IMG/VR virus record: IMGVR_UViG_3300014848_000022
Coordinates: 1 to 55,444 of that record
DNA length: 55,444 nucleotides
Strand: one strand, 5' to 3'
Source of the DNA: a virus
Lineage: Duplodnaviria > Caudoviricetes
Shown here: piece after piece, positions 1 to 55,444 of the stretch
Position numbering within the stretch: the stretch's first letter is position 1
How the letters are laid out: each line of letters opens with the position of its first letter
Program-made: the position numbers and the translations under genes
The notes under the pieces: model-generated
The model's database searches: none
The model's input: only the letters and a program-made list of their open reading frames with translations
Told to the model about the DNA's origin: nothing

Positions 1-285
1 CTACCACTTCGAGATAATGGCACATCCCTTGATCAGCGCCAGCGCCTTGTCGAGTGCCGCCCGCAGCCGCAGGTCGACCGCCGCCAGAACGCCAGCGTCG
101 TGCGCGGCATCGCCAGTCAATTGGTCGCCCACGCGCGCGGGCACGGCGGGCACGTCGGCCGGATCGATACAGGCCACGGAGACCGGCGTGAGAACCTTTT
201 CGACCCGCACATCAATGATCGGAGGCGGCGTCTTGCTAGCGCAAGCACCCAGGAGAAGCGGTAGCAATACAAACAGTGCTTTCAT
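1..285 (-). CDS. Outer-membrane lipoprotein spanin (Rz1-like)
   Basis: Signal peptide with lipobox LLGAC, Pro-rich mature part, located in the lysis cassette downstream of the i-spanin. Confidence 0.75.
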   Translation of the reverse strand: MKALFVLLPLLLGACASKTPPPIIDVRVEKVLTPVSVACIDPADVPAVPARVGDQLTGDAAHDAGVLAAVDLRLRAALDKALALIKGCAIISKW

Positions 286-287
286 TT

Positions 288-911
288 TTACCGCCCCTTA
301 TTGATTGATTCCTCGGCAGACAACTTTGTACTTAAAAGTCTGCGTCGTATCGTATTTACATGTAATCCACTGATTTCAGCTAATTCTGGTATGGTAATTT
401 GGCGACCTTGATATGAGAAGTATCTTGTTTTGCGCTGATTGCGGCATTGAGTTTTTCGGTCGACCCAGCGGCAGTTTCCCGCCTCATAACCTCTATCGTT
501 ATCAATGCGATCTAACTCAAGATTGTCAGCGTAACCGTTATTCGTCGCCCATTGATGAAAAGCAGAATAATCATCCCACTCCTCACTAAAATTTATCCCG
601 CGTCCGCCGTAATCCGCAAAATGCTTATCACGTGGATTCCTGCATCGTCCCCGCGCACCAATCCATATCTTGTGAAGCCGTGTTGCGCTTAGGCCATGCT
701 TGAGCATCTGGTCTGCACGGCATGCTAGATCGCATTTCCTGCATTTGGGCAAAGCGCAGTCGCATTTGACCGATTGCGCCATGCGCTCAAAGGGCTCAGA
801 ACCACAGTCGCATTGCCACAGATAAATGCTTCGGTGGTTGACGATCCGCAGAAATTTGAGTGCGACTAGCTTTCCAAAGCGCTGGCCGGTAAGATCAATG
901 AAAGCCGACAT
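288..911 (-). CDS. Free-standing HNH-type homing endonuclease
   Basis: Motifs IDLTGQRFGKL, CDCG, YGGRGI, LELDRIDNDRGYEAGNCRW and a C-terminal HTH-like segment; SD AAGGAG 6 nt upstream of ATG 911; visibly lower GC. Confidence 0.8.
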   Translation of the reverse strand: MSAFIDLTGQRFGKLVALKFLRIVNHRSIYLWQCDCGSEPFERMAQSVKCDCALPKCRKCDLACRADQMLKHGLSATRLHKIWIGARGRCRNPRDKHFADYGGRGINFSEEWDDYSAFHQWATNNGYADNLELDRIDNDRGYEAGNCRWVDRKTQCRNQRKTRYFSYQGRQITIPELAEISGLHVNTIRRRLLSTKLSAEESINKGR

Positions 912-912
912 C

Positions 913-1007
913 GCCATCTCCTTTGGCTTGTTGGTCAGGCTCTGGGAGGCGCGACCAACGCCTTTCAGAGCCGCTGAAATCATAGCTGAATCATGATTTG
1001 TTCTCAA
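913..1007 (-). promoter_or_regulatory. Sigma70-type promoter and structured leader of HNH gene 1
   Basis: TTGAGA(1007-1002)-17 nt-TATGAT(984-979), hairpin 938-972, TGACC, then small hairpin GCCA-AAGGAGA-TGGC. Confidence 0.7.
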
Positions 1008-1028
1008 GGGCCAGGATCATGCGGCGCA

Positions 1029-1481
1029 TCAAAGTTCCCCCTTGGCGGCCATCACAGCAGCAGGCGTTCGGCAATTCACAGAGGATGACGGCGATGCCAT
1101 CTCAATTGCGCGTGCCAGCGATTCCCGCTCGGTGTTGCGCGGATCAGTCGCAGCCAACGCATCCTTTCCAGCCTGCTTGCGTGTATCGCCATCAGCCTTG
1201 AGCCGCTGCACGGCGGCGTTCTGCAACTGGAGAGCGTCATGGAGCACATCGAAGCTTCCGCGCATGATCTCAGCGGCCCGCCGCCAGTCGTGTTCGGCGC
1301 TGCGCCACTGATCGCGCTCGGCCCTGAGGCCAGCGATCTTGATCGGCCAGATGCGCAGGCCCTCAATGCGGACCGTCTGGACCACGAGCAGCAGGGCGAG
1401 GGCGGTGCAGATCGGCCATGCCAGCGGGGCGAGGCGGGCGGCCAACCATGCCCATGCCTGGGCAAGCAGGGCGGCGATCAT
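1029..1481 (-). CDS. Inner-membrane spanin (Rz-like)
   Basis: N-terminal TM segment, long helical periplasmic part, C-terminal Cys; follows holin and endolysin. Confidence 0.7.
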   Translation of the reverse strand: MIAALLAQAWAWLAARLAPLAWPICTALALLLVVQTVRIEGLRIWPIKIAGLRAERDQWRSAEHDWRRAAEIMRGSFDVLHDALQLQNAAVQRLKADGDTRKQAGKDALAATDPRNTERESLARAIEMASPSSSVNCRTPAAVMAAKGEL

Positions 1482-1756
1482 ACCTCACCGCCCGGCAGAT
1501 TGGGCTGGGGCAAGCGCCGCGCAATCGTCGGGAGCAGGAAGGCCAAGAAGCCCACTGCCACCGATGCCACCGGCCTCCATTCCTCGGGCACATAGGCCAC
1601 GATTCGCGGCAGCAGGGTCGGGTCGCTCATGAGGTAGCCGATCAGCAGGCCGCTCACGGCAGCGATCTTGACAGACCACAGGCGCCAGAGGGCGCGCGCT
1701 TCGATCACGGCCTTGCGATAGGCCGGGCTGGCCTTGATTTTGGTCCAGATGCTCAT
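1478..1756 (-). CDS. Putative holin (2 TM)
   Basis: 92 aa with basic N-terminus and two hydrophobic segments, ATGA-coupled between endolysin and spanin. Confidence 0.65.
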   Translation of the reverse strand: MSIWTKIKASPAYRKAVIEARALWRLWSVKIAAVSGLLIGYLMSDPTLLPRIVAYVPEEWRPVASVAVGFLAFLLPTIARRLPQPNLPGGEV

Positions 1757-2451
1757 GCGATGACTCCCATGCTTCGTGCGCGACGGGCAGCAACTTCCGC
1801 CACGCCGATCAGGCCGCCATTGACGGCCCGGCGCAGGCCCGTGAAATCGCCCCGGTCGCAGTAGCTATTGGCCTTCGCGCGGCCCCAGTAGTCGCAGAAG
1901 GCGCGCGCCATCGGCACGGGCTCGCCGCCGTGGATCTGCTCAGAGGTCACCCCGAGCCGATAGAGCAGCAGGTCGTATTCGGCCCGGCCCGTGTGCTGGA
2001 TCAGCCCGCCGCCTCGACTGTTCCAGCCATCATCGTCATCCGTGCCGTTGAGCTGGTTGCCCATGCGGCCGCCATAGACGAAGTTGGCCAGCTCGCGCGG
2101 CTTGCCGACGAAGGCTTGCGCGCTCGCCAGCGTGGGGAATCGCCTGGGCCAAGTGCGCATCATGCCCGCCGCTGAATAGCTCATGTTCTCGGCAAAGCTG
2201 GTGTATCCGCCGGTCTCGTTGCCGGTCTGGGCAAGTGCCTCGGCGAGCCGGGCGCGGGTGTCCACAATGCCTGCCTTGAGAAGTTCCGGGGCCAGGGCGG
2301 CGCCAAGCGCGCGCAGCGCGGCATCGGGCTGGCGCTGGGCCTGATGGGCGAGCAGGGCAGTGCAGGTCTTGCCGCCCCACTGGCCATCGATCGGACCCGG
2401 ATCATAACCCTTGGCGGCCAATGTGGATTGCGTTTTGCGAATGTCGATCAT
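1753..2451 (-). CDS. Endolysin: peptidoglycan-binding domain plus GH19 chitinase-like domain
   Basis: GYDPGPIDGQWG PG-binding motif; QTGNETGG, ANFVYGGRMGN, RGGGLIQHTGR and VNGG GH19 motifs; ATG 2451 overlaps upstream TGA. Confidence 0.88.
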   Translation of the reverse strand: MIDIRKTQSTLAAKGYDPGPIDGQWGGKTCTALLAHQAQRQPDAALRALGAALAPELLKAGIVDTRARLAEALAQTGNETGGYTSFAENMSYSAAGMMRTWPRRFPTLASAQAFVGKPRELANFVYGGRMGNQLNGTDDDDGWNSRGGGLIQHTGRAEYDLLLYRLGVTSEQIHGGEPVPMARAFCDYWGRAKANSYCDRGDFTGLRRAVNGGLIGVAEVAARRARSMGVIA

Positions 2452-2771
2452 GGCGTTTTCTTCCATGGAGACCAGAGAGAGATATCGAGCTTTTCGGCTG
2501 TAGCGATCACCCCTTCGGCCACACCGATACAAGCGAGCCCAGCGATCGCTCCCGCTACCGTCGGAGGAACATCGACAAGAGGGCGCAGGGATTTCGCGAC
2601 GAAAGTGCCGAACAGATAGGCGCCGGACAGGCAAAGCAGGGAGGCGAGGATACGCTGCTTCCAGACCGAGGCCGGGCGCAGATATTCGCGCGCGCCGACG
2701 GCGAATGCGCCACCGCCGATCAGCTGGGCGGCATCATTTCCGATTGCGATCGGATCGCTTGGTACGGGCAT
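2448..2771 (-). CDS. Membrane protein, holin/antiholin candidate
   Basis: 107 aa with 2-3 hydrophobic segments, directly upstream of the endolysin, TGATG coupling. Confidence 0.55.
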   Translation of the reverse strand: MPVPSDPIAIGNDAAQLIGGGAFAVGAREYLRPASVWKQRILASLLCLSGAYLFGTFVAKSLRPLVDVPPTVAGAIAGLACIGVAEGVIATAEKLDISLWSPWKKTP

Positions 2772-3220
2772 CAGAGCGCCACCATGCGTAGTAGGTGCTG
2801 GAGCCGATGAGATAGACGGCCAGCCCAATGATCAATGCTGCGTCCGATGCCATCTGCCACGCCTCCAGCAATCAGGAATTGCGCAGCAGCGGCACAATTT
2901 ATGGCGGCTGCATAGGTCCAGAAACCGATATATCGGTCGCCATCAGCAATGTGCAGGCAGCGCCAGAAGATCATCCCAAGCGAGATCGCAGCGACCATGC
3001 GGTCCCTTGCCCCGCCATGGCAGGCGCGAAGGGCGACGATCATGCAGAGGTCGCAGAGCATCATCATGACCGCCCGATCATTGCCCTGATAGAGCGCGCC
3101 GATGATCCAGGATGAGGCCGTGGATGCGGCGAGGATGGCGATCACCGGTCGCGGCCCCACGCGATGGAAGGCCATCGCCCAGAGCGCGGCATGCGCGGCA
3201 TAGACGATGGCCGTTTCCAT
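2771..3220 (-). CDS. Multi-pass membrane protein
   Basis: Several hydrophobic helices; coupled at both ends; SD GGAG upstream of ATG 3220. Confidence 0.6.
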   Translation of the reverse strand: METAIVYAAHAALWAMAFHRVGPRPVIAILAASTASSWIIGALYQGNDRAVMMMLCDLCMIVALRACHGGARDRMVAAISLGMIFWRCLHIADGDRYIGFWTYAAAINCAAAAQFLIAGGVADGIGRSIDHWAGRLSHRLQHLLRMVAL

Positions 3221-3402
3221 CACTGCTCCTTCGGCTCGCTGGCGGCCATGAGCGTCTGCGGCTGCACGCCGGCGACAGCGCCGTGCGATTGCAGCAGGCC
3301 GCTCAGGATCGAGCATTCTTCCGCGTGGATCTTGGCGAGCTGCGAGGTCAGTGCAGCCTTTCGCTTACCGAGATCGATGAGGCGATTTGCGGAGTCGTCC
3401 AT
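3220..3402 (-). CDS. Hypothetical protein (60 aa)
   Basis: SD AAGGA upstream; stop overlaps next start. Confidence 0.55.
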   Translation of the reverse strand: MDDSANRLIDLGKRKAALTSQLAKIHAEECSILSGLLQSHGAVAGVQPQTLMAASEPKEQ

Positions 3403-3449
3403 TGTGCGTCCTTTGGTTTACCGGGCCGGGTGGCCGCGATGGGTTGAAA

Positions 3450-4799
3450 TCAGTTAAGCGCGATAGAGCGACGCCCGCGTTCGAGCATGGTCTTCAGGCC
3501 GACGCGAGAACCGGTATCGTTGTATGATTGATCGTATCCGGCCCATGCCGCCCGAAGCGATGCAAGGTCGGAGATTGCGGTCCCGCGCACAGTTCCCCAT
3601 GTTCCAGAGCCGCTCACCAGATACGAGTTCTGGTCGTTGATGCAGCCGCCCGCGTCGCCAGTCGCGCTGTCCCACGAGATCAGCGTGCCGATGGGCGCAT
3701 GAAACCGGCAATTTCGGACAGTGTTGTTCGCGACCTTCGAGTTGTTCTCGACGTTGATGCCGACACGCAGGGCCGGAGAAGTGGCATAGCGGTTATAGAC
3801 ATCCACATCCTCGACAAGGACGTTCTGGCAGGCCTTGAGATACAAACCGGACAAGCACCCGCCATAGACGGTCGCACGGGTGACGCGAACGCCGGTCGCA
3901 TTCTTGATCACGAGGCCCTGACCGTTCGATGTGTTGTTGCCGCCGAAGAATGAGCAGTCGATGACCGTAACGTTCGAGCACCCGGCGCCGATAACGGAAG
4001 CGTGGCCGGTCAACGCGACAGCCTTGACCCGCGTGATGATGCCGGTCGTGGTCTGGCCGGTCGAAGCATCTTCGCCGATCTGCATGCATGTCCCGGCGAC
4101 GGACGAGCCGTAGGCGCACAGGTCAAGTTCGAAGAGCTTGAAATCCAGCACGCCCTTCATGCGGAACGGAAAATAGCCGACGTGGAATTTGCACTGGACG
4201 AATGACAGGTCAGACACGAAACCAAGCTGGCTGTCGAAATTCACGCCAGCGATGGGATACGCCCCGATCTGTCGGATTTCACAGCCCTGCCAGAGGATTT
4301 TGCTGATCGTGTAGGTGCCCCCAGAGCCGGAGTCCCACACGCTCTGCATGGCGGTATTGGTCCCGCCAGATTGGCCGATCACATCCCAGCGGCAGCCGAT
4401 AAACCGGATGTTTGAAGTAGTCGTGTTGAGGAACCGCATGACAGACGTTGCCGTAGCCGAGTTGTTGCGGAACACGATGTTTCTGAACTGGATGAACGAG
4501 CAGGCGCCGACTTGGACCGAATAGTTCCCGCTGGTCCCGGTGATGACGACACTGCCCGGCGCCTGCGGATCGAGTAAGCTGTAATTCGGTTCGGGCTCGA
4601 CGAACACGAAGTTTGCGAAGTTCTGGGTCAGGTAGAGGTAGCCAGAGCCAGAGTTTTCGGCATAGGTTCCCCCTCCCATGTAGATCACATCGCCAGCGGC
4701 TGCCACAGAGAGTGCCTTGACGAGCGTTGCATAGGGCGCGCCGGTTGCACCGGTCCCGGTCGTGTCATTGCCGGTCGTGCGGACGTAAATCTCAGCCAT
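3450..4799 (-). CDS. Right-handed beta-helix (pectin lyase-like) protein, putative tailspike depolymerase
   Basis: N-terminal IYVRTTGNDTTGTG...PYAT motif and repeated NV(T/L)V-type beta-helix rungs. Confidence 0.75.
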   Translation of the reverse strand: MAEIYVRTTGNDTTGTGATGAPYATLVKALSVAAAGDVIYMGGGTYAENSGSGYLYLTQNFANFVFVEPEPNYSLLDPQAPGSVVITGTSGNYSVQVGACSFIQFRNIVFRNNSATATSVMRFLNTTTSNIRFIGCRWDVIGQSGGTNTAMQSVWDSGSGGTYTISKILWQGCEIRQIGAYPIAGVNFDSQLGFVSDLSFVQCKFHVGYFPFRMKGVLDFKLFELDLCAYGSSVAGTCMQIGEDASTGQTTTGIITRVKAVALTGHASVIGAGCSNVTVIDCSFFGGNNTSNGQGLVIKNATGVRVTRATVYGGCLSGLYLKACQNVLVEDVDVYNRYATSPALRVGINVENNSKVANNTVRNCRFHAPIGTLISWDSATGDAGGCINDQNSYLVSGSGTWGTVRGTAISDLASLRAAWAGYDQSYNDTGSRVGLKTMLERGRRSIALN

Positions 4800-5101
4800 T
4801 AGCGCACCTCAACCGTTTCATTTTGCGGGATCAGCAGAGGGTTGCCGCTCGATCCACGCCGGACCCACAGCGCGCCAGAGCCAGTGCAGTCGTTGCGGAG
4901 GGATTGCACCTGCGAGGCGGCGGGTAGCGTGATAGTCGCATCTGCAGCCAATGCCCCAGTGAACCGGAGCGCACCATAGGATGCTTGCGCCTCCGTCAAG
5001 GTTGCGTTTCCGGAAATTGACACGGTTGAAGGTGAACTGATCTGCCGGGCCTCCGCCCCTGCGCCAGAGGCGAGTGCGCGCGCGATTGAATCCTTGGCCA
5101 C
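4799..5101 (-). CDS. Hypothetical tail-associated protein
   Basis: GTG start, 100 aa, beta-rich; stop coupled to the beta-helix gene. Confidence 0.5.
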   Translation of the reverse strand: MAKDSIARALASGAGAEARQISSPSTVSISGNATLTEAQASYGALRFTGALAADATITLPAASQVQSLRNDCTGSGALWVRRGSSGNPLLIPQNETVEVR

Positions 5102-5104
5102 GGG

Positions 5105-5425
5105 TTACTGCCCCCCGCTGATGTAGAAGGTTCCATCGCCCAGATTTCCGCCCAGCGAGATCCATTCGCCACCGCTCAGGTCGTAGCGGCCCACGGCGCT
5201 GATTGAGGTCACACCGGTGGTCTTGCCCAGCCCGGTGTCGGCATAGGCGCTGCGGGCGCTCTGGCGATCCGAATTCGGGCCGCCCATGATCTGGCGCGCA
5301 ACTGCCGGTGCTTCGGTGCAGAAGATGGTGACGGAGGGGAAAAGCGTCGCGTCAATCGGTGTCCCATCCCAGGTTTGAGGGCTAGCGGTCGGGCCGCCAT
5401 ACATGAGTTGATTTTTGAACTGCAT
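5105..5425 (-). CDS. Hypothetical tail-associated protein
   Basis: SD AAGGA upstream of ATG 5425; fills the gap between receptor-binding genes. Confidence 0.55.
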   Translation of the reverse strand: MQFKNQLMYGGPTASPQTWDGTPIDATLFPSVTIFCTEAPAVARQIMGGPNSDRQSARSAYADTGLGKTTGVTSISAVGRYDLSGGEWISLGGNLGDGTFYISGGQ

Positions 5426-5439
5426 GGTCAGGCGTCCTT

Positions 5440-8304
5440 TCAATCAAATAGGTAGGTAGTATCGGCCTGCACTTGGGCAAACATTGCAGCCTGCCCGGCA
5501 ACATTCGGGTGGGTTGTGCCATCCGAATAAAGGCTGGAGTCGATGGTCACGCGGTCATGATTGACCGATACTGCCGACGCAAAATCGATATAGTCGTAGG
5601 GGCCGAAATATTGGCCCATCACATCGGCATTCATAGCCGTGAGCTGACTCTGCTTTCCGGTGATCCCGGTGCGCGGGATGTATGTCGTCAGCACCGGGAT
5701 TGCGCCCGCCGCCTCCACGGCAGCGATGATGGCTGCCATGTTCGCCCTCCAAGTGGATTGCGAGGCATCATTCGTTCCGATGGCCAGCACGACATAGCGC
5801 GCAGCCCAGATCGAGATATCGGTGGCCATGCGCGAGATCACGCCGGTTGTTGTGTCGCCGCCGCGCGCCGCGACAACAACGTCCCCCCGGTTGCGCGCTG
5901 CGTCGAGCTGATAGACCCAGCCAGTCGGCCAGTTCGTCGTTCCGACGCCAACGGCTGAATTTTCACCGATGCTGTCGCCAATCAGAACTGCCCACGGCTG
6001 CGGGCGGCTCGCCGCGCTGTAGTCAAATTCGGTGACGGTGGGGGTGCCGCCCAGGTTGACGACGCCCGGCGCGCCAAAGAAGCGCACCAGATTCCGCGTG
6101 TCGCTGGTCTGGTTGTAATCCCATGACCACGAAACCGACTGCTGAGTCAGGCTGCGGGTGACCTTGGCGGACATGAGGAGCCCAGCCTTCTTGGTCTCGA
6201 CAATATAAGTCTCGCCCGCAACGATGAACCCGCTCGGCAGTGCAACACTTTCAGCAAGCGTGGCGGATTGTGCGCCGTCAAGGGCGTAGATATCGAGCGT
6301 GTTGCCCGGCCCGTTGATGATGACACCCGAACCCCCGTAGCTTCCAGTGGTCGAGGGGAACAAGGCGACGCAATTATAGACGATGCCGACATGATCAGTC
6401 GTTGCCGACAGCTTGATCTTGGCCCTGGCCGTCTTGTTCGCGATCACACTGGGCTGCGCGAAGATGGCCTGCTGCGTCCATCCTGCGCCCGTTGCCGTCA
6501 ATCCCGATGACCACGACCATCCGGCGAGACTCCATGAGCCCGACGCGGTGGCCCCGGCAAAGGTCTGGCGCTCAATGATCAGGCTCTTGTCGGCAGGCCG
6601 CGCGGAAACCGCGCCGCTGGCGGCATAGCCGATGGTTGCGTCAATCGAGACCGTGGCGCCCGGCTGCGTCGTGAATGCGACGACAGAGCCATCAGCAACG
6701 GATGAGCCAGACGGGATCCGATAGGAATTGCTGCCGCTGCCATACCTGAGGCCGCCAGAGGTGATCGGGGCGTAGAAGATGGAGACGTTTGCAGGGACAA
6801 AGTAGGTGCCCAGCACGGATGTCCCGAACGTATCCACGGTTCCGCCCGTGGTGTTGACGATCCACGACTTCAGGACGGTGATGGAACCGCCCGTGATGCG
6901 CGCCGCGACGATTCTCCCTGTTCCGCCCGTCACAGTCTGCACCCGGACTTGGCGCAGAACGCCGCCAGCCGAGAAAGGAACCGTGCCCCAATAGTAGGAC
7001 AGGCTGGCTGTGAACGTCGCTGCCGCAGCATCGCCCATCGTCATTGCGTTGGGGTATGCAGCGGAGAGAAGAGCCGTGATTGATGCGGTGTTGAGGGTGG
7101 CTGATGCGGTATTGGCAGCGATTTGCGCGGTCAGCGGCAGCGGCGCGTAGGTGAGCGCGTATTGCACGGCGATGGTGATAGTGGTCACCGCCGGGGTGGG
7201 AGTGATATCTCCGACAGCGGCCACGGACCCGACAGGGATGTACGGCAGCACATAGCCGCCCGAATTGTAATAGGGCGTGCCGCCAGTCAGCCTCTGATAG
7301 CCGATGCGGAAGCCGGACGGCAGATAGGGGCTGTCCGGGATCAGCCACGAATTCGCGCCGCCCGTGGCCGTCACCGCCTGCACGAAAGCGACGCGATAGG
7401 TGCCGTCTCCGACGGGCTCGAACACCATGAGGTTGCCGGTCCCGCCACCGTTGATGCCGATGGACACCGACTCCAGGAACCCCGCATGGGGGCTCGGCCG
7501 GCTCATGTAGATGTTGTCGTTGCTCGACAGCGATCCTGCCGTAAACAGGTCTCCGACAGACGCGCTGGTGACATCTGAAAGATCGGAACCGATTTCGGCT
7601 TTCAGGGATAGCGCAATGGCATCCAGGCCGGTCGCAAGATATCGCGTGAACTGGATGCCATCAGAATCAATGACGGGAGCGAGCGCGCCGCCAGCATTCT
7701 GCCACAGGGCCATTTTCGCGTTGTCGTTGGTCGGGGCCTCAAAGATGGTCCCGGCAGTGACAGCCGACACCGCGGCTACGGGGGGCGTCGGCGCGCTCGT
7801 GAAGCCAGCAGAGGCTGGCCATGCCAGCGTCGGGACGCCTGATGAGACGGAAATCCCTCCGCTGGCAATCCGATAGCCCCCCGACGCCTTTCCGTCAGCC
7901 CCGACGGTGCCATAGATTCTGATCCCAAGGGGGCCTCCGGTGGGAATGAGGAGGTATTCCCCCGGTGCGCCCCCGGCGCCAGTGCCGGCGCCGCCGGAAA
8001 CGCCGGAAACCGTGAATGGCAGGGCGCCCCCCACAGACAAAGCGGTCGAGAGCGATCCGATGGACGCGGCGAATGCCGCCGCAACTGCACCTGCGGCAAC
8101 CGCAATCGCTGCCGACTGCTTGGCAGAAATCGCGGTTTCGCTAACCGGGTTGCTGGCGGCATCAATGATTGTCTGGACCGACACTTGGGCAAAGCTGTCC
8201 TGCGATGCCTCGGCCGGGTTATCCCCCTCGACGCGCAGGGGGATCATGGCCTTGGAATACTGGCCCGTGTCGACCAGCGGTGTCGAGTGCGAGAAGTCGG
8301 TCAT
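5440..8304 (-). CDS. Tail spike/fibre with C-terminal SGNH/GDSL hydrolase
   Basis: Blocks LIGDSI, RGGDTT, AIGTND and DGTTHPN complete the Ser-Asp-His set; Gly/Ala/Thr-rich beta modules upstream. Confidence 0.85.
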   Translation of the reverse strand: MTDFSHSTPLVDTGQYSKAMIPLRVEGDNPAEASQDSFAQVSVQTIIDAASNPVSETAISAKQSAAIAVAAGAVAAAFAASIGSLSTALSVGGALPFTVSGVSGGAGTGAGGAPGEYLLIPTGGPLGIRIYGTVGADGKASGGYRIASGGISVSSGVPTLAWPASAGFTSAPTPPVAAVSAVTAGTIFEAPTNDNAKMALWQNAGGALAPVIDSDGIQFTRYLATGLDAIALSLKAEIGSDLSDVTSASVGDLFTAGSLSSNDNIYMSRPSPHAGFLESVSIGINGGGTGNLMVFEPVGDGTYRVAFVQAVTATGGANSWLIPDSPYLPSGFRIGYQRLTGGTPYYNSGGYVLPYIPVGSVAAVGDITPTPAVTTITIAVQYALTYAPLPLTAQIAANTASATLNTASITALLSAAYPNAMTMGDAAAATFTASLSYYWGTVPFSAGGVLRQVRVQTVTGGTGRIVAARITGGSITVLKSWIVNTTGGTVDTFGTSVLGTYFVPANVSIFYAPITSGGLRYGSGSNSYRIPSGSSVADGSVVAFTTQPGATVSIDATIGYAASGAVSARPADKSLIIERQTFAGATASGSWSLAGWSWSSGLTATGAGWTQQAIFAQPSVIANKTARAKIKLSATTDHVGIVYNCVALFPSTTGSYGGSGVIINGPGNTLDIYALDGAQSATLAESVALPSGFIVAGETYIVETKKAGLLMSAKVTRSLTQQSVSWSWDYNQTSDTRNLVRFFGAPGVVNLGGTPTVTEFDYSAASRPQPWAVLIGDSIGENSAVGVGTTNWPTGWVYQLDAARNRGDVVVAARGGDTTTGVISRMATDISIWAARYVVLAIGTNDASQSTWRANMAAIIAAVEAAGAIPVLTTYIPRTGITGKQSQLTAMNADVMGQYFGPYDYIDFASAVSVNHDRVTIDSSLYSDGTTHPNVAGQAAMFAQVQADTTYLFD

Positions 8305-8313
8305 GGGGTCACC

Positions 8314-8340
8314 AAGAAAAAGCCCCGCCGAAGCGGGGCT
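8314..8340 (-). terminator. Rho-independent terminator
   Basis: AGCCCCGC-TTCG-GCGGGGCT followed by TTTTCTT on the minus strand. Confidence 0.8.
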
Positions 8341-8358
8341 GGGTCAGGTCAGGCCGGG

Positions 8359-8745
8359 TCAGGCCCACGCGGGATCGGGGGCAGCGGGCCAATCCGGCAA
8401 AGTCGTGGGGGCCTTGAAAATCGCGCGGAGGGCAGCGCGATATTCGCAGAAGGCCTCCGCGTTCTTGAGTAGCGCAGCGACATCGGCAGTCTGGGTGTAA
8501 TCCGTAGCGGCCAGCCGCTTACGGGCCTCCGCCTTGACCGCTGCGCATGCCTCAGCATCTGTCGGCTGATCGTGAGGAGCCAGGCACGGGGCTCCATCCT
8601 CACCAATAGCGATGCGCTGGCCGGAAGCCTGACCGGCCATCAGCGCGGCATAGGATTCCGGCGTGACCTCCACGACATCATCGGGCATCCGATCATGGCA
8701 GGCAGGATCGTAAAACCCGAGTGTCGACGGGGAGAAGAACGGCAT
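8359..8745 (-). CDS. Tail fibre assembly chaperone (Tfa-like)
   Basis: FFSPSTLGFY...MPDDVVEVT...GQASG start and YRAALR...WPAAP end. Confidence 0.85.
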   Translation of the reverse strand: MPFFSPSTLGFYDPACHDRMPDDVVEVTPESYAALMAGQASGQRIAIGEDGAPCLAPHDQPTDAEACAAVKAEARKRLAATDYTQTADVAALLKNAEAFCEYRAALRAIFKAPTTLPDWPAAPDPAWA

Positions 8746-8746
8746 G

Positions 8747-10057
8747 TCAGTATCCGATCGAGAAGAGGGTGATGGCGAACGATCCGCTGGTGGAACTGTG
8801 CACCGTCGCGGTGGATGCTGTGGTGGACGTCACGTAGATCGACACGTCCGTCACCCCGTCGTCGCCATTGACCCATGCGAACGAGTCATTGTTGAACGCA
8901 GACATATAGCTGAAAGTCTGGGACGAACTCGCCGAGAACGTCAGCCGCTGAACCTGGATCTTGAAGCCGTTCGACCACTGGATATAGCCGCCCGTTGAGC
9001 CGAATGAGAACGCCGTGATGACCGGCATTGCGGGGGAGCCGGATCCAAGCTGAAAGGCCGTCCCGTCGTAAACCAGCGTATAGATCTGCCCGGCGACCAT
9101 CGCGCCCGGTTGCAGCGGTGAGCCGGCGAACGTAATTGCCCTCGCGCCCAGCCCATTGACATTCATGGTCGCGGCGCCGGTCGTAGTGTTCGCGGCCCTG
9201 ACCGTGATCGACATGCCAGTGGTGTATCCGGTCGGCGCCGGTGTCATTGAGATCGACAGGGCATTGACCGCCCCGGTATCGGCGGCAAAATGATAGCTGC
9301 CACCGAGGATCGCCTGAGCGAGTCCAGCCGGCGTGACCGCCTTGTTCGTGATCGTGCCCGCAATGGTCTCGACGAGGCTGGCAAGACCAATGGCCGATTG
9401 TGCGATCTGTGGAAGCGTCGCGGAAATGAACGGCGCTCCGGTGGCCGTCGCGATATTCGCCGATGTGATAGTGGTCTGGCCGTAGGACACGGTGACATAG
9501 TAGAGCGGCACGAAACCGGCGTCGGCCGCCGGGGGCGTCGGACTTGCCGAAGGGGCCCCGGCCTTGATCGCCACATTGACATTCCCGGCCCGCGTTGTCG
9601 CGGACGATGCCCCGGTGTTGCTCGGGCCGGAGTAGGGAACTGCGGGGTTTGACGCATTGTAGAACGGAAGGACGGTGCCGTCGGTGTCGACTTCGCTGTA
9701 GGCCGCCTGGATCAGGAAGATGACCGACTGTCCCGAGACGGCGGGGGGAGTGAAGGTCAGAAGCGTGTCGTCGCTGGCGGCAATGATGCCCTGCTTCAGC
9801 ACATAATCCGACGTGTTGGCCGGGAGGCTGGAATAGGCCGTCCCATCAACTGGCTGGAGCGAATAGATCGCCCCCGGCCCGATGCGGACAGACAGGCTTG
9901 CTGGCGTCGTCGGGGTGGCGGAAAGGCCGGAAACCAGCGTGGAAGTGCCGAGGATATCCTGAGCCAGGCGCCCGAGCGCAACCATGACATTCCTGTTGGT
10001 GCCCAGCAGGTCGGTCTCAAGCGGGACTTGGCCCGGCCACACAATTTTTCTGTCCAT
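8747..10057 (-). CDS. Tail fibre protein
   Basis: Follows baseplate genes; ASLVETIAGTITNKAVTPAGL fibre repeat; C-terminal GYIQWSNGFKIQ...AIGY-like tip. Confidence 0.85.
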   Translation of the reverse strand: MDRKIVWPGQVPLETDLLGTNRNVMVALGRLAQDILGTSTLVSGLSATPTTPASLSVRIGPGAIYSLQPVDGTAYSSLPANTSDYVLKQGIIAASDDTLLTFTPPAVSGQSVIFLIQAAYSEVDTDGTVLPFYNASNPAVPYSGPSNTGASSATTRAGNVNVAIKAGAPSASPTPPAADAGFVPLYYVTVSYGQTTITSANIATATGAPFISATLPQIAQSAIGLASLVETIAGTITNKAVTPAGLAQAILGGSYHFAADTGAVNALSISMTPAPTGYTTGMSITVRAANTTTGAATMNVNGLGARAITFAGSPLQPGAMVAGQIYTLVYDGTAFQLGSGSPAMPVITAFSFGSTGGYIQWSNGFKIQVQRLTFSASSSQTFSYMSAFNNDSFAWVNGDDGVTDVSIYVTSTTASTATVHSSTSGSFAITLFSIGY

Positions 10058-10091
10058 GTCTGCTCCGAGGAAGGATGGCGCGCAGCGGCCT

Positions 10092-10826
10092 TCAGGCGAG
10101 GTTGATCGGCCGCCCGTTAATCGTGAAAGGTAGCGTGTTGACCGTGATGTCGTCTTCGCCGCGATGGTTGCGGATGCGCGTCCAGATGGTCACGCCAACC
10201 GCCTTCGATTGCGCAATCGCATCGTAGATCTGGCCATCGGTCACTCGCGCGCCCAACATGTCCAGCGAGGCGTATTCGGCCTGACTGCCAACGCCATAGC
10301 CAGCCGAGCTGGCGCCATAGCCAGCAACCGTTGCGATGCCCGGCTGCCGTGGGCGATCCGCAACCAGAAATGCCTGGGCGGGAAGGGCGAGCGATCCATA
10401 GGCCCCAGCGCCCCCATAGCAGCCATAGCCGACGCCATAGGCGCCGCAGTCCACTGGGCGGAACGGTTCGATGACCTCGGGGGCGAAGCCGGTTAAGGCC
10501 TCGATCACATCCGAAATCGCCTGCCGTGTCGCCTGCGGACGCAGCAGGTTGGCCAAGATGATGGATCGGAAGCTGTCATCGTTCTGCCCAGCGGCGCGAA
10601 CGATCCGCGTTCCGAAGAAATCCTGCGCGACGATATCCAGCCAAATGCCCGATGCCGTGCGAATGCGGGTTTGCGCCTTGGCATAGGCAAACAGGCTGTA
10701 GGCAAAGGCCAGAACGACAGCCGCTGCGGCCACCAGCGCATCCACCAGCGGGTTCGATTCTCCGAACCACGGCGGCAGCAGGCGCCGGATGCGCGCCGCC
10801 ATGTCGGCATTATCACCGATTGCCAT
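10092..10826 (-). CDS. Baseplate wedge protein (P2 gpI/Mu gp48-like)
   Basis: Motifs RRLLPPWF, ASGIWLDIVAQDFFG, DDSFRSII; downstream of baseplate J. Confidence 0.75.
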   Translation of the reverse strand: MAIGDNADMAARIRRLLPPWFGESNPLVDALVAAAAVVLAFAYSLFAYAKAQTRIRTASGIWLDIVAQDFFGTRIVRAAGQNDDSFRSIILANLLRPQATRQAISDVIEALTGFAPEVIEPFRPVDCGAYGVGYGCYGGAGAYGSLALPAQAFLVADRPRQPGIATVAGYGASSAGYGVGSQAEYASLDMLGARVTDGQIYDAIAQSKAVGVTIWTRIRNHRGEDDITVNTLPFTINGRPINLA

Positions 10827-11953
10827 CAGGTCACCGTGATCGAACCGGCCTGCACCACCTGCTTGGCCGTAGTGGTCAGGTCGCTAGTTCCGGAATTGAT
10901 CGTCAGGCCGGTTACGCTCGAAACACCGGCCACCCCATAGGCGACACTGAACAGCCGGCTGTACATCAGCGTGTCGCCCTGGATCAGCGTCGCGATATAG
11001 TCGGCAATTGCCGTCTGCACTGCGGCGCGGACCGTGGCGCCAATATAGCCAGAGGCGATGCCGACGGTCAGGCCGATATTGGCCACCACCGGAACCACCG
11101 CGAACGCTGCTTGCTGGATACCGCAAGCGCGCACCGCCTCCACAGCCGTTGCCGCCGCGTTCACTGTTTCGGTCGTGGGCGAGCCGCTTCCATCATTGAT
11201 GACGGTGTAGAACGAGCCCGGCTTGTAGTTGCCCGCATAGTCGTAATTTTCGACGATCACGTCGGTCAGCCCGAGTTGCAGCGATGTGATCGCGTAGTCC
11301 ACCGCTGCTGGCGTCGCCTTGGCCAGCGAGCTGATGTATTCGACGAAGCGCAGGCGAAACGCGGCATCGCTTTCGGCGTCAGAGCCGTTGGCAAAGGCCA
11401 GGGCATTGCTCACCGTGTCCACGCCGGAGATAGCCTGTGCGAGCGTGTTGATTGCCCCGGCGGCTGCGTTGCCCGCTGCGCCGGCAGTCGTCGCCCGGAT
11501 CGCCACGACAGCCGAAGTCGTTCCTGCCGGGATCACATAGGCCCCTGCGCCCGCACTCCAAGCCAAGAGCGAGGAATCGGCCACCACAGCATATTGCACC
11601 GCCCCATCGGCGGTCTGCACCAGCGTGCCCACCGGGATCGTTGCCGCGTTGGTCGGCGTGAACCGGGCAAACGTGGCTTGTCCGGACGATTCCACGGCAG
11701 CCAGGCGTGTCACCGCAAAATCGGCCATCCAGCTATCCAGGTCGGTCAATTGCGCCGTGGCCGCGCGCGTCGTCGTCAGCAGTTGCAGGATGATCGCCTG
11801 CAACCACAGCACCACGGCAGCAAAGGCTTGGGCTAGAGCGCGCAAGATCGAGCCAGTCGAGAAGTCGATCAGCGCCGAGGATGATGCGCCCTGCACGGCA
11901 TTGGCCTGCACTTCGACAAGCTGGTCGAAGGTCCGGGTTTCAAGGTCAGCCAT
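10826..11953 (-). CDS. Baseplate J-like protein
   Basis: GSILRAL, LDSWMADF, GAAGN and GSDAESDAAFRLR motifs. Confidence 0.92.
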   Translation of the reverse strand: MADLETRTFDQLVEVQANAVQGASSSALIDFSTGSILRALAQAFAAVVLWLQAIILQLLTTTRAATAQLTDLDSWMADFAVTRLAAVESSGQATFARFTPTNAATIPVGTLVQTADGAVQYAVVADSSLLAWSAGAGAYVIPAGTTSAVVAIRATTAGAAGNAAAGAINTLAQAISGVDTVSNALAFANGSDAESDAAFRLRFVEYISSLAKATPAAVDYAITSLQLGLTDVIVENYDYAGNYKPGSFYTVINDGSGSPTTETVNAAATAVEAVRACGIQQAAFAVVPVVANIGLTVGIASGYIGATVRAAVQTAIADYIATLIQGDTLMYSRLFSVAYGVAGVSSVTGLTINSGTSDLTTTAKQVVQAGSITVT

Positions 11954-11956
11954 GGA

Positions 11957-12343
11957 TCAGGCGCTCACGTTGAAAGACAGGGTCACCGGCTCGCTGGTCG
12001 CGGCATCGGCATACTGGATCAGAACGGAAAATCCGCCACCGTCGGCGTTGGCGATCTGGGTCACCTGCACGACAGGCTCCGGGATCTTCGCCACCGAATC
12101 CTCCAGCAGTACCTGCCCCCGGATCAGCGCCCGGATTTCGGCCAGGTCGGCGGTCCGCCCGATCCATTGCGCCAGGCCGGCGCCGTAAGTCGGCTCGAAA
12201 ATGTAATCGCCCGGATTGGTCAGCAGGCGCCGCAGCACCCTCTGCTGCCCGCGCACGGTGTCGGTCACGCCTTGCAGGTCACCGGTGTTCGAGGACGAGA
12301 TATCGCCGCCGATGTAGTGGTAGACGTCGGCCAGCGTGGTCAT
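11957..12343 (-). CDS. Baseplate gp25/GPW-like protein
   Basis: QRVLRRLLTNPGDYIFEPTYGAGL motif. Confidence 0.82.
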   Translation of the reverse strand: MTTLADVYHYIGGDISSSNTGDLQGVTDTVRGQQRVLRRLLTNPGDYIFEPTYGAGLAQWIGRTADLAEIRALIRGQVLLEDSVAKIPEPVVQVTQIANADGGGFSVLIQYADAATSEPVTLSFNVSA

Positions 12344-12903
12344 GCCGGGGGCCCCGACTGCCCGGTCCCCGGCTGCACATCGTTGTGCAGGTGGGCTTTC
12401 AGGCTCTTTCCACCAGCCACGACATCATCGCTGGCGGTCAGCTTTCCGGTATGAGCCCAGTTGCCAACCGACGTGATATCGCCATCCTTGAGCGCGATGG
12501 ATGCGCCAGCGCCGCTGTCCAGCGTCAAAGCGCCGTCGTTGGCCAACTTGATCGACGAGCCTGAGCGATGCACCAGCCACATTTCCCCGGACGGCACCGT
12601 GAGCGGCCGGTCTTCGTCGTTGAAGAACCGCCAACCCGCCGTTCCGACGCCTCCGTCGCCCTCTTGAAAATCGATCTCGATCGCGTCGCCGATGCTGGGC
12701 GGGCAGAACAGGCCCCAGCCATTACCCACCCACGGGCTTTTCAGCGGCAGCCAGTCGGTCAGCGTGTCGTCGGGCTGCAACTTGACCTTCACCGCATAGG
12801 CGTTCGGGTCATAGGCATCGACAATGCCATGGCGCGTCGCTCCGCCAGTGCCGTAGGCTTCCTGCGCGGCGCGGCGCATCTGGTTCATGAGGCCGTCCAT
12901 CAT
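12340..12903 (-). CDS. Baseplate spike (gpV-like)
   Basis: N-terminal OB-fold with TDWLP and PPSIGD; C-terminal KSLKAHLH..VQPG metal-binding tip. Confidence 0.9.
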   Translation of the reverse strand: MMDGLMNQMRRAAQEAYGTGGATRHGIVDAYDPNAYAVKVKLQPDDTLTDWLPLKSPWVGNGWGLFCPPSIGDAIEIDFQEGDGGVGTAGWRFFNDEDRPLTVPSGEMWLVHRSGSSIKLANDGALTLDSGAGASIALKDGDITSVGNWAHTGKLTASDDVVAGGKSLKAHLHNDVQPGTGQSGPPA

Positions 12904-14018
12904 GTCTGGTTTTCCACGGTGTCGCTGATGTTCTTGGCCGTCACGGTCATGCGGAAGCCCTCGTCGATCGACATCGAGCGCTTCACGCTGTCCGGGTAAT
13001 AGGTCTGGTCCCAGCTGGTGCCGGTGCCACGCACCTGAAGCAGCATCGAGCAGTCGAGCAGCATGTCGCCCGGCAGGTCGGCGCTCAGTCGCACCATGTG
13101 CTGCACGATCTGCTCATAGATCGCCTTGGCCCGCTGGATCGCCTGATCTTGGGTCAGCCCGGCAATGGTGTAATGGTAAGCCAGCGGTGTCGCGGCCCCG
13201 GATTGCCCCGGCTTGGTCGACTTCACCGCCTTGGGCCATGCGGCCTCAAAGGACCGCTTGCTCTTGCTGTTCCATGACCGAACCGTGACCACCACACCCT
13301 TGGCAATCGTCAAGGATCGATCGAACCGCAGCGACACCACATTGGCCTCAGGCGCGCCTTCATCGGGTTGGCGCCATTCGATCACATAGCGCGCACCCGC
13401 ATCCGCTGGCTTGGCTTGGAAATAGAGGGTCTCGCCGCGCACGAACACGTCGAAATCCTCGTAGGCTGCCAGCTCCACCAGCAAATCCCATTCGCTGCGC
13501 TCTTGGCTCAGCCCGCTGTGATTCTGGCTGTAGTAGGTGCCAACGCGGGTCGTGGTCGGGTCAACCTGCGCGGCGAGGCCATGCCGGGCGGCCAGCGTCT
13601 GCGCGATCTGGCTGCTGGTCTGGTTCAGAAAATTCTCGCTGGTCTTGGTGTCGATCAGCTTTGCGGTCCAATCCCGCCCGGTGATGTGGATTGTGCCAGC
13701 CAGCGGATCAAACTCGATATCATCCACCTGACCAAGGATCAGCCGATCGGCTGCCGTGGGCTGGTAGTTGGCGGGGCTCACTGCATCGGTGGTCATGAAC
13801 ACTTCGCAGTCGATGCTGCTCTGGCTGCCGAACCATGCCGGGCCATAGGCCGCCGGCAGCGCGCCGACCGCGAACGTCACGTCGAAGGTATCGGCGGCCC
13901 GATAGGCATTGTTGTCCACATTGATGGCAACGCACGGCACGAACGCGCCGTTGAGCTTGACCGCGGCGCGCGGGCTGCGTGCGCCGGGCAGCGCCGGTAG
14001 GGCATTGATGTCAGGCAT
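12900..14018 (-). CDS. Baseplate hub (gpD/Mu gp44-like)
   Basis: ADTFDVTF, ITGRD, SEWDLLVELA and LPGD motifs; synteny. Confidence 0.82.
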   Translation of the reverse strand: MPDINALPALPGARSPRAAVKLNGAFVPCVAINVDNNAYRAADTFDVTFAVGALPAAYGPAWFGSQSSIDCEVFMTTDAVSPANYQPTAADRLILGQVDDIEFDPLAGTIHITGRDWTAKLIDTKTSENFLNQTSSQIAQTLAARHGLAAQVDPTTTRVGTYYSQNHSGLSQERSEWDLLVELAAYEDFDVFVRGETLYFQAKPADAGARYVIEWRQPDEGAPEANVVSLRFDRSLTIAKGVVVTVRSWNSKSKRSFEAAWPKAVKSTKPGQSGAATPLAYHYTIAGLTQDQAIQRAKAIYEQIVQHMVRLSADLPGDMLLDCSMLLQVRGTGTSWDQTYYPDSVKRSMSIDEGFRMTVTAKNISDTVENQT

Positions 14019-14976
14019 TCAGCACGCCGCCCGTGGTCGATGCCGCGCCGGGCTTGGCGGGCACCACCAGCGTCGTGATGCCATTCACCTGCGGATCGGT
14101 CAGGCCATTGGCTTGAGCGAGGGCCGTCCAGTCGCGGGCGTCGCCATATTGGTCAGCCGCCACCTTGAACAGCGTGGTCGAGCCGGTCGTCACCGTCTTG
14201 GCCCCGGCATTCAGCGCGCCGAAGTTCAGGCTCATGCGGCCCAGCCGGGCGTCAATATCGGCCAGCGTTCCGGTGGTCTGGGCGGCATTCACCGACGATG
14301 ACAGGCCGGAGACGAACCGCGCCACCGGGTTCGGCACTGCGCCTCCCAGCGAAGCCAGCGAGCCGAGTTGCGCCAGCGTGGTCGACGCCTCCTGAATCAG
14401 ACTCGTGGCAATCGCGCGCGCCTCGTTGATCGGCTTCAGCACGGCATTGATCTGCGCCACCGTAGCCGTGCGGAAATCCTGCACCTTCTTCATCGCGCTC
14501 TGGATCGATGCCACTGCGCTTGAGAGGCCGGAATGCCCCACCGTTGCCGCCGATGCGGCCACTGCCGTGATATCGGCGTTGACTTGCGCCGTGGTGTCCG
14601 CACTTGCCGTGGCGCCGCCGGGCGCGACGTTGTCAGTGATGACCTCGACCGCCAGAGAATAGGGCAGGCGCGAGGCCAGCTCAAACTCGCAGCGGAACGA
14701 GCGGATCAGGACGGTATAGGACTGCTCGGACCATGTCAGCGATAGCGGGGCGCCAGCATCCATCAGCACCTTGATCTGCCGGGCGCGCGCCTGGGCGTCG
14801 GGGCCGATGAAGAAGCCGGACCATTCCGGGTTCACCGGATCGGCGCCTAGCGCGTCGAGCACCTTCTTGCCGCCGATCAGCCGGTGCACGTTCATGCGCT
14901 GCTCGCCGCCGAACGGGATGCGCTCGGGGATCTCGTAGCGCCCGAAGATGACGCCGCCGAGGGTCAAGGTGGTCAT
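14011..14976 (-). CDS. Tail tube initiator-like protein with C-terminal LysM-like domain
   Basis: TLFKVAADQYGDARDWTALAQANGLTDP; directly after tape measure. Confidence 0.75.
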   Translation of the reverse strand: MTTLTLGGVIFGRYEIPERIPFGGEQRMNVHRLIGGKKVLDALGADPVNPEWSGFFIGPDAQARARQIKVLMDAGAPLSLTWSEQSYTVLIRSFRCEFELASRLPYSLAVEVITDNVAPGGATASADTTAQVNADITAVAASAATVGHSGLSSAVASIQSAMKKVQDFRTATVAQINAVLKPINEARAIATSLIQEASTTLAQLGSLASLGGAVPNPVARFVSGLSSSVNAAQTTGTLADIDARLGRMSLNFGALNAGAKTVTTGSTTLFKVAADQYGDARDWTALAQANGLTDPQVNGITTLVVPAKPGAASTTGGVLNA

Positions 14977-16976
14977 GGGCGCCGCAGTGCCGTTGACGGG
15001 GCAGCGCGGGACCAGTCAAAGCTGGTCGCGCCGGTGTTCGGGCGGTTGGCCGCCTGCGCTTGCCGTGCGGTCAGCATCTGGCCCACCTTGCGCCCATCGA
15101 GATAAACCGCAGCTGGGCGATGCTGCATCGTGCCGCCGGGATTTGGAACGGCGGCAGAGCGATTGCGCCACGCATCATAATCATCGGCGAAATGCGTCTT
15201 ACTGATCTGCAAGGCGGCCGGAAGAATGGAGTTCACACCTGCAATCAGCGTGTTGAACACTGTCTGCCAGCCACGCAGAAACACGGCTGTGAAACTGCCT
15301 AGCGCGCCGATGATGTCGCCGTGGAACAGCTTCACGACACCATCCTTGATATCGGCCCACGACTTGATCAGCGCCCCCTTGATCTCCTTCCAGTTGTTCC
15401 AGACCAGCAGGGCGGCCACCGCGATTCCGGCGATCACCAATCCGACAGGCGTAAACACTAGCAGGAGGTCGCCCAGAAGCGCCCGGCCGCCGGTCAAAAT
15501 GCCTCCCCACACGGCGCCCATAATTCCCCGAAAAATTCCGAAGAAGAGCCCGATTGCGCTGCCCGCAGATGTGAACCATCCCGCGATCATCGGCGCAAGG
15601 CCGAGAAACTTGATTACGCCAGCCAGCATCAGCGCCTTTCCGATCAGCATCAGCGCGCCGCCAATACCGATCAATCCGAAAGCAATCGCCGCCGTCAGGT
15701 TCGGATGATCCGACATCCATTGTGCGATGTGGTCGAGCCCATTGGCGAATTTGACCATGAACGGGATCAGCTTGGGCAGCACCTGATAGCCCAGGATGGC
15801 CAGGATGTTCTGCCACTGATTGTGCAGGGCCTGCTCAGCAAGCTGCGGGTTCGATTTCAGCAGCCGGTCATAAGCCTGCTTGCTCGATCCGCCGGAAGCG
15901 ATCAGTTCGCGGTCACGCTCAAACTGAGGCGACTTGCCGATCATGGTGTTCAGAAACCACTGCGCGTTGCGGTTGCCCAGCATGCCCGAAAGAATCTGCT
16001 CGCGGTTCAGTCCGCGCGACTTGCCGTAGGCGTCGATCGCTGGCGCCAGCACCTGATTGGCCCATGCATAGGGGTTCTGCTGAAAAAGCTGTGCGCCCTT
16101 CACGGCGCCCGGCTTGAGCTGCATCTGCCCGGTGCTGTTTTTCACCACGTCGGACGGGTTGATCAGCCCCATTTGCTCCCACAGCGGGATAGCCGACTTC
16201 TTGAGCGTGCCTTGAATCACCGCCCCATAGGTGGACATCAACGCGGTGCCCGCCGTCTGCGCGCCGCCACCCTTGGTCTTCACTTCCTGGATCAGCGTCG
16301 GCAGGTAACTGTAGACGAAATCGTCGTTCAGCCCGAACGCACTGGTCTTGGCCTGCTTGAGCGCCATGTGGAAGTCGTTGACGGTCAAAGTCCCGCCCAT
16401 GCCCATCAGCGCGCGGGCCATCAGATCGGCGTTCTGCTGCATCCGCTGGGCAGACATCACGCCCGGCGTGCGCAGTTCGATGGCCTTGACCATGTCGAAG
16501 GCAACGCCTTCCTGCTCTTTGCCTGTCAAAGCTTCCAGAACTGCCTTGGTGCGCTGCACGGTCGGCAGGATCGCATAGGCCTCGCCCATGTGGTGCAGGC
16601 CAAACACGGAACGCAGTTCGCGGATTGCTTTGAGGTTTTCCGCCGCGCTTGACGTGATAACGCTTTGGCTCGTCTTCCAGGCCTGCGCAGTCGCCTCGGC
16701 AATGTCCTTCTGGCCCATCCCGGCCGCACTCATCAGCGAAAGCTGGCGGGTGTATTCCTTGCTGGCATCGATGGACTTGCCCATGAAGCCGAGGATGCCT
16801 TGGCCAGCGCGGTCCAGCCCATAGCCCACCGCTACCATTTTCAGCGCGGAGAGCTTACCTTGCAGGTTCGTGGCGGCGCCATGGGCCTTGAGCAAGTCGT
16901 TCGCCAGGATACGCACGCCCTGCGACGCGAGGTTCGCGACGCTAAGCTTGATCGCAACAGAATAGGCGAACGACAT
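14973..16976 (-). CDS. Tape measure protein
   Basis: 667 aa, helical and Ala/Gly-rich with hydrophobic segments; C-terminal VYLDGRKVG; SD GGAG. Confidence 0.88.
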   Translation of the reverse strand: MSFAYSVAIKLSVANLASQGVRILANDLLKAHGAATNLQGKLSALKMVAVGYGLDRAGQGILGFMGKSIDASKEYTRQLSLMSAAGMGQKDIAEATAQAWKTSQSVITSSAAENLKAIRELRSVFGLHHMGEAYAILPTVQRTKAVLEALTGKEQEGVAFDMVKAIELRTPGVMSAQRMQQNADLMARALMGMGGTLTVNDFHMALKQAKTSAFGLNDDFVYSYLPTLIQEVKTKGGGAQTAGTALMSTYGAVIQGTLKKSAIPLWEQMGLINPSDVVKNSTGQMQLKPGAVKGAQLFQQNPYAWANQVLAPAIDAYGKSRGLNREQILSGMLGNRNAQWFLNTMIGKSPQFERDRELIASGGSSKQAYDRLLKSNPQLAEQALHNQWQNILAILGYQVLPKLIPFMVKFANGLDHIAQWMSDHPNLTAAIAFGLIGIGGALMLIGKALMLAGVIKFLGLAPMIAGWFTSAGSAIGLFFGIFRGIMGAVWGGILTGGRALLGDLLLVFTPVGLVIAGIAVAALLVWNNWKEIKGALIKSWADIKDGVVKLFHGDIIGALGSFTAVFLRGWQTVFNTLIAGVNSILPAALQISKTHFADDYDAWRNRSAAVPNPGGTMQHRPAAVYLDGRKVGQMLTARQAQAANRPNTGATSFDWSRAAPSTALRRP

Positions 16977-17187
16977 GGGTTATCTCCGCCGGGTCCATGA
17001 ATGGGCCGCAGACAAGGGATGGGCGCAATACCCCGAGCCGGAATGGCGCGTTCAGCGCCGCCGGGAGCAGGGCGATTGGCTCGATACTGCTTTCAAATTG
17101 ACGGTAGCCGGCTTCCTGATAGGGCCGATCATCGCGCCGGTGCTGTTGGGGATCCTGGTCTTGATCGTCATCGCCATTGGATGGTGA
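16975..17187 (+). CDS. Small membrane protein (antisense moron)
   Basis: 70 aa with a strong C-terminal hydrophobic segment; weak SD. Confidence 0.45.
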   Translation: MGYLRRVHEWAADKGWAQYPEPEWRVQRRREQGDWLDTAFKLTVAGFLIGPIIAPVLLGILVLIVIAIGW

Positions 17188-17277
17188 CGCAATTTGACCG
17201 GAAAGACTGACGGGATTCGACTCTCATCTGGCCGGTTGTTAGGCCGCAACTTCCATCCAAGACTCGGGGGTTCGGTA

Positions 17278-17550
17278 ATGGACGATGCGGTGATCGGCTC
17301 GATGCGTGGGGAAATTATGGCCCTGCGACTGCTCGTCACAGAGCTTTTCCGGGTGATGGCCCTTCGCGATCCGCCGCTCAATCATCTGCTCGACCGAGCG
17401 CTGAGCCAGCTCGAAGGCGATGCGGAGATCGCCGCCTTCGAGTTCGGGAAACCAGGGCATGCGGCATATCTCACCAGTCTTTCGGAAGTGATCGAGGAGG
17501 TCCGCACCTCTGTGTTTGAGATTGGCCGCAAGCAGGATGATGCGGTCTAG
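17278..17550 (+). CDS. Hypothetical protein (antisense moron)
   Basis: 90 aa with natural helical composition; start uncertain (ORF open from 17194). Confidence 0.5.
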   Translation: MDDAVIGSMRGEIMALRLLVTELFRVMALRDPPLNHLLDRALSQLEGDAEIAAFEFGKPGHAAYLTSLSEVIEEVRTSVFEIGRKQDDAV

Positions 17551-17578
17551 ATGCTTCAAGTCATCCATGGCATCCCCC

Positions 17579-17608
17579 AAAGAAATGGCCGTCCGGTAAG
17601 GGACGGCC
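17579..17608 (-). terminator. Terminator-like hairpin
   Basis: GGCCGTCC-CTTACC-GGACGGCC followed by ATTTCTTT. Confidence 0.65.
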
Positions 17609-17652
17609 TGCAAATGCCCGGCTGTGCGGGCGAATTTCTAGGAATGGTCATC

Positions 17653-17681
17653 ACCCTACGCTGCTACTCACGCGGGGGCAA
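17653..17681 (-). promoter_or_regulatory. Putative internal late promoter
   Basis: TTGCCC-17 nt-TAGGGT; contains CGCGTGAGTAGCA shared with the promoter at 31559-31587. Confidence 0.6.
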
Positions 17682-17755
17682 GGGGGCGCTGCATCAGTTC
17701 GGGCCGCTGTCAGGCGCCTCGTTGAAGGGCGCTAGAGGACTTAGTAGGCGGCGGA

Positions 17756-18025
17756 TCACCATCCGGCCACGCCGCCGTGGTGCGAGCAAGTGCCGCGCGC
17801 ATGCTGGCTAAAACTCCAACTGCCGTCTGCGCAATGAGCGGTAGCGCCAGCAGGACGCCCACGCGAACGCATCGGGCTATGGATCGAGTTTCCATCGACA
17901 TTTGTGTAATGCGCGCCCCACGATGGACCGAAGTTATGGTGCACGGCATGGTGCCTATGGGCGCGTGCTTCTGCCAATCCCGGCGCGGCCACGCACAAAA
18001 CAACCGCCAAAATGGAACGAATCAT
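17756..18025 (-). CDS. DUF3761-family secreted protein
   Basis: Signal peptide plus GATAHCADGSWSFSQHARGTCSHHGGVAGW signature; SD AGGAGG. Confidence 0.85.
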   Translation of the reverse strand: MIRSILAVVLCVAAPGLAEARAHRHHAVHHNFGPSWGAHYTNVDGNSIHSPMRSRGRPAGATAHCADGSWSFSQHARGTCSHHGGVAGW

Positions 18026-18228
18026 GAATAATCCTCCTGCTTGAGGAGGTTACCGTGATGTTTTGTTGTATGGGCGGCAAGTTCTGCTGCGGATCGGCGC
18101 CGGGCACGCGACTGCCGAAGGGTAAATGTTACTCTGCATAGGAGGGTGGTATAAAAAAGGGTTGCGTCGCGTGGGGGATAATCGGCGATATCAGAAGGTC
18201 GCTGACGCTCCGCTCATTGCGGTGATCA

Positions 18229-18798
18229 TCAAAACGGATCATGGTCCAGTGGGCCAACCCCTGACTGGTTCACCCCATAACCCAGAGATCTGTGGATATT
18301 GGTCATACCTTCCATGTCTCGCAAGCCGTATAGCAAGGTGCTTGCGGGCTGATACCCCACCAGCCCCGATACCGCGAACGAACCGATCAGCTCGGCGATT
18401 TCCTCAGCCTTGCGATAGAGAGCCGGGCCCATCACCGGGCGCGGCGGCATTTTGGCTGTGCCAAACTCATGGAACGGCATGATTTCGCTGGTCGAGCCGA
18501 CGGTGCCTTCCCAATCGCCGCTTTCGCGCTCGACGCTGTCGCGCAGGTCACCCCGGCGCAGCAAGGGGTCGTTCTCCGTGAACCCCTGCTGCAACCGATC
18601 TTCCTTGGTGGAATCGGCCAGTTCCGCCCACTCAGGGAACGGGCCTTCCGTGTCCTGATAATGGCCGAACTCGGCCTTAGCCTCTTTCTGCAAGATGGCT
18701 GTGGCCACCTCCAGGCCCTTCCTGGTCGCCACAAGGCCGCCCACAGTGTCTCGGGTAAGGTGGTGCGCCAAGTCGGCCAGGGTGGCGAACTCCATCAT
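18229..18798 (-). CDS. HK97 gp10-like neck/tail-completion protein
   Basis: LLRRGDLRDS and HEFGTAKMPPRPVMGP motifs. Confidence 0.8.
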   Translation of the reverse strand: MMEFATLADLAHHLTRDTVGGLVATRKGLEVATAILQKEAKAEFGHYQDTEGPFPEWAELADSTKEDRLQQGFTENDPLLRRGDLRDSVERESGDWEGTVGSTSEIMPFHEFGTAKMPPRPVMGPALYRKAEEIAELIGSFAVSGLVGYQPASTLLYGLRDMEGMTNIHRSLGYGVNQSGVGPLDHDPF

Positions 18799-18986
18799 CC
18801 CTCAGGCTCCTTGAACACCCACCGGCCCCAATCGAACTCGCCGCCCTCCATTTCGCCCAAGGCGATGGAGAAGCCGAGCCGGTATTCATCGGGCAGCGTC
18901 ATCGCCTGTTCCGGCGACCACCCGTTCTTGATCAGGAATAGCGCCTCACGAAAAGGCGGGTGCTGCGCTATTCGCCGGACTTTTTT
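18795..18986 (-). CDS. Tail assembly chaperone -1 frameshift extension (gpT-like segment)
   Basis: Open -1 frame after A AAA AAG reading VRRIAQHPPFREALFLIKNG...FDWGRW; no start of its own; coupled to the next gene. Confidence 0.75.
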   Translation of the reverse strand, partial: KKVRRIAQHPPFREALFLIKNGWSPEQAMTLPDEYRLGFSIALGEMEGGEFDWGRWVFKEPEG

Positions 18987-19339
18987 CGCAGAGACTCCTC
19001 GCTTTCCTCGGCGAAGTGCTGCTGGACGCCCAGCATGACAGCTTGCACGCCAGCCTCGTCCAGGCGCGTGATCAGCGCCTCGACTTCGCCTTTGGTCGTG
19101 GGTGGCACGACGACGGCGCCATCGATCGAGCCGACGAACAGCAGCGGCAGCACCATGCCCATGTAGACCTGGTTCTGCGCGCTCTGGCCCAGTGCCTCGA
19201 CAAGGCGGAACTGCGCCAGAACGCCGGGCTTGCGCAGCATGATCGAGCGGCCTTGCGCGTCCTGCACGGTGGCCTTCTGCACATCGGGCACGACGGCGGC
19301 CGGGTTGTCCGCCGGATCGGTCAGGGTTACCTTTGCCAT
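18968..19339 (-). CDS. Tail assembly chaperone (gpG-like)
   Basis: Between tube and tape measure; ends with slippery CGA AAA AAG. Confidence 0.82.
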   Translation of the reverse strand: MAKVTLTDPADNPAAVVPDVQKATVQDAQGRSIMLRKPGVLAQFRLVEALGQSAQNQVYMGMVLPLLFVGSIDGAVVVPPTTKGEVEALITRLDEAGVQAVMLGVQQHFAEESEESLRKKSGE

Positions 19340-19347
19340 GTCGTTCC

Positions 19348-19779
19348 TCAGGCCTGCTTGATGCGCTTGGCGTAAGTGCCGGTGAGCTGCTGCGCGACTT
19401 CCTTGTCGGCCTCGAACATGCCGGGGTCATAGTCGAACAGCACGCGCTCATAGCGGAACTGCGTGACCGATCCGTTCGGCTCCTTGATGGTCTCCTGCAC
19501 GGTGCAGTAGTCCTCGCTTTGGCCAGCCCAATAGGCCGCCTCCAGCCCGGCGAAGTAGTTGTCGAGCGTGGCGTCGCGGCGCACGGTCTTGATGTCGAGC
19601 GTGCCCCCCTCCCAGAACCGCAGCGTGTCGTTCACGCCGTCCAGCCCCTTGATCTTGGTCTTGGTGGTTTCCGGCTTCGACGAAAACGACGTGACCTTGC
19701 CCAGCGGCAGGTTGGTGCCGTTCGGCAACGTGACCACGACCGATACGTCGCGGCCGATAGAATAACCCTGTTGGGGCAT
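19348..19779 (-). CDS. Tail tube protein
   Basis: 143 aa beta-rich protein directly after the sheath gene. Confidence 0.8.
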   Translation of the reverse strand: MPQQGYSIGRDVSVVVTLPNGTNLPLGKVTSFSSKPETTKTKIKGLDGVNDTLRFWEGGTLDIKTVRRDATLDNYFAGLEAAYWAGQSEDYCTVQETIKEPNGSVTQFRYERVLFDYDPGMFEADKEVAQQLTGTYAKRIKQA

Positions 19780-19795
19780 TGCTGGCGCTCCTCAG

Positions 19796-19828
19796 AAACG
19801 AAAAAGGCCCGCCGGTCAGGGCGAGGCC
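19796..19828 (-). terminator. Terminator-like hairpin between sheath and tube
   Basis: GGCCTCGCCC-TGACC-GGCGGGCC followed by TTTTTCGTTT. Confidence 0.55.
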
Positions 19829-19851
19829 AAAAAGGGACGATGTGGCGGCGT

Positions 19852-21381
19852 TCAGGCGGCGGTGGTGCTGGCGATGCTGACGCTCTGGCCGCCTTCCAGG
19901 TTCACCAAGAACAGGGTGATGATCGAGAGATAGGTCACGCGCACGTTGACCTGCTCCTTGCCCAGCGCGACCTGGTCGGACGGGTTGTTGCTGGCGTCGA
20001 GGATCGCGGAAAAGGCCTGCCCGGTCGGGTTGTTCACGTCGCCGATCATGCCGCTCGTCTGCATATTCGACAGAAACGTGGTGATTGCGCCGAGCGCGGT
20101 CTGGCGCTGCGTCGGGGTCTGGAGGCGGCCGACCTGAATGCCCATCGCGGTATTGAGCGTGTAGGCGATGTAGTAGGTCAGGCGCGGGTAATTGTCGCCG
20201 TTGATGACCGGGTTCGAACTGGTGTTCTTGCCGATGCGAGAGCCGAAATAGGCCCCGCCCGGACACGGGTTCGTCACCACATCGATGCCGGCATTCGACA
20301 GGGTTTGCAGGTCGGCCGCCGAATAGACCGCGCTGGCATTCGTCTTCTGCGTGGCGACGATCCCGGAAAGCTGCTTGTTGAGCGCCGACTCCTGCGGGTT
20401 GAGCGCTGACAGGCGCCCGGCCAGAAACGATTGCGGACTGATCAGGCGCGTGACGCCATTGACCGGATCGGCCACATAGCACCAGTCACCGAACAGCAAC
20501 TTGAAGCTGTAGCTGTCGATCCCGGCCGTCGCCTTGGTGGTCACGGCGTTCGCGATCGTGTCGCCGGCCGGTCCGGTGCCGATCATGTAGATGCCCTCGG
20601 ACAGGCCAAACGCCACCTGCGCGGTCCACGAGGTCGAGGCATCGCAATCGGCGAGGAAGGCATTGAGGCAGCCGGTGGCGCGCAGGGCATACATGCCGGT
20701 GCGCGAGGTGCCATCAGTGCCGACCATCTGCGTCGCGGTCACGCCGCTGGCGCCGTCGAGGCCGCCAGAGAGCGTCACCGTGGTGGCGACCGGTGCCGTG
20801 GTGGAGACGCCAGCGGAAGCCACGACCAGCTTCGACGGGCCGCGCAGCGCACTGGCGCCGTTGTTGATGGCGGCGGCGATGGCGACCCACACGGCATTGC
20901 CAGTCAGGCCTGCGGCCAGGTTGTCGAAGGTTTCCGGCGCATAGCCCGGCAAGCTCAGCACCAGCTTCCACGAATTGGCCGCAGTGCCGGCGGAAATCGC
21001 GGCGGTGATCGAGTCGCCCAGCGTGCCGGTATACTTGCCGGTCAGGGTCAGGCCGTTGGTGCCGATCGTTGCGGCAGCGGCGGCATCGGTGCCATCGGTG
21101 ACGCGCACGCCGCGCATGTTGGTCGCGCCGTTCAACGCGGCATAATAGACGGCCGTGGACAGGTCATACTTGCGGTTGCCCATGGCGCCGAACGCCTGCG
21201 CCGCATCGGCATAGGTCGCCAGCGTGACCGGAGAATTGACCGGGCCCCACGAGCCGACGCCGACGATGCCAAGGATGTTGGTCGCGATGCCGTTGATATA
21301 GGTCTGCTGCGGCGGCGTGATCTGGACATAGACGTCGGGCACGGCCGAATTGATCGCGGCCCCCTGCTGGATGACGGGCAT
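19852..21381 (-). CDS. Tail sheath protein
   Basis: PDVYVQ, GIVGVGSWGPVN, LSGGLDG and SALNKQL sheath motifs. Confidence 0.93.
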   Translation of the reverse strand: MPVIQQGAAINSAVPDVYVQITPPQQTYINGIATNILGIVGVGSWGPVNSPVTLATYADAAQAFGAMGNRKYDLSTAVYYAALNGATNMRGVRVTDGTDAAAAATIGTNGLTLTGKYTGTLGDSITAAISAGTAANSWKLVLSLPGYAPETFDNLAAGLTGNAVWVAIAAAINNGASALRGPSKLVVASAGVSTTAPVATTVTLSGGLDGASGVTATQMVGTDGTSRTGMYALRATGCLNAFLADCDASTSWTAQVAFGLSEGIYMIGTGPAGDTIANAVTTKATAGIDSYSFKLLFGDWCYVADPVNGVTRLISPQSFLAGRLSALNPQESALNKQLSGIVATQKTNASAVYSAADLQTLSNAGIDVVTNPCPGGAYFGSRIGKNTSSNPVINGDNYPRLTYYIAYTLNTAMGIQVGRLQTPTQRQTALGAITTFLSNMQTSGMIGDVNNPTGQAFSAILDASNNPSDQVALGKEQVNVRVTYLSIITLFLVNLEGGQSVSIASTTAA

Positions 21382-21408
21382 TCTCTTGCTCCTGCTGGTT
21401 CGGCCGGA

Positions 21409-21573
21409 TCAGGCCTTGGCTTCGCTCGCGTCGGCGGCGGGTTCTTCGGGGGCGGTGGTGGCGACGACGAACCGCGCGGTGTCGTCGGCCAGGATCGCCT
21501 TGATCTGGTTGGCATCGGTGATGACATCGCCGACCGCATGGCCGGCGAATGGCTGGGTGACCGTCAGGGCCAT
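21409..21573 (-). CDS. Small hypothetical protein upstream of sheath
   Basis: SD AAGGA, 54 aa MALTVTQPFAGHAVGDVITD. Confidence 0.6.
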   Translation of the reverse strand: MALTVTQPFAGHAVGDVITDANQIKAILADDTARFVVATTAPEEPAADASEAKA

Positions 21574-21584
21574 GTGCTGTCCTT

Positions 21585-22178
21585 TCAGGGGGTGATGAGG
21601 GCAATCGAGCCGATGGTGGCGCCGTTGACCTGCGCGTCCATTTCCACGGTAGTCTGCGCGATCGGGGTGGCGGTCATGGTTTGCAGCACGCCGTAGTTGA
21701 CGCTCAGCATAACATCGCGCCGGTAGAGGTTGAGCAACTGCTTGTCGTCGACCAACTGGCCGCCGGTCCACGACAGCAGCGCCTGCGTGCCATCTGCCAG
21801 TGTGAGCCGGAACGTATCGGACAGGTGGGCATCGATCGCATCGCCAAGCAGATCGCGGGCGGCGAAGGTGCTGGCCCAGATGCTGATCTGCATCTGCCGG
21901 GTCCGACGCTGGGTTTCGCGCACTGCCTGTGCGGCGCCTGTCTCGACCCAATCCATGTCGGCCTTGGTGATCACCGTCACCCGCTCGCCCTTGAGCGGCC
22001 AGACCGAGACATGCACGGTCCCGGCTTTCAGGTCGGCGTCCAGTGTCTGCTTGTCGGGCCAGCCCACGTAGAACTTCACGACAGCACCGATCAGCGCGAC
22101 GGTGCCATCCGATGCTGGCGCGAACAGCGCGGCGATGTCGTCGGCCACGGCGTTGGCGGCATCGATATAGCTGGCCAT
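21585..22178 (-). CDS. Tail terminator/completion protein
   Basis: Position before sheath; QISIWAST..ARD and YRRD..SVNY pattern. Confidence 0.65.
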   Translation of the reverse strand: MASYIDAANAVADDIAALFAPASDGTVALIGAVVKFYVGWPDKQTLDADLKAGTVHVSVWPLKGERVTVITKADMDWVETGAAQAVRETQRRTRQMQISIWASTFAARDLLGDAIDAHLSDTFRLTLADGTQALLSWTGGQLVDDKQLLNLYRRDVMLSVNYGVLQTMTATPIAQTTVEMDAQVNGATIGSIALITP

Positions 22179-22528
22179 CAGACCTCCAGAAGCGCCACGG
22201 TGAGGCGATATCCCAGGCTGTCCCAGTAGGGCGCGATCACTTGGTAGCGACTACCGAGATCGTCGATCATCACGTCGCCGACCTTGAGCGTGCCATTGGC
22301 CAGTTTGCCGCGGGCGATGAACACCCACCATTCAGGCTGGCGCGCGTCGCTGGGCAGCGCGGCCGGCGCCCGCGCGCCTTCCTTGCGCTCCTGGATGCTG
22401 GCGGGGATGCCCGACGCGATCGGCGTCTCGCTTGTCTGGATCTGGCCGCCATAGCCAATCCGCCCCCCTTGGACCTGTCCGCCGGGCCGATGAAACGCCA
22501 CAGTGCGGGGGTAAAGGAACGATGGCAT
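22178..22528 (-). CDS. Head-closure protein
   Basis: 116 aa beta-rich with LKVGDVMIDDLGSRYQV; TGATG coupling at both ends. Confidence 0.65.
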   Translation of the reverse strand: MPSFLYPRTVAFHRPGGQVQGGRIGYGGQIQTSETPIASGIPASIQERKEGARAPAALPSDARQPEWWVFIARGKLANGTLKVGDVMIDDLGSRYQVIAPYWDSLGYRLTVALLEV

Positions 22529-23448
22529 CAGAAAAACAGCTTCAGCCGGAACTGTTCGAGCAGGTTCTTGGTGTCGCTGTCGAGCCGGTTGTCGCTCCAG
22601 CGCTCGAACTTGGTCCCCCCGGCCTGCACGATCTTCAGGCTGGGCGGCGCGTATTCGTCGGCGCCCGCGTTGATCACGATATTGGCCACAGCCTGCTTGA
22701 GCGTGGTGGGTAGCCCGGCGGCGGGATAGCCCGCGACATAGCGCAGGCAGACATCGGTGTAATAGGCCAGCATCAGCCCGGCCGGCACCCAGACTTCGCC
22801 GGTCACCGGGCGCACATCGGCGCTGCGCACATCGAAGGGCACCCACTGCGGCGGCCCGCCGAACGTCTGCACGGCGGCCAGCAGATTCACGTCATTGTAA
22901 AGGCCCGCTACCTGGTCGCTGCGGCGCCCATAGGCATAGCGACCACAGCCTGACAGCAGGCGCATGACCGGCGCGCGCGACACCCTGGTCTGCGAGCGCT
23001 TGGCGGCCAAGGGGCGTTCCTCGACGATGACCAAGCCCGCTTCGAGCGTGGCGCCGATGCTGTGCGCATTGATCGGGGCGGAAACCGTGATCGTGCCGGC
23101 CTGGGCATTGGTGCCGGTGATCACCAGCGCCTCTACCTTGGCATTGTCGGACCGGTCGACGATAAGCACCTCGCCAATCAGGTTGGACGTGCCCACGCTG
23201 GCCATCGGATAGGCAAACGTTGCTGGCTGCCCAGCCGTCAGCGCGACAGGGAGCGCGGCGGAAAATGTCGGTTGCAGCGAGGCCATGTAGCAGGGGACGC
23301 CCCGGCTGTCGGGCGCCCAGACCAGCCCCTCGGGACGCTGGATATAGCTGTCCACCACGCCGCAGGCGTTGACGATGTCAGATTCCGAGACGTCTGGGCC
23401 AAGGCCATAGGTCGCGTACTCGTCGGGCTGGAGGTAGACGCTGGGCAT
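22528..23448 (-). CDS. Head-tail adaptor/connector
   Basis: N-terminal YLQPDEY...ACGVVDSY and C-terminal YVAGY...LPTTLKQAV...LLEQFR. Confidence 0.7.
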   Translation of the reverse strand: MPSVYLQPDEYATYGLGPDVSESDIVNACGVVDSYIQRPEGLVWAPDSRGVPCYMASLQPTFSAALPVALTAGQPATFAYPMASVGTSNLIGEVLIVDRSDNAKVEALVITGTNAQAGTITVSAPINAHSIGATLEAGLVIVEERPLAAKRSQTRVSRAPVMRLLSGCGRYAYGRRSDQVAGLYNDVNLLAAVQTFGGPPQWVPFDVRSADVRPVTGEVWVPAGLMLAYYTDVCLRYVAGYPAAGLPTTLKQAVANIVINAGADEYAPPSLKIVQAGGTKFERWSDNRLDSDTKNLLEQFRLKLFF

Positions 23449-23451
23449 GGA

Positions 23452-23706
23452 TCAGGCCGCCAAGTCCTTGAAGCCGGGCGGCGTCCAGAGCCGGGTGCGC
23501 TTGGCCTGCCCGGTCTTGATCAGGTAGCGGCCCAAGCTGTCAGGAACCTTGGCCGCGCCGTTGATGAAACAGACCTCGAACGTGATCGGCTCGCCAGATT
23601 CGGTCAGCCAGTCGCTGGCGATCACGCCGCCGGTGAATCTGGGGTCGGCTGCGGGCGCGACGTACATGGTGTGGTTTCGGCGCTCGCCGGGATAGTAGAC
23701 GCGCAT
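23452..23706 (-). CDS. Hypothetical virion-region protein
   Basis: 84 aa, phage-like codon use, between capsid and adaptor. Confidence 0.6.
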   Translation of the reverse strand: MRVYYPGERRNHTMYVAPAADPRFTGGVIASDWLTESGEPITFEVCFINGAAKVPDSLGRYLIKTGQAKRTRLWTPPGFKDLAA

Positions 23707-23717
23707 CAGGATGCCCC

Positions 23718-23750
23718 AAAGAAAAAGGCCGCCCCCCTAAGGAGCGGCCC
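23718..23750 (-). terminator. Rho-independent terminator after capsid/HNH genes
   Basis: GGGCCGCTCC-TTAG-GGGGGCGGCC followed by TTTTTCTTT. Confidence 0.75.
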
Positions 23751-23796
23751 AGGCTGTCGCTTGGCTGAAAGGGAAGGGGATCAGCCGGCGGTGACG

Positions 23797-24501
23797 TCAG
23801 AGCAGAAGACCCTGACGCTGCATAAAATCGATCGGATCGGAAGCGCGCTTGCGGCAATTGCAAGGCTTGCAGGTCCATTGCAGGTTCCTGCGGTCGTTAG
23901 AGCCTCCGCGCGACAGCGGGACAATATGGTCCAGTTCGCCGCCGCCGTTAAGCTTCGTCTTGCAGATTGCGCAGCGATCACGCTGCAATCGTCTGATTTC
24001 TTGAATATCCTCAAAGGTATGCCTTCCGCCGTTGCCGTTTTTCAGCGCCTTGCGGTTGGCAAAATAGGTCTTGTACGCGTCCCGGTTCTTGCGGCGGTAT
24101 TCACGATACCATGCTCGCATAGCTTCGGGGTCTTTGGCGCGGCGCGCTCGGTTCTGCGCGTTCACCAGCTCGCGGTTCGCTTGCCGGTAGACCCGAACGC
24201 GGCGCAAGTCATCCGCGCGCAACGATGGGTCAGCGCGCCACTGCTCTCTAGCGCGACGACAAATTTCGTCTCGGTTTTCAGCCCGGTAAGATCGGACCGC
24301 CGTTCTCGCTCGTTCAAGGTTGGCTGCGCGCCAGTCGGCGGCACGACGTCGGTGCCTTTCCGATTGTTCGGCCCGCTTGGCGGTCATGCAGGCTTTGCAA
24401 TGGGAGCGAGGCGCCTTTCGATCACCCCGACAATAGTACGCGCTATGCGGTTTTTCCGCTCCGCAACTGGCGCAAATCTTGGTAGGCTCAGCGTTAGCCA
24501 T
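23797..24501 (-). CDS. Free-standing HNH endonuclease
   Basis: N-terminal KICASC...HCKAC zinc motif, Arg-rich helix, CAIC...LDHIVPLSRGGSNDRRNLQWTCKPCNCRK. Confidence 0.92.
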   Translation of the reverse strand: MANAEPTKICASCGAEKPHSAYYCRGDRKAPRSHCKACMTAKRAEQSERHRRRAADWRAANLERARTAVRSYRAENRDEICRRAREQWRADPSLRADDLRRVRVYRQANRELVNAQNRARRAKDPEAMRAWYREYRRKNRDAYKTYFANRKALKNGNGGRHTFEDIQEIRRLQRDRCAICKTKLNGGGELDHIVPLSRGGSNDRRNLQWTCKPCNCRKRASDPIDFMQRQGLLL

Positions 24502-24504
24502 CTT

Positions 24505-24595
24505 GCTGGTCCTTCAGCTAGATCGGTTAGAGGCCGGGTTGCGCTGCTAACGCGCCCGGCCTCGCCAATATAGCCGAAAGAACAGCAAAAGTAAA
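24505..24595 (-). promoter_or_regulatory. Sigma70-type promoter and structured leader of HNH gene 2
   Basis: TTTACT(24595-24590)-17 nt-TATATT(24572-24567), hairpin 24530-24563, TAACC, then small hairpin GCTG-AAGGAC-CAGC. Confidence 0.7.
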
Positions 24596-24598
24596 ACG

Positions 24599-25627
24599 TT
24601 AGCCGGCGGTTACCGTGGGGCGGACAACCGCAACAACTGCATGAGCTGCGTCGGCTCGTTTCGCAACAATGGCGCTGAAATGGATTCCCACATACTGGCC
24701 CTGCAAGCCAGCCAGCAGGCCAAGCTGGAAGATGCGCGGCTTGAGGTTGCCGTCGCCCCCATGAACCACCGGGCGCTCGATCATCTTCTCGGTCATGATG
24801 ACCGCGAAATAATTCGAGTTGCCCGAGCCGGGCGCCGAGAAGCCATAGCTGGCGTCGGTGGTGGCGGGAAGGAACGGGTCGGGGATCAGCGGCAGGTCGC
24901 CCGCCTGCGTGCTGATGTATTTCACCGTGACGCCCGCCGTCACCTCGGCGGTACGCAGGTCGATGTGCGCGGCCTTGGCTTCACGGTCGATCAGGTCGTT
25001 CAGGATCGGGTTGATATAAATCGCGGTCGGGCGAACGGCCTGCGTGGTGTTGGCCAGCATGGCCGCGACCTTGGCCTTGATGCCGTCGATGATCGAAGCG
25101 CCCAGGCCAATCGTAGCCTGGTTGGTGATCTGGGTCAGCAGCCCGCAGAAGCTCTGCGTCGAGCTGTCGGTGATCGCCGTGGCCGTGCCGCTCCAGACCG
25201 CCGCCGCTTCGGTGATCGTGATACCCGACACGATGTCTTCGATGTCCTTGGATTCGACGTAGGAGAACTGGCCCTGCATGCGGGTAACGTCCACATCGAA
25301 CAGGCCGAAATTGGTCTGCGCGGTGACGGCCTTGATGTAGACCGAGCGCTCGGTGCGGGTCGGGCCCGACGCGGAGGGCGAGATCGAGCGCGGATCGGTG
25401 AACGTACCGGTCGCGATCGCGGTCTGGTCGAAGAAGCGGTGCGGGTGGCCGGTCGCCTGGGTTTCCGGGTTGCGGGAGAGGAAGATCGATTCGCGACGAA
25501 CGATATCGACGATTTCGGTTTCATACCGGTTCACCTCGATCGCGCCATTGCCGAGATAATCGGCGGCGGCCTTGAGCGAGATGAACTGAGCTTCGCTGAC
25601 GCGGTCGCCAGTGGCTGCAATGTTCAT
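24599..25627 (-). CDS. Major capsid protein
   Basis: 342 aa after protease/scaffold, strong codon bias, GVTVKYISTQAGDLPLIPDPF HK97-like C-terminal pattern. Confidence 0.85.
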   Translation of the reverse strand: MNIAATGDRVSEAQFISLKAAADYLGNGAIEVNRYETEIVDIVRRESIFLSRNPETQATGHPHRFFDQTAIATGTFTDPRSISPSASGPTRTERSVYIKAVTAQTNFGLFDVDVTRMQGQFSYVESKDIEDIVSGITITEAAAVWSGTATAITDSSTQSFCGLLTQITNQATIGLGASIIDGIKAKVAAMLANTTQAVRPTAIYINPILNDLIDREAKAAHIDLRTAEVTAGVTVKYISTQAGDLPLIPDPFLPATTDASYGFSAPGSGNSNYFAVIMTEKMIERPVVHGGDGNLKPRIFQLGLLAGLQGQYVGIHFSAIVAKRADAAHAVVAVVRPTVTAG

Positions 25628-25655
25628 GGTCTTGGGTCCTTTCTGGCGAACTGGA

Positions 25656-27059
25656 TCAGTCGATCAGGCCGTTGCGGGCCATCTCGGTCTTCATCTGGAT
25701 GCGCTGCTGCATGGACAGGCCGGAGGCGCGCAGGGCTTCGTCCAGCTTGGCCACAGGCATCTTCTCGCCGTCACCCGGCGCCGCGATGTTGGCCTTGGCC
25801 ATCAGCGCGCTGATTTGCGGCGAGAGCGTCTTGCGCTGCGGCTCGGGCGAGGTATCGCGCTTGGCGGCCTGGATACCTTCCAGCTTGGTCGAAAGATCGC
25901 CGATCTGGGCCTTGAGCGCGGCAACTTCCGGGCTTTCGGTCGGCGCCGTCGCACCGCCATCACCCTTCTCGGCGCCGGCGTAGAATCCGCCGTTCCAGTC
26001 GTGGTCGCGATAGATATGCGGCAGCGTTCCGGCCATGGCCTCGGCCTCCATGTTGTCGGCCATGCGATTCAGCACGGCGACATGGCCGCGCGTCGAATGA
26101 ACGCCGATACCGGCAGCCTGCATGGACGCGGCGCAGGCGCGCAGGGTATCTGCATGCGGCGCGACCTTGGCGTGCAGCTCCTTGCCGGCCTCGATCTTGC
26201 TGCCCAGTTCGTTGTGGCTGGCCTCGACCTTGTCGAGGCGTTCGGTCACGGGCTTGAGCGCGGCGGCCAGCACCGCTTCCAGTTCTTCCTTGGTCATGGG
26301 GAAATCCTCGATTGCTGCCGGGGCATTTTCAGCCGATGCGGCGAGCGACGTGGTGGTGTAGGCGGCCTTGTCCTTGAGTAGGATTGCGGCGCCAGTGAAC
26401 ACGCAGGCGGTGATGACCAAGGGGTCCGATTCAAGGTCTTCAACAAGGATTTGTTGCGCTTCAAAACTGAAGCCCAGGGCGTTCTTGTTGGCCTTGATCT
26501 CGGCGGCTTCCTCGGGGAAGTCGGCTGCGTAAATGAAGCCTTCAATCCGCAGATCGGAGCCTTCGACGGTGGCGCCGGTGATGACGCCGATCTTCGCGCG
26601 GACATCGTGCCCGTCGAAATTGGGGGTATAGTCAACGGCCATCAGGGCCAAACTGTCGAGCGCGGCCTCGGCCGCCTCAGCGGTCAGCAGCACGCGCTTT
26701 CCGCCCGAACCGTGTGGCGCATTGTCCGAAGGAATGCCGACCCGCGTCAGCACGCCAGAGAACGGCATGCGGTTGGGGTGGTCCTGCACGTCCGGGACCA
26801 CCAGCGCCATGGCATCGATGCGCATGGCGCTGATCTTTTCCCAATCGGTCGTATCCATGCCCAGTTCATGGGCTCGGCGAATGATGCGTCGGCGCGCCTC
26901 AGCCCTTTCTTCGACGGTCAACCCCTGCGTGCGCGAAAGCTGCGACCATGCGAGGCGGGTGTGCCGTTCGTCAGGCATGGGAAGCTTGCGCTTGCCCGGC
27001 ACTGCGAATTGTTCGCTGGGCAGGGCCTCGCGCTGCTCCTTGGTCAGTGGCGCCGTCAT
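25656..27059 (-). CDS. Prohead protease/scaffold fusion
   Basis: N-terminal REALPSEQFAVP domain, protease-like H...GFSFE...FTGAAIL region, coiled-coil C-terminus; start MTAPL. Confidence 0.75.
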   Translation of the reverse strand: MTAPLTKEQREALPSEQFAVPGKRKLPMPDERHTRLAWSQLSRTQGLTVEERAEARRRIIRRAHELGMDTTDWEKISAMRIDAMALVVPDVQDHPNRMPFSGVLTRVGIPSDNAPHGSGGKRVLLTAEAAEAALDSLALMAVDYTPNFDGHDVRAKIGVITGATVEGSDLRIEGFIYAADFPEEAAEIKANKNALGFSFEAQQILVEDLESDPLVITACVFTGAAILLKDKAAYTTTSLAASAENAPAAIEDFPMTKEELEAVLAAALKPVTERLDKVEASHNELGSKIEAGKELHAKVAPHADTLRACAASMQAAGIGVHSTRGHVAVLNRMADNMEAEAMAGTLPHIYRDHDWNGGFYAGAEKGDGGATAPTESPEVAALKAQIGDLSTKLEGIQAAKRDTSPEPQRKTLSPQISALMAKANIAAPGDGEKMPVAKLDEALRASGLSMQQRIQMKTEMARNGLID

Positions 27060-27072
27060 TGCTGGATGAGCC

Positions 27073-27576
27073 TCAGAGGTGCGAGCGGGCGAAGGCGAGG
27101 GCGGCACCAAGCTCGCCCTCCACTTCACCTTCCAGGCCGCGCACAAAGTCCTTGAACTCGTGCCAGCGCAGCGCAAGCTGGGAGACCAAACTTTCATGCG
27201 GGCGCGGCGGCGCCACACTGATGGCGTCGGGATCAGCCGGGGCATCCGCCAGCGCCACGGTGATCGAGCCGCCCGCTGTCAGCAGTTCGCTGTCGGCTTC
27301 GGAGCCATCCACGGCGGGATTGCTGGAGGGGGGGGCTCCCGGCGCATCGCTGGGAGCGCCTTCAGCGGCCTTGGCGGCAGCGGCTGCGCCCTCCGGATGC
27401 CCGGAGATTGCCGCCCCAAGCGCGGCGATCGCACCCTTGCGGTTCGGGCCAGCCTGCTCCGCTTCGAGTGCGGCGTTCAGGGTGTCGAGGTCGACGCCGT
27501 CAAGGTGGGCTGCGAGAAGAGCCACGGGCATGGCGACGAGAGCGGCGGCATCCGCCTGGATGGTTTCCTCGCTCAT
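27073..27576 (-). CDS. Ala-rich hypothetical protein
   Basis: ATGA-coupled within the head operon; LEAEQAGPNRKGAI motif. Confidence 0.6.
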   Translation of the reverse strand: MSEETIQADAAALVAMPVALLAAHLDGVDLDTLNAALEAEQAGPNRKGAIAALGAAISGHPEGAAAAAKAAEGAPSDAPGAPPSSNPAVDGSEADSELLTAGGSITVALADAPADPDAISVAPPRPHESLVSQLALRWHEFKDFVRGLEGEVEGELGAALAFARSHL

Positions 27577-27881
27577 GCGAACACCAGCACGTCAATGGTG
27601 CCGGCAGCCAGCGTGTTGCCGGCGAGGCGCGGCGCGATGTTGATGGTGAAGCCGGTCTGCGAACGCCCACTGATCCACACGGTGGCGTCCTGACTGGGCG
27701 TCACCTGCACACCATAGGAGGCGGGCAGCTCGAGCCCGGTCAGCGCCACGGTGACGGCTGCGCCAGCGCTGCCGCCGGCGGCATTCGCGAGCTGCTTCTT
27801 CATCAGGAGGATGAGACGGTCTTCCTGCGCAGGGCCATCGCCCTTGCTGGAGACGGCGACGGTATGGAGATCCTTGGCCAT
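27573..27881 (-). CDS. Hypothetical beta-rich protein (possible head decoration)
   Basis: 102 aa, SD AAGGA, after portal. Confidence 0.55.
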   Translation of the reverse strand: MAKDLHTVAVSSKGDGPAQEDRLILLMKKQLANAAGGSAGAAVTVALTGLELPASYGVQVTPSQDATVWISGRSQTGFTINIAPRLAGNTLAAGTIDVLVFA

Positions 27882-27883
27882 GG

Positions 27884-29233
27884 TCAGTCCTTGGTCTGGT
27901 CGGCGGCATCGCGCCGGAGGGCGGGTTTGTCGTCGGGCACTGCGGGGTCGAGCACGCGCTTGCTGCCCGTTGCGGCGGCGCGGGCGATTTCAGCTTCGGT
28001 CGAGGTGAGGTTTGAGAACGGCGTGTTCAGCGGCGGCCGACCGCGCGTCTCACGGTATTCGTCCGGCGTGATCGCGTTGGCCTTGTATTCGATCGCATAG
28101 ACCTCGGCCGTGCGCTTTTCGTCTTCGCGATCAAGGCCGATGAAGCGGAACTCCAGCTGCCAGAATCCAAGGCGGCGGTGGAGCGCATGGCGCGTCAGAT
28201 AGGCCGCCAGTTCCTTGGCTCGTGGCTTGATCGCCTGATCCCAGTCCCGTTCTTGCGCTACCTCGCCGGTACTGCGGTTCACATCGCGCTCGATACCCAG
28301 GTTCTGCGGGCTCAGATCAAAGGCGGTGGCAATTTCAGATTTCAGAAAATCCTGATATTTCAGATAGAGCGCGCTGTCGCCTTCCGGGTACAGCCTGTGC
28401 ACATTGCTGCCCTTGGTGCCCGTGATAGGCACCTTGCCTTGTCCTTCGACCTCGGCGGTCCAGTAATTGCGGAAGGCGGCGACGGTCTTCTCGTCCGTGC
28501 CTTCGCCCAGATCGAGCATGATTCCGGGCCGGGCGTTGCTGGTCAGGTTCCCGGCGAACTCGCCGACGCCCAGCTGGCGCGCGATCGAGGTGAATGCCAC
28601 CTCAAGGGGCCCCAGGCCAAAAGGGCTGGCCGTGGTCGGATTGGGCCGGATATAGATCAGCTCATCGTCGCGCAGATCGATCCTGATCCCGCCGCCGGTA
28701 TACGCCCCATAGCCCACCGACTGCGCGTAGCGCGCCTCATCGGGTTTTCCAGACCATCCGGGATAGACCTGGATCGAAAGGCCATCTGCGGCATAGAGCC
28801 AGAGCGGGCGGAGCGGATCCCCCGACATCTGCGTTTCGATCGCGCCGGCGCCAACGAGGATGTCTTCGATCACCTGCTCAGCCAAGCTGCGCCAGGCGTC
28901 ATCGGCATTCGGGTTCTTGAGGCAATAGGTCGCAATTTCGGCTTGCCGCTGCAACTCGCGGCTTTCCTTCACACCCGGCGCCGGGACGATTTCCCAATCC
29001 AGTTCGACGATCGGGTTCTTGATCGCGTTGATCGCCCGGCGGGCATAGGGCGTCTGAGCGAAATAGCGCAGGTTGCGCGGCGTGGCCTTCCAGACCAGAC
29101 GTGATCCTGTGTGCCCTTGCCCCATAGGTGCGTAGTTCGGGAACGGATTGGTGTCGCGCTTGGGCTGCGCCGGGCGTCGCCCGAAACGAGCGCGCTTGAG
29201 GCCTTCAGCAAGGATCGAGCCGAACGAGGCCAT
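27884..29233 (-). CDS. Portal protein
   Basis: FGLGPLE, IATAFDLSPQNLG and ITPDEYRETRGRPP motifs; follows TerL. Confidence 0.92.
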   Translation of the reverse strand: MASFGSILAEGLKRARFGRRPAQPKRDTNPFPNYAPMGQGHTGSRLVWKATPRNLRYFAQTPYARRAINAIKNPIVELDWEIVPAPGVKESRELQRQAEIATYCLKNPNADDAWRSLAEQVIEDILVGAGAIETQMSGDPLRPLWLYAADGLSIQVYPGWSGKPDEARYAQSVGYGAYTGGGIRIDLRDDELIYIRPNPTTASPFGLGPLEVAFTSIARQLGVGEFAGNLTSNARPGIMLDLGEGTDEKTVAAFRNYWTAEVEGQGKVPITGTKGSNVHRLYPEGDSALYLKYQDFLKSEIATAFDLSPQNLGIERDVNRSTGEVAQERDWDQAIKPRAKELAAYLTRHALHRRLGFWQLEFRFIGLDREDEKRTAEVYAIEYKANAITPDEYRETRGRPPLNTPFSNLTSTEAEIARAAATGSKRVLDPAVPDDKPALRRDAADQTKD

Positions 29234-29234
29234 G

Positions 29235-30611
29235 TCAGGCGAACACGAACTTGTGGCCCTGCGGCGTGATCAATTCGCCAAACGCGCGCGACAAGGCGTC
29301 GACCTGGTCGTCATGGCGTCCGTTGGGGAACATTCGCATTTCCTCTACAAGCTGGCTGTTCCACGATCCGCGCAGCATCAGCACATTTCCGACGTTAACT
29401 TGGGCCGCGAACGGCTCGGCCCTCGTTTCCTTGCTTCCCGAGTCCGGAGACGTCTTGAAATTGAACCCGGCCAGCAGGCGCCCATGATGCGTGGCCAATG
29501 TTTTTCCGGCCTGACCGGGATCCTGCGGCAGACTGATTTTGACCATGGCGCTGTCGCGGTGCGCAGTATTCAGGATCATGGCGTCGCGTTCATCAGCGCC
29601 GAGGCGGTCGCGCACCATGTCGCCGATGATAAGGCGCCCGTCCTCCATCTGCCCGAGCAGGCCGCCAGCAGTGAAGTCTCCGTTGGTCGTCGCTGCCAAG
29701 TCCCACCCGCGCACCCAGGTAATCCTCTGCGCTGGAACGGCATCGACGATGCGGATGAAGTCTGGCTTGAATAGGCCGCCCTCGGCAGGCGACGGAGCCT
29801 GCATATACTGCCCGGCAAACACATAGGGCAGCGCGCGCTCCATGCGTCGCAGTTCGGTAATCGTGTGCTTCTCCGGCCACAGCGCATTGCCTTCCGGCGT
29901 GATTGCCGCCAGGCACAGGTGCTCCCATTCTTCGCCGGTTCCGCCGCCCAGCAGCCACCCAGCAAGGTCTTCCTCGTGCAGTCGCTGCATGATCAGGATG
30001 ATCGGCGTCCTGCGGCTGTTCACGCGGGATTGCAGCGTGTGCTGATACCAATCGATCACTGACTGGCGCATCACATCGGACCGGGCCTCATCGGCCTTGT
30101 GCGGGTCGTCGATCACGATGGCCCCGCCGAAGCCTTCACGCTCCTTCCCGGCGCCGAAACCGGTCAGGGTTCCTCCTGCGCCGGTGGAATACATCACGCC
30201 ACCAGCATCGGTTTTCCAATGACTGCGGGCCGTACTGTCGAGGCGCGTCCCCGGAAAGATCGCTTGATATTCGGCGCTCTCCACGATCCGCAGCACGCCA
30301 GCGCTATTGTTCGCAGCCAGCAGGCCAGAATAGCTGGCGTGAATGAACTCTGCGTCGGCAGCCTTGCCCAGACACCATGCAATCCACATCACTACCGCCA
30401 GTTCGGTCTTGGAGTACCGGGGCGGGATATTGATAATGAGGCGAGTGGTGCGCCCCTCAAAAACATCCGTCAGCTTCCGGCAGATTGCGGCATGATGGTC
30501 AGCGCGAAGCCATTTTCCGCCGGTGCGCTGAAAGAACATCCAGCGGGCAAAGAAATAGAAATCAGAAGCGGCGAGCAGACGCGCCGCTGCCACTTCCTGC
30601 GGGCTCATCAA
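29235..30611 (-). CDS. terL: Terminase large subunit
   Basis: Walker A INIPPRYSKT, Walker B IVIDDPHK, nuclease WDLA and HDDQVDA. Confidence 0.96.
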   Translation of the reverse strand: MMSPQEVAAARLLAASDFYFFARWMFFQRTGGKWLRADHHAAICRKLTDVFEGRTTRLIINIPPRYSKTELAVVMWIAWCLGKAADAEFIHASYSGLLAANNSAGVLRIVESAEYQAIFPGTRLDSTARSHWKTDAGGVMYSTGAGGTLTGFGAGKEREGFGGAIVIDDPHKADEARSDVMRQSVIDWYQHTLQSRVNSRRTPIILIMQRLHEEDLAGWLLGGGTGEEWEHLCLAAITPEGNALWPEKHTITELRRMERALPYVFAGQYMQAPSPAEGGLFKPDFIRIVDAVPAQRITWVRGWDLAATTNGDFTAGGLLGQMEDGRLIIGDMVRDRLGADERDAMILNTAHRDSAMVKISLPQDPGQAGKTLATHHGRLLAGFNFKTSPDSGSKETRAEPFAAQVNVGNVLMLRGSWNSQLVEEMRMFPNGRHDDQVDALSRAFGELITPQGHKFVFA

Positions 30612-31354
30612 ATTTCCGATGCGATCTTGCGCGCCACTTCCTGAAATTCAGCAAGGGATTGGAACCGATGCTCAATTGGGCTTCCCTCCGGCCCACTATG
30701 CTCGACACGATCCTTGAACATGCCCAGATGCCGGGCGACCTTTTCCAGTGCCGCCATTTGGTCATGCATCTTTGCCTCGATGCCGTCGCGAGTCTCCTTC
30801 ATCCCGGCGTAGAGCAGTCGAGCGCTGCCCTTGAGCCTCCGGGTATCCGCGACATGCGTTCGACCGATGCCCTCTCCGTTGCATCGCGGGCAGTGCGGAT
30901 GCGGCTCAGCGTTCCGGTCGAACCCAAATCCGCCCGCATTTGAAGGCTCGGCCCCAGGTTTCTTTCGGTCGCGGGCCTTGGCGCACGCTTCCTCCCATTC
31001 ACTGACATCGAGCCAATGGTAGAGGTGCTTGTCGCCATGGCAGTAGCGGCATGCGCAACGGCGGTATTGGCTGATCTCGTTGGGGTCGGCTGTGGCGATA
31101 GCCCAGAGCCGCTCCAACACGCGATCAGCGGTAATCTCGGTCCGTTCCGCGCGGGCGTCCATTGCGGCCTGGATCTGCTCCGCAATGTGCGGGCGCTTGA
31201 GCAGCCGGGAAGCCGCAGTCCGGGCGCTGTGCCGGTTGCGCTTTGCGCCACCGTATCCTGCCGCGAGTGCGGCGCGCGTCGCATTCTGGTCCGGGTCGGC
31301 CAGATATTCGCGCACGAAGGCGGCCTCAAGATCGCTGTCGCGACGAGTTGCCAT
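30608..31354 (-). CDS. terS: Terminase small subunit with zinc-finger insert
   Basis: FVREYL..NATRAALAAGY, ASRLL, AALEKVARHLGMF; CRYC...CPRC insert. Confidence 0.9.
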   Translation of the reverse strand: MATRRDSDLEAAFVREYLADPDQNATRAALAAGYGGAKRNRHSARTAASRLLKRPHIAEQIQAAMDARAERTEITADRVLERLWAIATADPNEISQYRRCACRYCHGDKHLYHWLDVSEWEEACAKARDRKKPGAEPSNAGGFGFDRNAEPHPHCPRCNGEGIGRTHVADTRRLKGSARLLYAGMKETRDGIEAKMHDQMAALEKVARHLGMFKDRVEHSGPEGSPIEHRFQSLAEFQEVARKIASEI

Positions 31355-31503
31355 GATGTTTCCTCGGGGTGGCGCCCCGATACCGCACGGCGCGGGGCAG
31401 GCCGGCGGCGCCAGCAAGCCCGCGACGTGGGAGATGCCGGATCGCCTCCTTTCCGCTGTTGCTGGGCCGTGCTGGCCGGGGTGTCAGGGCGGCAGAAGGC
31501 CCT

Positions 31504-31541
31504 GAAACGAAAACGCCCGCAAGCCGATATGGCTGCGGGCG
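31504..31541 (-). terminator. Leader terminator of the late operon
   Basis: CGCCCGCAGCC-ATATC-GGCTTGCGGGCG followed by TTTTCGTTTC. Confidence 0.7.
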
Positions 31542-31558
31542 CATTTGTGAATGCTGAG

Positions 31559-31587
31559 AAGGTACGCTAGTTGCTACTCACGCGCAA
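31559..31587 (-). promoter_or_regulatory. Putative main late promoter
   Basis: TTGCGC-17 nt-TACCTT upstream of the terminator and terS; motif repeated at 17662-17674. Confidence 0.65.
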
Positions 31588-31591
31588 GGGG

Positions 31592-31807
31592 TCACCCATC
31601 AGCGGTTCGAATGGCATCAGCAATCGCGCCAAGGCCCACGTCCAAGCGCTCTCCGACAAAATCCAAATCGAGCGCGGCAGCAGCCTTCTTTTGGGCATCC
31701 GCAAGCTGAAGGATAGCATAAGCGATCGCATACCCGCTATCAGTTCGAGCCCTGTCCTCAATGAAATCAGCGATATGTTGCGTCCTCGACATCAAGTCCA
31801 TCTCCAT
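31592..31807 (-). CDS. Hypothetical protein
   Basis: 71 aa with natural helical composition; start uncertain. Confidence 0.45.
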   Translation of the reverse strand: MEMDLMSRTQHIADFIEDRARTDSGYAIAYAILQLADAQKKAAAALDLDFVGERLDVGLGAIADAIRTADG

Positions 31808-31872
31808 TGAGTGTGTATTGAGTGTGTATTAAACCTTGCCTTGTCGTTCAATGGTGTGTACATGGTGTGTAT
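31806..31872. promoter_or_regulatory. Repeated TGTGTA boxes, putative HicB operator
   Basis: (ATTGAGTGTGT)2ATT at 31806-31830 and ATGGTGTGTAC-ATGGTGTGTAT at 31851-31872, both with 11-bp period. Confidence 0.6.
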
Positions 31873-31888
31873 CAGCAGGGAAATGAAA

Positions 31889-32077
31889 ATGCGCAGCAGC
31901 GAAGTCATCAAGAAGATCATGGCCGAGGGTTGGGAGTTTGTTCGCCAGACCGGCAGCCACCGCCATTACCGGCATGCGACACGGCCGGGAACGGTGACGG
32001 TTCCCCACCCGAAATCGGATCTCGCGAAAGGCACGCTGCGGAGCATCGAGAAGCAAAGTGGGGTTAGGCTCCTCTGA
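31889..32077 (+). CDS. hicA: HicA-family toxin
   Basis: GWEFVRQTGSHRHYRH...VTVPHPKSDL..GTLRSI signature. Confidence 0.95.
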   Translation: MRSSEVIKKIMAEGWEFVRQTGSHRHYRHATRPGTVTVPHPKSDLAKGTLRSIEKQSGVRLL

Positions 32078-32179
32078 GGGGAGCCAATCCAGTTTATGTG
32101 TATTTATGCGCATTGTGCATTGACATTATTACCCCCTCTGTTGATATACTCACTGATACACACATCAAGGAGCTTAGCT

Positions 32180-32581
32180 ATGGCAACGGTTTGGTATCCG
32201 GCCATCATCGAGCGGGCAGAAGATGGCTTCAGCGTGTTCTTTCCGGACGTTCCCGGCTGCGTATCGGCCGGCGCTACGATCCAGGAGGCAGCGCGCAATG
32301 CGGAAGAGGCCCTTTCCGGGCACATCGCCGTAGGCGTTCAGCATGGTGACCACTTCGCTGCCCCCAGCGATCTGGACGATCTCGCTTGTGATCCCGAATG
32401 CGATGAGGTTTCGCGCCTTCTCGTGCGGGCCGAACTGCCTGGAAAGGCTGTGCGGATCAACATCACCATCGATGAGAGCCTGGTTGCGGCCATCGACAAG
32501 GTCGCGAAGAACCGCAGCGGATTTCTGGCCGATGCCGCACGCGAATCTCTGGCGCGGCGCCGCGAGCTGGAGGCAGCTTAG
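32180..32581 (+). CDS. hicB: HicB-family antitoxin with RHH domain
   Basis: FSVFFPDVPGCVSAGAT..EA and RINITIDESL...NRSGFL; SD AAGGAG. Confidence 0.95.
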   Translation: MATVWYPAIIERAEDGFSVFFPDVPGCVSAGATIQEAARNAEEALSGHIAVGVQHGDHFAAPSDLDDLACDPECDEVSRLLVRAELPGKAVRINITIDESLVAAIDKVAKNRSGFLADAARESLARRRELEAA

Positions 32582-32802
32582 GCCGCAGGTTTGGTCCGCG
32601 CCCGGGCAATAGCCATCCCGGCCTGAATTTCGGCCATCATCTCGGCTTTGCCCAGGTGCGCGACATAGCTGCCGATCCCGATCAGCATGGCCTTGTCGGC
32701 CTCGGGCAGGAGGGTCTCAATCTTGGCATAGAGACAGGCCAGGTTGTGAACCGCCGCCACCGCCCACATGTCATCGGGCAAAGTCTTGCTGGCGCGCATC
32801 AT
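32578..32802 (-). CDS. Hypothetical protein
   Basis: 74 aa continuing the minus-strand operon; start uncertain. Confidence 0.45.
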   Translation of the reverse strand: MMRASKTLPDDMWAVAAVHNLACLYAKIETLLPEADKAMLIGIGSYVAHLGKAEMMAEIQAGMAIARARTKPAA

Positions 32803-32840
32803 TGCGTTGATGGCGGCAAGCTCGGGGGCTGAGAAGTCGG

Positions 32841-33167
32841 TTATAGCAGTCCCTCCCGCCGCAACTGCTCAGCTATCGCCGCCGGAACTCCGCCTTGCAT
32901 CACGCTTTCTGGCTTTGTCAGCAGCCGCACGGCCGCGTCCCACCGGCGCAAGAGGCAGCGCGTGGCCGCCTCTACCTTATCCTGGTTGCCCTTGCGCTCA
33001 GCCAGCGTGCGGGCCCGGCGGTAGAGCGCCATCTTGCGACGCCAGGACAGCGGCACCTTGCGCCAGTGCTGGCCGCAAAGCAGTTCAGTGCCGGGCTTGT
33101 ACCGGGTCGATCCGCGCCGGCAGCCGGGCACGACGCAGTTGATGCGCGGATAGGCTGGGCGCGTCAT
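32841..33167 (-). CDS. Cys/His zinc-binding hypothetical protein
   Basis: CVVPGC...LCGQHW motif; ATGA coupling. Confidence 0.65.
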   Translation of the reverse strand: MTRPAYPRINCVVPGCRRGSTRYKPGTELLCGQHWRKVPLSWRRKMALYRRARTLAERKGNQDKVEAATRCLLRRWDAAVRLLTKPESVMQGGVPAAIAEQLRREGLL

Positions 33168-34519
33168 TCCGCCCTCATCTTGATCATGGTAGTAGGCACG
33201 TTCGTCCCGGCATCGGCGAAGCTGGCGACAGGAAGATCGCGCCATTCGCCTTGAAGTTCACCATGGTCGTAGCGGGCCGTGGCTGGCAGGATTGCAACGA
33301 GCGTGCCGCGCGGTTTCAAGAACCGCAGCGCGTGGTTGACGTGCTTGAGGTAGTGTCGGCCATAAAATGGCGGGTTCATCACGACAGCGTCGAACTCTGG
33401 CGCCGGCGGTTGCTCGAGAAAGTTGGTGCAAACCACGGCGTGCCCTTTCCGGCGTGCTTCGCTGGCCCGGCCAGGGTGATATTCGATGCCCAGTGCATGG
33501 TGTCCGCGCGCGCGAACCCCGTCGAGGATGCGCCCGTCGCCACATGACGGCTCGAGTACCCGCCAGACTGGCGGGTTGCCGCGGTAGTCGCGTGGGGTCG
33601 GGACACCGGCAAAATCGAGTGCAGCTTCTGCCACCTCCGGTGGAGACCAGTAGAATTGCAAGTCCTTCGACACCGCCGTGCTGGCGCTGGGCTTGACGCC
33701 CTCCGGCTCAGCATCGGGCAGCACGTCGCCGTAGAACTCAGCCAGGCCACGATTGATCGACAACAGCGCGGCGGCATCGAAGAACACATGCACATTGCCG
33801 TTTGCGAACTTGCGCACGGTGAGGCCGCGATCGGGTGCGGTGAACTCGTCCGGCTCCCGTCCATCGAAGTGACTGCGCACCAGCGGGCGACCGTTCATCA
33901 CCGCGTCGGCACCGGCCCTGTGCTGGTCCTCGATATCGAGCACTTCGAGCCAGTCGAGCGGGGCCTGCCCCCGCACAGCGGCCAGAGCATTGACCATGTC
34001 CTTGAAGCGATCCCGGCCGTAGCCTCCGTGCAAGCTCGACCAGTTTCCCAGGATCACCCGCTTGGGCAGCCCTTTCTTCCCGACGCGGACCTTGCTGTGC
34101 GACTTGTAAGCCGGATCAAGAGCGCAGAACACTTCGGCGAGGCCGCGCAGGATGTGGAAGCGCGGGCGAATCAGATAATCGCCGAACGTGGCCTTGGCGT
34201 TCTCGACGGTCAGTGGCGGCGGGCTTGCCAGGTCCTTCTCGAACCGGCGCTTGTCGCTGGCGCTGGCCAAGTGGTCGATCATCAGGCGCCGGTAGACGGC
34301 GCGCCACCCCGACAGCAGGAGATTGCGGCGGATGGCTTCTGCGCAGACGCTATCGCGCGGCGCCACGCGCTCGACATAAATGCCCTGAACGGTGGCGGCG
34401 GCGTCCAGCGCGGTGACTGTGTCCTTGAACTGGCTGACGACGCGATCGGCCTCGGCCACCTTGCGCTCGTATTCCTCGACCAGGTCGGCAACAGTGAGGG
34501 GGAGGGCAATTGCACCCAT
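33164..34519 (-). CDS. DUF4942 domain plus SAM-dependent amino-methyltransferase
   Basis: RKFANGNVHV DUF4942-like motif; VLEPSCGDG and VMNPPF. Confidence 0.88.
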   Translation of the reverse strand: MGAIALPLTVADLVEEYERKVAEADRVVSQFKDTVTALDAAATVQGIYVERVAPRDSVCAEAIRRNLLLSGWRAVYRRLMIDHLASASDKRRFEKDLASPPPLTVENAKATFGDYLIRPRFHILRGLAEVFCALDPAYKSHSKVRVGKKGLPKRVILGNWSSLHGGYGRDRFKDMVNALAAVRGQAPLDWLEVLDIEDQHRAGADAVMNGRPLVRSHFDGREPDEFTAPDRGLTVRKFANGNVHVFFDAAALLSINRGLAEFYGDVLPDAEPEGVKPSASTAVSKDLQFYWSPPEVAEAALDFAGVPTPRDYRGNPPVWRVLEPSCGDGRILDGVRARGHHALGIEYHPGRASEARRKGHAVVCTNFLEQPPAPEFDAVVMNPPFYGRHYLKHVNHALRFLKPRGTLVAILPATARYDHGELQGEWRDLPVASFADAGTNVPTTMIKMRAE

Positions 34520-35181
34520 CAAACCAGCTCCCCGCAACCAAGCCGCGCATACCGCGCCAGCACATCCCGATCATCAACCTCGCGCCAGATGCGGGCCCGG
34601 ACCTCGATCCACGCGTCGAGCGCATCGACCAGCCTCGCGCGCGCCTTGGGCCAGCTCATTCGGTAGACCCGCGCCGTTGCGAACAGGGCGCGATCGCTCA
34701 GCACCATGTCGATAGCCATGCGCTTGGGCACCGGGAGCCGCTGTCGCCACACCGAATAGGCTTGCTCCATCCGCACCAGATGCAGGCGCTCGATCAACGC
34801 GTCGCGCGCTGATCCAGATCCATCAACCCTCGCCTCAAGGCTCGCGCAGCGCAATGATGCCGACCGTTGCAGGCTCTCGGCCACAGCAGCGATCTCAAGG
34901 GCGGCTGCAAGCTGATCCAGCGACAGCTGCCCATTGTCCGTCATCCGCATCAGGCTGCTGGCCGATTTCCGCCGCTTGGTCTTTGCCAGATGCCCAGCCT
35001 CGTCCGGCACAAAGGCGTCCTCAAAATCTCCCGTCGCCTGCTGCTCAGGGGTCAGCACCGGCTCACCGGTCTCACGCTCAATTGGCGCCATGGCGTCCAG
35101 TCTGGACTGCCACTGGGCATGCGTCTCGTCGCGGCGCTTGGCTCGCATGTCGCGCTTCGGTCGGCTGATGGTGATGGTCAT
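34519..35181 (-). CDS. Putative late regulator (Q-like antiterminator)
   Basis: Position between replication genes and late promoter; C-terminal HTH-like ...ARARLVDALDAW. Confidence 0.5.
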   Translation of the reverse strand: MTITISRPKRDMRAKRRDETHAQWQSRLDAMAPIERETGEPVLTPEQQATGDFEDAFVPDEAGHLAKTKRRKSASSLMRMTDNGQLSLDQLAAALEIAAVAESLQRSASLRCASLEARVDGSGSARDALIERLHLVRMEQAYSVWRQRLPVPKRMAIDMVLSDRALFATARVYRMSWPKARARLVDALDAWIEVRARIWREVDDRDVLARYARLGCGELV

Positions 35182-35570
35182 GCGATCCCGGTCCTGATGT
35201 TGATCGATTGTTGATTTCGATAGACAGCCCCGTGGAGGGCTATCCGATGCTGCTTGGTGCCCTGATGGCGTTGCCTGCGGTTTTCGCACCCAGCCGGCTC
35301 GGGGGCGCAAATTTCAGCATGCTCAGCATTGCTTGGCGCGGCGCCCCATCCAAAAACAGCGCCCCGGCCTGTGCCGGCGGCGAAAACGGTGATGACGCGG
35401 TGCCCTTTGAGCATCACACGGTGCCCGGTGGGCAGGCGCACGCATGGCGCGCCGAAATCTGCGGCCAGCTCGATCACCGGGCCCGATAGCAGCGCCAGCA
35501 CATCGCGATCAGGAAGGTTGCGGACCTGATCCTGATAGCGCTGGATTGCGTAGGTGGTGACGTGGATCAT
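35178..35570 (-). CDS. Hypothetical protein
   Basis: Coupled at both ends; VTTYAIQRY...RVITV pattern. Confidence 0.55.
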   Translation of the reverse strand: MIHVTTYAIQRYQDQVRNLPDRDVLALLSGPVIELAADFGAPCVRLPTGHRVMLKGHRVITVFAAGTGRGAVFGWGAAPSNAEHAEICAPEPAGCENRRQRHQGTKQHRIALHGAVYRNQQSINIRTGIA

Positions 35571-36424
35571 GCTACCCGCGCCTCCCTGTCTCCGCTCGAT
35601 CGGCTATTCCGAACCTTCCAGCGTTCAAACTCAGCCGGGGGCATCATCGCACTGGCCTCATCCTCGCTCAGATCACGCGGCGGGAAGCGGCGGTCGAATG
35701 CCTTGCGCTGCTCGTCCTCGGCCCGCTGCTTGGCTGCCAAGCGCTCAGCACCGTTGCGCAGAACCACAGCCATGAACGCGGCGGGATCATCAGCTCCAGC
35801 CCCGCTGTTCTCGGCTTTTGCCAGGTCGAGCGCATGCCTGACGGCGGGCAGGCCGTGGTCCTTCACCCACCGGGCGATCTGGCCCGAACGCTTGGTGCCC
35901 AAGTATGCCTTCGCATCATCCCACAGTGCTTTCTCGGGACTGGCTTCCGGATCGCCCAATCCCCCGTTCAGGGGGTTTGGGGGTTCTATCTGGTTTCTGG
36001 TTTCTGGTTCGCGCGAATAGCCAGAATTTTGCTTATCTTTTGCCAGATCATTTTCGTTGTTTTCATTGGAATTTTTCGCATTTTCAGATTTCTTTCGCGC
36101 ACCTTTCAAACCGTTTTCAGCGCGTTTTCGGCTCGTTTTCAGCGCGTTTTCGATCTCTTTTTTCGCGCGAGAATTGAACAGATCGCCGTCGCTGGTGACG
36201 TAGATTTTGCCCTTGGCGATCAGGGCTGCGCGAAGCGAATGCCACTTGCGGAGAGATACCCCCATGTAGCCAGCGAGCAGTCGATCGCTGTCCGCGACCG
36301 GGCCGCCCTTATCGTACATGAGGTCGAGCAGCGTCTGGAACGCGCCCCGCTCCTCGAGGGTCATCGACAGCGCACCGGCCAGCGCATCGCTGTGGTAGCG
36401 CTTATGGAAGGGTAGCGCGCTCAT
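35567..36424 (-). CDS. Replication initiator, DUF1376/YdaU-like
   Basis: LPFHKRYHSD...MTLEERGAFQTLLDLMY N-terminus; next to helicase; internal iterons. Confidence 0.88.
   Translation of the reverse strand: MSALPFHKRYHSDALAGALSMTLEERGAFQTLLDLMYDKGGPVADSDRLLAGYMGVSLRKWHSLRAALIAKGKIYVTSDGDLFNSRAKKEIENALKTSRKRAENGLKGARKKSENAKNSNENNENDLAKDKQNSGYSREPETRNQIEPPNPLNGGLGDPEASPEKALWDDAKAYLGTKRSGQIARWVKDHGLPAVRHALDLAKAENSGAGADDPAAFMAVVLRNGAERLAAKQRAEDEQRKAFDRRFPPRDLSEDEASAMMPPAEFERWKVRNSRSSGDREARVA
36112..36152. repeat. Perfect 19-bp direct repeat x2 (putative iterons)
   Basis: CGTTTTCAGCGCGTTTTCG at 36112-36130 and 36134-36152. Confidence 0.8.
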
Positions 36425-37806
36425 GAGCGCACCGCCTGATAAACGCCGTAGAAACGGCCCTGTGCAGCCCCTGCGGATCCATTGCGGCGCTTGGGCAGGA
36501 TGAAGTCGATGATCCCCCGGCAGCGGTCCATGCGCGCCTGCCAGTCGTCGTGCTTATCGGGATCGTCGCGGGGCTCGGCCTGCATCACGTAATACTCCTC
36601 GCGGTAGAGGAAGAGGACGGCATCGGCATCCTGCTCGATCTGGCCGCTGTCGCGCAGGTCGGACAGCATGGGACGCTTATCCGGGCGCTGCTCGACCGAG
36701 CGCGAAAGCTGGGCCAGGGCCATGACGGCCACATCGTGTGCCTTGGCGATCTGCTTGAGCATGCGGCTCACCTCGCTGATCGCCTCATAGGCACTAGCCT
36801 TGCGCGATGTCGGGTGCAGGAGCTGAAGATAATCGACGATCACCAGTTCCAGCTTTTGCCCGCGTGCCGCCATTTTGCGCTTGTGCGACCGGACGAGAGC
36901 ATCAAGGCGCCCGACGGTCATCGCCGCAGCATCCACGATGTGTAGCGGGAGGCCGGCGATGTACTTTGCCACGGCATTGACGGTTTCACGCTGCCAGCGG
37001 CTCAGGTTGCGCTTTTGGATCGCCGAGTATGGGACGCGATTGTCGGCGTCGTCGAAGGCCACGTCGGCAAGCATGCGGTGTGCAAGCTGATCGCGGCTCA
37101 TTTCGAGCGAGACGAACAGCACGCCATGGCCAGACCGGGCGGCGCCGAGGGCATAGGACGACGAGAAAGCGGTTTTGCCCATGCCAGGGCGCCCGGCCAC
37201 AATGGTAAGGCTCTTGGGCTCCAGCGGTCCGCACAGCTCATCCACGGCAGGGATGGTGCGGCATTCGACGCCCTCAATTCCACGATCCAGCGCGTTGAGC
37301 GCGGCGATCATGGCCGTTTCGGCGTCTGCCTCGTCAAAGCCTTCGCTGGCGCGCGTGGCGATGGCGGCATCAGCATCAGCAGCGATCTCGACCAGAGGAC
37401 GGTTGGAGTCGGGGAGGGCGGCCATCACCTCCGACAGCGCAGAGTGCATGCGGCGGCGATCCGCAAGGTCGCGCACCTGCTGCGCCAGTTCACGAGGCGC
37501 CAGCAGTCCATGGATATTGGCCGTCAATCGGGCAATGTAGCCCCAGCCTCCAAGCTCTTTCAGGCCTTCGTCGCCATCGAGATAGGGCTTGAGCGACACG
37601 GATGTGAAGGCCCGCCCCTTGGCTTGCTCGATCAGAATGGCCGACCAGATGCGGCCATGCGCTGCGGCAAAAAAATCACCTGCCTCGACAATGGCGCTCA
37701 GGGCATCGACAAGACTGTTCTCCATGAGGCAAGCGCCGAGCACGGCAGCTTCTGCCTCAAGGTTCGCGATGATCGGCGCGCTGTCCACCTCTATGCCCCA
37801 CGTCAT
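36421..37806 (-). CDS. dnaB: DnaB-like replicative helicase
   Basis: AGRPGMGKT, SLEM, IVDYLQL, AQLSR and DLRDSGQIEQDAD. Confidence 0.96.
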   Translation of the reverse strand: MTWGIEVDSAPIIANLEAEAAVLGACLMENSLVDALSAIVEAGDFFAAAHGRIWSAILIEQAKGRAFTSVSLKPYLDGDEGLKELGGWGYIARLTANIHGLLAPRELAQQVRDLADRRRMHSALSEVMAALPDSNRPLVEIAADADAAIATRASEGFDEADAETAMIAALNALDRGIEGVECRTIPAVDELCGPLEPKSLTIVAGRPGMGKTAFSSSYALGAARSGHGVLFVSLEMSRDQLAHRMLADVAFDDADNRVPYSAIQKRNLSRWQRETVNAVAKYIAGLPLHIVDAAAMTVGRLDALVRSHKRKMAARGQKLELVIVDYLQLLHPTSRKASAYEAISEVSRMLKQIAKAHDVAVMALAQLSRSVEQRPDKRPMLSDLRDSGQIEQDADAVLFLYREEYYVMQAEPRDDPDKHDDWQARMDRCRGIIDFILPKRRNGSAGAAQGRFYGVYQAVRS

Positions 37807-37991
37807 TTCGATGTCTCCGGGATGCGCTCGAAGGCGCCGAGGAAAAGATCAAAGGCCTCCTGCCTGGCAGAAACCCATGACGGGTTCTCAGCCAGCTCAG
37901 GCGAGGCCATCTCCATAAGGACCAGAGCCTTGTGCGCGGCGAAGGCGCGGGCCGCCTGCTGCTGGTGGAAGCGGTAGGTGGGGACCATCAC
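37803..37991 (-). CDS. Hypothetical protein
   Basis: 62 aa, coupled at both ends. Confidence 0.55.
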   Translation of the reverse strand: MMVPTYRFHQQQAARAFAAHKALVLMEMASPELAENPSWVSARQEAFDLFLGAFERIPETSK

Positions 37992-38347
37992 GACGCCCCA
38001 CCCCCAATCACGATCTCGATCCGCCCGTGCTTGCAGGGCTCTCCCCAGGCGAAGGACAGGCGGAAACGATTGTCATCGACGCGCATGGCATCGGCGAGGC
38101 CGTCGAGCTGGGGCTTCATCGCGGCAATGGCATTGTCCATGTCGCGGCGGCGCTTGTCGGGGGCGCGGAAGGTGATCTCCAGCGGCACAGGGCCGGTTGC
38201 AGGTGCAGATACCTTGGAGGCCTTGGCCAGATAGAACGCATCCGACCGGGCGTCCTTTGCCACTTGGCGCTGCACACGCCAATGGATGCGCCGAGCGGCG
38301 TTAGGATTGAGGCGCCCATCTGGCCAAGGAAGCGTGAGGCGCATCAC
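37988..38347 (-). CDS. RusA-like Holliday junction resolvase
   Basis: LTLPWP..LNPN and PDKRRRDMDNAIAAMK..LDGLAD...DD. Confidence 0.88.
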   Translation of the reverse strand: MMRLTLPWPDGRLNPNAARRIHWRVQRQVAKDARSDAFYLAKASKVSAPATGPVPLEITFRAPDKRRRDMDNAIAAMKPQLDGLADAMRVDDNRFRLSFAWGEPCKHGRIEIVIGGGAS

Positions 38348-39171
38348 GCAGTGATCCCCTGCGCATCGTCCAGCGCCTTTCGGGCGGCAGCCAGGGCAGT
38401 CTCGACACGAGCAACTCGACTATCGGCTGAAAGGTCGGCCAGCACGCGGCGCACTGCATCCTTGACCTGCCACGATGATGCACTTGCCTTGAGGCCCAAA
38501 AACTCGATCAGAGGCGCAAATGCCGCGGCCATATCATCAGCCTCTCGGCGAGCACTTTTGAGCAATGCATCTGCCTGCTCACGGGTCTGCGCCACAGGGT
38601 CGCGCCCATCTGCCGAGGCTGCGACAAGCAGAGCCAATTCGTGGCCGATTGCCTTTCCGCGCTGGCGCAGGAATGCATTCCGAGCTTGGTTCCGAAGGCT
38701 ATCCTGCTGAAACTTGTCGATCCCCGGATATGGCTCGCACACCGGGTGACAGGTAAGCAGCTTGGCCATGGCCTGGATCGAGCATGGAGTGCCAAGGTGC
38801 ATGGGCCTGCGCTCAGTGCGCCACCCCCGGACAGTGCGGAACATCACCCCGCATTCGGCAGGGATTTCCTCTTTCTTCGCCAACCCATGGGGCATGGCAA
38901 AGGTGACGCTCTGGCAGTGCTCAAGGTACTTTCGCCACTTGCCAGAATTGAGGTCGCTCAGCAGGTCGCTGCGCTGCACCTTGATCTCGTAGGCGGAGAT
39001 TTGCGGTAGATCATACCGATAGCGCGGGAACGCCATGATGTCGGGCCGAGGCCCAGACCATGCGCCGATTGTCGCATTCAGCCAGGTCCAGACCTTCCCG
39101 TCATTGCGGAGTCGCCGCGCCAGATCGGCGGCTAAGGCGTCATGGCCCCATTGATGTGCGGGCGCGGCCAT
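38344..39171 (-). CDS. MmcB-like PD-(D/E)xK endonuclease with C-terminal coiled coil
   Basis: RPDIMA...YEIKVQRSDLLSD...KWRKYLEHC...FAMP. Confidence 0.75.
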   Translation of the reverse strand: MAAPAHQWGHDALAADLARRLRNDGKVWTWLNATIGAWSGPRPDIMAFPRYRYDLPQISAYEIKVQRSDLLSDLNSGKWRKYLEHCQSVTFAMPHGLAKKEEIPAECGVMFRTVRGWRTERRPMHLGTPCSIQAMAKLLTCHPVCEPYPGIDKFQQDSLRNQARNAFLRQRGKAIGHELALLVAASADGRDPVAQTREQADALLKSARREADDMAAAFAPLIEFLGLKASASSWQVKDAVRRVLADLSADSRVARVETALAAARKALDDAQGITA

Positions 39172-39173
39172 GG

Positions 39174-39428
39174 TCAGAACAGCGACCCTTGCGTTTCCAT
39201 GCCCAGCGCGTCGGCATAGGTCGAGAGCAATGCCTCGGCCTCGCGTCGATCGTCGGGCTTCATCTTCCGCAGGCGGACGATGCGGCGCATGATCTTGGGA
39301 TCGTAACCCGCGGCCTTGGCCTCGTTGTAGACATCGCGGATATCGTCGCCGATGCCCTTGCGTTCTTCGCCCAGACGCTCGATGCGCTGGATTAGGAGCA
39401 GCAAGCGATTGTCGGTAGCTTCGGCCAT
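39174..39428 (-). CDS. GapR/DUF2312-family DNA-binding protein
   Basis: IQRIERL.EERKGIGDDIRDVYNEAKAAGYDPKIMRRIVRLRK. Confidence 0.93.
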   Translation of the reverse strand: MAEATDNRLLLLIQRIERLGEERKGIGDDIRDVYNEAKAAGYDPKIMRRIVRLRKMKPDDRREAEALLSTYADALGMETQGSLF

Positions 39429-39429
39429 G

Positions 39430-39630
39430 TCAGGCGTCCTTGTCTTGAAGCGCGACGGGCACGGGCATGCCGATGCGGGCGCAGATTTCGCGGGTGGTGG
39501 CGCGCACACGGGCCTTGCGGGCATCCCGCCCAACCTGACCCAGCGCGCGGGCATGATCGCTGGCGGTGGGCGCCATGGGGGCAGGGATGGGGACAGGCGC
39601 AGCAGGTGCGCGGCGCGAGAACAGGCCCAT
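39430..39630 (-). CDS. Hypothetical protein
   Basis: TGATG-coupled, 66 aa. Confidence 0.5.
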   Translation of the reverse strand: MGLFSRRAPAAPVPIPAPMAPTASDHARALGQVGRDARKARVRATTREICARIGMPVPVALQDKDA

Positions 39631-39818
39631 CACATTTCGACCTTGCGGCCGCGCAGGCGGGGCCATCCCGGTGCCGGGGGCGGCTCATTGCGGAACAGGA
39701 ACCGGGCCCCATGCTGGCGGCAGTAATCGAGGCGCCGGGCGACCAGCTCGTTGGCGCTGGTGATGACCGCATAGCGCTCGCCGTTGCTGGTCGGTGCGAT
39801 GACATCGCGGGCGCTCAT
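39630..39818 (-). CDS. Hypothetical protein
   Basis: Coupled at both ends, 62 aa. Confidence 0.5.
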   Translation of the reverse strand: MSARDVIAPTSNGERYAVITSANELVARRLDYCRQHGARFLFRNEPPPAPGWPRLRGRKVEM

Positions 39819-40270
39819 GCCACCACCTTCGGGCCAGCCTTGCGCAGGATCGCGGCAATCGCGTCTCCGGCATTTTCCAGCTCGCTGCGGTGCTCGACGG
39901 CAAAGGCGGCGTCCAGAACGCCATCGCTTTCCAGCGCGGCGGCAACGGCATGCATCACCTTGGCCATGCGCGTCATGCAGGCGAAATCAGCCTGGGTCTC
40001 GGCAATGATGCCGATGCACAGCCGGTCATAAGGGCCCGTGAAACGAGATCCCCATTCGCGGCGCCCACGGGCCAGCGTGATGGCATCCATCGTGGCCGTG
40101 CCGTCGCAGTATTTGGCGGCCTGATCCTCGCTCTTGCCCAGAACGGCGCCGAGGTCGCCATAGGTCAGGCGATCCTCATGCTTGATCTGGGCGAGCGCCT
40201 CTCCAAGCGCGGCCAGCACGTTGGAAGCGGAAAAGACCGCGCGCGGTCCTGTGGATTGGCGGTGTTGCAT
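39815..40270 (-). CDS. CII-like HTH regulator
   Basis: LTYGDLGAVLGKSEDQAAKYCDG HTH; downstream of cro; SD GGAG. Confidence 0.65.
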   Translation of the reverse strand: MQHRQSTGPRAVFSASNVLAALGEALAQIKHEDRLTYGDLGAVLGKSEDQAAKYCDGTATMDAITLARGRREWGSRFTGPYDRLCIGIIAETQADFACMTRMAKVMHAVAAALESDGVLDAAFAVEHRSELENAGDAIAAILRKAGPKVVA

Positions 40271-40377
40271 TGCGGTAAACCACTCCCATGATGAGCGATT
40301 GCGAAATTGATGGCCGGGGCAGCGGTGTGGATGGCACCTTCCGCCCCGGCACCCGCTGGTGCGACCCGACGGGCTAT

Positions 40378-40515
40378 TCAGTCCTTGCGCTGGGAGAGTT
40401 TGTCCTCGACCAGCATGGCGATGATGCCGACAGCGGAGAGCAGCAGGGCACCGGCAGAGAATGCCAGCGCGGCCCCGGCGCCATGATCGGCAATGGTGGT
40501 GAAGAGCGCGATCAC
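40378..40515 (-). CDS. Small membrane peptide (45 aa, absent from ORF track)
   Basis: GTG start overlapping upstream TGA; MIALFTTIADHGAGAALAFSAGALLLSAVGIIAMLVEDKLSQRKD. Confidence 0.5.
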   Translation of the reverse strand: MIALFTTIADHGAGAALAFSAGALLLSAVGIIAMLVEDKLSQRKD

Positions 40516-40694
40516 GCGGCCCGTTCCACAGGGCGGGCAGGGAAGAGGAAGGCGACTTGCTCCGCCGGAATGGTGGTCCGAATTGAGACGGCGCCCGACC
40601 GGATCATGACGAGAAAATCACCGGTATTGAGCGTTTTGACGTGCAATGATGCATCGTGCGAATCGAACGCACGGAAACCATCTTCAGGAGCCAT
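40512..40694 (-). CDS. Hypothetical protein
   Basis: 60 aa; SD GAGGA upstream; ends ERAA with GTGA coupling. Confidence 0.45.
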   Translation of the reverse strand: MAPEDGFRAFDSHDASLHVKTLNTGDFLVMIRSGAVSIRTTIPAEQVAFLFPARPVERAA

Positions 40695-40696
40695 GG

Positions 40697-41227
40697 ATGT
40701 CTGTCCTCGGCGATTGGTTGAAGGGATTCGAGATGACGACCAGCGACCTTATTGCTGCGATCAGCGCGGCCTTCGGTGGCGGTGGTGCGCTGGGCGCGGC
40801 TATCGGCTCGGTGCTGGCGAGACGCAGGGCGTTGAGAGCGGCGGAACCGATCATCCGCATCGAATGGGACCAGAGCGGCGAGGTCGGGGCGATCTGCTTC
40901 ACCAACAGGATTGCCGAAGACTTGTTCGTCGACAGGATCGATTTCGACGGAGAGATATGGCTGGGCGTTGGCAGTTATCTGCCAAATGGGCAGCCCATCA
41001 AGGAGACCAGGCAGTTTCATGCGGGACCCGCCCTGCCGCGGCACTGGCGCATCGACGCCTCGTCGACGACGAGATTCCCATTTTCCATTCGGCCGTATGT
41101 AGTGGGCCAATCTTCAAGGCTCTCGACGCCGGAAATGGACGGCTGCGAGATGCGGATTACCATCTCTTCCAGCCATGCGACCCTGCGCCACAGGAGGATC
41201 ACGGTGATCGCCAGAAGGACGGTTTGA
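40697..41227 (+). CDS. Membrane-anchored hypothetical protein (antisense moron)
   Basis: N-terminal hydrophobic helix then RRR and a beta-rich domain; SD AGGAG before 40697; alternative start 40733. Confidence 0.55.
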   Translation: MSVLGDWLKGFEMTTSDLIAAISAAFGGGGALGAAIGSVLARRRALRAAEPIIRIEWDQSGEVGAICFTNRIAEDLFVDRIDFDGEIWLGVGSYLPNGQPIKETRQFHAGPALPRHWRIDASSTTRFPFSIRPYVVGQSSRLSTPEMDGCEMRITISSSHATLRHRRITVIARRTV

Positions 41228-41243
41228 CAGGCGAGGAAGGTGA

Positions 41244-41468
41244 TCACGCCGCCCGCTCCGTGGGGGTGGGGCGATCCGAAACAGGGGTGAGGAAGTCAGC
41301 GGGCAGGGCAACGCCGCGTGAACTGGCCACGCCTGCCAACGCAAACCGCCACCGCCACGGAATGGAGCGGCCAGCCAAGCACCAATTCGCAACGGAACCC
41401 GGCGAGGTGTTGAGTGCCTCAGCTACCGCTTTCGCGCCGCCGAGCTCTTTGATCAGTTCCTTGGACAT
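41244..41468 (-). CDS. Cro-like repressor
   Basis: LIKELGGAKAVAEALNTSPGSVANW...IPWRW; divergent from CI-like gene. Confidence 0.88.
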   Translation of the reverse strand: MSKELIKELGGAKAVAEALNTSPGSVANWCLAGRSIPWRWRFALAGVASSRGVALPADFLTPVSDRPTPTERAA

Positions 41469-41477
41469 GCCCCAATG

Positions 41478-41559
41478 TCACAGATTGTGAGTTTCAAGGC
41501 AAGCGTAAATTGTCACAGCCTGTGCGTGGAAGATTGGCCGCATTTACCGCAAAATGTGA
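41478..41559. promoter_or_regulatory. Operator cluster between cro and cI
   Basis: TCACAGATTGTGA 41478-41490, TCACAGCCTGTGC 41513-41525, CCGCAAAATGTGA 41547-41559. Confidence 0.8.
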
Positions 41560-41561
41560 GC

Positions 41562-41891
41562 ATGGATCAGGACGACAAGAATGGCGGCCCCAACTACTTG
41601 CGAGCATGGCGGGAATTTCACCACATGACGCAGGCAGAGCTTGCTGCGAAGGTCGGCACGAATGCCAACATGATCGGCTACCTTGAAGACGGGCAGCGCG
41701 CACTTTCGCTGAAATGGCTGCGCCGCCTAGCCCCGGCGCTCAAGACGCGGCCTTTGTTTCTTGGGGAAATTGACCCCCGAAAGGCCGACTCGTTGACCAT
41801 GGAACTTGCCATGGCGGTAACAGATGATGATCGCCCACAGGTGAATACGATCCTTGAGACATTCGTAAAGAAGAACGGCACCAACGGCTAA
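41562..41891 (+). CDS. CI-like XRE repressor without peptidase domain
   Basis: LRAWREFHHMTQAELAAKVGT...IGYLEDG; 109 aa. Confidence 0.88.
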   Translation: MDQDDKNGGPNYLRAWREFHHMTQAELAAKVGTNANMIGYLEDGQRALSLKWLRRLAPALKTRPLFLGEIDPRKADSLTMELAMAVTDDDRPQVNTILETFVKKNGTNG

Positions 41892-41906
41892 ACACCAGGG
41901 GGCGTT

Positions 41907-42443
41907 ATGGGGCGATGGATGATTGCGGGTATAGCGCTCGCGTTGGTGGGGTGTGGTGACCAAAAGCCAGAAAATACTGCGCAGGAGGTGAGTGTTAATC
42001 GTGGAGCGGCCGAGAGCGGCGGTCGATCTTCCAATCTTCCGGTATCGTCACCCCAGGAGGCTGTGGAGGCATCAGCAGTTGTCTCTGCTTACAGGGGAGA
42101 TTGGGTACCGGTCGACCAAAGCAGTGCTGGCTACACGCTATACGTGGATCGGGCCTCGATTTACCCAATCTCATCCACCCGCAAGCGTGCGGATGTGGGT
42201 TACGCCGACGATTCTGGGCGAACGCTAATTCGGATCGGCTTTCACTGCGATGAAAAAATGGCTGATCGTATGGATGATGGGTTAGGCCAGGTGAGTACTG
42301 ATTTGCCCGACCTAGTCGGTGATCTTCCGCGCGAAGAACCTCATCTTTCCGCGCGGGATTACGTTTGCTTTGGAAAGCGCTCCAAGCCGGAGCGAGATAT
42401 GCCTGCGATCAAAGAAATTCCCGCAGTGGCGGATGGGGGATAG
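41907..42443 (+). CDS. Lipoprotein, immunity-region cargo
   Basis: Lipobox ALVGC; lower GC; directly downstream of cI. Confidence 0.75.
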   Translation: MGRWMIAGIALALVGCGDQKPENTAQEVSVNRGAAESGGRSSNLPVSSPQEAVEASAVVSAYRGDWVPVDQSSAGYTLYVDRASIYPISSTRKRADVGYADDSGRTLIRIGFHCDEKMADRMDDGLGQVSTDLPDLVGDLPREEPHLSARDYVCFGKRSKPERDMPAIKEIPAVADGG

Positions 42444-42446
42444 GCA

Positions 42447-42797
42447 ATGGCTGAGCAGCCAAAGCCCAGCGTTTACCTCGTCCAGTTTGCCTTGGCAGCG
42501 GGAACAGAGGAGCGGGCACGCGAAGGCGTCTATCGGCAGTTCGAGGCCGCCAATGCCGAGTTGTTTGGTGGCGAGCGCAACGTCGCGATGATGGGGGCGG
42601 CCGGCCTGTCGATCGCGATATTTGGAGTTAGCCGTCTGACCGCCCGCGAAATTCGGGACCGCTACGAACGAAAGGCTGCCCTGCGCCCGCACAATGTGCT
42701 GGTGGTCCAGATCGGCAGCGAAGTCGCAGAATACCATTGGAACAATCTCGGTTCATGGCTCAAGCGCCATACCGGAAGTTCAAGCCCGTTGCTCTGA
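42447..42797 (+). CDS. Hypothetical protein, possible ferredoxin-like (Cas2/VapD-like) fold
   Basis: VYLVQF...TAREIRDR...VLVVQIG...SWLKRH pattern. Confidence 0.5.
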   Translation: MAEQPKPSVYLVQFALAAGTEERAREGVYRQFEAANAELFGGERNVAMMGAAGLSIAIFGVSRLTAREIRDRYERKAALRPHNVLVVQIGSEVAEYHWNNLGSWLKRHTGSSSPLL

Positions 42798-43094
42798 TGC
42801 GTCGCCTTCCTTGCGAATTTCCGCCTCGCTGATACTCAGCTCATCAGCGAGGCAGGTGATGTCCGCACCTTCTTCGTGTGGCCAGCTCCAGACGTTGTAG
42901 CGCGCATGGCCAGTGGCTCCGTCGCTGAAAATGCGCTTGACCCGGACTTCAGCAGGCGCTGCCAAGATGATCGAAATCTGCCACATCTTCGTCGCCAGCC
43001 AAGCCAATGGGCCATGCGACAGCCAATGCGGCGGCACATTCTTGTAGATCCAGTATTCGAACCGGCGCCCGCGCGGCACTTTCACCTTGACCAT
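42780..43094 (-). CDS. Hypothetical protein
   Basis: SD GGAGG upstream of ATG 43094. Confidence 0.4.
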   Translation of the reverse strand: MVKVKVPRGRRFEYWIYKNVPPHWLSHGPLAWLATKMWQISIILAAPAEVRVKRIFSDGATGHARYNVWSWPHEEGADITCLADELSISEAEIRKEGDASEQRA

Positions 43095-43171
43095 ACCACC
43101 TCCATCAGGGCGCCATTTGGCGTCCTTTTTTGCATGCGCAATCGATAGGTGAATCGCTTCAGGTCTGGCAA

Positions 43172-43219
43172 TCACAATCTGTGAATTTTTCCGCTTGACC
43201 GAATAATCACAATCTGTGA
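43172..43219 (+). promoter_or_regulatory. Operator pair and early promoter
   Basis: TCACAATCTGTGA at 43172-43184 and 43207-43219 flanking -35 TTGACC (43195-43200). Confidence 0.85.
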
Positions 43220-43260
43220 GCATCTCTCCATAGCCGCACAACGCGGCGTGGAGACCGCAG

Positions 43261-43677
43261 ATGCCCATCGGCACGCACCTCGAAATTCCCGCCTGGCACC
43301 AGACCAGCGCCGCTCAGGCCGTCATCGCCAGCATTGCCCCCACCTCGATGCGCATCATCAAGCGCACGCGCGTTGTGGGGCCCGACTATTTCTCGTGGAC
43401 CTTTCCTGAGGAGCAACGCCGGGCGCTCGAAGCTCTGCGCGATGCCGCCGCGGCGAAGATCGTGGGCTTCACCTTCCGTGAGGCCGAGAACAACGACGAG
43501 CGCCGCGAATTCGTCTCGGTCTGGGGCCAGCTTCCCGATCTCGATGATGCCTTGGCGCCCCGCTTCGGCAACCCCGAGGCACTGGCTGCGGCGTGGTGCT
43601 TCCACGATGTCGATCACCTGAACCGCATCTGGCAGGCCGAATGCGCCCGCGCCGATGCCGCGCGGGAGGCCGCGTGA
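43261..43677 (+). CDS. Hypothetical early protein
   Basis: SD GGAG; first gene of the plus-strand early operon. Confidence 0.65.
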   Translation: MPIGTHLEIPAWHQTSAAQAVIASIAPTSMRIIKRTRVVGPDYFSWTFPEEQRRALEALRDAAAAKIVGFTFREAENNDERREFVSVWGQLPDLDDALAPRFGNPEALAAAWCFHDVDHLNRIWQAECARADAAREAA

Positions 43678-43832
43678 CCATGACCCAGCAGACCACCTAT
43701 GCCGACTTCGACCGCCTGCTGGCCGCCTGCCAGCGCGCCAACGAGGCCGAGCGCGCACAGCTCGCGGCGATGGCCAATATGGCCCGCGCGGCCCGCGCCG
43801 AAATCCGCAAGATTGTGGAGAGCATCCAGTGA
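43674..43832 (+). CDS. Small hypothetical protein
   Basis: GTGA-coupled at both ends. Confidence 0.55.
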   Translation: MTMTQQTTYADFDRLLAACQRANEAERAQLAAMANMARAARAEIRKIVESIQ

Positions 43833-44263
43833 GCGCGCCCGAACCTACCCGCCGCGCCTGCCCGGCCTGCGGAGACAGCACGCGCCTCTATCGCGATGTC
43901 GAGCAGGTCTGGAACCCGGTAACGGGCGAATGGGAATTCGCCGGAACCATGGGCAAGGCAGATTGCTCGACCTGTGACTGGTCCGGCACCGAGGACGAGA
44001 CCGAGGGCCCCCTCTGTCAGGGCTGCGGCAAGCCCGAGGCGGCATGCAGCGCAAATCCCTGCGCGGCGGTTGCTGCGGATCGGGGATATGGAGTTACCGC
44101 ACGAGGTGCGGCCTACGTTTCCCTTTGCGCTTGGGTCGAATGGCATCGCCGCGCGACTACCGACGACGATTGCCAATATCTCAACAGCACTGCCTGGGCA
44201 GACGCCGCCACGCTCGCGAAAGAGACCGCAGCCACCCTTGCTGTGCTCAGCGGGAAGGGCTGA
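43829..44263 (+). CDS. Cys-rich zinc-finger hypothetical protein
   Basis: CPAC, CSTC and CQGC pairs; GTG start. Confidence 0.6.
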   Translation: MSAPEPTRRACPACGDSTRLYRDVEQVWNPVTGEWEFAGTMGKADCSTCDWSGTEDETEGPLCQGCGKPEAACSANPCAAVAADRGYGVTARGAAYVSLCAWVEWHRRATTDDDCQYLNSTAWADAATLAKETAATLAVLSGKG

Positions 44264-44266
44264 GGG

Positions 44267-44455
44267 ATGCACCACCCCATCGCCTTCGCCGCGATCATCG
44301 GCGCCGCTCTCACGCTTCTGGCTGTCGCCATGGCCGCGCCGCGCATCGCCGGAGTCCGTCCCGATCATGCCGTCCTGCGCGCCAGCGTCGGAATTGCCGG
44401 GCTGCTGGTGATCCCCTTTTTCATCCTCGTCGTGGAGGCCGTTTTCAATGTCTGA
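44267..44455 (+). CDS. Small membrane protein
   Basis: Two hydrophobic segments, 62 aa. Confidence 0.55.
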   Translation: MHHPIAFAAIIGAALTLLAVAMAAPRIAGVRPDHAVLRASVGIAGLLVIPFFILVVEAVFNV

Positions 44456-45038
44456 CAACGAACTGATTGTGCCCGCTATCAAAGGCATGAATTCCGATAT
44501 GACCTGCCGCGGCTTCCAGTTCGAGCCCGGGAAGGCCTACGAGCACACCGGTACGGTGCAGGCCTGTGGAAGTGGCTTTCATGCCTGCCCTACTGATCAG
44601 CACCCGCTTTCTGTGTTTGGGTACTACGCCCCGGCAGGTTCTCGCTTTTTCGAAGTCACCGTCAGCGGGAAAACCAGCGTCCAGGGAGACAAGATCGCAG
44701 CAGCTCGGATTACCATTGGTGTTGAGATCACGATCTCCGATCTGGTCAAGCGCGCGTGGGACTGGGTGTGGGCCCGCTGCACGTTGGAAGATGGCAGCAG
44801 CGCGACCGGCACTCAGGGCGCGGCCAGCGCGACCGGCTATCAGGGCGCGGCCAGCGCGACCGGCTATCAGGGCCGCGCCTCCGGAAAGACCGGAAATGCC
44901 CTGTTCGCAGTCGAGCGTGAGCCATATCCATCCTACAAGATCATGTCGGTAGCCTGCGGTATCGTGGGGCAGGACGGCATCGAGCCTGATCGCTGGTACG
45001 CATGTCGCGATGGTAAGCTGGTCGAGGTGGCGGAATGA
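44448..45038 (+). CDS. Conserved phage protein with 9-aa repeats
   Basis: KG..DMTCRGFQFE.G...CGSGFHAC N-terminus, SATGYQGAA repeats, GIEPDRWY C-terminus. Confidence 0.75.
   Translation: MSDNELIVPAIKGMNSDMTCRGFQFEPGKAYEHTGTVQACGSGFHACPTDQHPLSVFGYYAPAGSRFFEVTVSGKTSVQGDKIAAARITIGVEITISDLVKRAWDWVWARCTLEDGSSATGTQGAASATGYQGAASATGYQGRASGKTGNALFAVEREPYPSYKIMSVACGIVGQDGIEPDRWYACRDGKLVEVAE
44798..44873 (+). repeat. 27-bp coding tandem repeat, about 2.8 copies
   Basis: CAGCGCGACCGGC(ACT/TAT)CAGGGCGCGGC units starting 44798, 44825 and 44852. Confidence 0.9.
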
Positions 45039-45271
45039 CCCGCATCCATACCCCGATCCCGTCCATGCGCTCGTGCCGCACCGGCACCGCGCACCCTCCA
45101 CTCTACGCCGTTCCCAGCATGGCAGAGTGGGCCGCCCAACACCATGTGCCGCGCCGCCACTGGCTGGCCCGCATCCTCTCCACGCGCGCCTCGCAGGCCT
45201 CTCCCTGTGCGCTCAACCGCGTCCCAGCCATCGAGGCTGGTCGGGATGCCAACCGGGAGGACCGGTCGTGA
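45035..45271 (+). CDS. Hypothetical protein
   Basis: Coupled at both ends. Confidence 0.4.
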   Translation: MTRIHTPIPSMRSCRTGTAHPPLYAVPSMAEWAAQHHVPRRHWLARILSTRASQASPCALNRVPAIEAGRDANREDRS

Positions 45272-46071
45272 ATGCTCATACCAAGATCGAATCTACCAAG
45301 CCGACTGGCCTTGCCCTGCTGCGAGAGCCGTTCCCGGCAAACCTCATTTCAAAGCTGCCGAAGCCGTACAAGAAGGATGCGCAGAAGGGCCGCTGTGGCG
45401 AATGCGGTGGATGGCATGGGCTACCTGCCGCGCACCTCGACTATGTCGGCCACGCCGCACTGACTGATCGCCTCCTCGATGCTGACCCGGAATGGAACTG
45501 GGAGCCGATGGCTCACAACCAGGACGGAAGCCCGGCATTCGACCAGGCCGGTGGCCTCTGGATCAAGCTCACCGTCTGCGGCCAGACCCGGCTTGGCTAT
45601 GGTCATGCTGATGGCAAGCGTGGCGGCGACGCGATCAAGGAGGTGATCGGCGATGCCCTGCGCAATGCCGCTATGCGCTTTGGCGCGGCCCTCGACCTCT
45701 GGCACAAGGGTGACCTTCATGCCGACGAGAGCGAAGATGGCACGCAGGCATCGCAGGGCGACCAGCATAAGGCCGAGAAGCCCAAGAATGCCGCCAGCAA
45801 CAAGTCTGCGAGTGGCATGCCCGATCATGCCTTCGCCAAGTTGCAGCAGCTCCTGGCAGCTACCAGCACCACGCCTGACATCCTCTGCGGTCACTACAAG
45901 GTCGATCATATTGGCCAGCTCACCGAGGCCCAGTTCAACGATGCTGTGCAGGTGATGGAGAACCAGCTCGCAGAAAAGGCAAAGCGCCAGAGCGATGAGC
46001 GCGCCAGTCGTGAGCAGCGGAACCGCAAGAACGAATTCGCCGGGGCTGATCTGGGCGACACCAACTTCTGA
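45268..46071 (+). CDS. Rad52/Sak-like single-strand annealing protein
   Basis: LDYVGHA...RLLDADPEWNW...LTVCG.TR.GYG...KEVIGDALRNAAMRFG..LDLW; SD GGAGG before GTG. Confidence 0.8.
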   Translation: MNAHTKIESTKPTGLALLREPFPANLISKLPKPYKKDAQKGRCGECGGWHGLPAAHLDYVGHAALTDRLLDADPEWNWEPMAHNQDGSPAFDQAGGLWIKLTVCGQTRLGYGHADGKRGGDAIKEVIGDALRNAAMRFGAALDLWHKGDLHADESEDGTQASQGDQHKAEKPKNAASNKSASGMPDHAFAKLQQLLAATSTTPDILCGHYKVDHIGQLTEAQFNDAVQVMENQLAEKAKRQSDERASREQRNRKNEFAGADLGDTNF

Positions 46072-46082
46072 AAGGCAATCCA

Positions 46083-47045
46083 ATGACCACGATCTACAAG
46101 GGCTCGCGTGGCCCTGTCGAAATTGCCACCATGAACGGAAAACATGCCGCGACCGCTGCTGCCAAACTGCGCCGCGAAGCGCCGGAGCGCGTGGCCGAGA
46201 TCGAAGCGCTCGAAGCGCACGCCGCCCGCATGGCCGTCGAACACGCGCCCGCATCGATCGGCGACAACGGCGGCCCGCCGCTTGAAGAGCCAGCCAAGCT
46301 CTCGGGCCGCAATGCGGTCGAGGTCCATGTTGGCGATCTGCTCACCGAGGCCAGCAATTGGGCCGATGGGGTTCCGCTGGAATCTCAGGAGCAGGCTGAC
46401 CAGGTGGCCAAACTGGTGCGCATGCTTGAGCAGGCTGGCAGGCAGGTCGATGCTACCGCCGACGAAGAGAAGCGCCCGCACAACGACGCGCTGACCGAGA
46501 TTGGCAACTGGCGCAATGCCTGGATGGCCAAGGGGCTCAAGCGGACGCCCGATGGCAAGATCACCACCGCGCTCGCCGCGCTGGGCCGGCTGTCGACCGG
46601 ATGGCTGGTAAAGCTCGACAACGAGCGCAAGGCCCGTGAGGCCAAGGCCGCCAAGGAAGCCGCCGCCGCTGCTGCCGCTGCGCTCGCTGCCCGGCAGGAA
46701 GCCGAGGCGACCACTGACCTCGCCGTCGTCGAGGACGCGCAGGACAAGATGACCGAGGCCATGTCGCTGATCAAGCAGGCCCAGAGCATCGGCAAGGCAA
46801 AGGTCAAGGTCGGGGGAGGGGAGGGCTTTCGCGCGCAGACTCTGCGCTCGACCTGGTCGGCGATCCCCACCGGCGAAGAAGGCGCATGGCCTGCGGCGCT
46901 CAAGGCACTTCTGCCTGATGAAGCCTTTGCGGCCGACCTGCGTGAACTGATCCAGCGCCACGCGAACCGCCTGGCGCAGACCGAGGCCGGGCGGGGCAAG
47001 GGGCTGTCTGGCTTCACTTTCCACGAAGAACGAAAGGCAGCCTGA
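46083..47045 (+). CDS. Coiled-coil recombination-region protein
   Basis: IGDNGGP motif and long Ala/Glu/Lys helices; between annealase and SSB. Confidence 0.65.
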
Positions 47046-47539
47046 TGGCCAGCGTCAACAAGGTGATCCTGATCGGCAATCTCGGGGCCGATCCTGAGGT
47101 CAAGTCCTTCCAGAACGGTGGCCGCATCGCGAACCTGCGCATCGCCACGTCCGAAGCGTGGAAGGACCGCCAGACCGGCGAGCGCAAGGAGCGCACCGAG
47201 TGGCATAGCGTGTCGATCCAGTCGGAGGGCCTTGTCGGCGTGGCCGAGCGCTACCTGCGCAAGGGGAGCAAGATCTACATCGAAGGCCAGCTGCGCACCC
47301 GCAAGTGGCAGGACCAGAGCGGGCAGGATCACTACAGCACCGAGATCGTGCTGAGCGGCCCGCGCGCGCAGCTGGTCATGCTCGACGGTGCCCAAGACAA
47401 TCAGGGCGGTAGCCAGCGTGGCAGCGGGCAGGGCTGGGGCGATCAGCGGGATGAGCGCCAAGGCGCCGCGCGCGGTGGCTGGGGTAACCAAGGCGGGAAT
47501 TTCGCCGATGATTGCCTCGACGACGAGATTCCCTTCTGA
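47045..47539 (+). CDS. ssb: Single-stranded DNA-binding protein
   Basis: [16 protein letters not shown] start and DDEIPF tail. Confidence 0.97.
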
Positions 47540-47883
47540 TGCTGCCCGCCCGCCTCCCCAAGAAGCCAAAGCGCGACAGCCGATGGCGTTCGCAAGCGCA
47601 CCTGGCGTTTGTCCGGTCGCACCATTGCAGCGTGGCCGGATGCACCGGCATGCCGATTGAGGCCGCTCATGTCCGCCTCGGCTCAGGTGCCGGTATGGGC
47701 CAGAAGCCTGACGACTGGCATGCTGTCAGCCTTTGCCGCGACCATCACGCTCGCCAGCACGAGGTTGGAGAGCGCACGTTCTGGGCTGGCATCGATGTCG
47801 AGGCCCTGATCGACGCCTTCTGCCGCGCCAGCCCGCGCGCTGCCGAAATTCGCCGTACCCGCAATGAAAGGTCTGCCGCATGA
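47539..47883 (+). CDS. DUF968-like HNH-fold protein
   Basis: HLAFVRSHHCSVAGC...EAAHVR...GMGQKPDD...LCRDHH..QH..GE. Confidence 0.8.
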   Translation: MLPARLPKKPKRDSRWRSQAHLAFVRSHHCSVAGCTGMPIEAAHVRLGSGAGMGQKPDDWHAVSLCRDHHARQHEVGERTFWAGIDVEALIDAFCRASPRAAEIRRTRNERSAA

Positions 47884-48320
47884 GCACCGCCGACCGCCCG
47901 CCGCTGCTGTTCAAGTCTCACTTGGGCATGCTTCGCCCCGCCAATCGCGCGGCCGAGGAAGCCATGCGCGAGATCAAGGGCACCGTCCGCTGCGAAATCA
48001 AAGGTGGCATCGCCAACCAGCGGCGTCGCAGCCTGTATTGGGCGGTCGCGCATCTGGTCGTGCCGCTGCTGAACGATCTGCACGGCATGACGCTGGACGA
48101 GCAGGATCTCCACGATATCACCCGCGCCAAACTGCGCATGTGCGATGAGTTACGGCTACCCAGCGGGGAGGTTCACCGCAAGCTGTGGTCCACCAGCAAC
48201 CGTGCGATGAACGAGGCTGAACGGGCTGCCTTCACCGACAAGGCGCTGGCGCTTTGGTCGACATGGTGTGGCGTGGACGTGATGACCTTGCGCGCCGAAG
48301 CGGAAAGGCTGGCGGCATGA
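47880..48320 (+). CDS. NinB/DUF1367-like protein
   Basis: NQRRRSLYWA and STSNRAMNEAERAAF motifs. Confidence 0.65.
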   Translation: MSTADRPPLLFKSHLGMLRPANRAAEEAMREIKGTVRCEIKGGIANQRRRSLYWAVAHLVVPLLNDLHGMTLDEQDLHDITRAKLRMCDELRLPSGEVHRKLWSTSNRAMNEAERAAFTDKALALWSTWCGVDVMTLRAEAERLAA

Positions 48321-49432
48321 GCTGGTCCCCGCAACAGGAGCAGGCGATTGCTGCCGTGCGCGCCTGGCTAGCCGATCCGAGCGGCGCGCAGGTGTTCCGC
48401 ATGTTTGGATATGCCGGTACCGGCAAAACCACGCTGGCGAAGGAGCTGGCGGGCGAGGTCAAGGGTGCCGTCCTTTACGCAACCTTCACCGGCAAGGCCG
48501 CGCTCGTGCTGCGCAAGAAGGGCTGCGAGGGCGCATCGACGATCCACTCTCTGATCTACCGGGTGGAGGTGGACGACCGGACTGGTGAAGCCGACTTCAT
48601 CCTCGACCGCGATTGCGCGCTGGCGAATGCGGCTTTGCTCATCGTCGACGAGGTGTCGATGGTGGGTGAGGATCTCGCCAAGGATCTGCTCAGCTTTGGC
48701 CGTCGCATTCTGGTCTTGGGCGACCCTGCACAGCTACCGCCGGTCAAGGACGAAGGGTTCTTCATCAAGGCTGATCCCGACATCATGCTGACCGAGGTGC
48801 ACCGGCAGGCGCGCGATAACCCGATCATCCGCATGAGCATGGACATCCGGGCCGGAAAGCCGCTGGCAGCGGGCGCCTATGGCGACAGCCTGGTGATCGG
48901 CCAACGCCAAATTGACCGCGACGAGCTGGCCCAGCGCGTTCTCGGCGCCGACCAGCTGCTATGCGGCCTGAACCGGACTCGCACGAACTACAATGCCCGC
49001 ATTCGCCAGTTGAAGGGCCTGCACGGCCGCAATCAGCATTGGCATCCGGCAGCGGGCGATCGGCTGATCTGCCTGCGCAACAACAGCGACAAGCATCTGT
49101 TCAACGGCGGACTGTGGGATGCCGAAGACGTGACTGATCTGGGCGGCAAGCTGTCAGTGATCGCGCGATCGCTCGACGAGAAGCGCGACCCGGTCGAGGT
49201 CACTGTCTTCGAGCAGTTCTTCAACGGGTCCGAGAAGGACATCCCGTGGCAGGAAAAGCGCGGGACGCATGAGTTCACGTTCGGATGGGCGATCACCGTG
49301 CACAAGTCTCAGGGCAGCCAATGGTCGAATGTCATCGTGTTCGACGAGAGCGGCGCCTTCCGAGAAGCGCGCCGCAACCACCTCTACACCGCCGTCACCC
49401 GCGCTGCCGAGCGCGTCACGGTGATCGTGTGA
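48317..49432 (+). CDS. RecD-like SF1B DNA helicase
   Basis: GYAGTGKT, IVDEVSM, LGDPAQLPPV, HRQ, TVHKSQGSQW and YTAVTRA. Confidence 0.95.
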   Translation: MSWSPQQEQAIAAVRAWLADPSGAQVFRMFGYAGTGKTTLAKELAGEVKGAVLYATFTGKAALVLRKKGCEGASTIHSLIYRVEVDDRTGEADFILDRDCALANAALLIVDEVSMVGEDLAKDLLSFGRRILVLGDPAQLPPVKDEGFFIKADPDIMLTEVHRQARDNPIIRMSMDIRAGKPLAAGAYGDSLVIGQRQIDRDELAQRVLGADQLLCGLNRTRTNYNARIRQLKGLHGRNQHWHPAAGDRLICLRNNSDKHLFNGGLWDAEDVTDLGGKLSVIARSLDEKRDPVEVTVFEQFFNGSEKDIPWQEKRGTHEFTFGWAITVHKSQGSQWSNVIVFDESGAFREARRNHLYTAVTRAAERVTVIV

Positions 49433-49446
49433 ATCACGGAGCCACC

Positions 49447-49725
49447 ATGACCACCGCCACCCTACTGCGCCTGACCGATCCGGCTGCTGCCGAGGCGACC
49501 ATGGCCGTCATCGTCAACCGCCACCTTGAGATGAAGCGCACCATCACCGCAGACGACACGCTCGCTGACTTGGGCATCATCTGCGAGGCGCACCTGATCA
49601 GCATCCAGTGCGACGTGGAGGAGCAGTTGGTCGGCGATGAGCTGCCCCATGGCGCCGTGCGCGCCGACATGACGCTGGCTGATCTGGTGGCGCTGGTCGA
49701 GAGCACGCTGGGGAGGGCGGCATGA
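49447..49725 (+). CDS. Acyl carrier protein-like protein lacking the DSL serine
   Basis: ITADDTLADLG...DVEEQL.GDELP...MTLADLVALVE follows the ACP helix pattern; SD GGAG. Confidence 0.6.
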   Translation: MTTATLLRLTDPAAAEATMAVIVNRHLEMKRTITADDTLADLGIICEAHLISIQCDVEEQLVGDELPHGAVRADMTLADLVALVESTLGRAA

Positions 49726-50900
49726 CTATGACTTATGGCAGCATCTGCTCGGGCATTGAGGCGGCCAGCGTGGCTTGGCACGCGCTCGGATGGCGCCCGG
49801 CCTTCTTTTCCGAGATTGAGGCCTTTCCCTGCGCCGTTCTGGCGCACCGCTTCCCCGCCGTGCCCTGCCATGGCGACTTCACCACCATCGGGGCCGATCA
49901 ATATGGACCAATTGACCTTCTTGTCGGAGGAACCCCCTGCCAGTCGTTCAGCATCGCAGGCCTTAGAGGCGGACTGGACGACAGCCGTGGCAACCTCGCG
50001 CTTGAATTTCTGCGCCTTGCTGATCGCAAGCGCCCCCGATGGCTGGTCTGGGAGAACGTCCCCGGCGTCCTGTCGTCGAACGGAGGACGGGACTTTGGTT
50101 CCATCCTCGGGGGCATGGTCGAACTCGGGTATGGCGTCGCCTACCGAGTCCTGGACGCTCAGCACTTTGGAGTTCCACAGCGGCGCCGTCGCGTCTTCGT
50201 TGTCGGATATCTTGGAGACTGGCGCCGTGCCGCAGCAGTTCTTTTTGAGCGCCACAGCCTGTCGGGGCATTCTGCGCCGCGCCGCCAAGCGCGGTCGGCA
50301 GTTGCCGCCCTCACTGCAAACGGCGTTGGAACATGCGGCGTAGATGACAATCAAGGACAGGCCGGGCACCTGATCCCCGATATCGTAGGCCAAGCAATGA
50401 GCGCAAAGTGGGCCAAGGGCACGGCAGGGCCGGCAGGGGACGAGCACCACAATCTGATACCGGTAGCGTTCCCTGCTGAAATGTCCGGCACGCAATGCGC
50501 CTCTGCCGTAGATCGATCTCCCGCGCTGTCTGTCACGCACACGATGGCTGTGGCCTACCCGCTCCAAGAAGTCGGCAAGCGTACTGGCGTGAGCACTGAT
50601 GACCATCGCGCAGGTATCGGAATCGGCGGTGAGGCTGATCCCATGTTTACGCTGCAAGCCGGTGCACAGCATGGTGTTGGTACTGCCCATGCCGTCCGCC
50701 GCCTGACGCCCACGGAATGCGAGCGCTTGCAAGGCTTCCCCGATGGCTGGACCGACGTTCCCCATCGAGGAAAGCCTGCCGCCGACGGCCCACGCTACAA
50801 GGCGCTGGGTAACAGCATGGCCGTGCCCTGTATGCTTTGGCTGGGCCAGCGCATCCAACAGGTCGAAAATCTTGCCAGGGAGACGGCCTATGCCGCGTAG
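49722..50900 (+). CDS. DNA (cytosine-5) methyltransferase
   Basis: CSGIEA, GGTPCQSFS, ENV, QRRRRVF, RRLTPTECERLQGFPD and LGNSM. Confidence 0.96.
   Translation: MTMTYGSICSGIEAASVAWHALGWRPAFFSEIEAFPCAVLAHRFPAVPCHGDFTTIGADQYGPIDLLVGGTPCQSFSIAGLRGGLDDSRGNLALEFLRLADRKRPRWLVWENVPGVLSSNGGRDFGSILGGMVELGYGVAYRVLDAQHFGVPQRRRRVFVVGYLGDWRRAAAVLFERHSLSGHSAPRRQARSAVAALTANGVGTCGVDDNQGQAGHLIPDIVGQAMSAKWAKGTAGPAGDEHHNLIPVAFPAEMSGTQCASAVDRSPALSVTHTMAVAYPLQEVGKRTGVSTDDHRAGIGIGGEADPMFTLQAGAQHGVGTAHAVRRLTPTECERLQGFPDGWTDVPHRGKPAADGPRYKALGNSMAVPCMLWLGQRIQQVENLARETAYAA
49903..50343 (+). CDS. Nested alternative-frame ORF, putative second methyltransferase polypeptide
   Basis: 146 aa in the +1 frame ending SSLSDILE...FFLSATACRGILRRAAKRGRQLPPSLQTALE. 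Confidence 0.65.
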   Translation: MDQLTFLSEEPPASRSASQALEADWTTAVATSRLNFCALLIASAPDGWSGRTSPASCRRTEDGTLVPSSGAWSNSGMASPTESWTLSTLEFHSGAVASSLSDILETGAVPQQFFLSATACRGILRRAAKRGRQLPPSLQTALEHAA

Positions 50901-51384
50901 TCCCGACGAAGTGCGCAAGGCGAAACGCGAGTTCATGGCCCGCAAGCGCGCCGAAGATCCCGATGGCGCGCGCGCCTACAGCCGGAACTATCACCAGCGC
51001 AATCGAGAAAAGCAACTCGACAAGATGCGCAGCTACTACGCCCGCCGCTTTTTTTGGGGACGGGCCATGAAGTTGCGTGGTGCGGGGAAAGCTTCGACCG
51101 CAGATTTGGCGCGGCTTTGGAAGTTGCAGCGCGGTCAATGCGCCATGACCGGGCGCCGTCTCACGCGAGACACAGCCCATCTTGATCACATCGTTGCGAA
51201 GGCACGTGGGGGGACAGATGCGATCGGCAATCTTCGTTGGGTTTGCACAGAGGCCAACCTCGCCAAGCGCGAATTGAGCGACGCTGAGTTTCTGGCGCTG
51301 TGCTCTGACGTCATGGCTTGGATCGGAAACCGTATCGCGATGGTCGAGGCCATCACGGATGCGGCGCGAAAAGTCGTCGCATGA
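50890..51384 (+). CDS. Free-standing HNH endonuclease
   Basis: QRGQCAMTG...HLDHIVAKARGGTDAIGNLRWVCTEANLAK; SD GGAG. Confidence 0.88.
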   Translation: MPRSPDEVRKAKREFMARKRAEDPDGARAYSRNYHQRNREKQLDKMRSYYARRFFWGRAMKLRGAGKASTADLARLWKLQRGQCAMTGRRLTRDTAHLDHIVAKARGGTDAIGNLRWVCTEANLAKRELSDAEFLALCSDVMAWIGNRIAMVEAITDAARKVVA

Positions 51385-51515
51385 GCTTGGCCATGTGCCT
51401 GGAACGCCTGCGCAGCGAGACCTTTCCGGGCCTCGCCGACGCGATTGCGGAGCAGTGGGGGGCTTTGCTGCTCAACCCTGCCCAGCCCGATTTTTTCGAG
51501 AGGTTCGCGGCATGA
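51381..51515 (+). CDS. Small hypothetical protein or gene remnant
   Basis: ATGA-coupled at both ends; RSETFPGLADAIAEQWG. Confidence 0.45.
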   Translation: MSLAMCLERLRSETFPGLADAIAEQWGALLLNPAQPDFFERFAA

Positions 51516-51763
51516 CGATCTTGGCTTTCCTTTCCTCGAAATCTCCCAGCGAGCAGGTGTGGTGGGACTTGAACAAGTCGCGTTCTTTCTTGCGCGAGCG
51601 ATTGGATTGGAGTTTTGGCATACAGAAAAAGCTCCGGTTTAAGGGGCTGTCCAATCCCGCTGCCTGCGGTTTTGCAAGGCGGCCTTGGAGGGCTCCCCGC
51701 TCGATGGCGCCTTCTGTCACGGGTTTCCTCGTGCGGGATTTCCGGAGAGGGCTGTCCGCATGA
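51512..51763 (+). CDS. Hypothetical protein
   Basis: ATGA-coupled at both ends but atypical composition. Confidence 0.35.
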   Translation: MTILAFLSSKSPSEQVWWDLNKSRSFLRERLDWSFGIQKKLRFKGLSNPAACGFARRPWRAPRSMAPSVTGFLVRDFRRGLSA

Positions 51764-52329
51764 CCTGGCCCTTCGGCACCCTGCGCCCACTGTCCTATGG
51801 CGCAATCATCGCGGACCCTCCCTGGTACTTCCGCAACTACAGCGCCAAGGGCGAGGTGAAAAACCCGGTGGCCCATTACGACTGCATGGGGACCGCCGAC
51901 ATTGCCGCGCTGCCGGTTCACCAGCTGGCCGGGCCGGACTGCGCGCTGTTCATGTGGGCAACCGCGCCGATGCTGCCGGATGCCATCCATCTGATGCAGG
52001 CATGGGGCTTCACGTTCAAGTCGGCCGGCGCCTGGGCGAAGCAATCGAGCACGGGCGAGCGCTGGGCATTCGGCACCGGCTATTGCTTCCGCTCGGCCGC
52101 CGAGTTCTACCTGCTCGGCACGATCGGCAAGCCCAAGGTCAGGTCGCGATCGATCAGGAACCTGATCGTTGCTCCGGTGCGCGAGCATAGCCGTAAGCCT
52201 GACGCCTTGCACGCCGACGTCGAAGCGCTTTACCATGGCCCCTATGCCGAGCTGTTCGCGCGCCAAGCGCGGTCCGGGTGGGAAGCATGGGGTAACCAGA
52301 CCGATCTTTTTCCAAAGGAAGCAGCATGA
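51760..52329 (+). CDS. MT-A70-family N6-adenine methyltransferase
   Basis: IIADPPW, HYDCM, LFMW, WGF, HSRKPD and ELFAR...WGNQ. Confidence 0.95.
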   Translation: MTWPFGTLRPLSYGAIIADPPWYFRNYSAKGEVKNPVAHYDCMGTADIAALPVHQLAGPDCALFMWATAPMLPDAIHLMQAWGFTFKSAGAWAKQSSTGERWAFGTGYCFRSAAEFYLLGTIGKPKVRSRSIRNLIVAPVREHSRKPDALHADVEALYHGPYAELFARQARSGWEAWGNQTDLFPKEAA

Positions 52330-52607
52330 CCCAGCTTCTGACTGAGGCTGAGGCCGCCCGACGCCTGCTTATCAGCCTGTCGAGCCTGCGCGAGATCCGC
52401 AGGCGCGGCGGCATCCGCTATGTTGCCGTCTCGACCCGTCGAATCGCCTATCGACCCGAGGACTGCGACGATTATGTTCAGGCACATGTGCGGATCGAGC
52501 CGTCGCGGATGAACGAGAAGCCCAAGGGGAGGCAGAAGTCTGTCAGCGGGGCGCGGCCCGAGGCCAATGTCGTGCCGTTTAGCCAGCGAAAGAGGCAAGT
52601 GCGGTGA
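52326..52607 (+). CDS. Excisionase-like HTH protein
   Basis: LLTEAEAARRLLIS...IAYRPED; coupled to the integrase. Confidence 0.8.
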   Translation: MTQLLTEAEAARRLLISLSSLREIRRRGGIRYVAVSTRRIAYRPEDCDDYVQAHVRIEPSRMNEKPKGRQKSVSGARPEANVVPFSQRKRQVR

Positions 52608-53794
52608 CCATCTACCGGCCCAAGGGCAAGCCCTTCTACCACTACGACTTCCAGATGAAGGGCATCCGTTATCACGGATCGACGCACTGCGTGTCGAAGC
52701 GCGACGCGGAGCGTTACGAGCGCGACCTGCGCACCGAGATTGCATCGGGCCGCCGGGAGAAGCCGACGATCACCCTCGACCTAGGGGCGGGGCTCTATTG
52801 GGACGACAAGGGCCAATTCGAAGCGAACGGCGCGACCACCGAATACCAACTGGGCAACTTGGTGCGGCTGATCGGGGGGACAACCTTGGCCCACGACATC
52901 GACGATTTGACCGTCAGCCGGTTCGTTGCTGTGCGCCGATCAGAGCGCAAGCGCCGCGGCGTGCGCAAGGTCCGGCGCGTGAAGAAGGGTGAGCAACCTT
53001 CGCCACCGCCGCCCCTCGTGTCGAATGCGACCGTGAACCGCGAGGTTGAGTTGCTCAAACGGCTGATCCGGTTCCTGTCCGGCCGCTATCGAATCGGCGA
53101 GATCGACTGGAAAAAGCACAAGCTGGCGGAGAAGCAGGAGCGCATTCGCGAGGCATCGCCCGAGGAGGAAGATGCCCTGTTTGCCCGCCTGCGTGCGGAA
53201 GATGCGGACCTTGCCGACCTGGTTGAGTTTTCCTTGCTCTCAGGCCAGCGCAAGAACGCGATCGTGACGCTGCTATGGTCGAAGATCGACCTCAAGCGCG
53301 GTACTGCCTCGGTCCACACCAAGGGCGACATCTGGCACACCTTCCCGCTGACCCAGCGCATGAAGGAGATCATCGCCAACCGCCCCAAGAAGGACAGTGG
53401 CGGCTTCGTGTTCAGCTATGTCTGCAAGCGGCCACGCCCTGAGAAGCCGGGTAAGCCTCAACGCCTGGCCGGTCACCGCTACCCCTACAGCAAACAGGGC
53501 TGGGACCGGACTTGGCGGCGCATGCTCAAGGAGGCAGGGATCACCGATTTCCGCTTCCACGACCTGCGCCATACCAGCGCCACGCGCCTTGTACGATCAA
53601 GCGGAAACCTCAAGGCAGCGCAGAAGCTGCTCGGCCATGCGCGCATCGAGACGACGGCCCGATATGCCCATGTGACGGGCGACGATCTGCTCGAAATTAT
53701 GGAAAATGCACACCACTCCCGACATAGTCCCGACCAAGGGCAATTGGGTGAGGTGGAAAATCTAGCGAAACCAACGCTTAGGCGGGTAAAGTGA
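52604..53794 (+). CDS. int: Tyrosine integrase
   Basis: Catalytic set GQR, TKG, FHDLRH, LGH and RYAH. Confidence 0.96.
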   Translation: MTIYRPKGKPFYHYDFQMKGIRYHGSTHCVSKRDAERYERDLRTEIASGRREKPTITLDLGAGLYWDDKGQFEANGATTEYQLGNLVRLIGGTTLAHDIDDLTVSRFVAVRRSERKRRGVRKVRRVKKGEQPSPPPPLVSNATVNREVELLKRLIRFLSGRYRIGEIDWKKHKLAEKQERIREASPEEEDALFARLRAEDADLADLVEFSLLSGQRKNAIVTLLWSKIDLKRGTASVHTKGDIWHTFPLTQRMKEIIANRPKKDSGGFVFSYVCKRPRPEKPGKPQRLAGHRYPYSKQGWDRTWRRMLKEAGITDFRFHDLRHTSATRLVRSSGNLKAAQKLLGHARIETTARYAHVTGDDLLEIMENAHHSRHSPDQGQLGEVENLAKPTLRRVK

Positions 53795-53797
53795 AGG

Positions 53798-53840
<43 letters not shown>

Positions 53841-53851
53841 ACACGGCCTTG

Positions 53852-53880
53852 CCCTTAGGTCTGCGCAGGGAGGCGTGCAA
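53852..53880 (-). promoter_or_regulatory. Putative host tRNA-Pro promoter
   Basis: TTGCAC-17 nt-TAAGGG, ending 11 nt upstream of the tRNA fragment. Confidence 0.5.
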
Positions 53881-53903
53881 GAACAAACTTGGCGTGAGGC
53901 GCC

Positions 53904-54719
53904 TCAGGCGGCCACGCTGAAGCGGGTGGCGTAGCGCTGCGAGATCTGTTCGACCGGCAGGACCACGCAGACATCGACCGTGTTGAATGCATGGTCGATG
54001 AAGGCGCCGTCGCCAAACAGGGCGCCGCACCGCAAATAGCCTTTGACCAGTGGCGGCAGGCGCAGCATCGCGCGGCGTTCGTCGTAGCTGCCCCGTGCGA
54101 GACGTTCGAGCGTGACCGCCTGATCGGGCCCGAGTTCCCCGCGCAGGCGGGGGCGGCGTTCGGCGGGGGCCAGGCAGGTGTGGGCCAGCAGCGAGAGAGC
54201 CTGCGCATGGGCGTCGGGGTCGGTGCCGGGAAACGAGGCGCAGCCGAACATCAGGCCGATGCCGTGGCTGGCGATGTAATCGGCAATCCCGCGCCAGAGC
54301 AGCGAGATCGTCGCGCTCGTGCGCCAGGCCGGGCGCACGCAGGAGCGGCCCAGTTCGAGCAGTTCGCCACCCGGTCGGCTGCCGGGCGCCATCAGCGGGG
54401 AAAGATCGAATTCGCCGGCGCTGTAGAAGCCTCCGGCCCGGTGTGCGACGCTTTCGCGCAGCAGGCGATAGGTGCCCACCACGCCGCCTTCGGCCAGATG
54501 GGTGCCCGGCTCGTCGGCGTCGATGACCAGCAGGTGGTCGCACAGGGCGTCATAGGGGTCGGTGTCGAGGGTGTGCAGCACGTCGTGCGCCTGAGCGCCC
54601 ATCTCGGCGAAGAAGACATCCCAGCGCAGGGCCTGGACGGCGGCCAGATCCCTGTCGTCACGCGCCAGCCGCACTGTCAGGCGGCGTTGTTCCCTTGGCA
54701 TCGTGCCTGCGTGTGTCAT
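53904..54719 (-). CDS. GNAT-family N-acyltransferase, OlsB-like (host)
   Basis: QALRWDVF..EMGA, D.DPYDALCDHLLV, VVGTYRL, LELGRSCV and LPPLVKGYLR.GA. Confidence 0.9.
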   Translation of the reverse strand: MTHAGTMPREQRRLTVRLARDDRDLAAVQALRWDVFFAEMGAQAHDVLHTLDTDPYDALCDHLLVIDADEPGTHLAEGGVVGTYRLLRESVAHRAGGFYSAGEFDLSPLMAPGSRPGGELLELGRSCVRPAWRTSATISLLWRGIADYIASHGIGLMFGCASFPGTDPDAHAQALSLLAHTCLAPAERRPRLRGELGPDQAVTLERLARGSYDERRAMLRLPPLVKGYLRCGALFGDGAFIDHAFNTVDVCVVLPVEQISQRYATRFSVAA

Positions 54720-54848
54720 GCGTGTGTCGCCTCCGTTCGGACGGCTCTAGCGCATCACGATGACACCGGTTTTGCACAACGATGATGGTTGCGGGTCAGT
54801 TCGCCGCCACCTGTCGCCGTGTTGTCGCATGAAGGGAGGGGGAAGGGG

Positions 54849-54924
54849 TGGTAGGCCCGGCAGGATTTGAACCCGCGACCTAGCCGTTATGAGCGGCCAG
54901 CTCTAACCGCTGAGCTACGGGCCC
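54849..54924 (-). tRNA. tRNA with CAT anticodon, most likely tRNA-Ile2
   Basis: 76 nt cloverleaf GGGCCCGTAGCTCAG...CTCATAA...GGTTCAAATCC...ACCA. Confidence 0.9.
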
Positions 54925-55016
54925 CCTTCGGGACAAGCCGTTAGTGGAGGGGGGCGTGCTTGGCAAGCCGGCACGAAGGCAATTCGTGGGGGATCGTTTT
55001 TGGGGGCAGGCTCTTA

Positions 55017-55180
55017 GAGCCCGACCCAAAAGTCCTTCGGGTCGGTTTGGCGGGTCTTTTGCCCCACCACGGCGTCGGCTGTTCGCCACGATGCTTCCAG
55101 CATCGCTGGGCTCGCAGCCTTCTTGTGGTGACCCAAAATCCCTCGCCAAACCTCCGCCGCCCGACTTTTGGGTCGGGCTC
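55017..55180. mobile_element. MITE-like palindromic element
   Basis: Perfect 18-bp terminal inverted repeats GAGCCCGACCCAAAAGTC, TTA on both flanks, quasi-palindromic interior. Confidence 0.8.
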
Positions 55181-55444
55181 TTATATCTGTGCGGCCTGCA
55201 TGATCTGGGCAACCCCGGCCGGGCGTACCCCGCGCCGGGCCAGATGGGCAAAGACCGTGCGCCACCAGCCGTAAAGCTGGTCGAGCTGGTCGTCGTCGCG
55301 GACATAGGGCGTGTTGCCGGGGCGCAGCGAGGGGCTGTGAAACGAGAAGACCAGCACCGGCAGGCCATCGCCGAGCGCGAGGTCGATCCCGGCGATGGCT
55401 TCGGCTGCGCTGACCCCTTCGGGGGTGAGCGGCACGCGGTTCAT
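55181..55444 (-). CDS. C-terminal part of WalW-like polysaccharide deacetylase (host; cut by window edge)
   Basis: FSFHSPSLRPGNTPYVR motif. Confidence 0.7.
   Translation of the reverse strand: MNRVPLTPEGVSAAEAIAGIDLALGDGLPVLVFSFHSPSLRPGNTPYVRDDDQLDQLYGWWRTVFAHLARRGVRPAGVAQIMQAAQI

Follow-up and report, generated by a model that had tools for sequence, protein, structure and literature searches.

A nuclease-like gene lies between the candidate genes for the i-spanin and the o-spanin of a Novosphingobium prophage, all on the minus strand, near one end of the window, by which we mean the whole stretch of 55,444 nucleotides that was analysed. We estimate with a probability of roughly 60% that this gene was inserted, together with a foreign o-spanin front end, into a coupled spanin pair. 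The ancestral state would have been a two-component spanin pair of the Rz/Rz1 type, a system for outer-membrane lysis, tightly coupled by an overlapping or abutting stop codon and ATG. A low-GC segment, consisting of a promoter-like site and an I-HmuI-like gene, would have been inserted 22 nt into the o-spanin frame, leaving the first eight codons of the former o-spanin stranded as a dead mini-ORF of 12 codons. The o-spanin would have been kept whole by about 100 nt from the 5' end of a different o-spanin, placed 2 nt past the nuclease stop codon. This imported piece would have brought a ribosome-binding site, an ATG, a signal peptide, a lipobox Cys and the first 18 mature residues, and homologous recombination would have spliced it onto the resident body at codon 33/34. 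The evidence lies in the anatomy of the locus, two breakpoints, steps in composition, the absence of the insert from relatives, and the uniqueness of the front end, each of which can be observed directly. The features of the locus, in the order of transcription, are the following.

1753–2454, minus strand: endolysin, the first gene of the lysis cassette (PHROG 181 'endolysin', E 3.9e-42)
1478–1756, minus strand: holin-like small membrane protein (Pfam DUF7940, E 3.1e-08, above cutoff; PHROG 1356 'holin', E 4.3e-07)
1294–1481, minus strand: 5' part (nt 1–188) of the i-spanin candidate, backbone ('clade A') allele
1029–1293, minus strand: 3' part (nt 189–453) of the i-spanin candidate, a different allele with lower GC3
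1008–1029, minus strand: putative remnant of the ancestral o-spanin's start, an ATG and 7 codons (MRRMILAL) left stranded, with the stop of the open frame at 991–993
979–1007, minus strand: match to a sigma-70-like promoter on the insert's left edge (TTGAGA-17-TATGAT, 10/12), only suggestive by its position
288–911, minus strand: free-standing HNH-superfamily (I-HmuI-like) gene, 207 aa (PHROG 374 'HNH endonuclease', E 6.2e-50)
241–285, minus strand: new o-spanin signal peptide and lipobox (MKALFVLLPLLLGAC), lipoprotein pattern with Cys at residue 15
187–240, minus strand: o-spanin codons 16–33, homologous but strongly diverged (48–57% DNA identity to seven relatives)
1–186, minus strand: o-spanin body, backbone ('clade A') allele, with its stop at 1–3 (nt 100–258: 141/159 identical to L043)

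The order of endolysin, holin-like gene, i-spanin and o-spanin corresponds to the end of a lysis cassette, and the two spanin genes are 743 nt apart in the window. The endolysin also matches PG_binding_1 weakly (E 0.0011, under the Pfam cutoff). The i-spanin candidate (1029–1481, 150 aa) ends in ..AAKGEL, with its TGA at 1031–1029. Its 19-residue hydropathy windows above 1.6 begin at residues 13–24, marking a hydrophobic N-terminal segment, and only one charged residue is located within residues 1–36 as opposed to 35 within residues 37–150, as expected of a membrane-spanning N-terminus that precedes a charged domain in the periplasm. Neither spanin candidate had a Pfam, PHROG or NCBIfam match; one source labels a homologue (P0049) as 'Bacteriophage Rz lysis pr...'. 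The 2.5-kb lysis region matched nothing in a DNA search of phage records.

At the 3' end of the i-spanin gene, the stop codon overlaps an ATG (1029–1027) as TGATG (1031–1027), as the initial annotation had pointed out. The frame opened by this ATG reads MRRMILALENKS, which encodes MRRMILAL followed by ENKS and reaches a stop at 993–991, giving the mini-ORF of 12 codons. The stranded 22 nt are identical to the intact o-spanin starts of HNH-free relatives at 20 of 22 positions (L002 and L004) or 19 of 22 (L003, L046 and L030), and the next 14 nt match the same relatives at just 1–4 positions, which is the level of chance. In L002, L003 and L004, the corresponding start runs on into ..ALAGC. With up to three mismatches allowed, the window contains the 22-mer a single time, and none of 100 shuffles matched it. 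The direction of the event would be that of an insertion because a 22-nt remnant of an intact start sits upstream of the insert.

This direction agrees with the organization of the spanin boundary in relatives. An HNH-like gene between the spanins is absent from all 15 distinct related contigs, 11 of which have adjacent or overlapping spanin genes. In every relative without cargo, the two genes meet by an overlap or direct contact of the i-spanin stop with the o-spanin ATG (TGATG or TAATG), and the HNH-free relatives read continuously from the i-spanin stop/ATG through MRR(L/V)ILA(P/L)L...ALAGC, as had been predicted for the empty site. The lipobox of the relatives' o-spanins ends in ..ALAGC or ..LSAC. 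The MKALFV start of the window's o-spanin is absent from all 20 non-self homologues, and MRRMILAL resembles the homologous N-termini; both findings thus accord with the earlier proposal that a cassette landed inside the coding sequence and stranded the old N-terminus. A scan of genome contigs returned only two Novosphingobium genomes, both of which are already among the IMG/VR records.

It is very improbable that the order with the HNH gene was the original one, followed by deletion in the relatives, or that it arose as an assembly chimera. Kongari et al. did not settle the direction of the comparable T5/Shivani case, as far as excerpts of that paper tell (PMC6139136), which gives an ancestral order some room. 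However, the 22-nt remnant upstream is explicable by insertion alone, and the insert is both missing from all 15 relatives and compositionally foreign. As for a chimera, all five runs holding the full stretch are possible sources of the window's own DNA. Nevertheless, 0.99–1.00 of the sampled words of the 1500-nt stretch were present in these five runs, which come from two studies, and the proteins of the stretch were found on 11 and 13 contigs. We rejected an assembly artefact on the basis of the presence of the stretch in these runs.

The same boundary carries other genes in the relatives. A 127-aa protein is encoded there in L044/L045 (PHROG 35913, E 2.6e-13), and a DUF6527 protein in L047 and G544 (E 4.3e-21). 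Both genes were inserted cleanly after ATGCG(C) and left the o-spanin start intact; the HNH-like insert is the one cargo that interrupts the o-spanin and brings a replacement front end. The conserved boundary between the i- and o-spanin genes may be the target of the insertion. Since it takes at least three different cargo genes in these Novosphingobium phages, it is a practical place to seek accessory genes.

The variety of cargo also invites a rather unlikely alternative, namely general recombination without homing, by which the boundary would serve as a linker for swapped modules, the HNH-like gene would be passive and possibly inactive cargo, and the stranded start would result from an offset crossover. 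The presence of two unrelated cargo genes at one boundary is in keeping with it, as are an i-spanin 3' allele whose downstream sequence in the window is not the one that follows it in the metagenome run X6, and an Arg in the catalytic His position of the HNH-like protein. It accounts less well for the replaced front end, as the other two cargoes spare the o-spanin start, and for the GC3 of the insert, which is far below that of its surroundings. The very large size of the HNH-like family and its scattering among phages, typical of selfish nuclease genes, also speak against it.

We return to the preferred reading, an insertion accompanied by a foreign front end, for which the o-spanin candidate itself provides evidence. 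Its ATG is at 285 (MKALFVLLPLLLGAC...), it encodes 94 aa, and its stop codon occupies window bases 3–1. The HNH-like gene stops with TAA, followed by AA and the o-spanin ATG, and AAGGGG is located 8 nt upstream of this ATG. The N-terminal FVLLPLLLGAC, with Cys15 and Lys2, fits the PROSITE-type lipoprotein pattern. The initial annotation had already placed the start at 285, after the HNH gene, and described its first codons as AT-rich; its codon list turned out to be accurate but incomplete, giving only some of the real codons. GC3 rises in steps from 0.47 (7/15) in codons 1–15 to 0.67 in codons 16–33 and 0.82 in codons 34–94 (codons 1–33 versus 34–94, Fisher p 0.015).

The DNA identity follows the same division. 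Identity to seven relatives is 30–42% over nt 1–45 and 48–57% over nt 46–99, and from nt 100 on it reaches 89% to L043. In the o-spanin alignment, the breakpoint can be seen at nt 97–105, around codon 33/34, or about position 186 of the window. About 100 nt (33 codons) of the o-spanin front differ from every relative. Residues 34–94 are near-identical to those of four homologues (P0002, P0003, P0005 and P0006), from which residues 1–33 differ, and 8 of the first 18 mature residues are identical to the closest clade in an alignment read by eye. The shift from 48–57% to 89% identity within about 10 nt indicates a recombination breakpoint rather than decay by point mutation. The front end has the look of a fragment that was brought in from a different o-spanin allele and attached through recombination, rather than of a gene mended by the cassette. 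The earlier suggestion of a replacement start and signal peptide was therefore right about the new start but too narrow in extent, as about 33 codons were replaced, including the lipobox and 18 mature residues.

We searched for the origin of this front end. A search with o-spanin residues 1–40 alone returned only the window's own protein, and the new front end had no relative among about 5.8 billion proteins. The peptide patterns MKALFVLL and IIDVRVEK revealed no relative in viral or metagenome contigs, and the first metagenome scan with the o-spanin as query gave 596 pattern matches, none coding for a relative. In runs X6–X9, window positions 188–1021 were uncovered except by one 36-nt piece with 6 mismatches, and such contigs cannot prove absence.

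A narrower version of the event, in which the cassette entered at codon 8 and contributed no more than a ribosome-binding site, an ATG and a few residues, is quite improbable; the remainder of the front would then be original sequence that diverged fast. Signal peptides evolve fast, as this version supposes, and the stepwise GC3 of the o-spanin would be compatible with it. The ancestral gene past codon 8 would also have kept its hydrophobic stretch and lipobox (LGLAAFALAGC in L002), so that a new Met-Lys start would suffice. However, the identity jumps within about 10 nt, at o-spanin nt 97–105, and 10 of the 18 mature residues differ from the closest clade, followed by 61 near-identical residues.

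The second breakpoint is found inside the i-spanin gene, where it is sharp, at about 1293. Upstream of it, nt 91–188 are identical to both L043 and L045 (98/98), and downstream, nt 189–393 have 62–63% identity to L043/L045 and 74% to L002. GC3 is 0.67 in codons 64–150 versus 0.87 in codons 1–63 (Fisher p 0.004). The A/T-ending codons that had been noticed at the i-spanin 3' end are thus real in composition, but this A/T-rich end is a separate allele that also occurs without the HNH gene. Window positions 1022–1226 show no differences to a 235-nt metagenome contig without HNH (X6 record 2), which continues past the i-spanin 3' allele into a different o-spanin start. A co-conversion tract from a single donor was considered as the full story and downgraded, as this left arm (1022–1226) occurs without HNH. 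Since an HNH-free contig is identical to the left arm, several ordinary recombination events, rather than one tract, may together have produced the mosaic.

The insert is a low-GC segment of about 720 bp. Its HNH-like ORF has a likely ATG at 911, preceded by AAGGAG at 923–918, and a stop at 290–288, and its GC3 is 0.47 compared with 0.80 for the endolysin and 0.80–0.87 for the backbone. The promoter that had been proposed for the HNH gene could be located at 1007–979 as the sole such site in 2.8 kb, but the match is not significant by count because shuffles average 0.9 sites per 2.8 kb. A structure in the 5' leader of the gene was unsupported (z-score -1.5). Around the insert, we found no flanking repeats, terminal repeats or target-site duplication beyond matches of chance size.

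The predicted HNH-like protein combines a Cys-rich N-terminal strand region with a beta-beta-alpha motif at its centre and a helix-turn-helix-like C-terminal end. Its AlphaFold model (pLDDT 92) places strands at residues 132–135 and 147–150 and a helix at 152–157, so that the secondary structure of the model fits the beta-beta-alpha motif of I-HmuI, an HNH nicking homing endonuclease from Bacillus phage SPO1 (PDB 1u3e). The family profile matched this structure weakly (E 0.0023, 45 positions over the motif). The Asp, both Asn (Asn146 and Asn158, invariant in the aligned family) and the 'RW' of I-HmuI are conserved. In contrast, the His of 'VDHKD' in I-HmuI aligns with Arg135, a residue shared without exception by the 25 aligned members of the family. 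This 'DH' His is presumably the general base of I-HmuI. The window's protein also differs from I-HmuI in that its motif is flanked by the Cys-rich N-terminal region and the helix-turn-helix-like C-terminal end.

The HNH models gave no Pfam match at E <= 1 and no NCBIfam match at E <= 0.1, and only PHROG families named 'HNH endonuclease' matched the protein. A single-sequence search of the PDB found nothing, nor did Foldseek, run with the whole model, return any PDB entry at E <= 0.001. Nuclease activity is doubtful because Arg replaces the catalytic His and because Pfam, NCBIfam, PDB-sequence and Foldseek searches gave no match. The label 'HNH' derives from the PHROG names and the weak I-HmuI profile match, and it is weakened by the exchange of the catalytic His.

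The family is widespread, with 110,716 representatives at E <= 0.001 scattered among phages. The closest representative is 52% identical to the window's protein and the best phage record 37–39%, and of 376 Novosphingobium genomes, 17 encode homologues with 28–44% identity. Three more family copies are located at other positions of lysis cassettes (G544, G481 and L005). Within the window, a tblastn search with the HNH protein returned itself alone. The window's other low-GC islands contain other genes.

The nuclease gene and the front end could have travelled as one unit, either by homing with co-conversion of the flank or as a hybrid of the fungal type. Their joint travel is unproven because no donor was present in any collection: neither a second copy of the front end nor a close copy of the nuclease gene was found in those searched. 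The new o-spanin is probably made and lipidated, its translation following that of the nuclease gene and being uncoupled from the i-spanin stop. More tentatively, and against the balance of probability, the nuclease-like gene and the front end of about 100 nt might form one self-patching mobile unit, driven by a very large family of HNH-like proteins with Arg in place of His. If so, such a unit would break into a lipoprotein gene at its start, supply a recoded ribosome-binding site together with a signal peptide, a lipobox and initial mature residues, and keep an essential gene alive while destroying both the target and the homology needed for loss of the insert, and it would be the bacteriophage counterpart, acting at the 5' end, of the fungal mORF gene hybrids. 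The locus suggests that an essential exported protein can survive the invasion of its start and that recombination accepts a foreign front end. For annotation, such loci yield mis-called o-spanin starts and a spurious mini-ORF.

Several described systems resemble parts of this arrangement; we compare them as they appear in excerpts of the cited papers. Phages have free-standing homing endonucleases that co-convert their flanks, such as SegB and MobE of T4 (PMC2330249, PMC2790892), and homing endonuclease genes mark exchange boundaries in the 'HEG islands' of ICP1-like phages (PMC10448857). As in these systems, the nuclease gene in the window comes with expression signals of its own, has essential genes on both sides, is missing from close relatives, and is central in a patch of foreign sequence. 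Unlike the free-standing homing endonucleases, the window's protein has Arg in place of the catalytic His, and homing is only inferred from sequence.

The mORF hybrids of fungal mitochondria, described for atp6 of Allomyces macrogynus and for atp6, atp9, cox2 and nad3 of Glomus (PMC3630166), share two further properties with the locus. There, too, an endonuclease ORF carries a foreign, diverged gene end in frame with the resident body, and the displaced native end remains as a stranded fragment beside the insert. However, the fungal inserts replace the 3' end and leave the native C-terminus downstream, whereas the 5' end is replaced here and the native start remains upstream. The fungal nucleases are of the LAGLIDADG or GIY-YIG type, and their mobility was reportedly shown biochemically, as opposed to the present case, which is known from sequence.

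A further close resemblance is to the T5-like phages Shivani and phiR201, in which a GIY-YIG homing endonuclease gene lies between the spanin genes (Kongari et al., 2018; PMC6139136). A nuclease gene splitting the spanins is thus already known, and the locus is a further example. In both cases, an insert of about 700 bp of the homing-endonuclease type splits an i-/o-spanin pair that overlaps in relatives, and the resulting o-spanins differ from those of relatives chiefly in the lipoylation signal, in line with the statement of Kongari et al. that such an event must regenerate a lipoylation signal. The two cases differ in the nuclease (GIY-YIG versus HNH-like), in the native overlap (70 bp versus 1–4 nt), and in that the present locus belongs to an alphaproteobacterial prophage. 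Compared with the T5-like side as described in that paper, the replaced piece is longer here (33 codons) and has a clear breakpoint, and the stranded start of eight codons fixes the direction as an insertion. The locus offers a clean natural example of coupled spanin genes becoming 'separated', the question raised by Kongari et al. (PMC6139136).

The lysis cassette occupies the first 2.5 kb of the window, which is a 55,444-base provirus record from IMG/VR with its closest relatives in Novosphingobium genomes. It is encoded on the minus strand as follows.

1753-2454, minus strand: endolysin (PHROG 181, E 3.9e-42)
1478-1756, minus strand: holin-like protein (DUF7940)
1029-1481, minus strand: i-spanin candidate, hydrophobic in an N-terminal segment and charged over the rest
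Start at 1029, minus strand: mini-ORF of 12 codons
288-911, minus strand: HNH-like gene (PHROG 'HNH endonuclease')
1-285, minus strand: o-spanin candidate, with a signal peptide and the lipobox FVLLPLLLGAC (Cys15)

The lipobox of the o-spanin candidate fits a PROSITE-type lipoprotein pattern. Because neither spanin candidate matched a curated family in Pfam, PHROG or NCBIfam, their assignment rests on topology, position and pairing in relatives. The o-spanin stop codon (window 1-3) is the exact end of the provirus record, and host-genome sequence beyond the cassette therefore lies outside the window. The lysis cassettes of two related IMG/VR proviruses, L003 and L004, are followed by a gene for a small secreted protein rich in Lys and Pro and by a nuclease-like gene. 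Elsewhere, a low-GC island (0.49) at window 31811-32581 (plus strand) carries two small ORFs whose translations, judged by eye, resemble a toxin-antitoxin pair of the HicA and HicB types.

The initial annotation had proposed that the HNH cassette landed in the o-spanin gene and stranded its old N-terminus. The stop/start overlap on which it relied is present on the minus strand: the i-spanin TGA (1031-1029) shares a base with an ATG at 1029-1027, from which the frame reads MRRMILAL, then ENKS, then a stop. As it had predicted, the same spot runs uninterrupted into a full lipoprotein signal in three related proviruses without the HNH gene, L002 (MRRVILALLGLAAFALAGC), L003 (MRCLILAPLGMTAFALAGC) and L004 (MRRLILAPLGLTTLALAGC). 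The likeness to these homologous N-termini is also borne out, as nucleotides 1-22 of the mini-ORF are identical to the relatives' o-spanin starts at 19-20 of 22 positions. Only 1-4 of the following 14 nucleotides agree, and the left junction therefore falls at 1008/1007, plus or minus one base. The window contains no second copy of the 22-mer, and 100 shuffles yielded no match.

Relatives were drawn from viral contigs, metagenome contigs, Novosphingobium genomes (one per species; o-spanin match in 14 of 376) and a family-level genome sample (14 of 401). We fetched 46 loci; once duplicates were collapsed, these gave 15 distinct contigs on which both spanins could be detected. The spanin genes are adjacent or overlapping in 11 of the 15 (extrapolated gap -9 to 23 nt), while the remaining four hold 277-373 nt occupied by a different gene; none of the 15 has an HNH-family gene between the spanins. 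Together with the stranded start and the insert's foreign base composition, these counts show the event to be an insertion into a formerly coupled spanin pair.

We searched about 5.8 billion proteins with the o-spanin and obtained 20 non-self homologues, none of which starts like the window's protein, so that the finding that would have spoken against a replaced start did not appear. Residues 1-40 alone retrieved no protein beyond the window's own. The closest homologues (P0002, P0003, P0005 and P0006) are near-identical from about residue 34 to the C-terminus and differ all through residues 1-33. In the protein alignment, residues 16-33 share 8 of 18 positions with this closest clade and keep its TPP..I..RVE.V spacing after the Cys, so this stretch can still be recognised as o-spanin. 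DNA identity to the metagenome relative L043 is 30% over nucleotides 1-45, 48% over 46-99 and 89% over 100-258, changing within about 10 nt near nucleotide 100. This switch is a recombination breakpoint, and the replacement piece is therefore a stretch of about 100 nt from a different, diverged allele of the o-spanin. The proposed new signal peptide is present, but the replacement extends beyond a start codon and signal peptide to include residues 16-33. It starts 2 nt past the HNH stop, and AAGGGG lies 8 nt upstream of the new ATG, the same motif at the same spacing as before the ancestral start.

Base composition agrees with the AT-richness first remarked at the new o-spanin start and the i-spanin 3' end. 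GC drops from about 0.68 to 0.36-0.55 over the insert, and GC3 is 0.47 in the HNH-like gene and o-spanin codons 1-15 and 0.67 in o-spanin codons 16-33 and i-spanin codons 64-150, versus 0.80-0.87 in surrounding genes. Nucleotides 91-188 of the i-spanin gene match L043 and L045, both metagenome relatives, at 98 of 98 positions, whereas identity over 189-393 is 62-63% to L043/L045 and 74% to L002, with the switch inside the stretch coding ERDQWRSAEHDW, conserved in all relatives. Since the i-spanin is mosaic as well as the o-spanin, a patch of ~1.1 kb centred on the HNH-like gene, from about 1293 to about 186 of the window, is foreign to the closest backbone.

A 235-nt wastewater-metagenome contig (sequencing run X6, record 2) shows no difference from window 1022-1226 and continues into MRRFLPAVALAL.., which is an intact o-spanin start of another kind, free of HNH. 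Because this contig has the left arm without the HNH gene, the patch does not reduce to a single conversion tract. Contigs from two further runs (X7 record 5 and X8 record 10) connect window 187 with 1249 through 314 letters of other sequence, the length expected of an HNH-free allele. The insert may have come from homing with co-conversion, or modular recombination of the ordinary kind may have brought it in; the collections searched yielded no donor.

The HNH-like protein strongly matched PHROG families named 'HNH endonuclease', and found no HNH match in Pfam, NCBIfam or a single-sequence PDB search. In tblastn it hit 1058 phage records, none of them reaching 60% identity (best 37-39%, Enterococcus phages). 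Its family is very large, with 110,716 representatives at E <= 0.001 (best 52% identity), often as tandem repeats with 2-5 matched stretches in longer proteins. Of 376 Novosphingobium genomes, 17 carry homologues with 28-44% identity. Three further copies lie inside lysis cassettes, at other positions and oriented opposite to the lysis genes, with 31-39% identity in alignments (the G544 copy was given as 44% in the Novosphingobium genome search).

L069:4140-4775 (Novosphingobium genome G544): between holin-like and endolysin genes
L053:1501-2043 (Novosphingobium genome G481): adjoins the holin-like gene
L005:2954-3646: just upstream of the i-spanin

Beside its homologue, locus L005 carries a classical HNH ORF (2527-2985) as well. 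A profile of 25 family members matched I-HmuI in the PDB (1u3e, E 0.0023) over the beta-beta-alpha motif, and the predicted structure (pLDDT 92) has a strand-strand-helix matching that motif; Foldseek with the whole model gave no match at E <= 0.001. The His of the I-HmuI 'DH', which we take to be the general base, aligns with an invariant Arg in the family. We therefore regard the protein as a relative of HNH homing endonucleases whose nuclease activity is putative. Residues 30-60 carry a pattern of Cys residues (CxC ... C..C) that hardly varies among the 25 members, and this N-terminal region, modelled as beta strands, is probably a zinc-binding DNA-recognition module.

Two other genes occupy the same i/o-spanin boundary in relatives.

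L044:2950-3333 and L045:813-1196 (metagenome contigs): 127-aa gene (PHROG 35913, E 2.6e-13), placed exactly after the i-spanin stop/ATGCGC
L047:2851-3132 and L069:2816-3091 (genome G544): DUF6527 gene (E 4.3e-21 for the G544 copy)

The 127-aa protein of unknown function, without a match in Pfam or NCBIfam, lies immediately behind TGATGCGC, and the end of its gene overlaps the intact o-spanin start; the L045-type allele was seen again in contigs of runs X8 and X9. The DUF6527 insert is flanked at either end by TGATGCG. Its copy in L047 seems frameshifted, as the C-terminal half fits the protein from G544 only when read in a different frame. With both cargo types, the o-spanin retains its own MRRL.. 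start right behind the cargo, and of the inserts at this boundary only the HNH-like one cuts into the o-spanin.

We propose as the most likely course that the conserved boundary between i- and o-spanin was invaded by a free-standing gene of nuclease type that has a promoter-like site of its own. Together with this gene, a foreign front end for the o-spanin would have arrived, or been retained, and recombined in frame with the resident o-spanin, leaving the native start stranded. Translation of the o-spanin would thereby be uncoupled from the i-spanin, its expression would rely on read-through of the nuclease gene or on the promoter in front of it, and the filled allele would lose the conserved boundary sequence. 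The observation in the initial annotation is confirmed, and its interpretation is supported in part and made sharper.

In the T5-like phages Shivani and phiR201, where a GIY-YIG homing endonuclease gene lies between the spanin genes, the o-spanins are described as differing only in the lipoylation signal (Kongari et al., PMC6139136), and homing endonuclease genes are reported at exchange boundaries (Barth et al., PMC10448857). In the fungal mitochondrial 'mobile ORF' hybrids outlined in PMC3630166, an endonuclease ORF brings in a C-terminus of foreign origin and leaves the native C-terminus stranded, the same logic as in the window but at the other gene end. The spanin insert of the window is a well-resolved further case of an already known phenomenon.

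Follow-up and report, generated by a model that had tools for sequence, protein, structure and literature searches.

A RepX-related module, predicted to encode a small countertranscript, precedes two inserted HNH endonuclease genes of a provirus

RepX, the 74/75-nt countertranscript of the IncQ plasmids R1162/RSF1010, limits repA, the helicase gene of the plasmid replicon, and FinP, a small cis-antisense RNA of ~75-79 nt that covers the ribosome-binding site (RBS) of its target, limits traJ in F-like plasmids, where FinO is the chaperone. PMC8136791 and PMC9977716 present RepX as mimicking the structure of FinP, and the repA mRNA is said to fold into mirror stem-loops too (PMC8136791); a table in the review PMC12361487 places IncQ under "No iteron or antisense system", which conflicts with the primary study PMC8136791 that we follow here. 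FinP folds into two stem-loops with a short spacer, followed by a 3' tail. On the phage side, homing endonuclease genes of the T-even type (I-TevI, mobE), free-standing or intron-encoded, are controlled in translation by RBS-sequestering hairpins; the hairpins act in cis within the mRNA, the promoters are timed by the phage, and a dedicated countertranscript is not known to take part. Autonomous promoter-gene-terminator units situated between phage genes are known as morons, and no antisense-RNA module common to them is known to define the class. Our literature search found no description of phage free-standing homing endonucleases governed by a dedicated antisense RNA.

The window, that is the whole stretch of 55,444 nt analysed, holds two copies of an element that reads on the minus strand as an mRNA leader: first a promoter-like site, then a GC hairpin whose apex is GCGTTRGYMGCGC, CTRACC and a hairpin containing the Shine-Dalgarno (SD) sequence (Table 1). 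This order of promoter, hairpin, TRACC and SD hairpin in front of two HNH genes was reported in the first-pass annotation, and all the features described there were found on the minus strand. In copy 1, the hairpin (972..938, minus strand) has the apex GCGTTGGTCGCGC and is followed by TGACC, by the SD hairpin GCCA-aaggaga-TGGC on the same strand and by the ATG at 911; the -35 of its promoter-like site spans the left junction of the HNH1 cassette. The hairpin of copy 2 (24563..24530, minus strand) has the apex GCGTTAGCAGCGC, followed by TAACC, the SD hairpin GCTG-aaggac-CAGC (minus strand) and the ATG at 24501. The TRACC motif is present as described, but instead of lying directly 3' of the stem it is part of a longer C-U-R-A-C-C(-A-C) whose distance from the apex is fixed at 9-12 nt. 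When the mRNA strand was folded, the entire leaders of copies 1 and 2 had z-scores of -3.1 and -3.8, respectively, and their first hairpins alone had -3.8 and -3.6. If the window is considered alone, the evidence for similarity is thin: the apex pattern with at most one mismatch occurs 4 times against 1.9 expected (4 is reached by 12 of 100 shuffles), promoter-like sites number 8 vs ~11 expected from shuffles, and a MAFFT alignment of the two copies reveals little similarity apart from the apex. The similarity is more than chance because many copies outside the window have the same architecture with different stems and the pairing kept.

Table 1. Features of the two module copies and of the adjacent HNH genes. 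CM R1, covariance model R1; ctRNA, countertranscript.
Feature	Position	Strand	Description
HNH1 gene	288..911	-	207 aa; PHROG 374 'HNH endonuclease' match
Copy 1 antisense -10-like hexamer TAAGAT	890..895	+	read from sequence
Copy 1 predicted ctRNA region	903..982	+	antisense to HNH1 5' end; CM R1
Copy 1 stem-loop I GCCA-UCUCCUU-UGGC	913..927	+	anti-SD loop; mirror of SD hairpin; folding
Copy 1 linker UUGUUGGUCA(G)	928..937	+	complement of TGACC; alignments A4, A7, CM consensus
Copy 1 stem-loop II	938..972	+	continuous 14-bp helix GGCUCUGGGAGGCG / CGCCUUUCAGAGCC, 7-nt loop CGACCAA
Copy 1 sense promoter-like site TTGAGA-17-TATGAT	979..1007	-	10/12 consensus matches
Terminator-like hairpin + T tract	23726..23750	-	native terminator of the capsid gene, now following HNH2; context as in relative L009
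HNH2 gene	23797..24501	-	234 aa; HNH_5/HNH
HNH2 insertion	23797..24686	-	recoded last 88 nt of capsid gene + module + HNH2 ORF
Copy 2 antisense -10-like hexamer TAGGCT	24483..24488	+	10 nt before CAT (24499-24501)
Copy 2 predicted ctRNA region	24493..24573	+	antisense to HNH2 5' end; CM R1
Copy 2 stem-loop I GCUG-GUCCUU-CAGC	24505..24518	+	folding
Copy 2 linker GGUUAG	24525..24530	+	alignment, CM consensus
Copy 2 stem-loop II	24530..24563	+	13 bp, one bulged U, loop CUGCUAA
Copy 2 sense promoter-like site TTTACT-17-TATATT	24567..24595	-	9/12 consensus matches

Both adjacent genes encode HNH endonucleases of a provirus, both are inserted cassettes, and the module is part of each. Both encode a nuclease domain of the HNH type, one of the homing families, in architectures that do differ as noted earlier: HNH2 matches Pfam HNH_5 (3.9e-11) and HNH (3.7e-8), whereas HNH1 matches PHROG 374 'HNH endonuclease' in a profile search (1.2e-49) and gave zero domain matches in a Pfam search. 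The GC content of HNH1 is 47.9% vs 63% for the whole window, and the gene was found at its site in none of the four relatives compared. At the HNH2 site, none of twelve relatives of the capsid gene has an HNH gene, and near-identical phages are polymorphic for presence of the cassette at the same position: sequencing run X2 contains it, while contigs of runs X6 and X7, from phages without it, pass from 23796 to 24687, with the intervening 890 nt missing and 72 different letters in their place. The left edge of this insertion lies within the capsid gene, 88 nt further upstream than the element. The module moves together with the inserted cassette, since relatives without the HNH genes have no module at these sites and their empty sites bear no trace of the element. 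Among 50,697 deposited phage records, blastn with both regions gave zero matches, and tblastn against deposited phages gave distant HNH relatives only (<60% identity). The upstream regions of the distant HNH relatives in viral contigs (L002-L008) are, judged by eye, without a common leader, and a covariance model search of six of these seven loci (L002-L006, L008) gave no match. The cassettes resemble I-TevI and mobE as selfish nuclease genes in phage operons with their own promoters and with RBS structures that would delay or limit translation. They also resemble morons, being insertions of atypical GC content absent from relatives, with their own promoter-like sites and, after HNH2, a terminator; unlike morons, the HNH2 insertion carries a recoded copy of the end of its target gene, which is typical of homing.

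Outside the window, a scan of the whole set of viral contigs for the apex plus CTRACC returned 25 stretches, of which 6 (5 distinct sequences) had the full architecture, and a metagenome scan in which ATGGC was also required returned 33, with the architecture in 24, including 18 new distinct sequences. The initial viral pattern, N{4,14}TRACC, had given at least 117 stretches, mostly chance matches in coding regions; a covariance model run on 100 of these loci found one further member elsewhere (L114, 51.6 bits). In genome contigs the pattern scan gave at least 120 stretches, among which a stem filter that proved too strict flagged 17, none convincing, and the covariance model, run on 100 of the stretches, found two members (L200, 64.6 bits; L257, 39 bits). 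Loci L288 and L303, with 26.5 bits only, were left out of the member count. By pattern scans and covariance models together, the family comprised 25 distinct copies and later 39 aligned members, from viral contigs, metagenomes and alphaproteobacterial genomes. Most members were found by patterns that fix the apex, CTRACC and, for metagenomes, ATGGC, so the conservation of these letters is partly a product of the search; the complementarity of GUURG and CURAC is likewise imposed by the pattern searched for. Conservation within the family is highest in the linker UGGUYAG (alignments A4 and A7, covariance model consensus), and in most members the SD lies within the hairpin loop. Covariance model R1 finds only the two copies in the window, each before an HNH gene, with 64.5 bits over the full model (E 4e-13) for copy 1 and 56.3 bits (E 3e-11) for copy 2; the best other match in the window has 12.2 bits.

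The covariation suspected from the two stems was borne out by the 39-member family, in which 95.4% of the cells of stem-loop II are paired vs 65% in shuffles (covariation score 0.772 vs 0.218) and 13 of 14 pairs have double changes, alignments A5 and A7 having been fitted to the structure of the model, which favours pairing. With 27 rows, 94.3% of the cells pair vs 67.0% in shuffles, 11 of 14 pairs have changes on both sides, the score of 0.688 vs 0.189 was reached by none of 500 shuffles, and slid controls were 36-56% paired. The pairing is better on the strand opposite the mRNA. In stem-loop II, G.U pairs number 33/334 on the antisense (plus) strand vs 4/303 on the mRNA strand, and in stem-loop I 32/178 vs 5/146; of 25 members, 19 fold stem-loop II better on the antisense strand, with a gain that reaches 15.6 kcal/mol, and stem-loop I is more stable on that strand in 20 of 26. 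Both window copies agree: stem-loop II of copy 1 folds with -26.7 kcal/mol on the plus strand vs -22.4 on the mRNA strand, where an apparent internal loop corresponds to two G.U pairs and one A-U pair of the plus strand, and that of copy 2 with -26.2 vs -24.5 kcal/mol. Judged from these pairing statistics, the structure is selected on the plus strand.

The first codons of the downstream genes point to the same strand. The hexamer TAnnnT occurs exactly 10 nt upstream of CAT, read in antisense, in 22 of 42 sequences, against 0-3 sequences at any other offset between 0 and 44; this fixed -10-like hexamer predicts a countertranscript of ~70 nt. In copy 1 the hexamer stands 13 nt before CAT instead of the 10 of the family because of an extra codon between ATG and GCT. 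In a sigma-70 consensus scan neither antisense promoter of the window passes, for want of a good -35, and a conserved antisense -35 is not visible in the anchored family sequences. From the G.U asymmetry together with the fixed antisense -10, the "leader hairpins" most probably mirror a small predicted countertranscript. The RNA element that the first-pass annotation proposed for the HNH cassettes is real, conserved and covarying, and it occurs in many other cassettes as well, but its structure is better conserved in antisense.

This layout is that of RepX. Both copies, like the family as a whole, have two stem-loops with a short linker between them, in antisense orientation over the RBS and start codon, and the boundaries of the module relative to the regulated gene equal those of the RepX countertranscript and of the 75-position Rfam model RF00043 (Plasmid_R1162). 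RepX and the module have in common the AGCCAU start, an anti-SD stem-loop I, the linker GGUGGUUAG, a long stem-loop II and the -10 hexamer (TAGGCT) 10 nt before CAT. The leader of pRSF1010 repA has the order hairpin, CTAACCACC, SD and ATGGCT, with AGCCTA at +14..19, hence an antisense hexamer TAGGCT as in copy 2 and at the same distance before repA as before HNH2. Model R2, built from 39 sequences of which none is RSF1010, finds pRSF1010 (L313) at 2819-2903 (plus strand) with 47.8 bits (E 3.1e-9), its rows having been aligned using R1, whose seed contained RSF1010; the next match has 10.7 bits. The R2 match coincides with the site at which RF00043 itself, as positive control, scores 98.5 bits. 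At the level of sequence and predicted structure, the module and the RepX locus belong to one family. That the element has no named RNA family holds insofar as no Rfam family reaches its threshold; a described relative nevertheless exists in RepX/RF00043 of IncQ plasmids, which lowers the novelty, a consequence that the first-pass annotation had foreseen for a match to a known motif. RF00043 is the best sub-threshold Rfam match of copy 1, with 28.2 bits over the full model vs a gathering threshold of 55, and it has no match in copy 2 at E up to 10 or in the records of three other members, so that one of the four records searched gives any. The apical part of stem-loop II differs, being GCG-CKRCYAA-CGC in the module vs GGGG-UCACUAC-CCCC in RSF1010, and so does the regulated gene, a plasmid replication helicase vs phage homing-type nucleases; no repA of an IncQ replicon under copy-number control adjoins the module in the window, the neighbours being HNH endonucleases. 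Gene F, which lies upstream in RSF1010, ends with the UAA of CUAACC, whereas no consistent upstream ORF ends there in the module: CTRACC was considered as such a stop codon and rejected, the open frames before TRA ranging from 1 to 85 codons without a pattern. FinP shares the predicted size, the cover of the RBS and the succession of two stem-loops, spacer and tail, with the spacer GACA, as quoted in the paper, vs GGUYAG in the module. No FinO/ProQ-domain gene was found in the window by a PF04352 search that admitted matches with E up to 1.

We consider it likely, from the sequence and its predicted folding, that each HNH gene is preceded by a portable control module of ~110 bp whose countertranscript limits translation of the nuclease. 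The mRNA (minus) strand of the module would run from a sigma-70-type promoter through the leader and the RBS into the coding sequence, of which it takes in ~7 codons (ATG GCT ...), and the plus strand would encode a ~70-nt countertranscript from the -10 hexamer within codons 5-7. The predicted RNA would start near AGCCAU and run back over the start codon and the SD, forming stem-loop I, with the anti-SD CUCC in its loop, then the conserved single-stranded linker UGGUYAG and finally stem-loop II of 12-15 bp, with termination probably at or just after this hairpin. We infer that such an antisense RNA is produced with about these ends and that it pairs with the mRNA leader, by which nuclease translation would be blocked or limited, on the model of RepX limiting repA and FinP limiting traJ. 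Among the sequencing runs listed as containing positions 20,001-30,000 of the window, none is recorded as RNA. As a further step, late read-through from the capsid or lysis operon could out-titrate the antisense RNA and overcome repression, and the nuclease would consequently be made late in infection and be off in the lysogen. Selfish nuclease genes may, by analogy, be throttled as plasmids throttle replication.

The same hairpins could instead form a cis-regulatory leader on the sense strand, in which the 5' hairpin and the SD hairpin of the mRNA control its stability or translation and no antisense RNA functions. Each of the two hairpins has a promoter-like site immediately before it, and a TAnnnT hexamer is enriched 3-9 nt before the hairpin on the sense strand (16 of 39 members), which would have the mRNA begin with the hairpin. 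The z-scores of the mRNA strand, the SD in the loop of most members and the mirror stem-loops reported for the repA mRNA in PMC8136791 fit such a leader as well, and the mRNA-strand hairpins, which exist too, may act independently. We nevertheless regard a purely sense-strand leader as unlikely: selection, as read from the G.U pairs of both stem-loops, favours the other strand, and a position-fixed TAnnnT in codons 5-7 of unrelated proteins would be left unexplained. An H-type pseudoknot pairing the loop with the 3' flank of the hairpin, which would have belonged to the sense strand, was rejected, the R of the loop and that of CTRACC agreeing in the first four sequences in seeming covariation and being uncorrelated in 25.

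Stem-loop II could also be a terminator or insulator against flanking phage transcription, or a protective end hairpin, with the promoter-like hexamers as incidental AT-rich patches. It is a GC-rich hairpin of 12-15 bp, the tails of the family are moderately T-rich (mean of 4.0 T in the first 10 bases; covariance model consensus tail GcUuuuuuua), and the cassettes are embedded in highly transcribed late operons. In the window, however, a U-rich tract is absent after stem-loop II of both copies (tails GCUGAAAUCA and GCCAAUAUAG), which counts against the countertranscript as well, and a terminator scan of both strands counted neither hairpin of these copies as terminator-like. The linker UGGUYAG, AGCCAU, the anti-SD hairpin at fixed spacing and the fixed antisense hexamer would have no explanation, and the canonical terminator of the locus itself already lies downstream of HNH2, all of which makes this role improbable. 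A signal at the DNA level, such as a recognition site of the homing endonuclease, a recombination site or another mobility sequence, is more improbable still. Two inserted cassettes do have the element at their upstream edge, and it also precedes integrase and recombinase genes, but its stems vary freely with the pairing kept and with G.U pairs on one strand only, a signature of RNA and not of a protein-binding DNA site. Moreover, the left boundary of the HNH2 insertion is away from the element in the capsid gene, and the empty sites of relatives are without it. The mobility signal suggested in the first-pass annotation is accordingly without any indication, and the antisense module remains the reading that we prefer.

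Homing nucleases appear enriched downstream of the module, yet the link to endonuclease cassettes alone did not hold, as integrases, a serine recombinase (resolvase) and small ORFs of unknown function also carry the element. More tentatively, and with the balance somewhat against it, the module may be a mobile "gene-taming" unit of promoter, antisense RNA gene, RBS and first seven codons, recombined before many selfish or risky genes (HNH and GIY-YIG nucleases, integrases, recombinases, IncQ repA) in phage, plasmid and chromosomal DNA from more than one phylum; in phages, late read-through would set the translation threshold, so that homing would be late and the lysogen safe. Such a unit would force M-A-x-x-x-x-T/S onto unrelated proteins. 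If the antisense RNA is real, RepX, hitherto treated as a peculiarity of IncQ plasmids, would belong to a far wider family of countertranscript modules, free-standing phage homing endonuclease genes would be under a dedicated antisense RNA, and the regulatory unit would have its antisense promoter written into the first codons of any gene it controls. The covariance model can be used to find such cassettes, and possibly new RNA ligands of the FinO/ProQ type, in phage and metagenome data. In related proviruses, the same module, with TTGACA-17 promoters, stands before small accessory ORFs of the late region.

The window, an IMG/VR provirus record of 55,444 bp with 63% GC, carries its late genes on the minus strand, and for this reason all features described in the first-pass annotation lie on that strand. 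Both copies of the control module show the order reported there (promoter, hairpin, TRACC, Shine-Dalgarno (SD) hairpin) in front of two genes, HNH1 (288-911) and HNH2 (23797-24501), which Pfam and PHROG assign to HNH endonucleases of differing kinds, and the leaders have folding z-scores of -3.1 (copy 1, before HNH1) and -3.8 (copy 2, before HNH2). Little of the two copies was aligned by MAFFT outside the apex, the apex pattern with one mismatch gave 4 matches in the window versus 1.9 expected, and promoter-like sites numbered 8 versus about 11 expected from shuffles; judged inside the window alone, the copy-to-copy similarity is weak evidence.

Late genes and parts of the two module copies located in the window.
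Feature	Position	Strand	Detail
Portal gene		minus	Phage_portal, 1.4e-37
Capsid-like protein gene	24599-25627	minus	
Endolysin gene	1753-2634	minus	
Copy 1 promoter-like site	1007..979	minus	TTGAGA-17-TATGAT
Copy 2 promoter-like site	24595..24567	minus	TTTACT-17-TATATT
Copy 1 hairpin	972..938	minus	apex GCGTTGGTCGCGC, TGACC after stem
Copy 2 hairpin	24563..24530	minus	apex GCGTTAGCAGCGC, TAACC after stem
Copy 1 SD hairpin and start codon	ATG 911	minus	GCCA-aaggaga-TGGC
Copy 2 SD hairpin and start codon	ATG 24501	minus	GCTG-aaggac-CAGC

Using the pattern GCGTTRGYMGCGCN{9,12}CTRACC, we scanned the viral contigs completely and obtained 25 stretches, six of them (five distinct) with the whole architecture, i.e. 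an AT-rich -10-like hexamer, the apex, CTRACC, an SD and ATGGCT, with a differing lower stem. With N{17,33}ATGGC added to the pattern, the metagenome contigs yielded 33 stretches, in which the architecture was present in 24 (18 new and distinct), weak in two and absent in seven. The scan of genome contigs with the viral pattern was swamped by GC-rich coding DNA; it returned at least 120 stretches, and a covariance model run on 100 of these found two members. Further homologues thus exist, and the distinct sequences number 25 with the window's two copies included.

A covariance model in antisense orientation (R1), built from 25 sequences and RSF1010, matched the window only at 903-982(+) with 64.5 bits and at 24493-24573(+) with 56.3 bits, the next-best match reaching 12.2 bits. 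Two near-matches to the apex motif, copies of GCGCTGGCCGCGC lying 27 nt apart at 44818-44857 and outside any module, score 5.6 bits each. That the stems differ while pairing is kept, as previously noted for the two copies, is borne out by strong covariation counts in stem-loop II, obtained on alignments that had been fitted to the model. R1 also detects members with other apical loops, which are out of the patterns' reach. The apex thus characterises a sub-family, and what stays constant throughout is AGCCAU, the loop with the anti-SD sequence and UGGUYAG, together with a long stem-loop II. Of five virus records, either related or containing members, four gave matches, and in three relatives of the phage the module precedes small accessory ORFs with TTGACA-17 or TTGACG-17 promoters. 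Six of 151 sampled alphaproteobacterial genomes contain R1 matches (10 in all, E up to 0.001). Moreover, a Bryobacteraceae MAG labelled Acidobacteriota (L200) and a metagenome contig (L281) carry one module-plus-integrase element; if the binning of the former is right, the family may extend past Alphaproteobacteria.

Hairpin 1 is stabler on the strand opposite the mRNA in 19 of 25 cases, by up to 15.6 kcal/mol. It forms there an unbroken helix of 12-15 bp capped by a 7-nt loop, and the positions that fold as "internal loops" on the mRNA strand are G.U-paired on the antisense strand. The strand bias is also seen in the proportion of G.U pairs, which is 33/334 antisense versus 4/303 sense in the hairpin 1 stem and 32/178 versus 5/146 in the small SD hairpin. 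Furthermore, a TAnnnT hexamer is fixed exactly 10 nt upstream of the start-codon complement in 22 of 42 anchored sequences, with 0 to 3 of the 42 at each other offset from 0 to 44. It falls within codons 5-7 of the downstream gene, which is why unrelated proteins start M-A-x-x-x-x-T/S. Copy 2 has TAGGCT at the family's 10-nt position, while TAAGAT of copy 1 lies three bases farther out owing to one extra codon. Strand bias, hexamer and structures together point to a small plus-strand gene comprising a promoter -10, a transcript start close to AGCCAU, the anti-SD stem-loop I, the linker UGGUYAG (complement of the TRACC previously read in a sense leader) and stem-loop II.

At gathering thresholds, the sole Rfam match in the window is a tRNA at 54852-54924. 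In a relaxed search the best match of copy 1 is RF00043, "R1162-like plasmid antisense RNA", which spans the whole 75-position model with 28.2 bits versus a cut-off of 55; RF00043 did not match copy 2 or the records of three other members. In line with the first-pass annotation, which could not assign the module to a named RNA family, no family reaches the Rfam cut-off for it, but a related known family exists. El Mouali et al. (PMC8136791) name the RF00043 RNA RepX, a FinO ligand that structurally resembles FinP. In the pRSF1010 repA leader the parts follow the module's order (hairpin, CTAACCACC, SD, ATGGCT), and positions +14..19 of repA read AGCCTA, i.e. the antisense hexamer TAGGCT, the same as in copy 2. 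A model rebuilt from 39 sequences with RSF1010 left out (R2) matches pRSF1010 at 2819-2903(+) with 47.8 bits (E 3e-9), a site at which RF00043 scores 98.5 bits. Though named an antisense RNA, RF00043 matches the repA-sense strand (2820-2894 of L313, the pRSF1010 locus); the Rfam model is thus written in mRNA orientation, as the reverse complement of RepX as described in the literature, and hence matched the HNH1-sense strand. On sequence grounds, the module and the RepX locus are related as one family.

The best-supported reading of these sequences is that a RepX/FinP-type countertranscript would limit nuclease translation by pairing with the HNH mRNA leader. The data demonstrate the conservation, the covariation, the strand bias, the fixed antisense hexamer, the relationship to the RepX family and the cassette character of the HNH genes; we infer that the countertranscript is made, where it would end and that it would repress the nuclease. 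Late read-through from the capsid and lysis operons would titrate the predicted countertranscript, and the nucleases would thus appear late. Several observations count against a countertranscript: no -35 is recognisable at the antisense promoters, either in a sigma-70 scan or in the anchored sequences, a U tract after stem-loop II is absent in both window copies, the window has no FinO/ProQ gene, and a sense -10 also shows enrichment at 3-9 nt ahead of the hairpin (16 of 39 members). Because of this last enrichment, the mirror hairpins of the mRNA may matter as well, in addition to the putative countertranscript. Full-text literature searches turned up no description of a RepX-like antisense module ahead of genes for homing endonucleases or integrases. 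We regard the module as RepX's RNA design in a new genetic role, spread far beyond the IncQ family.

We scanned 29 ORFs behind the module (2 from the window, 22 from the patterns and 5 from related proviruses). Pfam or PHROG identified HNH in ten (HNH1, HNH2, L077, L155, L294, L145, L283, L299, L310, L305); one further ORF (L300) is truncated ahead of the domain, and the truncated ORF of L156 is GIY-YIG-like (18.8 bits versus a cut-off of 22.6). Two are tyrosine integrases (L306; L281, identical to L200), one is a resolvase (L287), L319 encodes a small terminase subunit (Terminase_2, 2.5e-33) behind a weak 14-bit match, and the remaining ORFs encode small or unknown proteins. At 1501-1561 (G005:33123-33183), L319 has AGCCAU, a CUCC loop, UGGUCA and a short stem-loop II, and could belong to the family as a distant or degenerate copy. 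Among the ten chromosomal matches, one (L320) precedes a GIY-YIG/NUMOD3 nuclease (34.5 bits) and in four the next ORF has only 21-25 codons. These alphaproteobacterial ORFs (L323, L327, L324, L328; MADSENTRTA..., MADSFIIKIP...) may be leader peptides, remnants of decayed genes or the result of frameshifts. By count among the scanned ORFs homing-type nucleases are strongly represented, and the cargo is not limited to these: integrases, a resolvase and small ORFs also lie behind the module.

HNH1 and HNH2 both lie in inserted cassettes. Their GC content is 48% and 59%, and at third positions 47% and 64%, versus 74-83% in adjoining genes. None of 12 viral contigs encoding relatives of the capsid protein (66-90% identity) has an HNH gene after the capsid gene; all 12 have a terminator hairpin directly 3' of it, followed by the next gene, and the window's counterpart terminator (23750..23726) is downstream of HNH2. 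An imperfect repeat of 16-17 nt, corresponding to the end of the capsid gene, flanks the HNH2 insert. The original end of that gene, 16-17 nt (CGTCACCGCCGGCTGA), is left behind HNH2 (region 23781-24686). Metagenome runs X6 and X7 supplied contigs of 39 kb and 28 kb whose flanks are nearly identical to the window. The site is empty in both: the 890 nt between 23796 and 24687 are missing, and 72 other letters stand in their place; in run X2 the cassette is present without any difference. Since 72 + 16 = 88, the insert is read as three parts, namely a putatively recoded, diverged copy of the capsid gene's final 88 nt, then the module and then HNH2. Such a make-up would be typical of homing with co-conversion, and the insert has the appearance of a homing event whose target was recoded and may resist cleavage.

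In four relatives, the gene of a 150-aa membrane protein overlaps a lipoprotein gene (MRRVILALLGLAAFALAGC...), and the two look like a spanin pair. The window's lipoprotein gene is broken after MRRMILAL, at about 1005 within the copy 1 -35 hexamer, and restarts at 285, now with another signal peptide (MKALFVLLPLLLGAC); the gene split by HNH1 looks like that of an o-spanin lipoprotein. A 12-codon remnant of it (MRRMILALENKS) lies at 1028-990 (region 1-1031), and the SD of the restarted gene sits within the HNH1 end. In L145 (about 3700-4600), an HNH1-like cassette has a terminator hairpin and then CTGGAGAAAAC(C)ATG on either side, which suggests that the target's intergenic region was duplicated on insertion. 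The tRNA gene, on the minus strand and close to the provirus record's right end, is a possible integration site.

What the first reader, a model, noticed from the sequence alone, without database searches (positions are those of the whole stretch)
23781..24712. HNH gene 2 sits inside the capsid gene 3' end, with a recoded replacement upstream and the old last codons stranded downstream
Seen: the capsid gene ends GTA ACC GCC GGC TAA (VTAG stop, 24613-24599). One base after the HNH stop is GTC ACC GCC GGC TGA (VTAG stop, 23795-23781), followed by the capsid-type terminator. The copies match at 13/15 nt and both differences are synonymous. By hand count, 16 of the last 37 capsid codons end in A/T versus 5 of the preceding 43. 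Established: free-standing homing endonucleases in T4-like phages travel with cleavage-resistant alleles of neighbouring genes. Inference: an intron-less, intein-less insertion into an essential gene that repairs it with a recoded end and marks the target site.
Basis: partly seen in the sequence, partly recalled or inferred. Interest (0 to 1): 0.85.

Follow-up and report, generated by a model that had tools for sequence, protein, structure and literature searches.

The report
HNH cassette replaces capsid gene end
A selfish nuclease gene has landed inside the last few codons of a prophage's major capsid gene and brought its own differently spelled copy of the gene's end, so the capsid protein stays whole; this trick was described before in fungal mitochondria.

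Summary
The capsid ORF (24599-25627, minus strand) ends GTA ACC GCC GGC TAA. The HNH ORF is 23797-24501. One base after its stop comes GTC ACC GCC GGC TGA (23795-23781), then a terminator. The A/T-ending codon counts, 16 of 37 versus 5 of 43, are exact.

None of 28 related loci has an HNH gene after the capsid gene. The closest relative, L004, has a GC3-rich capsid end running into exactly GTC ACC GCC GGC TGA and a homologous terminator.

About 892 nt (24688-23797) are foreign to the relatives:
- a synonymous rewrite of capsid codons 314-342;
- a 97-nt spacer folding into a 39-bp hairpin that buries the HNH ribosome-binding site and start codon, with a promoter-like site in its 5' arm;
- the HNH gene.

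The gene is an HK97-fold major capsid protein.

My reading is a free-standing homing-endonuclease cassette that carries a replacement gene end. This matches the mobile endonuclease ORFs of fungal mitochondria, with T4-like translational control. Cleavage, homing and immunity are inferred, not shown. No second HNH-bearing locus could be fetched.

The parts
24599..25627 (-). Major capsid protein gene, 342 aa, HK97 fold, complete and uninterrupted
   Evidence: ORF. SU10_MCP Pfam hit at E 2.4e-4, below the curated cut-off. 10 of 12 close relatives hit SU10_MCP at E <= 0.01, and 12 of the 46 members of alignment A3 at E <= 0.001. AlphaFold model with 46 sequences: pLDDT 85.6. Foldseek top hits are phage capsids and encapsulins, including HK97, at probability 1.00 and E 3e-12 to 2e-9. 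The gene lies downstream of the portal gene 27884-29233 (phrog_2662).
24690..24709 (-). Longest run identical to L004 in the last ~325 nt of the capsid gene (20 nt); likely left crossover point, immediately before the rewritten tract
   Evidence: 20-nt identical run at 24709..24690. Identity in 30-nt windows falls from 24-27/30 before it to 20-21/30 after it.
24599..24688 (-). Rewritten capsid end: codons 314-342 plus stop TAA. Same protein, different codons
   Evidence: Against L004, 21 of 27 same-amino-acid codons differ here, versus 80 of 274 in alignment columns 1-305 (p = 1e-6). Amino-acid differences are 2/29 versus 31/305. GC3 is 15/29. Third-position changes: 14 GC-to-AT, 6 GC-to-GC, 2 AT-to-GC. 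Best nucleotide identity to any sampled relative is 72-76%; the L004 tail has 80-88% to its relatives.
24599..24613 (-). Functional copy of the 15-nt gene end, GTA ACC GCC GGC TAA
24499..24591 (-). Long RNA hairpin (39 bp in five stacked stems) in the 97-nt spacer. It pairs the HNH Shine-Dalgarno GAAGGA (24515-24510) and the AUG (24501-24499)
   Evidence: MFE -60.9 kcal/mol, shuffles -33.6 +/- 3.8, z = -7.27, 0 of 200 shuffles as stable. The spacer has no homolog in any relative locus.
24567..24595 (-). Sigma-70-like promoter match TTTACT-17-TATATT inside the 5' arm of the hairpin. A transcript started here would lack the arm that hides the ribosome-binding site
   Evidence: 9 of 12 consensus positions. 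It was the only match in 2.4 kb, and shuffles gave a mean of 0.6, so it is weak on its own.
23797..24501 (-). Free-standing HNH endonuclease gene, 234 aa
   Evidence: Pfam HNH_5 at 3.9e-11 and HNH at 3.7e-8, both above their cut-offs. phrog_1035 at 8e-25 and 15 further HNH or endonuclease VII PHROGs. PDB 4h9d HNH endonuclease at 6e-5, with the D-H...N...N and Cys pairs aligned. GC3 is 142/226 = 0.63, against 0.76-0.89 in neighbouring genes.
23781..23796 (-). Stranded native capsid end: C + GTC ACC GCC GGC TGA, the last 4 codons and stop, no longer part of any gene product
   Evidence: Identical to the last 15 nt of the L004 capsid gene. BLAST aligns L004 4014-4027 twice, to window 24614-24601 and to 23796-23783.
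23716..23780 (-). Native post-capsid spacer and intrinsic terminator (stem 23750-23726, then a T run), now behind the HNH gene
   Evidence: terminator scan. 86% identity to the region right after the L004 capsid stop. All 12 first relatives have a GC-rich hairpin sequence right after the capsid stop, read by eye and not scanned.
23452..23706 (-). Next gene of the head module (84 aa, MRVYY...). In relatives it follows the capsid stop after 50-145 nt

Best explanation
A free-standing HNH homing-endonuclease cassette sits inside the 3' end of the prophage's major capsid gene. About 892 nt (window 24688 to 23797, minus strand) are foreign relative to all sampled relatives. The segment has three parts.

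1. A replacement for capsid codons 314-342 and the stop. It encodes almost the same 29 residues, but nearly every codon is changed and the third positions are AT-rich, like those of the HNH gene.
2. A 97-nt spacer that folds into a very stable hairpin. The hairpin buries the HNH ribosome-binding site and start codon, and a promoter-like site lies in its 5' arm.
3. The HNH gene.

The segment ends 15-16 nt before the native stop. The old last four codons, the stop and the native terminator are therefore left behind it.

Shown here: the anatomy, the empty site in relatives, the codon statistics, the hairpin, and the HK97 fold of the host gene.

Inferred:
- The enzyme nicks or cuts HNH-free capsid alleles in or near the native 3' end.
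- Repair from an HNH-bearing genome copies the cassette in. The left crossover falls inside the capsid gene, and a 20-nt identical run abuts the boundary. The right crossover falls in the stranded end, terminator or next gene.
- The rewritten end keeps the essential capsid protein intact. It differs from the native end at 27 of 90 positions, which protects the carrier from its own enzyme and from loss by repeat recombination.
- On the long capsid transcript the hairpin keeps HNH translation off. Transcripts started inside the hairpin would be translated, as for T4 I-TevI, segB and Aeh1 mobE.

I take the rewritten end to be part of the travelling cassette, as in fungal mitochondrial mobile endonuclease ORFs, rather than rewritten on the spot.
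For: Empty sites:
- 12 of 12 first relatives go from the capsid stop to the next gene within about 60-90 nt.
- 0 of 28 loci examined have an HNH homolog within the downstream sequence available.
- The L004 record, 91% complete, has no HNH homolog anywhere.

Breakpoints: BLAST against L004 leaves window 24600-23797 unmatched and aligns L004's last 14 nt twice. The alignment shows the same.

Rewriting:
- Synonymous codon differences are 21/27 in codons 314-342 versus 80/274 in alignment columns 1-305. Amino-acid differences are 2/29 versus 31/305 (p = 1e-6).
- Only 6 of 27 codons are identical to L004. Full saturation under host codon usage predicts 13.8 (P = 0.001). HNH codon usage predicts 10.0 (P = 0.06).
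- Tail GC3 of 0.52 is not different from HNH GC3 of 0.63 (p = 0.31), but differs from the rest of the capsid gene at 0.86.
- The closest capsid proteins in the large database (93%, 91%, 91% identity) all carry the L004-type tail residues.

HNH gene:
- It is intact, with the catalytic motif.
- The family sits in unrelated contexts elsewhere; L016 has it in a replication module.

Hairpin: z = -7.27. Promoter-like site. The T4 parallels are in PMC2988022 (passages read).

Host gene: HK97-fold capsid. Strands 309-318 and 330-337 are modelled at pLDDT 92-93 and overlap or lie within the replaced part, so the end is not dispensable.

Precedent: PMC3630166 describes endonuclease ORFs that carry a foreign C-terminal gene part, with the native C-terminus downstream. 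There nucleotide identity is 64-81% but protein identity is 94-100%.
Against: - There are no cleavage or homing data.
- No second HNH-bearing locus could be fetched, so it is not shown that the rewritten end travels with the HNH gene. Close HNH proteins exist on other contigs, but the tool that fetches them is closed.
- The closest empty allele is only 86% identical in DNA, so the left breakpoint is approximate.
- The stranded piece is short. A 15-mer with up to 2 mismatches recurs by chance in 5 of 100 shuffles.
- Smaller GC3 dips occur in the tails of some HNH-free relatives: L042 -0.22, L037 -0.20, L047 -0.19, against -0.34 here. Part of the dip could be a family trait.
- No donor allele was found. 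The best nucleotide identity of the tail to any relative is 72-76%, and a 40-nt exact search of the viral collection found nothing.
- The tail's protein sequence sits within the closest subclade. This is awkward for import from a distant donor.
- The promoter match is weak (9 of 12), and the host's promoter types are unknown.
Confidence: 0.7

Rival explanations
1. The cassette landed in the intergenic spacer just after the capsid stop and made a 15-bp target duplication, as a transposon-like or staggered-cut insertion would. The AT-rich codons upstream are then unrelated to the insertion: a local family trait or drift.
For: Relative to L004, the unmatched DNA is an 804-nt block flanked by two copies of the 15-mer. 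By symmetry that fits a duplication. Milder GC3 dips exist in the tails of some HNH-free relatives.
Against: The block has no transposase and no terminal inverted repeats. The left copy shares the direction of change of the rewritten tract it adjoins (GTC to GTA, TGA to TAA). The right copy is identical to L004 and continuous with the native terminator. The rewritten tract is contiguous with the insert and has the largest GC3 drop of all 29 loci, the window plus the 28 relatives. Its codons fit HNH usage better than host usage.
Confidence: 0.1
2. The same cassette anatomy holds, but the capsid end was rewritten in place after the insertion. Possible drivers are selection for escape from the enzyme, selection against recombination with a once-longer duplicated end, or mutagenic repair. 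On this view the end was not imported with the cassette.
For: The tail protein is 27/29 identical to the closest relatives. It carries the KRADAAH motif that, among the 12 first relatives, only L004, L005, L008 and L009 share. Both amino-acid changes are Val to Ile by G-to-A. 14 of 22 third-position changes go from GC to AT. No donor allele was found.
Against: Transitions to transversions are 10:13, as in old divergence: the rest of the gene has 43:41. One serine codon switched family, TCG to AGC. HNH-free relatives show no raised synonymous rate in the tail: L004 versus L005 is 9/28 versus 80/259. The published fungal cases are read as import (PMC3630166).
Confidence: 0.2
3. The HNH protein is a working part of the phage, either a packaging HNH as in HK97-like cos phages or a weapon against competing phages. 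On this view it is not a selfish homing element, and its place after the capsid gene is incidental.
For: HNH proteins assist terminases in some phages. This is stated in the discussion of PMC12724721; the primary paper, Kala 2014, was not read. A second HNH gene in the window shows that the phage tolerates such genes.
Against: The gene is absent from 28 of 28 related loci and from the whole 91%-complete L004 record. It does not lie beside the portal gene, and the terminase was not located. Its composition is foreign. Its translation signals are buried in a hairpin.
Confidence: 0.05
4. The arrangement is an assembly artefact or chimera.
For: None was found.
Against: The identical HNH protein was seen on 10 contigs, the longest 103,863 nt. 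A 5-residue variant lies on a 23,889-nt contig. Both ORFs are intact, and the junctions are in register with homologous sequence in L004.
Confidence: 0.02

Closest known systems
Mobile endonuclease ORFs (mORFs) of fungal mitochondria that carry a foreign C-terminal gene part: Allomyces macrogynus atp6; Glomus sp. atp6, atp9, cox2, nad3. Source: PMC3630166, passages read. The original Allomyces paper is cited there as its reference 48 and was not read.
   Same: An endonuclease ORF lies directly behind a replacement C-terminal coding part. The native C-terminal part is left downstream. The replacement differs strongly in nucleotides (64-81% there, about 70% here) but hardly in protein (94-100% there, 27/29 here). 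In cox2 and nad3 only part of the end is replaced, as here.
   Different: Those enzymes are LAGLIDADG or GIY-YIG and are often fused in frame to the host gene. Here the enzyme is an HNH in its own ORF behind a stop, a regulatory hairpin and its own ribosome-binding site. The host there is a mitochondrial genome; here it is a prophage capsid gene. The stranded native piece is only 15-16 nt, not a full duplicate.
Free-standing homing endonucleases of T-even phages, 'intronless homing' (SegF, SegG, SegB, MobE). Source: PMC2988022, passages read.
   Same: A free-standing HNH or GIY-YIG gene lies next to an essential gene and is present only sporadically. Flanking DNA is co-converted. The ribosome-binding site is hidden in a stable hairpin, with a promoter placed so that its transcripts lack the inhibitory arm.
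   Different: The T4 genes sit between genes and cut at a distance. None of the passages read describes a cassette that enters a coding region and supplies a replacement gene end.
Endonuclease insertions that split phage genes: Aeh1 nrdA with mobE; T4 topoisomerase genes 60/39 with mobA; phage 25 gene 43. Source: PMC2988022.
   Same: A free-standing endonuclease gene has entered the coding region of an essential phage gene without an intron or intein.
   Different: There the host gene survives as two polypeptides that reassemble. Here it survives as one polypeptide because the cassette brings the missing end.
Integrating elements that carry a replacement 3' gene end: phage 21 and e14 in icd; islands in tRNA genes. 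Recalled, not checked in any call.
   Same: The incoming DNA restores the end of the target gene with a diverged copy and strands the old end.
   Different: Those elements use an integrase and att sites. The 892-nt segment here has no integrase or other ORF besides the HNH gene.
Packaging HNH proteins of HK97-like phages. Mentioned in PMC12724721; primary paper not read.
   Same: A small phage-encoded HNH protein in the head or packaging region.
   Different: Those are conserved in all members and lie beside the terminase or portal gene. This one is absent from all 28 relatives and lies after the capsid gene.

Membership tests
HNH endonuclease (Pfam PF01844 / PF14279) | Profile match above the curated cut-off | tested here: met
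   HNH_5 scores 43.1 bits (cut-off 27.5). HNH scores 33.8 bits (cut-off 21.4).
HNH endonuclease (Pfam PF01844 / PF14279) | Catalytic His preceded by Asp, downstream Asn residues, and flanking Cys pairs | tested here: met
   The alignment to PDB 4h9d shows LDHIVPLSRGG...RRN...CKPCNCRK aligned to the corresponding residues. This is by sequence only.
Free-standing homing endonuclease gene (intronless homing) | Sporadic presence among close relatives, with a clean empty site | tested here: met
   0 of 28 related loci have it. The L004 empty site is mapped to the base.
Free-standing homing endonuclease gene (intronless homing) | Not embedded in an intron or intein | tested here: met
   No group I or II intron family was among the 3 sub-threshold Rfam matches at E <= 1. 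The capsid ORF is complete to its last residue without splicing. The HNH gene is a separate ORF.
Free-standing homing endonuclease gene (intronless homing) | Site-specific cleavage or nicking of the endonuclease-free allele, and resistance of the carrier allele | not testable with these tools
   Needs an enzyme assay.
Free-standing homing endonuclease gene (intronless homing) | Over-inheritance with co-conversion of flanks in mixed infection | not testable with these tools
   Needs a cross. The only indirect sign is the foreign tract contiguous with the gene.
Fungal-type mORF with C-terminal replacement | Replacement C-terminal coding part directly upstream of the endonuclease ORF, with the native C-terminal part downstream | tested here: met
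   The native remnant is only 15-16 nt.
Fungal-type mORF with C-terminal replacement | The replacement is diverged in nucleotides but conserved in protein | tested here: met
   61/87 nt identical but 27/29 aa identical to L004.
Fungal-type mORF with C-terminal replacement | LAGLIDADG or GIY-YIG enzyme in a mitochondrial genome | tested here: not met
   This is an HNH enzyme in a prophage. It works like a mORF but is not a member of those lineages.
Packaging HNH (HK97 gp74 type) | Conserved across related phages and adjacent to the terminase or portal gene | tested here: not met
   Absent from 28 of 28 relatives. It is separated from the portal gene (27884-29233) by two genes.
HK97-fold major capsid protein (the host gene) | HK97 fold | tested here: met
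   Model pLDDT is 85.6. Foldseek finds phage capsids, including HK97 2fs3, at probability 1.00 with TM 0.46-0.68 normalised by query length. The Pfam SU10_MCP match of the protein itself is below the cut-off, at 21.2 versus 24.1 bits.
Integrase-borne element with a replacement gene end | Integrase and att sites within the element | tested here: not met
   No ORF other than the HNH gene lies in 24598-23797.

The most novel reading that the evidence does not exclude
The rewritten capsid end is a selected module of the selfish element rather than a passive hitch-hiker. On this reading the HNH cuts the GC3-rich native end at or near the codon 338/339 junction, where its gene now sits. The cassette-borne end is kept different at synonymous sites as an immunity determinant. 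Its least-changed last 10-13 nt directly abut the HNH promoter-like site and would serve as an uncleavable operator for autorepression, as I-TevI uses a look-alike of its homing site. That would be a bacterial-virus counterpart of the fungal mORF, with a built-in immunity and operator segment inside an essential structural gene.
Probability: 0.2. Interest if true: 0.75.

Novelty: new variant of a known kind. Interest (0 to 1): 0.55.

Why it matters
Homing endonuclease genes that enter coding regions are known to survive in three ways: inside introns, inside inteins, or by splitting the host gene in two. A fourth way, bringing a replacement gene end, is documented for fungal mitochondria.

My full-text searches and the T4 review passages I read found no phage or bacterial example. 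The library is incomplete and supplements were closed, so this is no proof of absence.

If the reading is right, three things follow.
- It shows how a selfish nuclease can invade the most conserved structural gene of a tailed phage at no cost to the capsid.
- It gives a precise, testable target site and a predicted immunity sequence.
- It explains a type of local codon-usage anomaly at gene ends that annotators could use to find more such cassettes.

Tried and rejected
Searches that found nothing useful:
- tblastn of the capsid protein against the phage records found no match.
- The genome-contig scan with the single capsid protein found nothing. With alignment A1 it gave only 6 distant loci at 47-66% identity.
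- The HNH protein in viral contigs and metagenome contigs gave only 28-31% relatives in unrelated contexts. No second HNH-bearing capsid locus was obtained.
- An exact 40-nt search for the rewritten tail in viral contigs gave 0 matches.
- BLAST of the tail and the spacer against all fetched loci found no donor. The best tail identity was 72-76%, and the spacer gave only chance hits.

Structure and family work:
- The first AlphaFold run, with 12 close sequences, failed at pLDDT 33.1 and was not used. It was repeated with 46 diverse sequences.
- The A1 profile against PDB sequences gave nothing significant; the best E-value was 0.23.
- The Rfam matches in the region are all far below gathering scores and were ignored.

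Weak leads not used as evidence:
- I looked for a longer stranded remnant upstream of the 15-mer. The last 21 nt of the HNH gene match L004's capsid codons at 11 of 21 without gaps (my count). That is too weak to claim.
- A 14-nt inverted repeat (24696-24709 and 23864-23877) lies in two conserved coding motifs. I treat it as chance.
- The transition/transversion ratio does not separate import from rewriting in place.

Side checks:
- The relatives hold only a different, short HNH match elsewhere (G002 and G004).
- A homolog of the methyltransferase next to HNH gene 1 in G001 was too distant to give an empty site.
- PMC4162613 did not bear on the question.

Tools not available:
- The look-up of sequencing runs was unreachable at all 7 tries, so read laying was never used. 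No read-level or RNA evidence was obtained.
- The look-up of encoding contigs was stated to be closed and was not called.
- Supplements of papers were not consulted. Tables S1-S4 of PMC3630166 may hold the exact identities that I quote from its main text.
Full report
WHAT IS THERE

The window is an IMG/VR provirus record. On the minus strand the head module reads as follows:
- portal gene (27884-29233; phrog_2662 at 1.5e-32);
- a 529-aa ORF (25656-27245);
- a 342-aa ORF (24599-25627);
- a 234-aa ORF (23797-24501);
- an 84-aa ORF (23452-23706).

The 342-aa protein hits Pfam SU10_MCP only below the cut-off (21.2 versus 24.1 bits). Its identity as a capsid protein rests on further evidence:
- 10 of 12 close relatives hit the same family at E <= 0.01.
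- 12 of the 46 members of alignment A3 hit it at E <= 0.001.
- The nearest named clusters in the ESM Atlas are SU10/HK97 capsid clusters.
- An AlphaFold model built on 46 sequences reached pLDDT 85.6.
- Foldseek matched that model to phage capsid proteins and encapsulins, HK97 among them, at probability 1.00 and E 3e-12 to 2e-9.

It is therefore an HK97-fold major capsid protein. The 234-aa protein is an HNH endonuclease. It scores above the cut-off for both HNH_5 and HNH, matches 16 HNH or endonuclease VII PHROGs, and aligns to PDB 4h9d with the catalytic motif in place.

THE OBSERVATION

- The capsid gene ends GTA ACC GCC GGC TAA (24613-24599).
- One base after the HNH stop lies GTC ACC GCC GGC TGA (23795-23781).
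- The two differences are synonymous.
- A terminator follows at 23750-23726.
- 16 of the last 37 capsid codons end in A/T, against 5 of the preceding 43.

GC3 is 15/29 in codons 314-342 and 263/307 in the rest of the gene (p = 4.8e-5). G+C in 150-nt windows mostly lies between 0.53 and 0.61 across about 23750-24750, with a rise to 0.61-0.65 in the middle of the HNH gene. It is 0.62-0.69 on both sides.

THE EMPTY SITE

A scan of the viral collection with the capsid protein gave 12 relatives at 66-90% amino-acid identity. In 12 of 12 the capsid stop is followed within about 60-90 nt by a GC-rich hairpin and the next gene, with no HNH gene.

A wider scan with an alignment gave 23 viral loci. Genome contigs gave 6 more. 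L020 was dropped because its capsid gene runs off the locus. That left 28 loci, and 0 of 28 have an HNH homolog in the downstream sequence held. Details of those 28:
- 26 have at least 1.4 kb downstream.
- L021 has only 159 nt downstream.
- L049 has a broken or misframed capsid end.
- L019 and L043 are probably the same prophage, and L031 and L032 are near-identical, so the number of independent relatives is somewhat lower.

The whole L004 record, 91% complete, has no HNH homolog.

L004 is the closest relative, at 90% amino-acid and 86% nucleotide identity. Its capsid gene ends ...CGT CCG ACC GTC ACC GCC GGC TGA and runs into a spacer and terminator that align with window 23796-23717 at 86%. 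BLAST leaves window 24600-23797 without a counterpart and aligns L004's last 14 nt twice, once to each copy.

THE REWRITTEN END

Identity to L004 is 24-27 of 30 in 30-nt windows up to a 20-nt identical run at 24709-24690. It then falls to 20-21 of 30.

From codon 314 onward, 21 of 27 same-amino-acid codons differ from L004, against 80 of 274 upstream (p = 1e-6). Amino-acid differences are 2 of 29 against 31 of 305.

Only 6 of 27 codons are identical to L004. Complete synonymous saturation under the host's codon usage predicts 13.8 (P = 0.001). The HNH gene's codon usage predicts 10.0 (P = 0.06). Tail GC3 of 0.52 resembles HNH GC3 of 0.63 (p = 0.31) and differs from the 0.76-0.89 of neighbouring genes.

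HNH-free relatives show no such excess in the tail. L004 against L005 gives 9/28 in the tail versus 80/259 upstream. The window's GC3 drop of -0.34 is the largest of the window and its 28 relatives. The next largest are -0.22, -0.20 and -0.19.

In protein terms the tail belongs to the closest subclade. The three nearest capsids in the 5.8-billion-protein search (93%, 91% and 91% identity) end like L004, give or take one or two residues (P0125 identically). The window differs from L004 by two Val-to-Ile changes, both at positions that vary among relatives.

No sampled relative is a plausible nucleotide donor. The best tail identity is 72-76%, whereas L004's tail has 80-88% to its relatives. An exact 40-nt search of the viral collection found nothing.

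In the structure model, residues 309-318 and 330-337 are beta strands with pLDDT 92-93. The replaced part is thus an integral piece of the fold, and cutting it off would not be harmless. That last step is inference.

THE SPACER

The 97 nt between the capsid stop and the HNH start codon have no homolog in any relative. They fold into a hairpin of 39 base pairs with an MFE of -60.9 kcal/mol. Shuffles gave -33.6 +/- 3.8, so z = -7.27, and 0 of 200 shuffles were as stable.

The Shine-Dalgarno GAAGGA (24515-24510) and the A and G of the AUG are paired with the 5' arm. The only sigma-70-like match in the 2.4 kb scanned, TTTACT-17-TATATT (24595-24567, 9 of 12 positions; shuffles gave a mean of 0.6), lies inside that 5' arm. 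A transcript started there would lack the inhibitory arm.

The T4 review describes this layout for I-TevI, I-TevII, I-TevIII, segB and Aeh1 mobE (PMC2988022, passages read). The hairpin is a computed result. The promoter and the regulation are inference.

WHAT IT IS AND HOW IT MOST LIKELY WORKS

About 892 nt (24688-23797) form a foreign segment. It consists of a replacement capsid end, a regulatory spacer and the HNH gene. It stands in place of native codons 314 to about 338, and the native last four codons, stop and terminator lie right behind it.

I read it as a free-standing homing-endonuclease cassette. It is absent from all relatives, has foreign composition, encodes an intact enzyme, and sits in a highly conserved gene. 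Members of the same HNH family lie in quite different contexts; L016 has one in a replication module.

The inferred cycle is as follows.
- The enzyme nicks or cuts HNH-free capsid alleles in or near the native 3' end.
- Recombinational repair from a carrier copies the cassette in. One crossover falls in the capsid gene and the other in the stranded end, terminator or next gene.
- The rewritten end keeps the capsid protein whole.
- Because it differs at 27 of 90 positions, it is not a substrate for the enzyme and not a partner for deletion between repeats.

Whether the end was imported with the cassette (my preference, about 0.55) or rewritten in place (about 0.2) cannot be settled here. Codon usage and the published precedent favour import. 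The close protein similarity and the lack of a donor favour rewriting in place.

COMPARISON WITH WHAT IS KNOWN

The closest known system is the mobile endonuclease ORF of fungal mitochondria. According to PMC3630166 (passages read), Allomyces atp6 and Glomus atp6, atp9, cox2 and nad3 carry an endonuclease ORF preceded by a foreign C-terminal gene part, with the native C-terminus downstream. Nucleotide identity there is 64-81% and protein identity 94-100%. In some cases only part of the end is replaced.

The present case has the same anatomy and the same signature. It differs in four ways:
- the enzyme family (HNH);
- the enzyme has its own ORF with T4-like translational control;
- the host is a prophage capsid gene;
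- the native remnant is very short.

The T4 literature I read describes free-standing endonucleases between genes, and insertions that split genes into two polypeptides (PMC2988022). It does not describe a replaced gene end. PMC10448857 reports that endonuclease genes often lie near capsid genes, but no such repair. Four full-text searches turned up no phage example. The library is partial and supplements were closed.

Integrase-borne elements that restore a target gene's 3' end (phage 21 and e14 in icd; recalled, not checked) are analogous in outcome but use a different machinery. The segment holds no integrase.

VERDICT

The enzymology and the immunity role remain inference. It is a new variant of a known kind. 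It is of moderate interest because it offers an exact, testable target and immunity sequence in an essential phage gene.

Noticed in passing
window 50890-51384 (+), with 49722-50900 (+): There is a second HNH gene, 37% identical to HNH gene 2 over residues 106-227. Its start codon overlaps the last 11 nt of a 392-aa ORF that looks like a C5 cytosine DNA methyltransferase by its sequence motifs; I did not run it against Pfam. Whether the methyltransferase end is also rewritten or stranded could not be judged, because the only homolog in the relatives is 37% identical.
   Followed up: partly
L004 4093-4370: The closest HNH-free relative has about 280 nt of its own between the capsid terminator and the next head gene, with no counterpart in the window. 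The spacer after the capsid gene is thus a repeated landing place for extra DNA.
   Followed up: no
window 24696-24709 and 23864-23877: A 14-nt inverted repeat, 13 of 14 complementary. One arm lies in the invariant capsid GLQGQ codons just before the rewritten tract. The other lies in the HNH WTCKP zinc-motif codons, 67 nt before the right junction. It is probably chance.
   Followed up: no
window 23797-23817 against L004 3993-4013: The last 21 nt of the HNH gene match the capsid codons that precede the 15-mer in L004 at 11 of 21 without gaps. With a 1-nt shift, CTGAC matches CCGAC. This may be a trace of microhomology at the original right junction, but it is too weak to claim.
   Followed up: partly
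L049 (IMG/VR contig start), capsid homolog: The capsid reading frame ends after 137 codons with an unrelated C-terminus. This could be a frameshifted or broken capsid gene, or a frame error at the contig start.
   Followed up: no
protein P0259 (224 aa): A database protein whose residues 120-224 are 91% identical to the capsid's last 105 residues, while its first ~119 residues do not match the capsid. It may be a miscalled start or a rearranged capsid gene in another genome.
   Followed up: no
HNH cluster members P0121 (107 aa), P0123 (141 aa), P0122 (196 aa): Shorter proteins identical to the C-terminal parts of the HNH protein are on record from long contigs of 86 kb and 97 kb. They may be alternative start calls or N-terminally damaged copies, which would be the decay stage of a homing endonuclease.
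   Followed up: no

Follow-up and report, generated by a model that had tools for sequence, protein, structure and literature searches.

The window, by which we mean the whole 55,444-nt stretch of Caudoviricetes DNA that was analysed, carries a nuclease gene directly behind a full-length methyltransferase gene, followed in turn by a displaced duplicate of the methyltransferase 3' end. The first ORF (49722-50900, + strand) encodes a C5-cytosine DNA methyltransferase, with a PF00145 match of 182.3 bits over residues 4-379, more than 8000 homologues and a translation that contains GGTPCQ (PCQ motif IV) and ALGNSMAVP (GN motif X); it ends in GNSMAVPCMLWLGQRIQQVENLARETAYAA and a stop codon. The HNH ORF begins with the ATG at 50890, overlapping the methyltransferase end by 11 nt in a different frame, and runs to 51384, with LCSDVMAWIGNRIAMVEAITDAARKVVA as its C-terminus before the stop. 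An AGGGAG read from the sequence at 50877-50882 (+), 7 nt upstream of this ATG, is a Shine-Dalgarno-like site that probably serves translation of the HNH gene. The HNH stop codon (TGA, 51382-51384) overlaps, as ATGA, the ATG of a putative gene, a 44-codon orphan ORF (51381-51515, +), for which no homologue was found by tblastn in 95 loci or in the protein collection.

Matches to Pfam and PHROG, together with invariant residues, place the nuclease body, of the HNH (His-Me finger) type, in residues 1-140 (50890-51309, +). The HNH protein matched PF01844 over residues 94-126 (23.7 bits, cut-off 21.4), PF14279 with 26.0 bits, under its cut-off of 27.5, and 14 PHROG nuclease families (best E 1.4e-17). 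Residues D99, H100, N114 and N123, which we take to be the catalytic D-H ... N ... N/H residues, were invariant across 32 homologues. Its AlphaFold model (pLDDT 94) contained one confident helix spanning residues 131-163; as for the beta-beta-alpha-metal fold, the PDB entries that it matched best were the Gme HNH nicking endonuclease and HNH domains of Cas9, and these matches were weak (E at least 1.1e-3, TM 0.3-0.6). Cultured phages yielded no close relative of the protein, and the DNA match there was confined to the methyltransferase part. The PHROG (HNH, endonuclease VII) and Pfam HNH matches stopped at residue 153 or earlier, and none of 19 distant matches in phage GenBank entries reached beyond residue 148. 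On these grounds the last 24 HNH codons are foreign to the nuclease fold family.

The initial annotation had noted that the C-termini of the two proteins share 7 of 14 residues. BLASTP returned this same match, HNH 142-155 against methyltransferase 371-384, with an E value of 0.038 that is marginal alone for a single comparison. As DNA, the two tails of the window are identical at 32/69 positions, and a repeat search of the window did not detect them as a direct repeat. A pairwise match this weak and a DNA identity this low would fit two amphipathic C-terminal helices that are alike by accident. Comparison of profiles argues otherwise: hhalign, run with 32 HNH homologues against 25 methyltransferases, gave a single match (probability 93.4%, E 2.4e-7), which joined HNH 139-163 to methyltransferase 368-392 end to end, each 0-1 residues short of the C-terminus. 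Likewise, phrog_23296, a profile of a methyltransferase C-terminal fragment, matched not only the methyltransferase (residues 354-391, E 2e-12) but also HNH residues 139-160 (E 7e-4).

Among the 120 HNH homologues listed, 104 carried the tail motif, and for 78 of these 104 no other HNH tail gave a better match than the best one in a set of 118 methyltransferase tails. The HNH tail of P0029 is identical to the methyltransferase tail of P0139 at 21/21 residues, the variable last ones included, in two sequences that could be neighbours, and the tail of P0068 agrees with that of methyltransferase P0206 at 21/24. Identity of at least 75% to a methyltransferase distal tail was found for 7 of 49 variable distal HNH tails, compared with 0.095 on average and never more than 2 in 200 shuffles. 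Tails have been exchanged repeatedly between HNH genes and methyltransferases. The identical 21-residue tails, the agreement of the shuffling control and the DNA-level matches between HNH and methyltransferase tails (L020 and G119, below) all speak against an accidental likeness of the two helices, which we consider extremely improbable.

The left junction was mapped by scoring, codon by codon, the match to a consensus built from 72 HNH-free methyltransferase tails. It falls after the Pro codon CCC (50826-50828) that closes the motif X codons YKALGNSMAVP (50796-50828, +), and the first codon past it (TGT, Cys) starts at 50829. HNH tails fit the same consensus from the Val codon on and are at random level before Val; in the window, the right junction is at 51310, one codon before the Met codon at 51313. 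Given the family-wide tail and junction evidence, the window is read as carrying a 481-nt cassette (50829-51309, +) between the Pro and Val of GNSMAVP/VM.WIG, the slash marking the junction. The cassette contains a substitute methyltransferase tail, CMLWLGQRIQQVENLARETAYAA plus TAG (50829-50900, +), which is non-canonical (PCMLWLG versus PVM.WIG) and encloses the putative ribosome-binding site, and then the HNH body. It is followed by the displaced native methyltransferase tail, VMAWIGNRIAMVEAITDAARKVVA (51310-51384, +), in the HNH frame and with the TGA stop. For annotation, this means a hybrid methyltransferase gene, in which a resident body is joined to 23 final codons brought by the cassette, and an HNH gene whose final 24 codons are foreign. 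The length of the cassette is 1 mod 3, and its excision would bring 51310 into the methyltransferase frame. An intein and a group I or II intron were considered and rejected: the methyltransferase frame stops at TAG 50898-50900 and the insert, of 481 nt, is 1 mod 3, so that there is no in-frame insertion, and no Rfam family of introns or other RNAs matched 50600-51800 at E values up to 1.

Against the DNA consensus of HNH-free methyltransferases the two tails of the window tie, with 27/39 each, so that the window alone does not tell which of them is native and the assignment rests on the family. By blastn, 51310-51350 matched the tail of the HNH-free locus L020 (80% over 41 nt). A DNA search in 401 genomes of the bacterial family of locus L001 returned short matches only, the useful one being G119, an HNH-free methyltransferase. 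It agrees with the L001 methyltransferase at 36/42 nt before the junction and, past the junction, with the HNH tail of L001 at 40/69 nt versus 32/69 for the substitute tail. The ATGA stop/start overlap occurs in 10/16 HNH tails and 36/72 HNH-free methyltransferases, as against 1/16 substitute tails. The displaced tail thus looks native, in that it resembles the ends of element-free methyltransferases and has mostly kept the ATGA.

Upstream DNA was visible for 17 distinct tail-bearing HNH loci, and 16 of these directly follow a C5-methyltransferase. In the remaining one, L004, the tail-bearing HNH gene adjoins a portal-like gene, with no methyltransferase. The initial annotation had held that the same tail in an unrelated context would mark it as native to the nuclease; such a context was seen this once, and we read it as a probable secondary move of the element because the methyltransferase origin of the tail is otherwise well shown. 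Strict adjacency could also mean that the HNH protein is a functional partner, a restriction-like or McrA-like nuclease paired with the methyltransferase in restriction-modification or exclusion, and not selfish. Several homologues bear the automatic name '5-methylcytosine-specific restriction endonuclease McrA', and the model has a weak fold likeness to EcoKMcrA, among many HNH matches. Yet the nuclease is rare beside these methyltransferases, being present in 0/80 loci retrieved by the methyltransferase alone and in 1/401 genomes of one bacterial family. Moreover, the window methyltransferase matches those of L002, L003, L010 and L014 at the ends only; their central regions differ, so one nuclease family would have to serve many specificities. 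A partnership of this sort, which we regard as very unlikely, would also leave the duplicated tail, the recoded substitute tail and the tail exchange without explanation.

As the initial annotation had predicted, HNH-free relatives end in VM.WIG.RI..VE..: the canonical PVM.WIG was found in 59 of 71 HNH-free methyltransferase tails versus 0 of 12 HNH-linked ones (Fisher 2.8e-8, relatedness ignored), and it was also absent from all 5 additional HNH-linked loci. Tail GC was below body GC in 12/12 HNH-linked methyltransferases, and the drop exceeded that in free tails (Mann-Whitney 1e-4). On a quick HNH tree of 15 rows, the VPC-type substitute tail, present in 7 rows, formed one clade with 1 change (0/500 shuffles as low; SH-aLRT 87, below the 95 mark), whereas on a methyltransferase N-terminal tree of the same kind and size it needed 5 changes (377/500 shuffles as low). 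The tail travels with the nuclease, and on these trees its type is apparently inherited with the HNH gene and not with the methyltransferase body. HNH-linked methyltransferases were scattered on a quick tree of 89 N-terminal domains, where their 12 rows required 11 changes against a mean of 11.5 in shuffles. A block of 45 columns upstream of the tail, examined for a co-conversion tract, showed weak clustering of linked alleles (12 changes versus 13.9, with 46/500 shuffles as low).

The junction LC.DV/M.WIG is common to most of the HNH homologues listed, indicating that the element carries the in-frame fusion as a lasting feature; since nearly all homologues share it, the fusion arose once or rarely. 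The initial annotation had proposed that a cassette entered the methyltransferase 3' end, provided a substitute C-terminus and captured the old one in frame, a reading that stands for the family as a whole and fails as a fresh event of this prophage. The shared junction would also be expected if one old fusion had become native, with the tail acting as a working helix (for example, in dimerisation or DNA binding) within a fixed methyltransferase-HNH module and no ongoing homing. Retention of the tail in L004, away from any methyltransferase, fits such a history, as does the confident, continuous helix 131-163; nor are the HNH tails decayed, their fit to the HNH-free consensus being about that of the HNH-free tails themselves. 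Judging from the model, the HNH tail could by now be a working protein part. Nevertheless, an old native fusion agrees poorly with the sharing of variable distal residues with particular methyltransferase tails, which far exceeds what shuffling predicts, with the scatter of HNH-linked methyltransferases on the N-terminal tree and with a substitute-tail type that follows the HNH gene instead of the methyltransferase. Tail-less and internally deleted forms (P0026, P0036, P0093, P0101, P0114, P0117 and L009), and two with the junction a few residues earlier (P0116 and P0123), also count against it. We judge this history unlikely, and in part compatible with homing, since a helix with a function does not preclude homing.

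None of the distant tail-less HNH relatives examined adjoined a methyltransferase. No gene with a VAEWIGRRI tail and upstream DNA was found in the viral or metagenome scan, L127 being cut at its start; this is a second tail type, carried by more distant HNH relatives.

Regions downstream of 11 HNH loci had nothing in common among themselves (tblastx, 1e-6), and their comparison with 75 HNH-free loci produced four scattered single matches, each of them away from the equivalent position. A clean empty site, with both flanks the same in the presence and absence of the element, was not found among these loci, the downstream genes differing in every comparison. Close N-terminal relatives without the HNH gene were L092 (92% over 583 nt), L018 and L020, with G119 as a further HNH-free allele, and in the closest pairs at the DNA level the matches were confined to the methyltransferase and the tails.

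We consider it likely that the HNH protein serves as the nuclease of a homing-type element, a unit that would consist of the HNH gene together with the substitute 3' end of the methyltransferase, sited at GNSMAVP/VM.WIG. The element's insertion would have separated the Pro codon from the Val codon close to the end of a C5-cytosine methyltransferase gene of a phage. The methyltransferase would then end on the recoded tail of the element, the same tail bearing the stop codon and the HNH ribosome-binding site, while the resident tail would have been displaced 481 nt downstream, to be read in frame as the last 24 HNH codons and still provide a stop codon overlapping the next ORF. Active homing is inferred by us from analogy with the yeast WHO elements described below. 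On that analogy, the nuclease may cut alleles that lack the HNH gene, at the conserved PVM.WIG codons or close by, the codons around GNSMAVP/VM.WIG being, as a guess, its candidate target, and the element would be copied in from a donor during repair. Of the two crossovers, the left would lie within the methyltransferase body and the right in or past the displaced tail, and the variant substitute tail would protect the new allele from cutting.

More tentatively, the displaced tail may be a maintained dual-use part, a right-hand homology arm as DNA and a required C-terminal nuclease helix as protein, a possibility that we find doubtful. If true, the element could home into any methyltransferase of this very large family regardless of the downstream DNA, and the protein end would also pass translation to the next gene. 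Dual use would explain why the tail is open, why it is as conserved as working methyltransferase tails and why it is retained in L004.

In T4-like phages, free-standing homing endonuclease genes lie beside conserved targets and spread by break repair with co-conversion (intronless homing). The cassette resembles them in that its nuclease gene is free-standing and adjoins a conserved target. The T4-like genes sit between genes and are not known to break into coding sequence and restore it with a duplicated end. No account of such replaced gene ends in phages was found in open-access papers and preprints.

According to the study that described WHO elements in yeasts of the genera Torulaspora and Lachancea (Coughlan et al. 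2020, eLife, PMC7282813), the nuclease gene directly follows a full-length target, each integration swaps the target's 3' end for a resistance-conferring copy, and the 5' and 3' parts of target genes give discordant trees. The phage locus is similar in having the nuclease gene behind a full-length target with an element-borne, replaced 3' end. The WHO nuclease is an intein-like HO relative, whereas the phage element has a small HNH nuclease, a phage or prophage host and a C5-methyltransferase as target, and replaces only about 24 codons. The displaced end, a decaying fragment in WHO, is here the in-frame C-terminus of the nuclease itself and keeps the stop/start overlap. For WHO, cleavage has been demonstrated, whereas for the phage element it is proposed from sequence.

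The order of foreign C-terminus, endonuclease ORF and displaced native C-terminus is also that of the gene hybrids formed by mobile endonuclease ORFs (mORFs) in fungal mitochondria: atp6, atp9, cox2 and nad3 in Glomus (Beaudet et al. 2013, PMC3630166), the Allomyces macrogynus atp6 hybrid cited there, and atp6 and cob C-terminal duplicates beside endonuclease ORFs (PMC6279837). In these hybrids, as with the displaced tails in phages, the native copy is the closer one to element-free relatives. The genomes concerned are those of organelles, the nucleases are of the LAGLIDADG or GIY-YIG type and in many cases the native end is not expressed; the phage element differs from these hybrids in its location, its HNH nuclease and an in-frame fusion conserved across the family. 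The phage cassette corresponds to the yeast WHO and fungal mORF types, and it links phage elements with yeast WHO/HO and fungal mitochondrial gene hybrids. The likeness suggests that the replacement of gene ends arose independently with different nuclease families. The family-wide evidence indicates that phage HNH genes can occupy coding sequence, with neither intron nor intein, by means of a recoded replacement gene end, and the cassette would explain mosaic 3' ends of phage methyltransferases.

The initial annotation had attributed the same footprint to three HNH genes, those of the methyltransferase, spanin and capsid cases, a claim of three cases that our analysis, which covered the capsid-adjacent gene besides the methyltransferase one, did not confirm. 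BLASTP of this capsid-adjacent, second HNH protein (23797-24501, minus strand) against the upstream capsid protein gave nothing (E 15), so that no in-frame capture of the capsid end was found, in-frame capture being what this search covers.

Hidden HNH insertions of the ShiLan type in phage methylase genes (Arsenault et al. 2025, PMC11855218) likewise invade the coding sequence of a phage DNA methylase and involve neither intron nor intein. In ShiLan, the methylase frame continues through the insert, which contains the HNH gene in another frame, and no gene end is duplicated; in the cassette, the methyltransferase comes to an early end on the substitute tail, with its old tail displaced. Inserts of the ShiLan type are also present in the methyltransferase family studied here, in L033, L083 and G119.

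Within the window, a C5-cytosine DNA methyltransferase gene of 392 codons (49722-50900, plus strand; PF00145, 182 bits) runs into a 164-aa HNH gene (50890-51384, plus strand; PF01844, 23.7 bits against a cut-off of 21.4). The two overlap by 11 nt in different frames, an AGGGAG lies 7 nt 5' of the HNH start, and the HNH stop is in turn overlapped, as ATGA, by the ATG of a 44-codon ORF (51381-51515, plus strand). The same strand carries ORFs that we named by eye as RecD-like helicase, from its translation (48254-49432), and as integrase-like (52604-53794), together with an MT-A70 methyltransferase (about 51760-52329) and a small ORF (52326-52607).

The initial annotation held that the HNH protein ends in a second copy of the methyltransferase C-terminus. 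BLASTP recovered this match (HNH residues 142-155 against methyltransferase residues 371-384, 7/14 identical, E 0.038), which is marginal when taken alone, and the DNA of the two tails is identical at 32/69 positions. At the family level the similarity is firm: a profile-profile comparison of 32 HNH homologues with 25 methyltransferases produced a single hit (93.4% probability, E 2.4e-7), aligning HNH 139-163 with methyltransferase 368-392, the C-terminal ends of both. Likewise, a PHROG profile built on a C-terminal piece of a methyltransferase matched both tails of the window, and the PHROG and Pfam matches to the HNH family ended at HNH residue 153 or before.

A search of a 90%-clustered collection identified 151 HNH relatives (E ≤ 1e-3), and a loose M.WIG..I motif closes 104 of the 120 listed; the methyltransferase family is far larger, with at least 8000 members scored. 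When every tail was anchored at the M.WIG motif, the best of 118 methyltransferase tails matched at least as well as the best other HNH tail for 78 of the 104 HNH tails. Some pairs are nearly or fully identical, variable end included (HNH P0029 and methyltransferase P0139, 21/21 residues; P0068 and P0206, 21/24; P0010 and P0175, 19/21), and the end of the HNH tail in locus L010, ...ALPHHQKAAA, is common to methyltransferases P0163 and P0176. Over the variable distal part, 7/49 HNH tails were at least 75% identical to the distal part of some methyltransferase tail, as compared with a mean of 0.095 and a maximum of 2 in 200 shuffles of the methyltransferase residues. DNA searches paired window positions 51310-51350 with the methyltransferase tail of the HNH-free locus L020 (80% over 41 nt), the L001 HNH tail with the L092 methyltransferase tail (89% over 27 nt), and the L010 HNH tail with the HNH-free methyltransferase tail of L083. 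Judged from these comparisons, the HNH tail comes from a methyltransferase, and exchange of such tails has happened repeatedly. In the AlphaFold model (pLDDT 94 overall), a single confident helix covers HNH residues 131-163, suggesting that the tail may matter to the HNH protein.

HNH loci came from collections of genomes, viruses and metagenomes; each distinct locus contributed a single count, and L127, which is cut at its start, was excluded. Upstream DNA is visible for 17 tail-bearing HNH genes, and 16 of these directly follow a methyltransferase of the same family, with an overlap of 8-17 nt or a spacer of 89-166 nt. The overlap occurs in the window and five other loci; the spacers measure 89 nt (L002, L008 and L013), 109 nt (L010 and L011) and 166 nt (L014). 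The exception, L004, has a portal-like gene on the opposite strand as upstream neighbor and no methyltransferase was seen there; the tail can stay with the HNH gene away from a methyltransferase. Conversely, in L009 the HNH gene follows a methyltransferase but lacks the tail. Genes downstream of 11 HNH loci had nothing in common with one another, leaving the methyltransferase as the sole common context. The HNH gene was absent from all 80 loci fetched by the methyltransferase alone and occurred in only 1/401 genomes of the bacterial family that includes L001. None of the more distant, tail-less HNH relatives that could be placed adjoins a methyltransferase, and none of 19 distant phage matches in GenBank extends beyond HNH residue 148. 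Among 150 representatives (50% clustering), most of the distant HNH proteins, assessed by eye without a count, end no more than about a dozen residues past LC.DV.

To locate the junction, tails were compared codon by codon with the consensus of 72 HNH-free methyltransferase tails. In 16 HNH tails, agreement with the consensus began at the Val codon of VM.WIG (0.79-0.94 at conserved codons), and ahead of that codon it was close to chance. The 16 methyltransferase tails preceding an HNH gene matched well upstream and deviated at codons -5, -1, 0, +1, +3, +5 and +6. Together these put the insertion point in GNSMAVP|VM.WIG after the Pro and before the Val. The window's insert covers 50829-51309 (481 nt, 1 mod 3); by coordinate arithmetic, its removal would bring 51310 into the methyltransferase frame, giving a canonical end and an ATGA overlap with the 51381 ORF. 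The usual junction in HNH homologues is LC.DV|M.WIG, with variants retaining a few extra methyltransferase residues (P0116, ...VPPAMRWIG; P0123, ...APCMSWIG); two HNH proteins, P0026 and P0036, carry an internal deletion.

The tail now ending the methyltransferase differs from that of HNH-free genes. The canonical PVM.WIG was found in 0/12 distinct HNH-linked methyltransferases versus 59/71 HNH-free ones (Fisher 2.8e-8, ignoring relatedness), and five additional linked loci likewise had non-canonical tails. The GC content of this substitute tail was lower than that of the gene body in 12/12 loci, a drop larger in linked than in HNH-free genes (Mann-Whitney 1e-4), and in GC-rich loci a conserved Arg was encoded by AGA/AGG in 5/10 substitute tails versus 5/39. 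The ATGA stop/start overlap was present in 36/72 HNH-free methyltransferases, 10/16 HNH tails and 1/16 substitute tails. In a quick tree built from the N-terminal domains of 89 methyltransferases, the 12 linked genes were scattered (11 changes, shuffled mean 11.5), some with close HNH-free neighbors, such as L001 with L092. In a quick tree of 15 HNH bodies (excluding L102 and L124, missed by the extraction pattern, and L004, which has no methyltransferase), the seven loci with VPC-type tails formed one clade (1 change, SH-aLRT 87, 0/500 shuffles as low), and the three PVVRW-type loci formed a starred clade. On the corresponding tree of 15 methyltransferase N-terminal domains (excluding L002 and L102), the VPC type required 5 changes, with 377/500 shuffles as low. 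Motif, composition, coupling and trees together show that it is the substitute tail that moves with the nuclease; the displaced tail has the look of the resident one.

A three-way comparison within one bacterial family yields, at the level of aligned DNA, the same pattern as these four lines. Before the junction, the methyltransferase of genome G119, which lacks the tail HNH, matched the L001 methyltransferase at 36/42 nt versus 14/42 for the L001 HNH region; after it, G119 matched the L001 HNH tail at 40/69 versus 32/69 for the substitute tail. Some results point the other way. In the window, both tails were equally close to the HNH-free DNA consensus (27/39 each); the assignment of native and substitute tails rests on the family and not on this locus. 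Clustering of linked alleles in the block just upstream of the tail was weak, and neither the loci compared in DNA nor the 401-genome search provided a pair sharing both flanks, with and without the element. The tail retained in L004, the modeled helix and the orphan status of the 51381 ORF weigh on this side too. Many methyltransferases, among them that of L017, an HNH-free locus, and the proteins P0132, P0138 and P0168, begin their tail with VPC, as cassette-borne tails typically do, and end it with a native-type distal part (...RIA.VEAL...AA); they may be what remained when recombination between the two tails removed an HNH gene.

An intron or intein was rejected on three grounds: the stop of the methyltransferase frame at 50898-50900, an insert length that does not keep the frame, and the lack of any Rfam match. 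The anatomy agrees point for point with a model that was proposed for the WHO elements of yeasts and has been demonstrated in part (PMC7282813). There, the nuclease cleaves a target gene that lacks the element; the repair that follows copies in both the nuclease gene and the resistance-conferring 3' end upstream of it, and moves the former 3' end downstream, to a position where it acts as the recombination site. Fungal mitochondrial endonuclease ORFs have been described with the same layout (PMC6279837, PMC3630166). By analogy, the HNH nuclease would cut HNH-free alleles at or near the PVM.WIG codons, and the changes in the substitute tail would protect the invaded allele. Unlike in the WHO and mitochondrial cases, the displaced end here forms an in-frame fusion with the nuclease, has stayed open and conserved, and still hands translation over to the next gene. 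Searches of open-access papers and preprints turned up no phage with such a layout; the closest phage paper, on ShiLan (PMC11855218), describes an HNH sitting in a methylase gene in a different way.

A second kind of HNH invasion affects the same methyltransferase family: about 196 inserted codons, in frame and free of stops, separate RLQGFP from GYT.VP and hold a 181-aa HNH ORF in another frame (L033, 4141-4728, with the HNH ORF at 4167-4712; L083, about 3991-4580). G119 carries it too, with the same ...CSYEIRFTTH.GYT... junction, in its methyltransferase ORF (712-2649 of L143). This insert resembles the 'hidden HNH' of ShiLan (PMC11855218). Distant HNH relatives (~40-46% identity) share the junction after LC.DV and continue with another tail, ...VAEWIGRRI... 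(P0275, P0289, P0292-P0294, P0303, P0307, P0334, P0353, and L127 at 3-446). This tail might have been captured from a different methyltransferase subfamily; no locus with upstream DNA was recovered for it.

The window contains a second HNH gene (234 aa, 23797-24501, minus strand), just downstream of a capsid-like gene (24599-25627, minus strand) and 34% identical to residues 9-135 of the HNH protein studied here, with no methyltransferase-like tail. The capsid case, put forward in the initial annotation as showing the same footprint, is not an in-frame capture, since BLASTP of this HNH against the capsid-like protein gave nothing (E 15). The 51381 ORF is an orphan in the loci and protein collection searched, with a weak match to positions 201-226 of 247 of the PHROG 'DNA methyltransferase' profile phrog_757 (E 7e-4), and the ~245 nt separating it from the MT-A70 gene contain no convincing gene. 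The region 51381-51760 may be what is left of another methyltransferase end after rearrangement.
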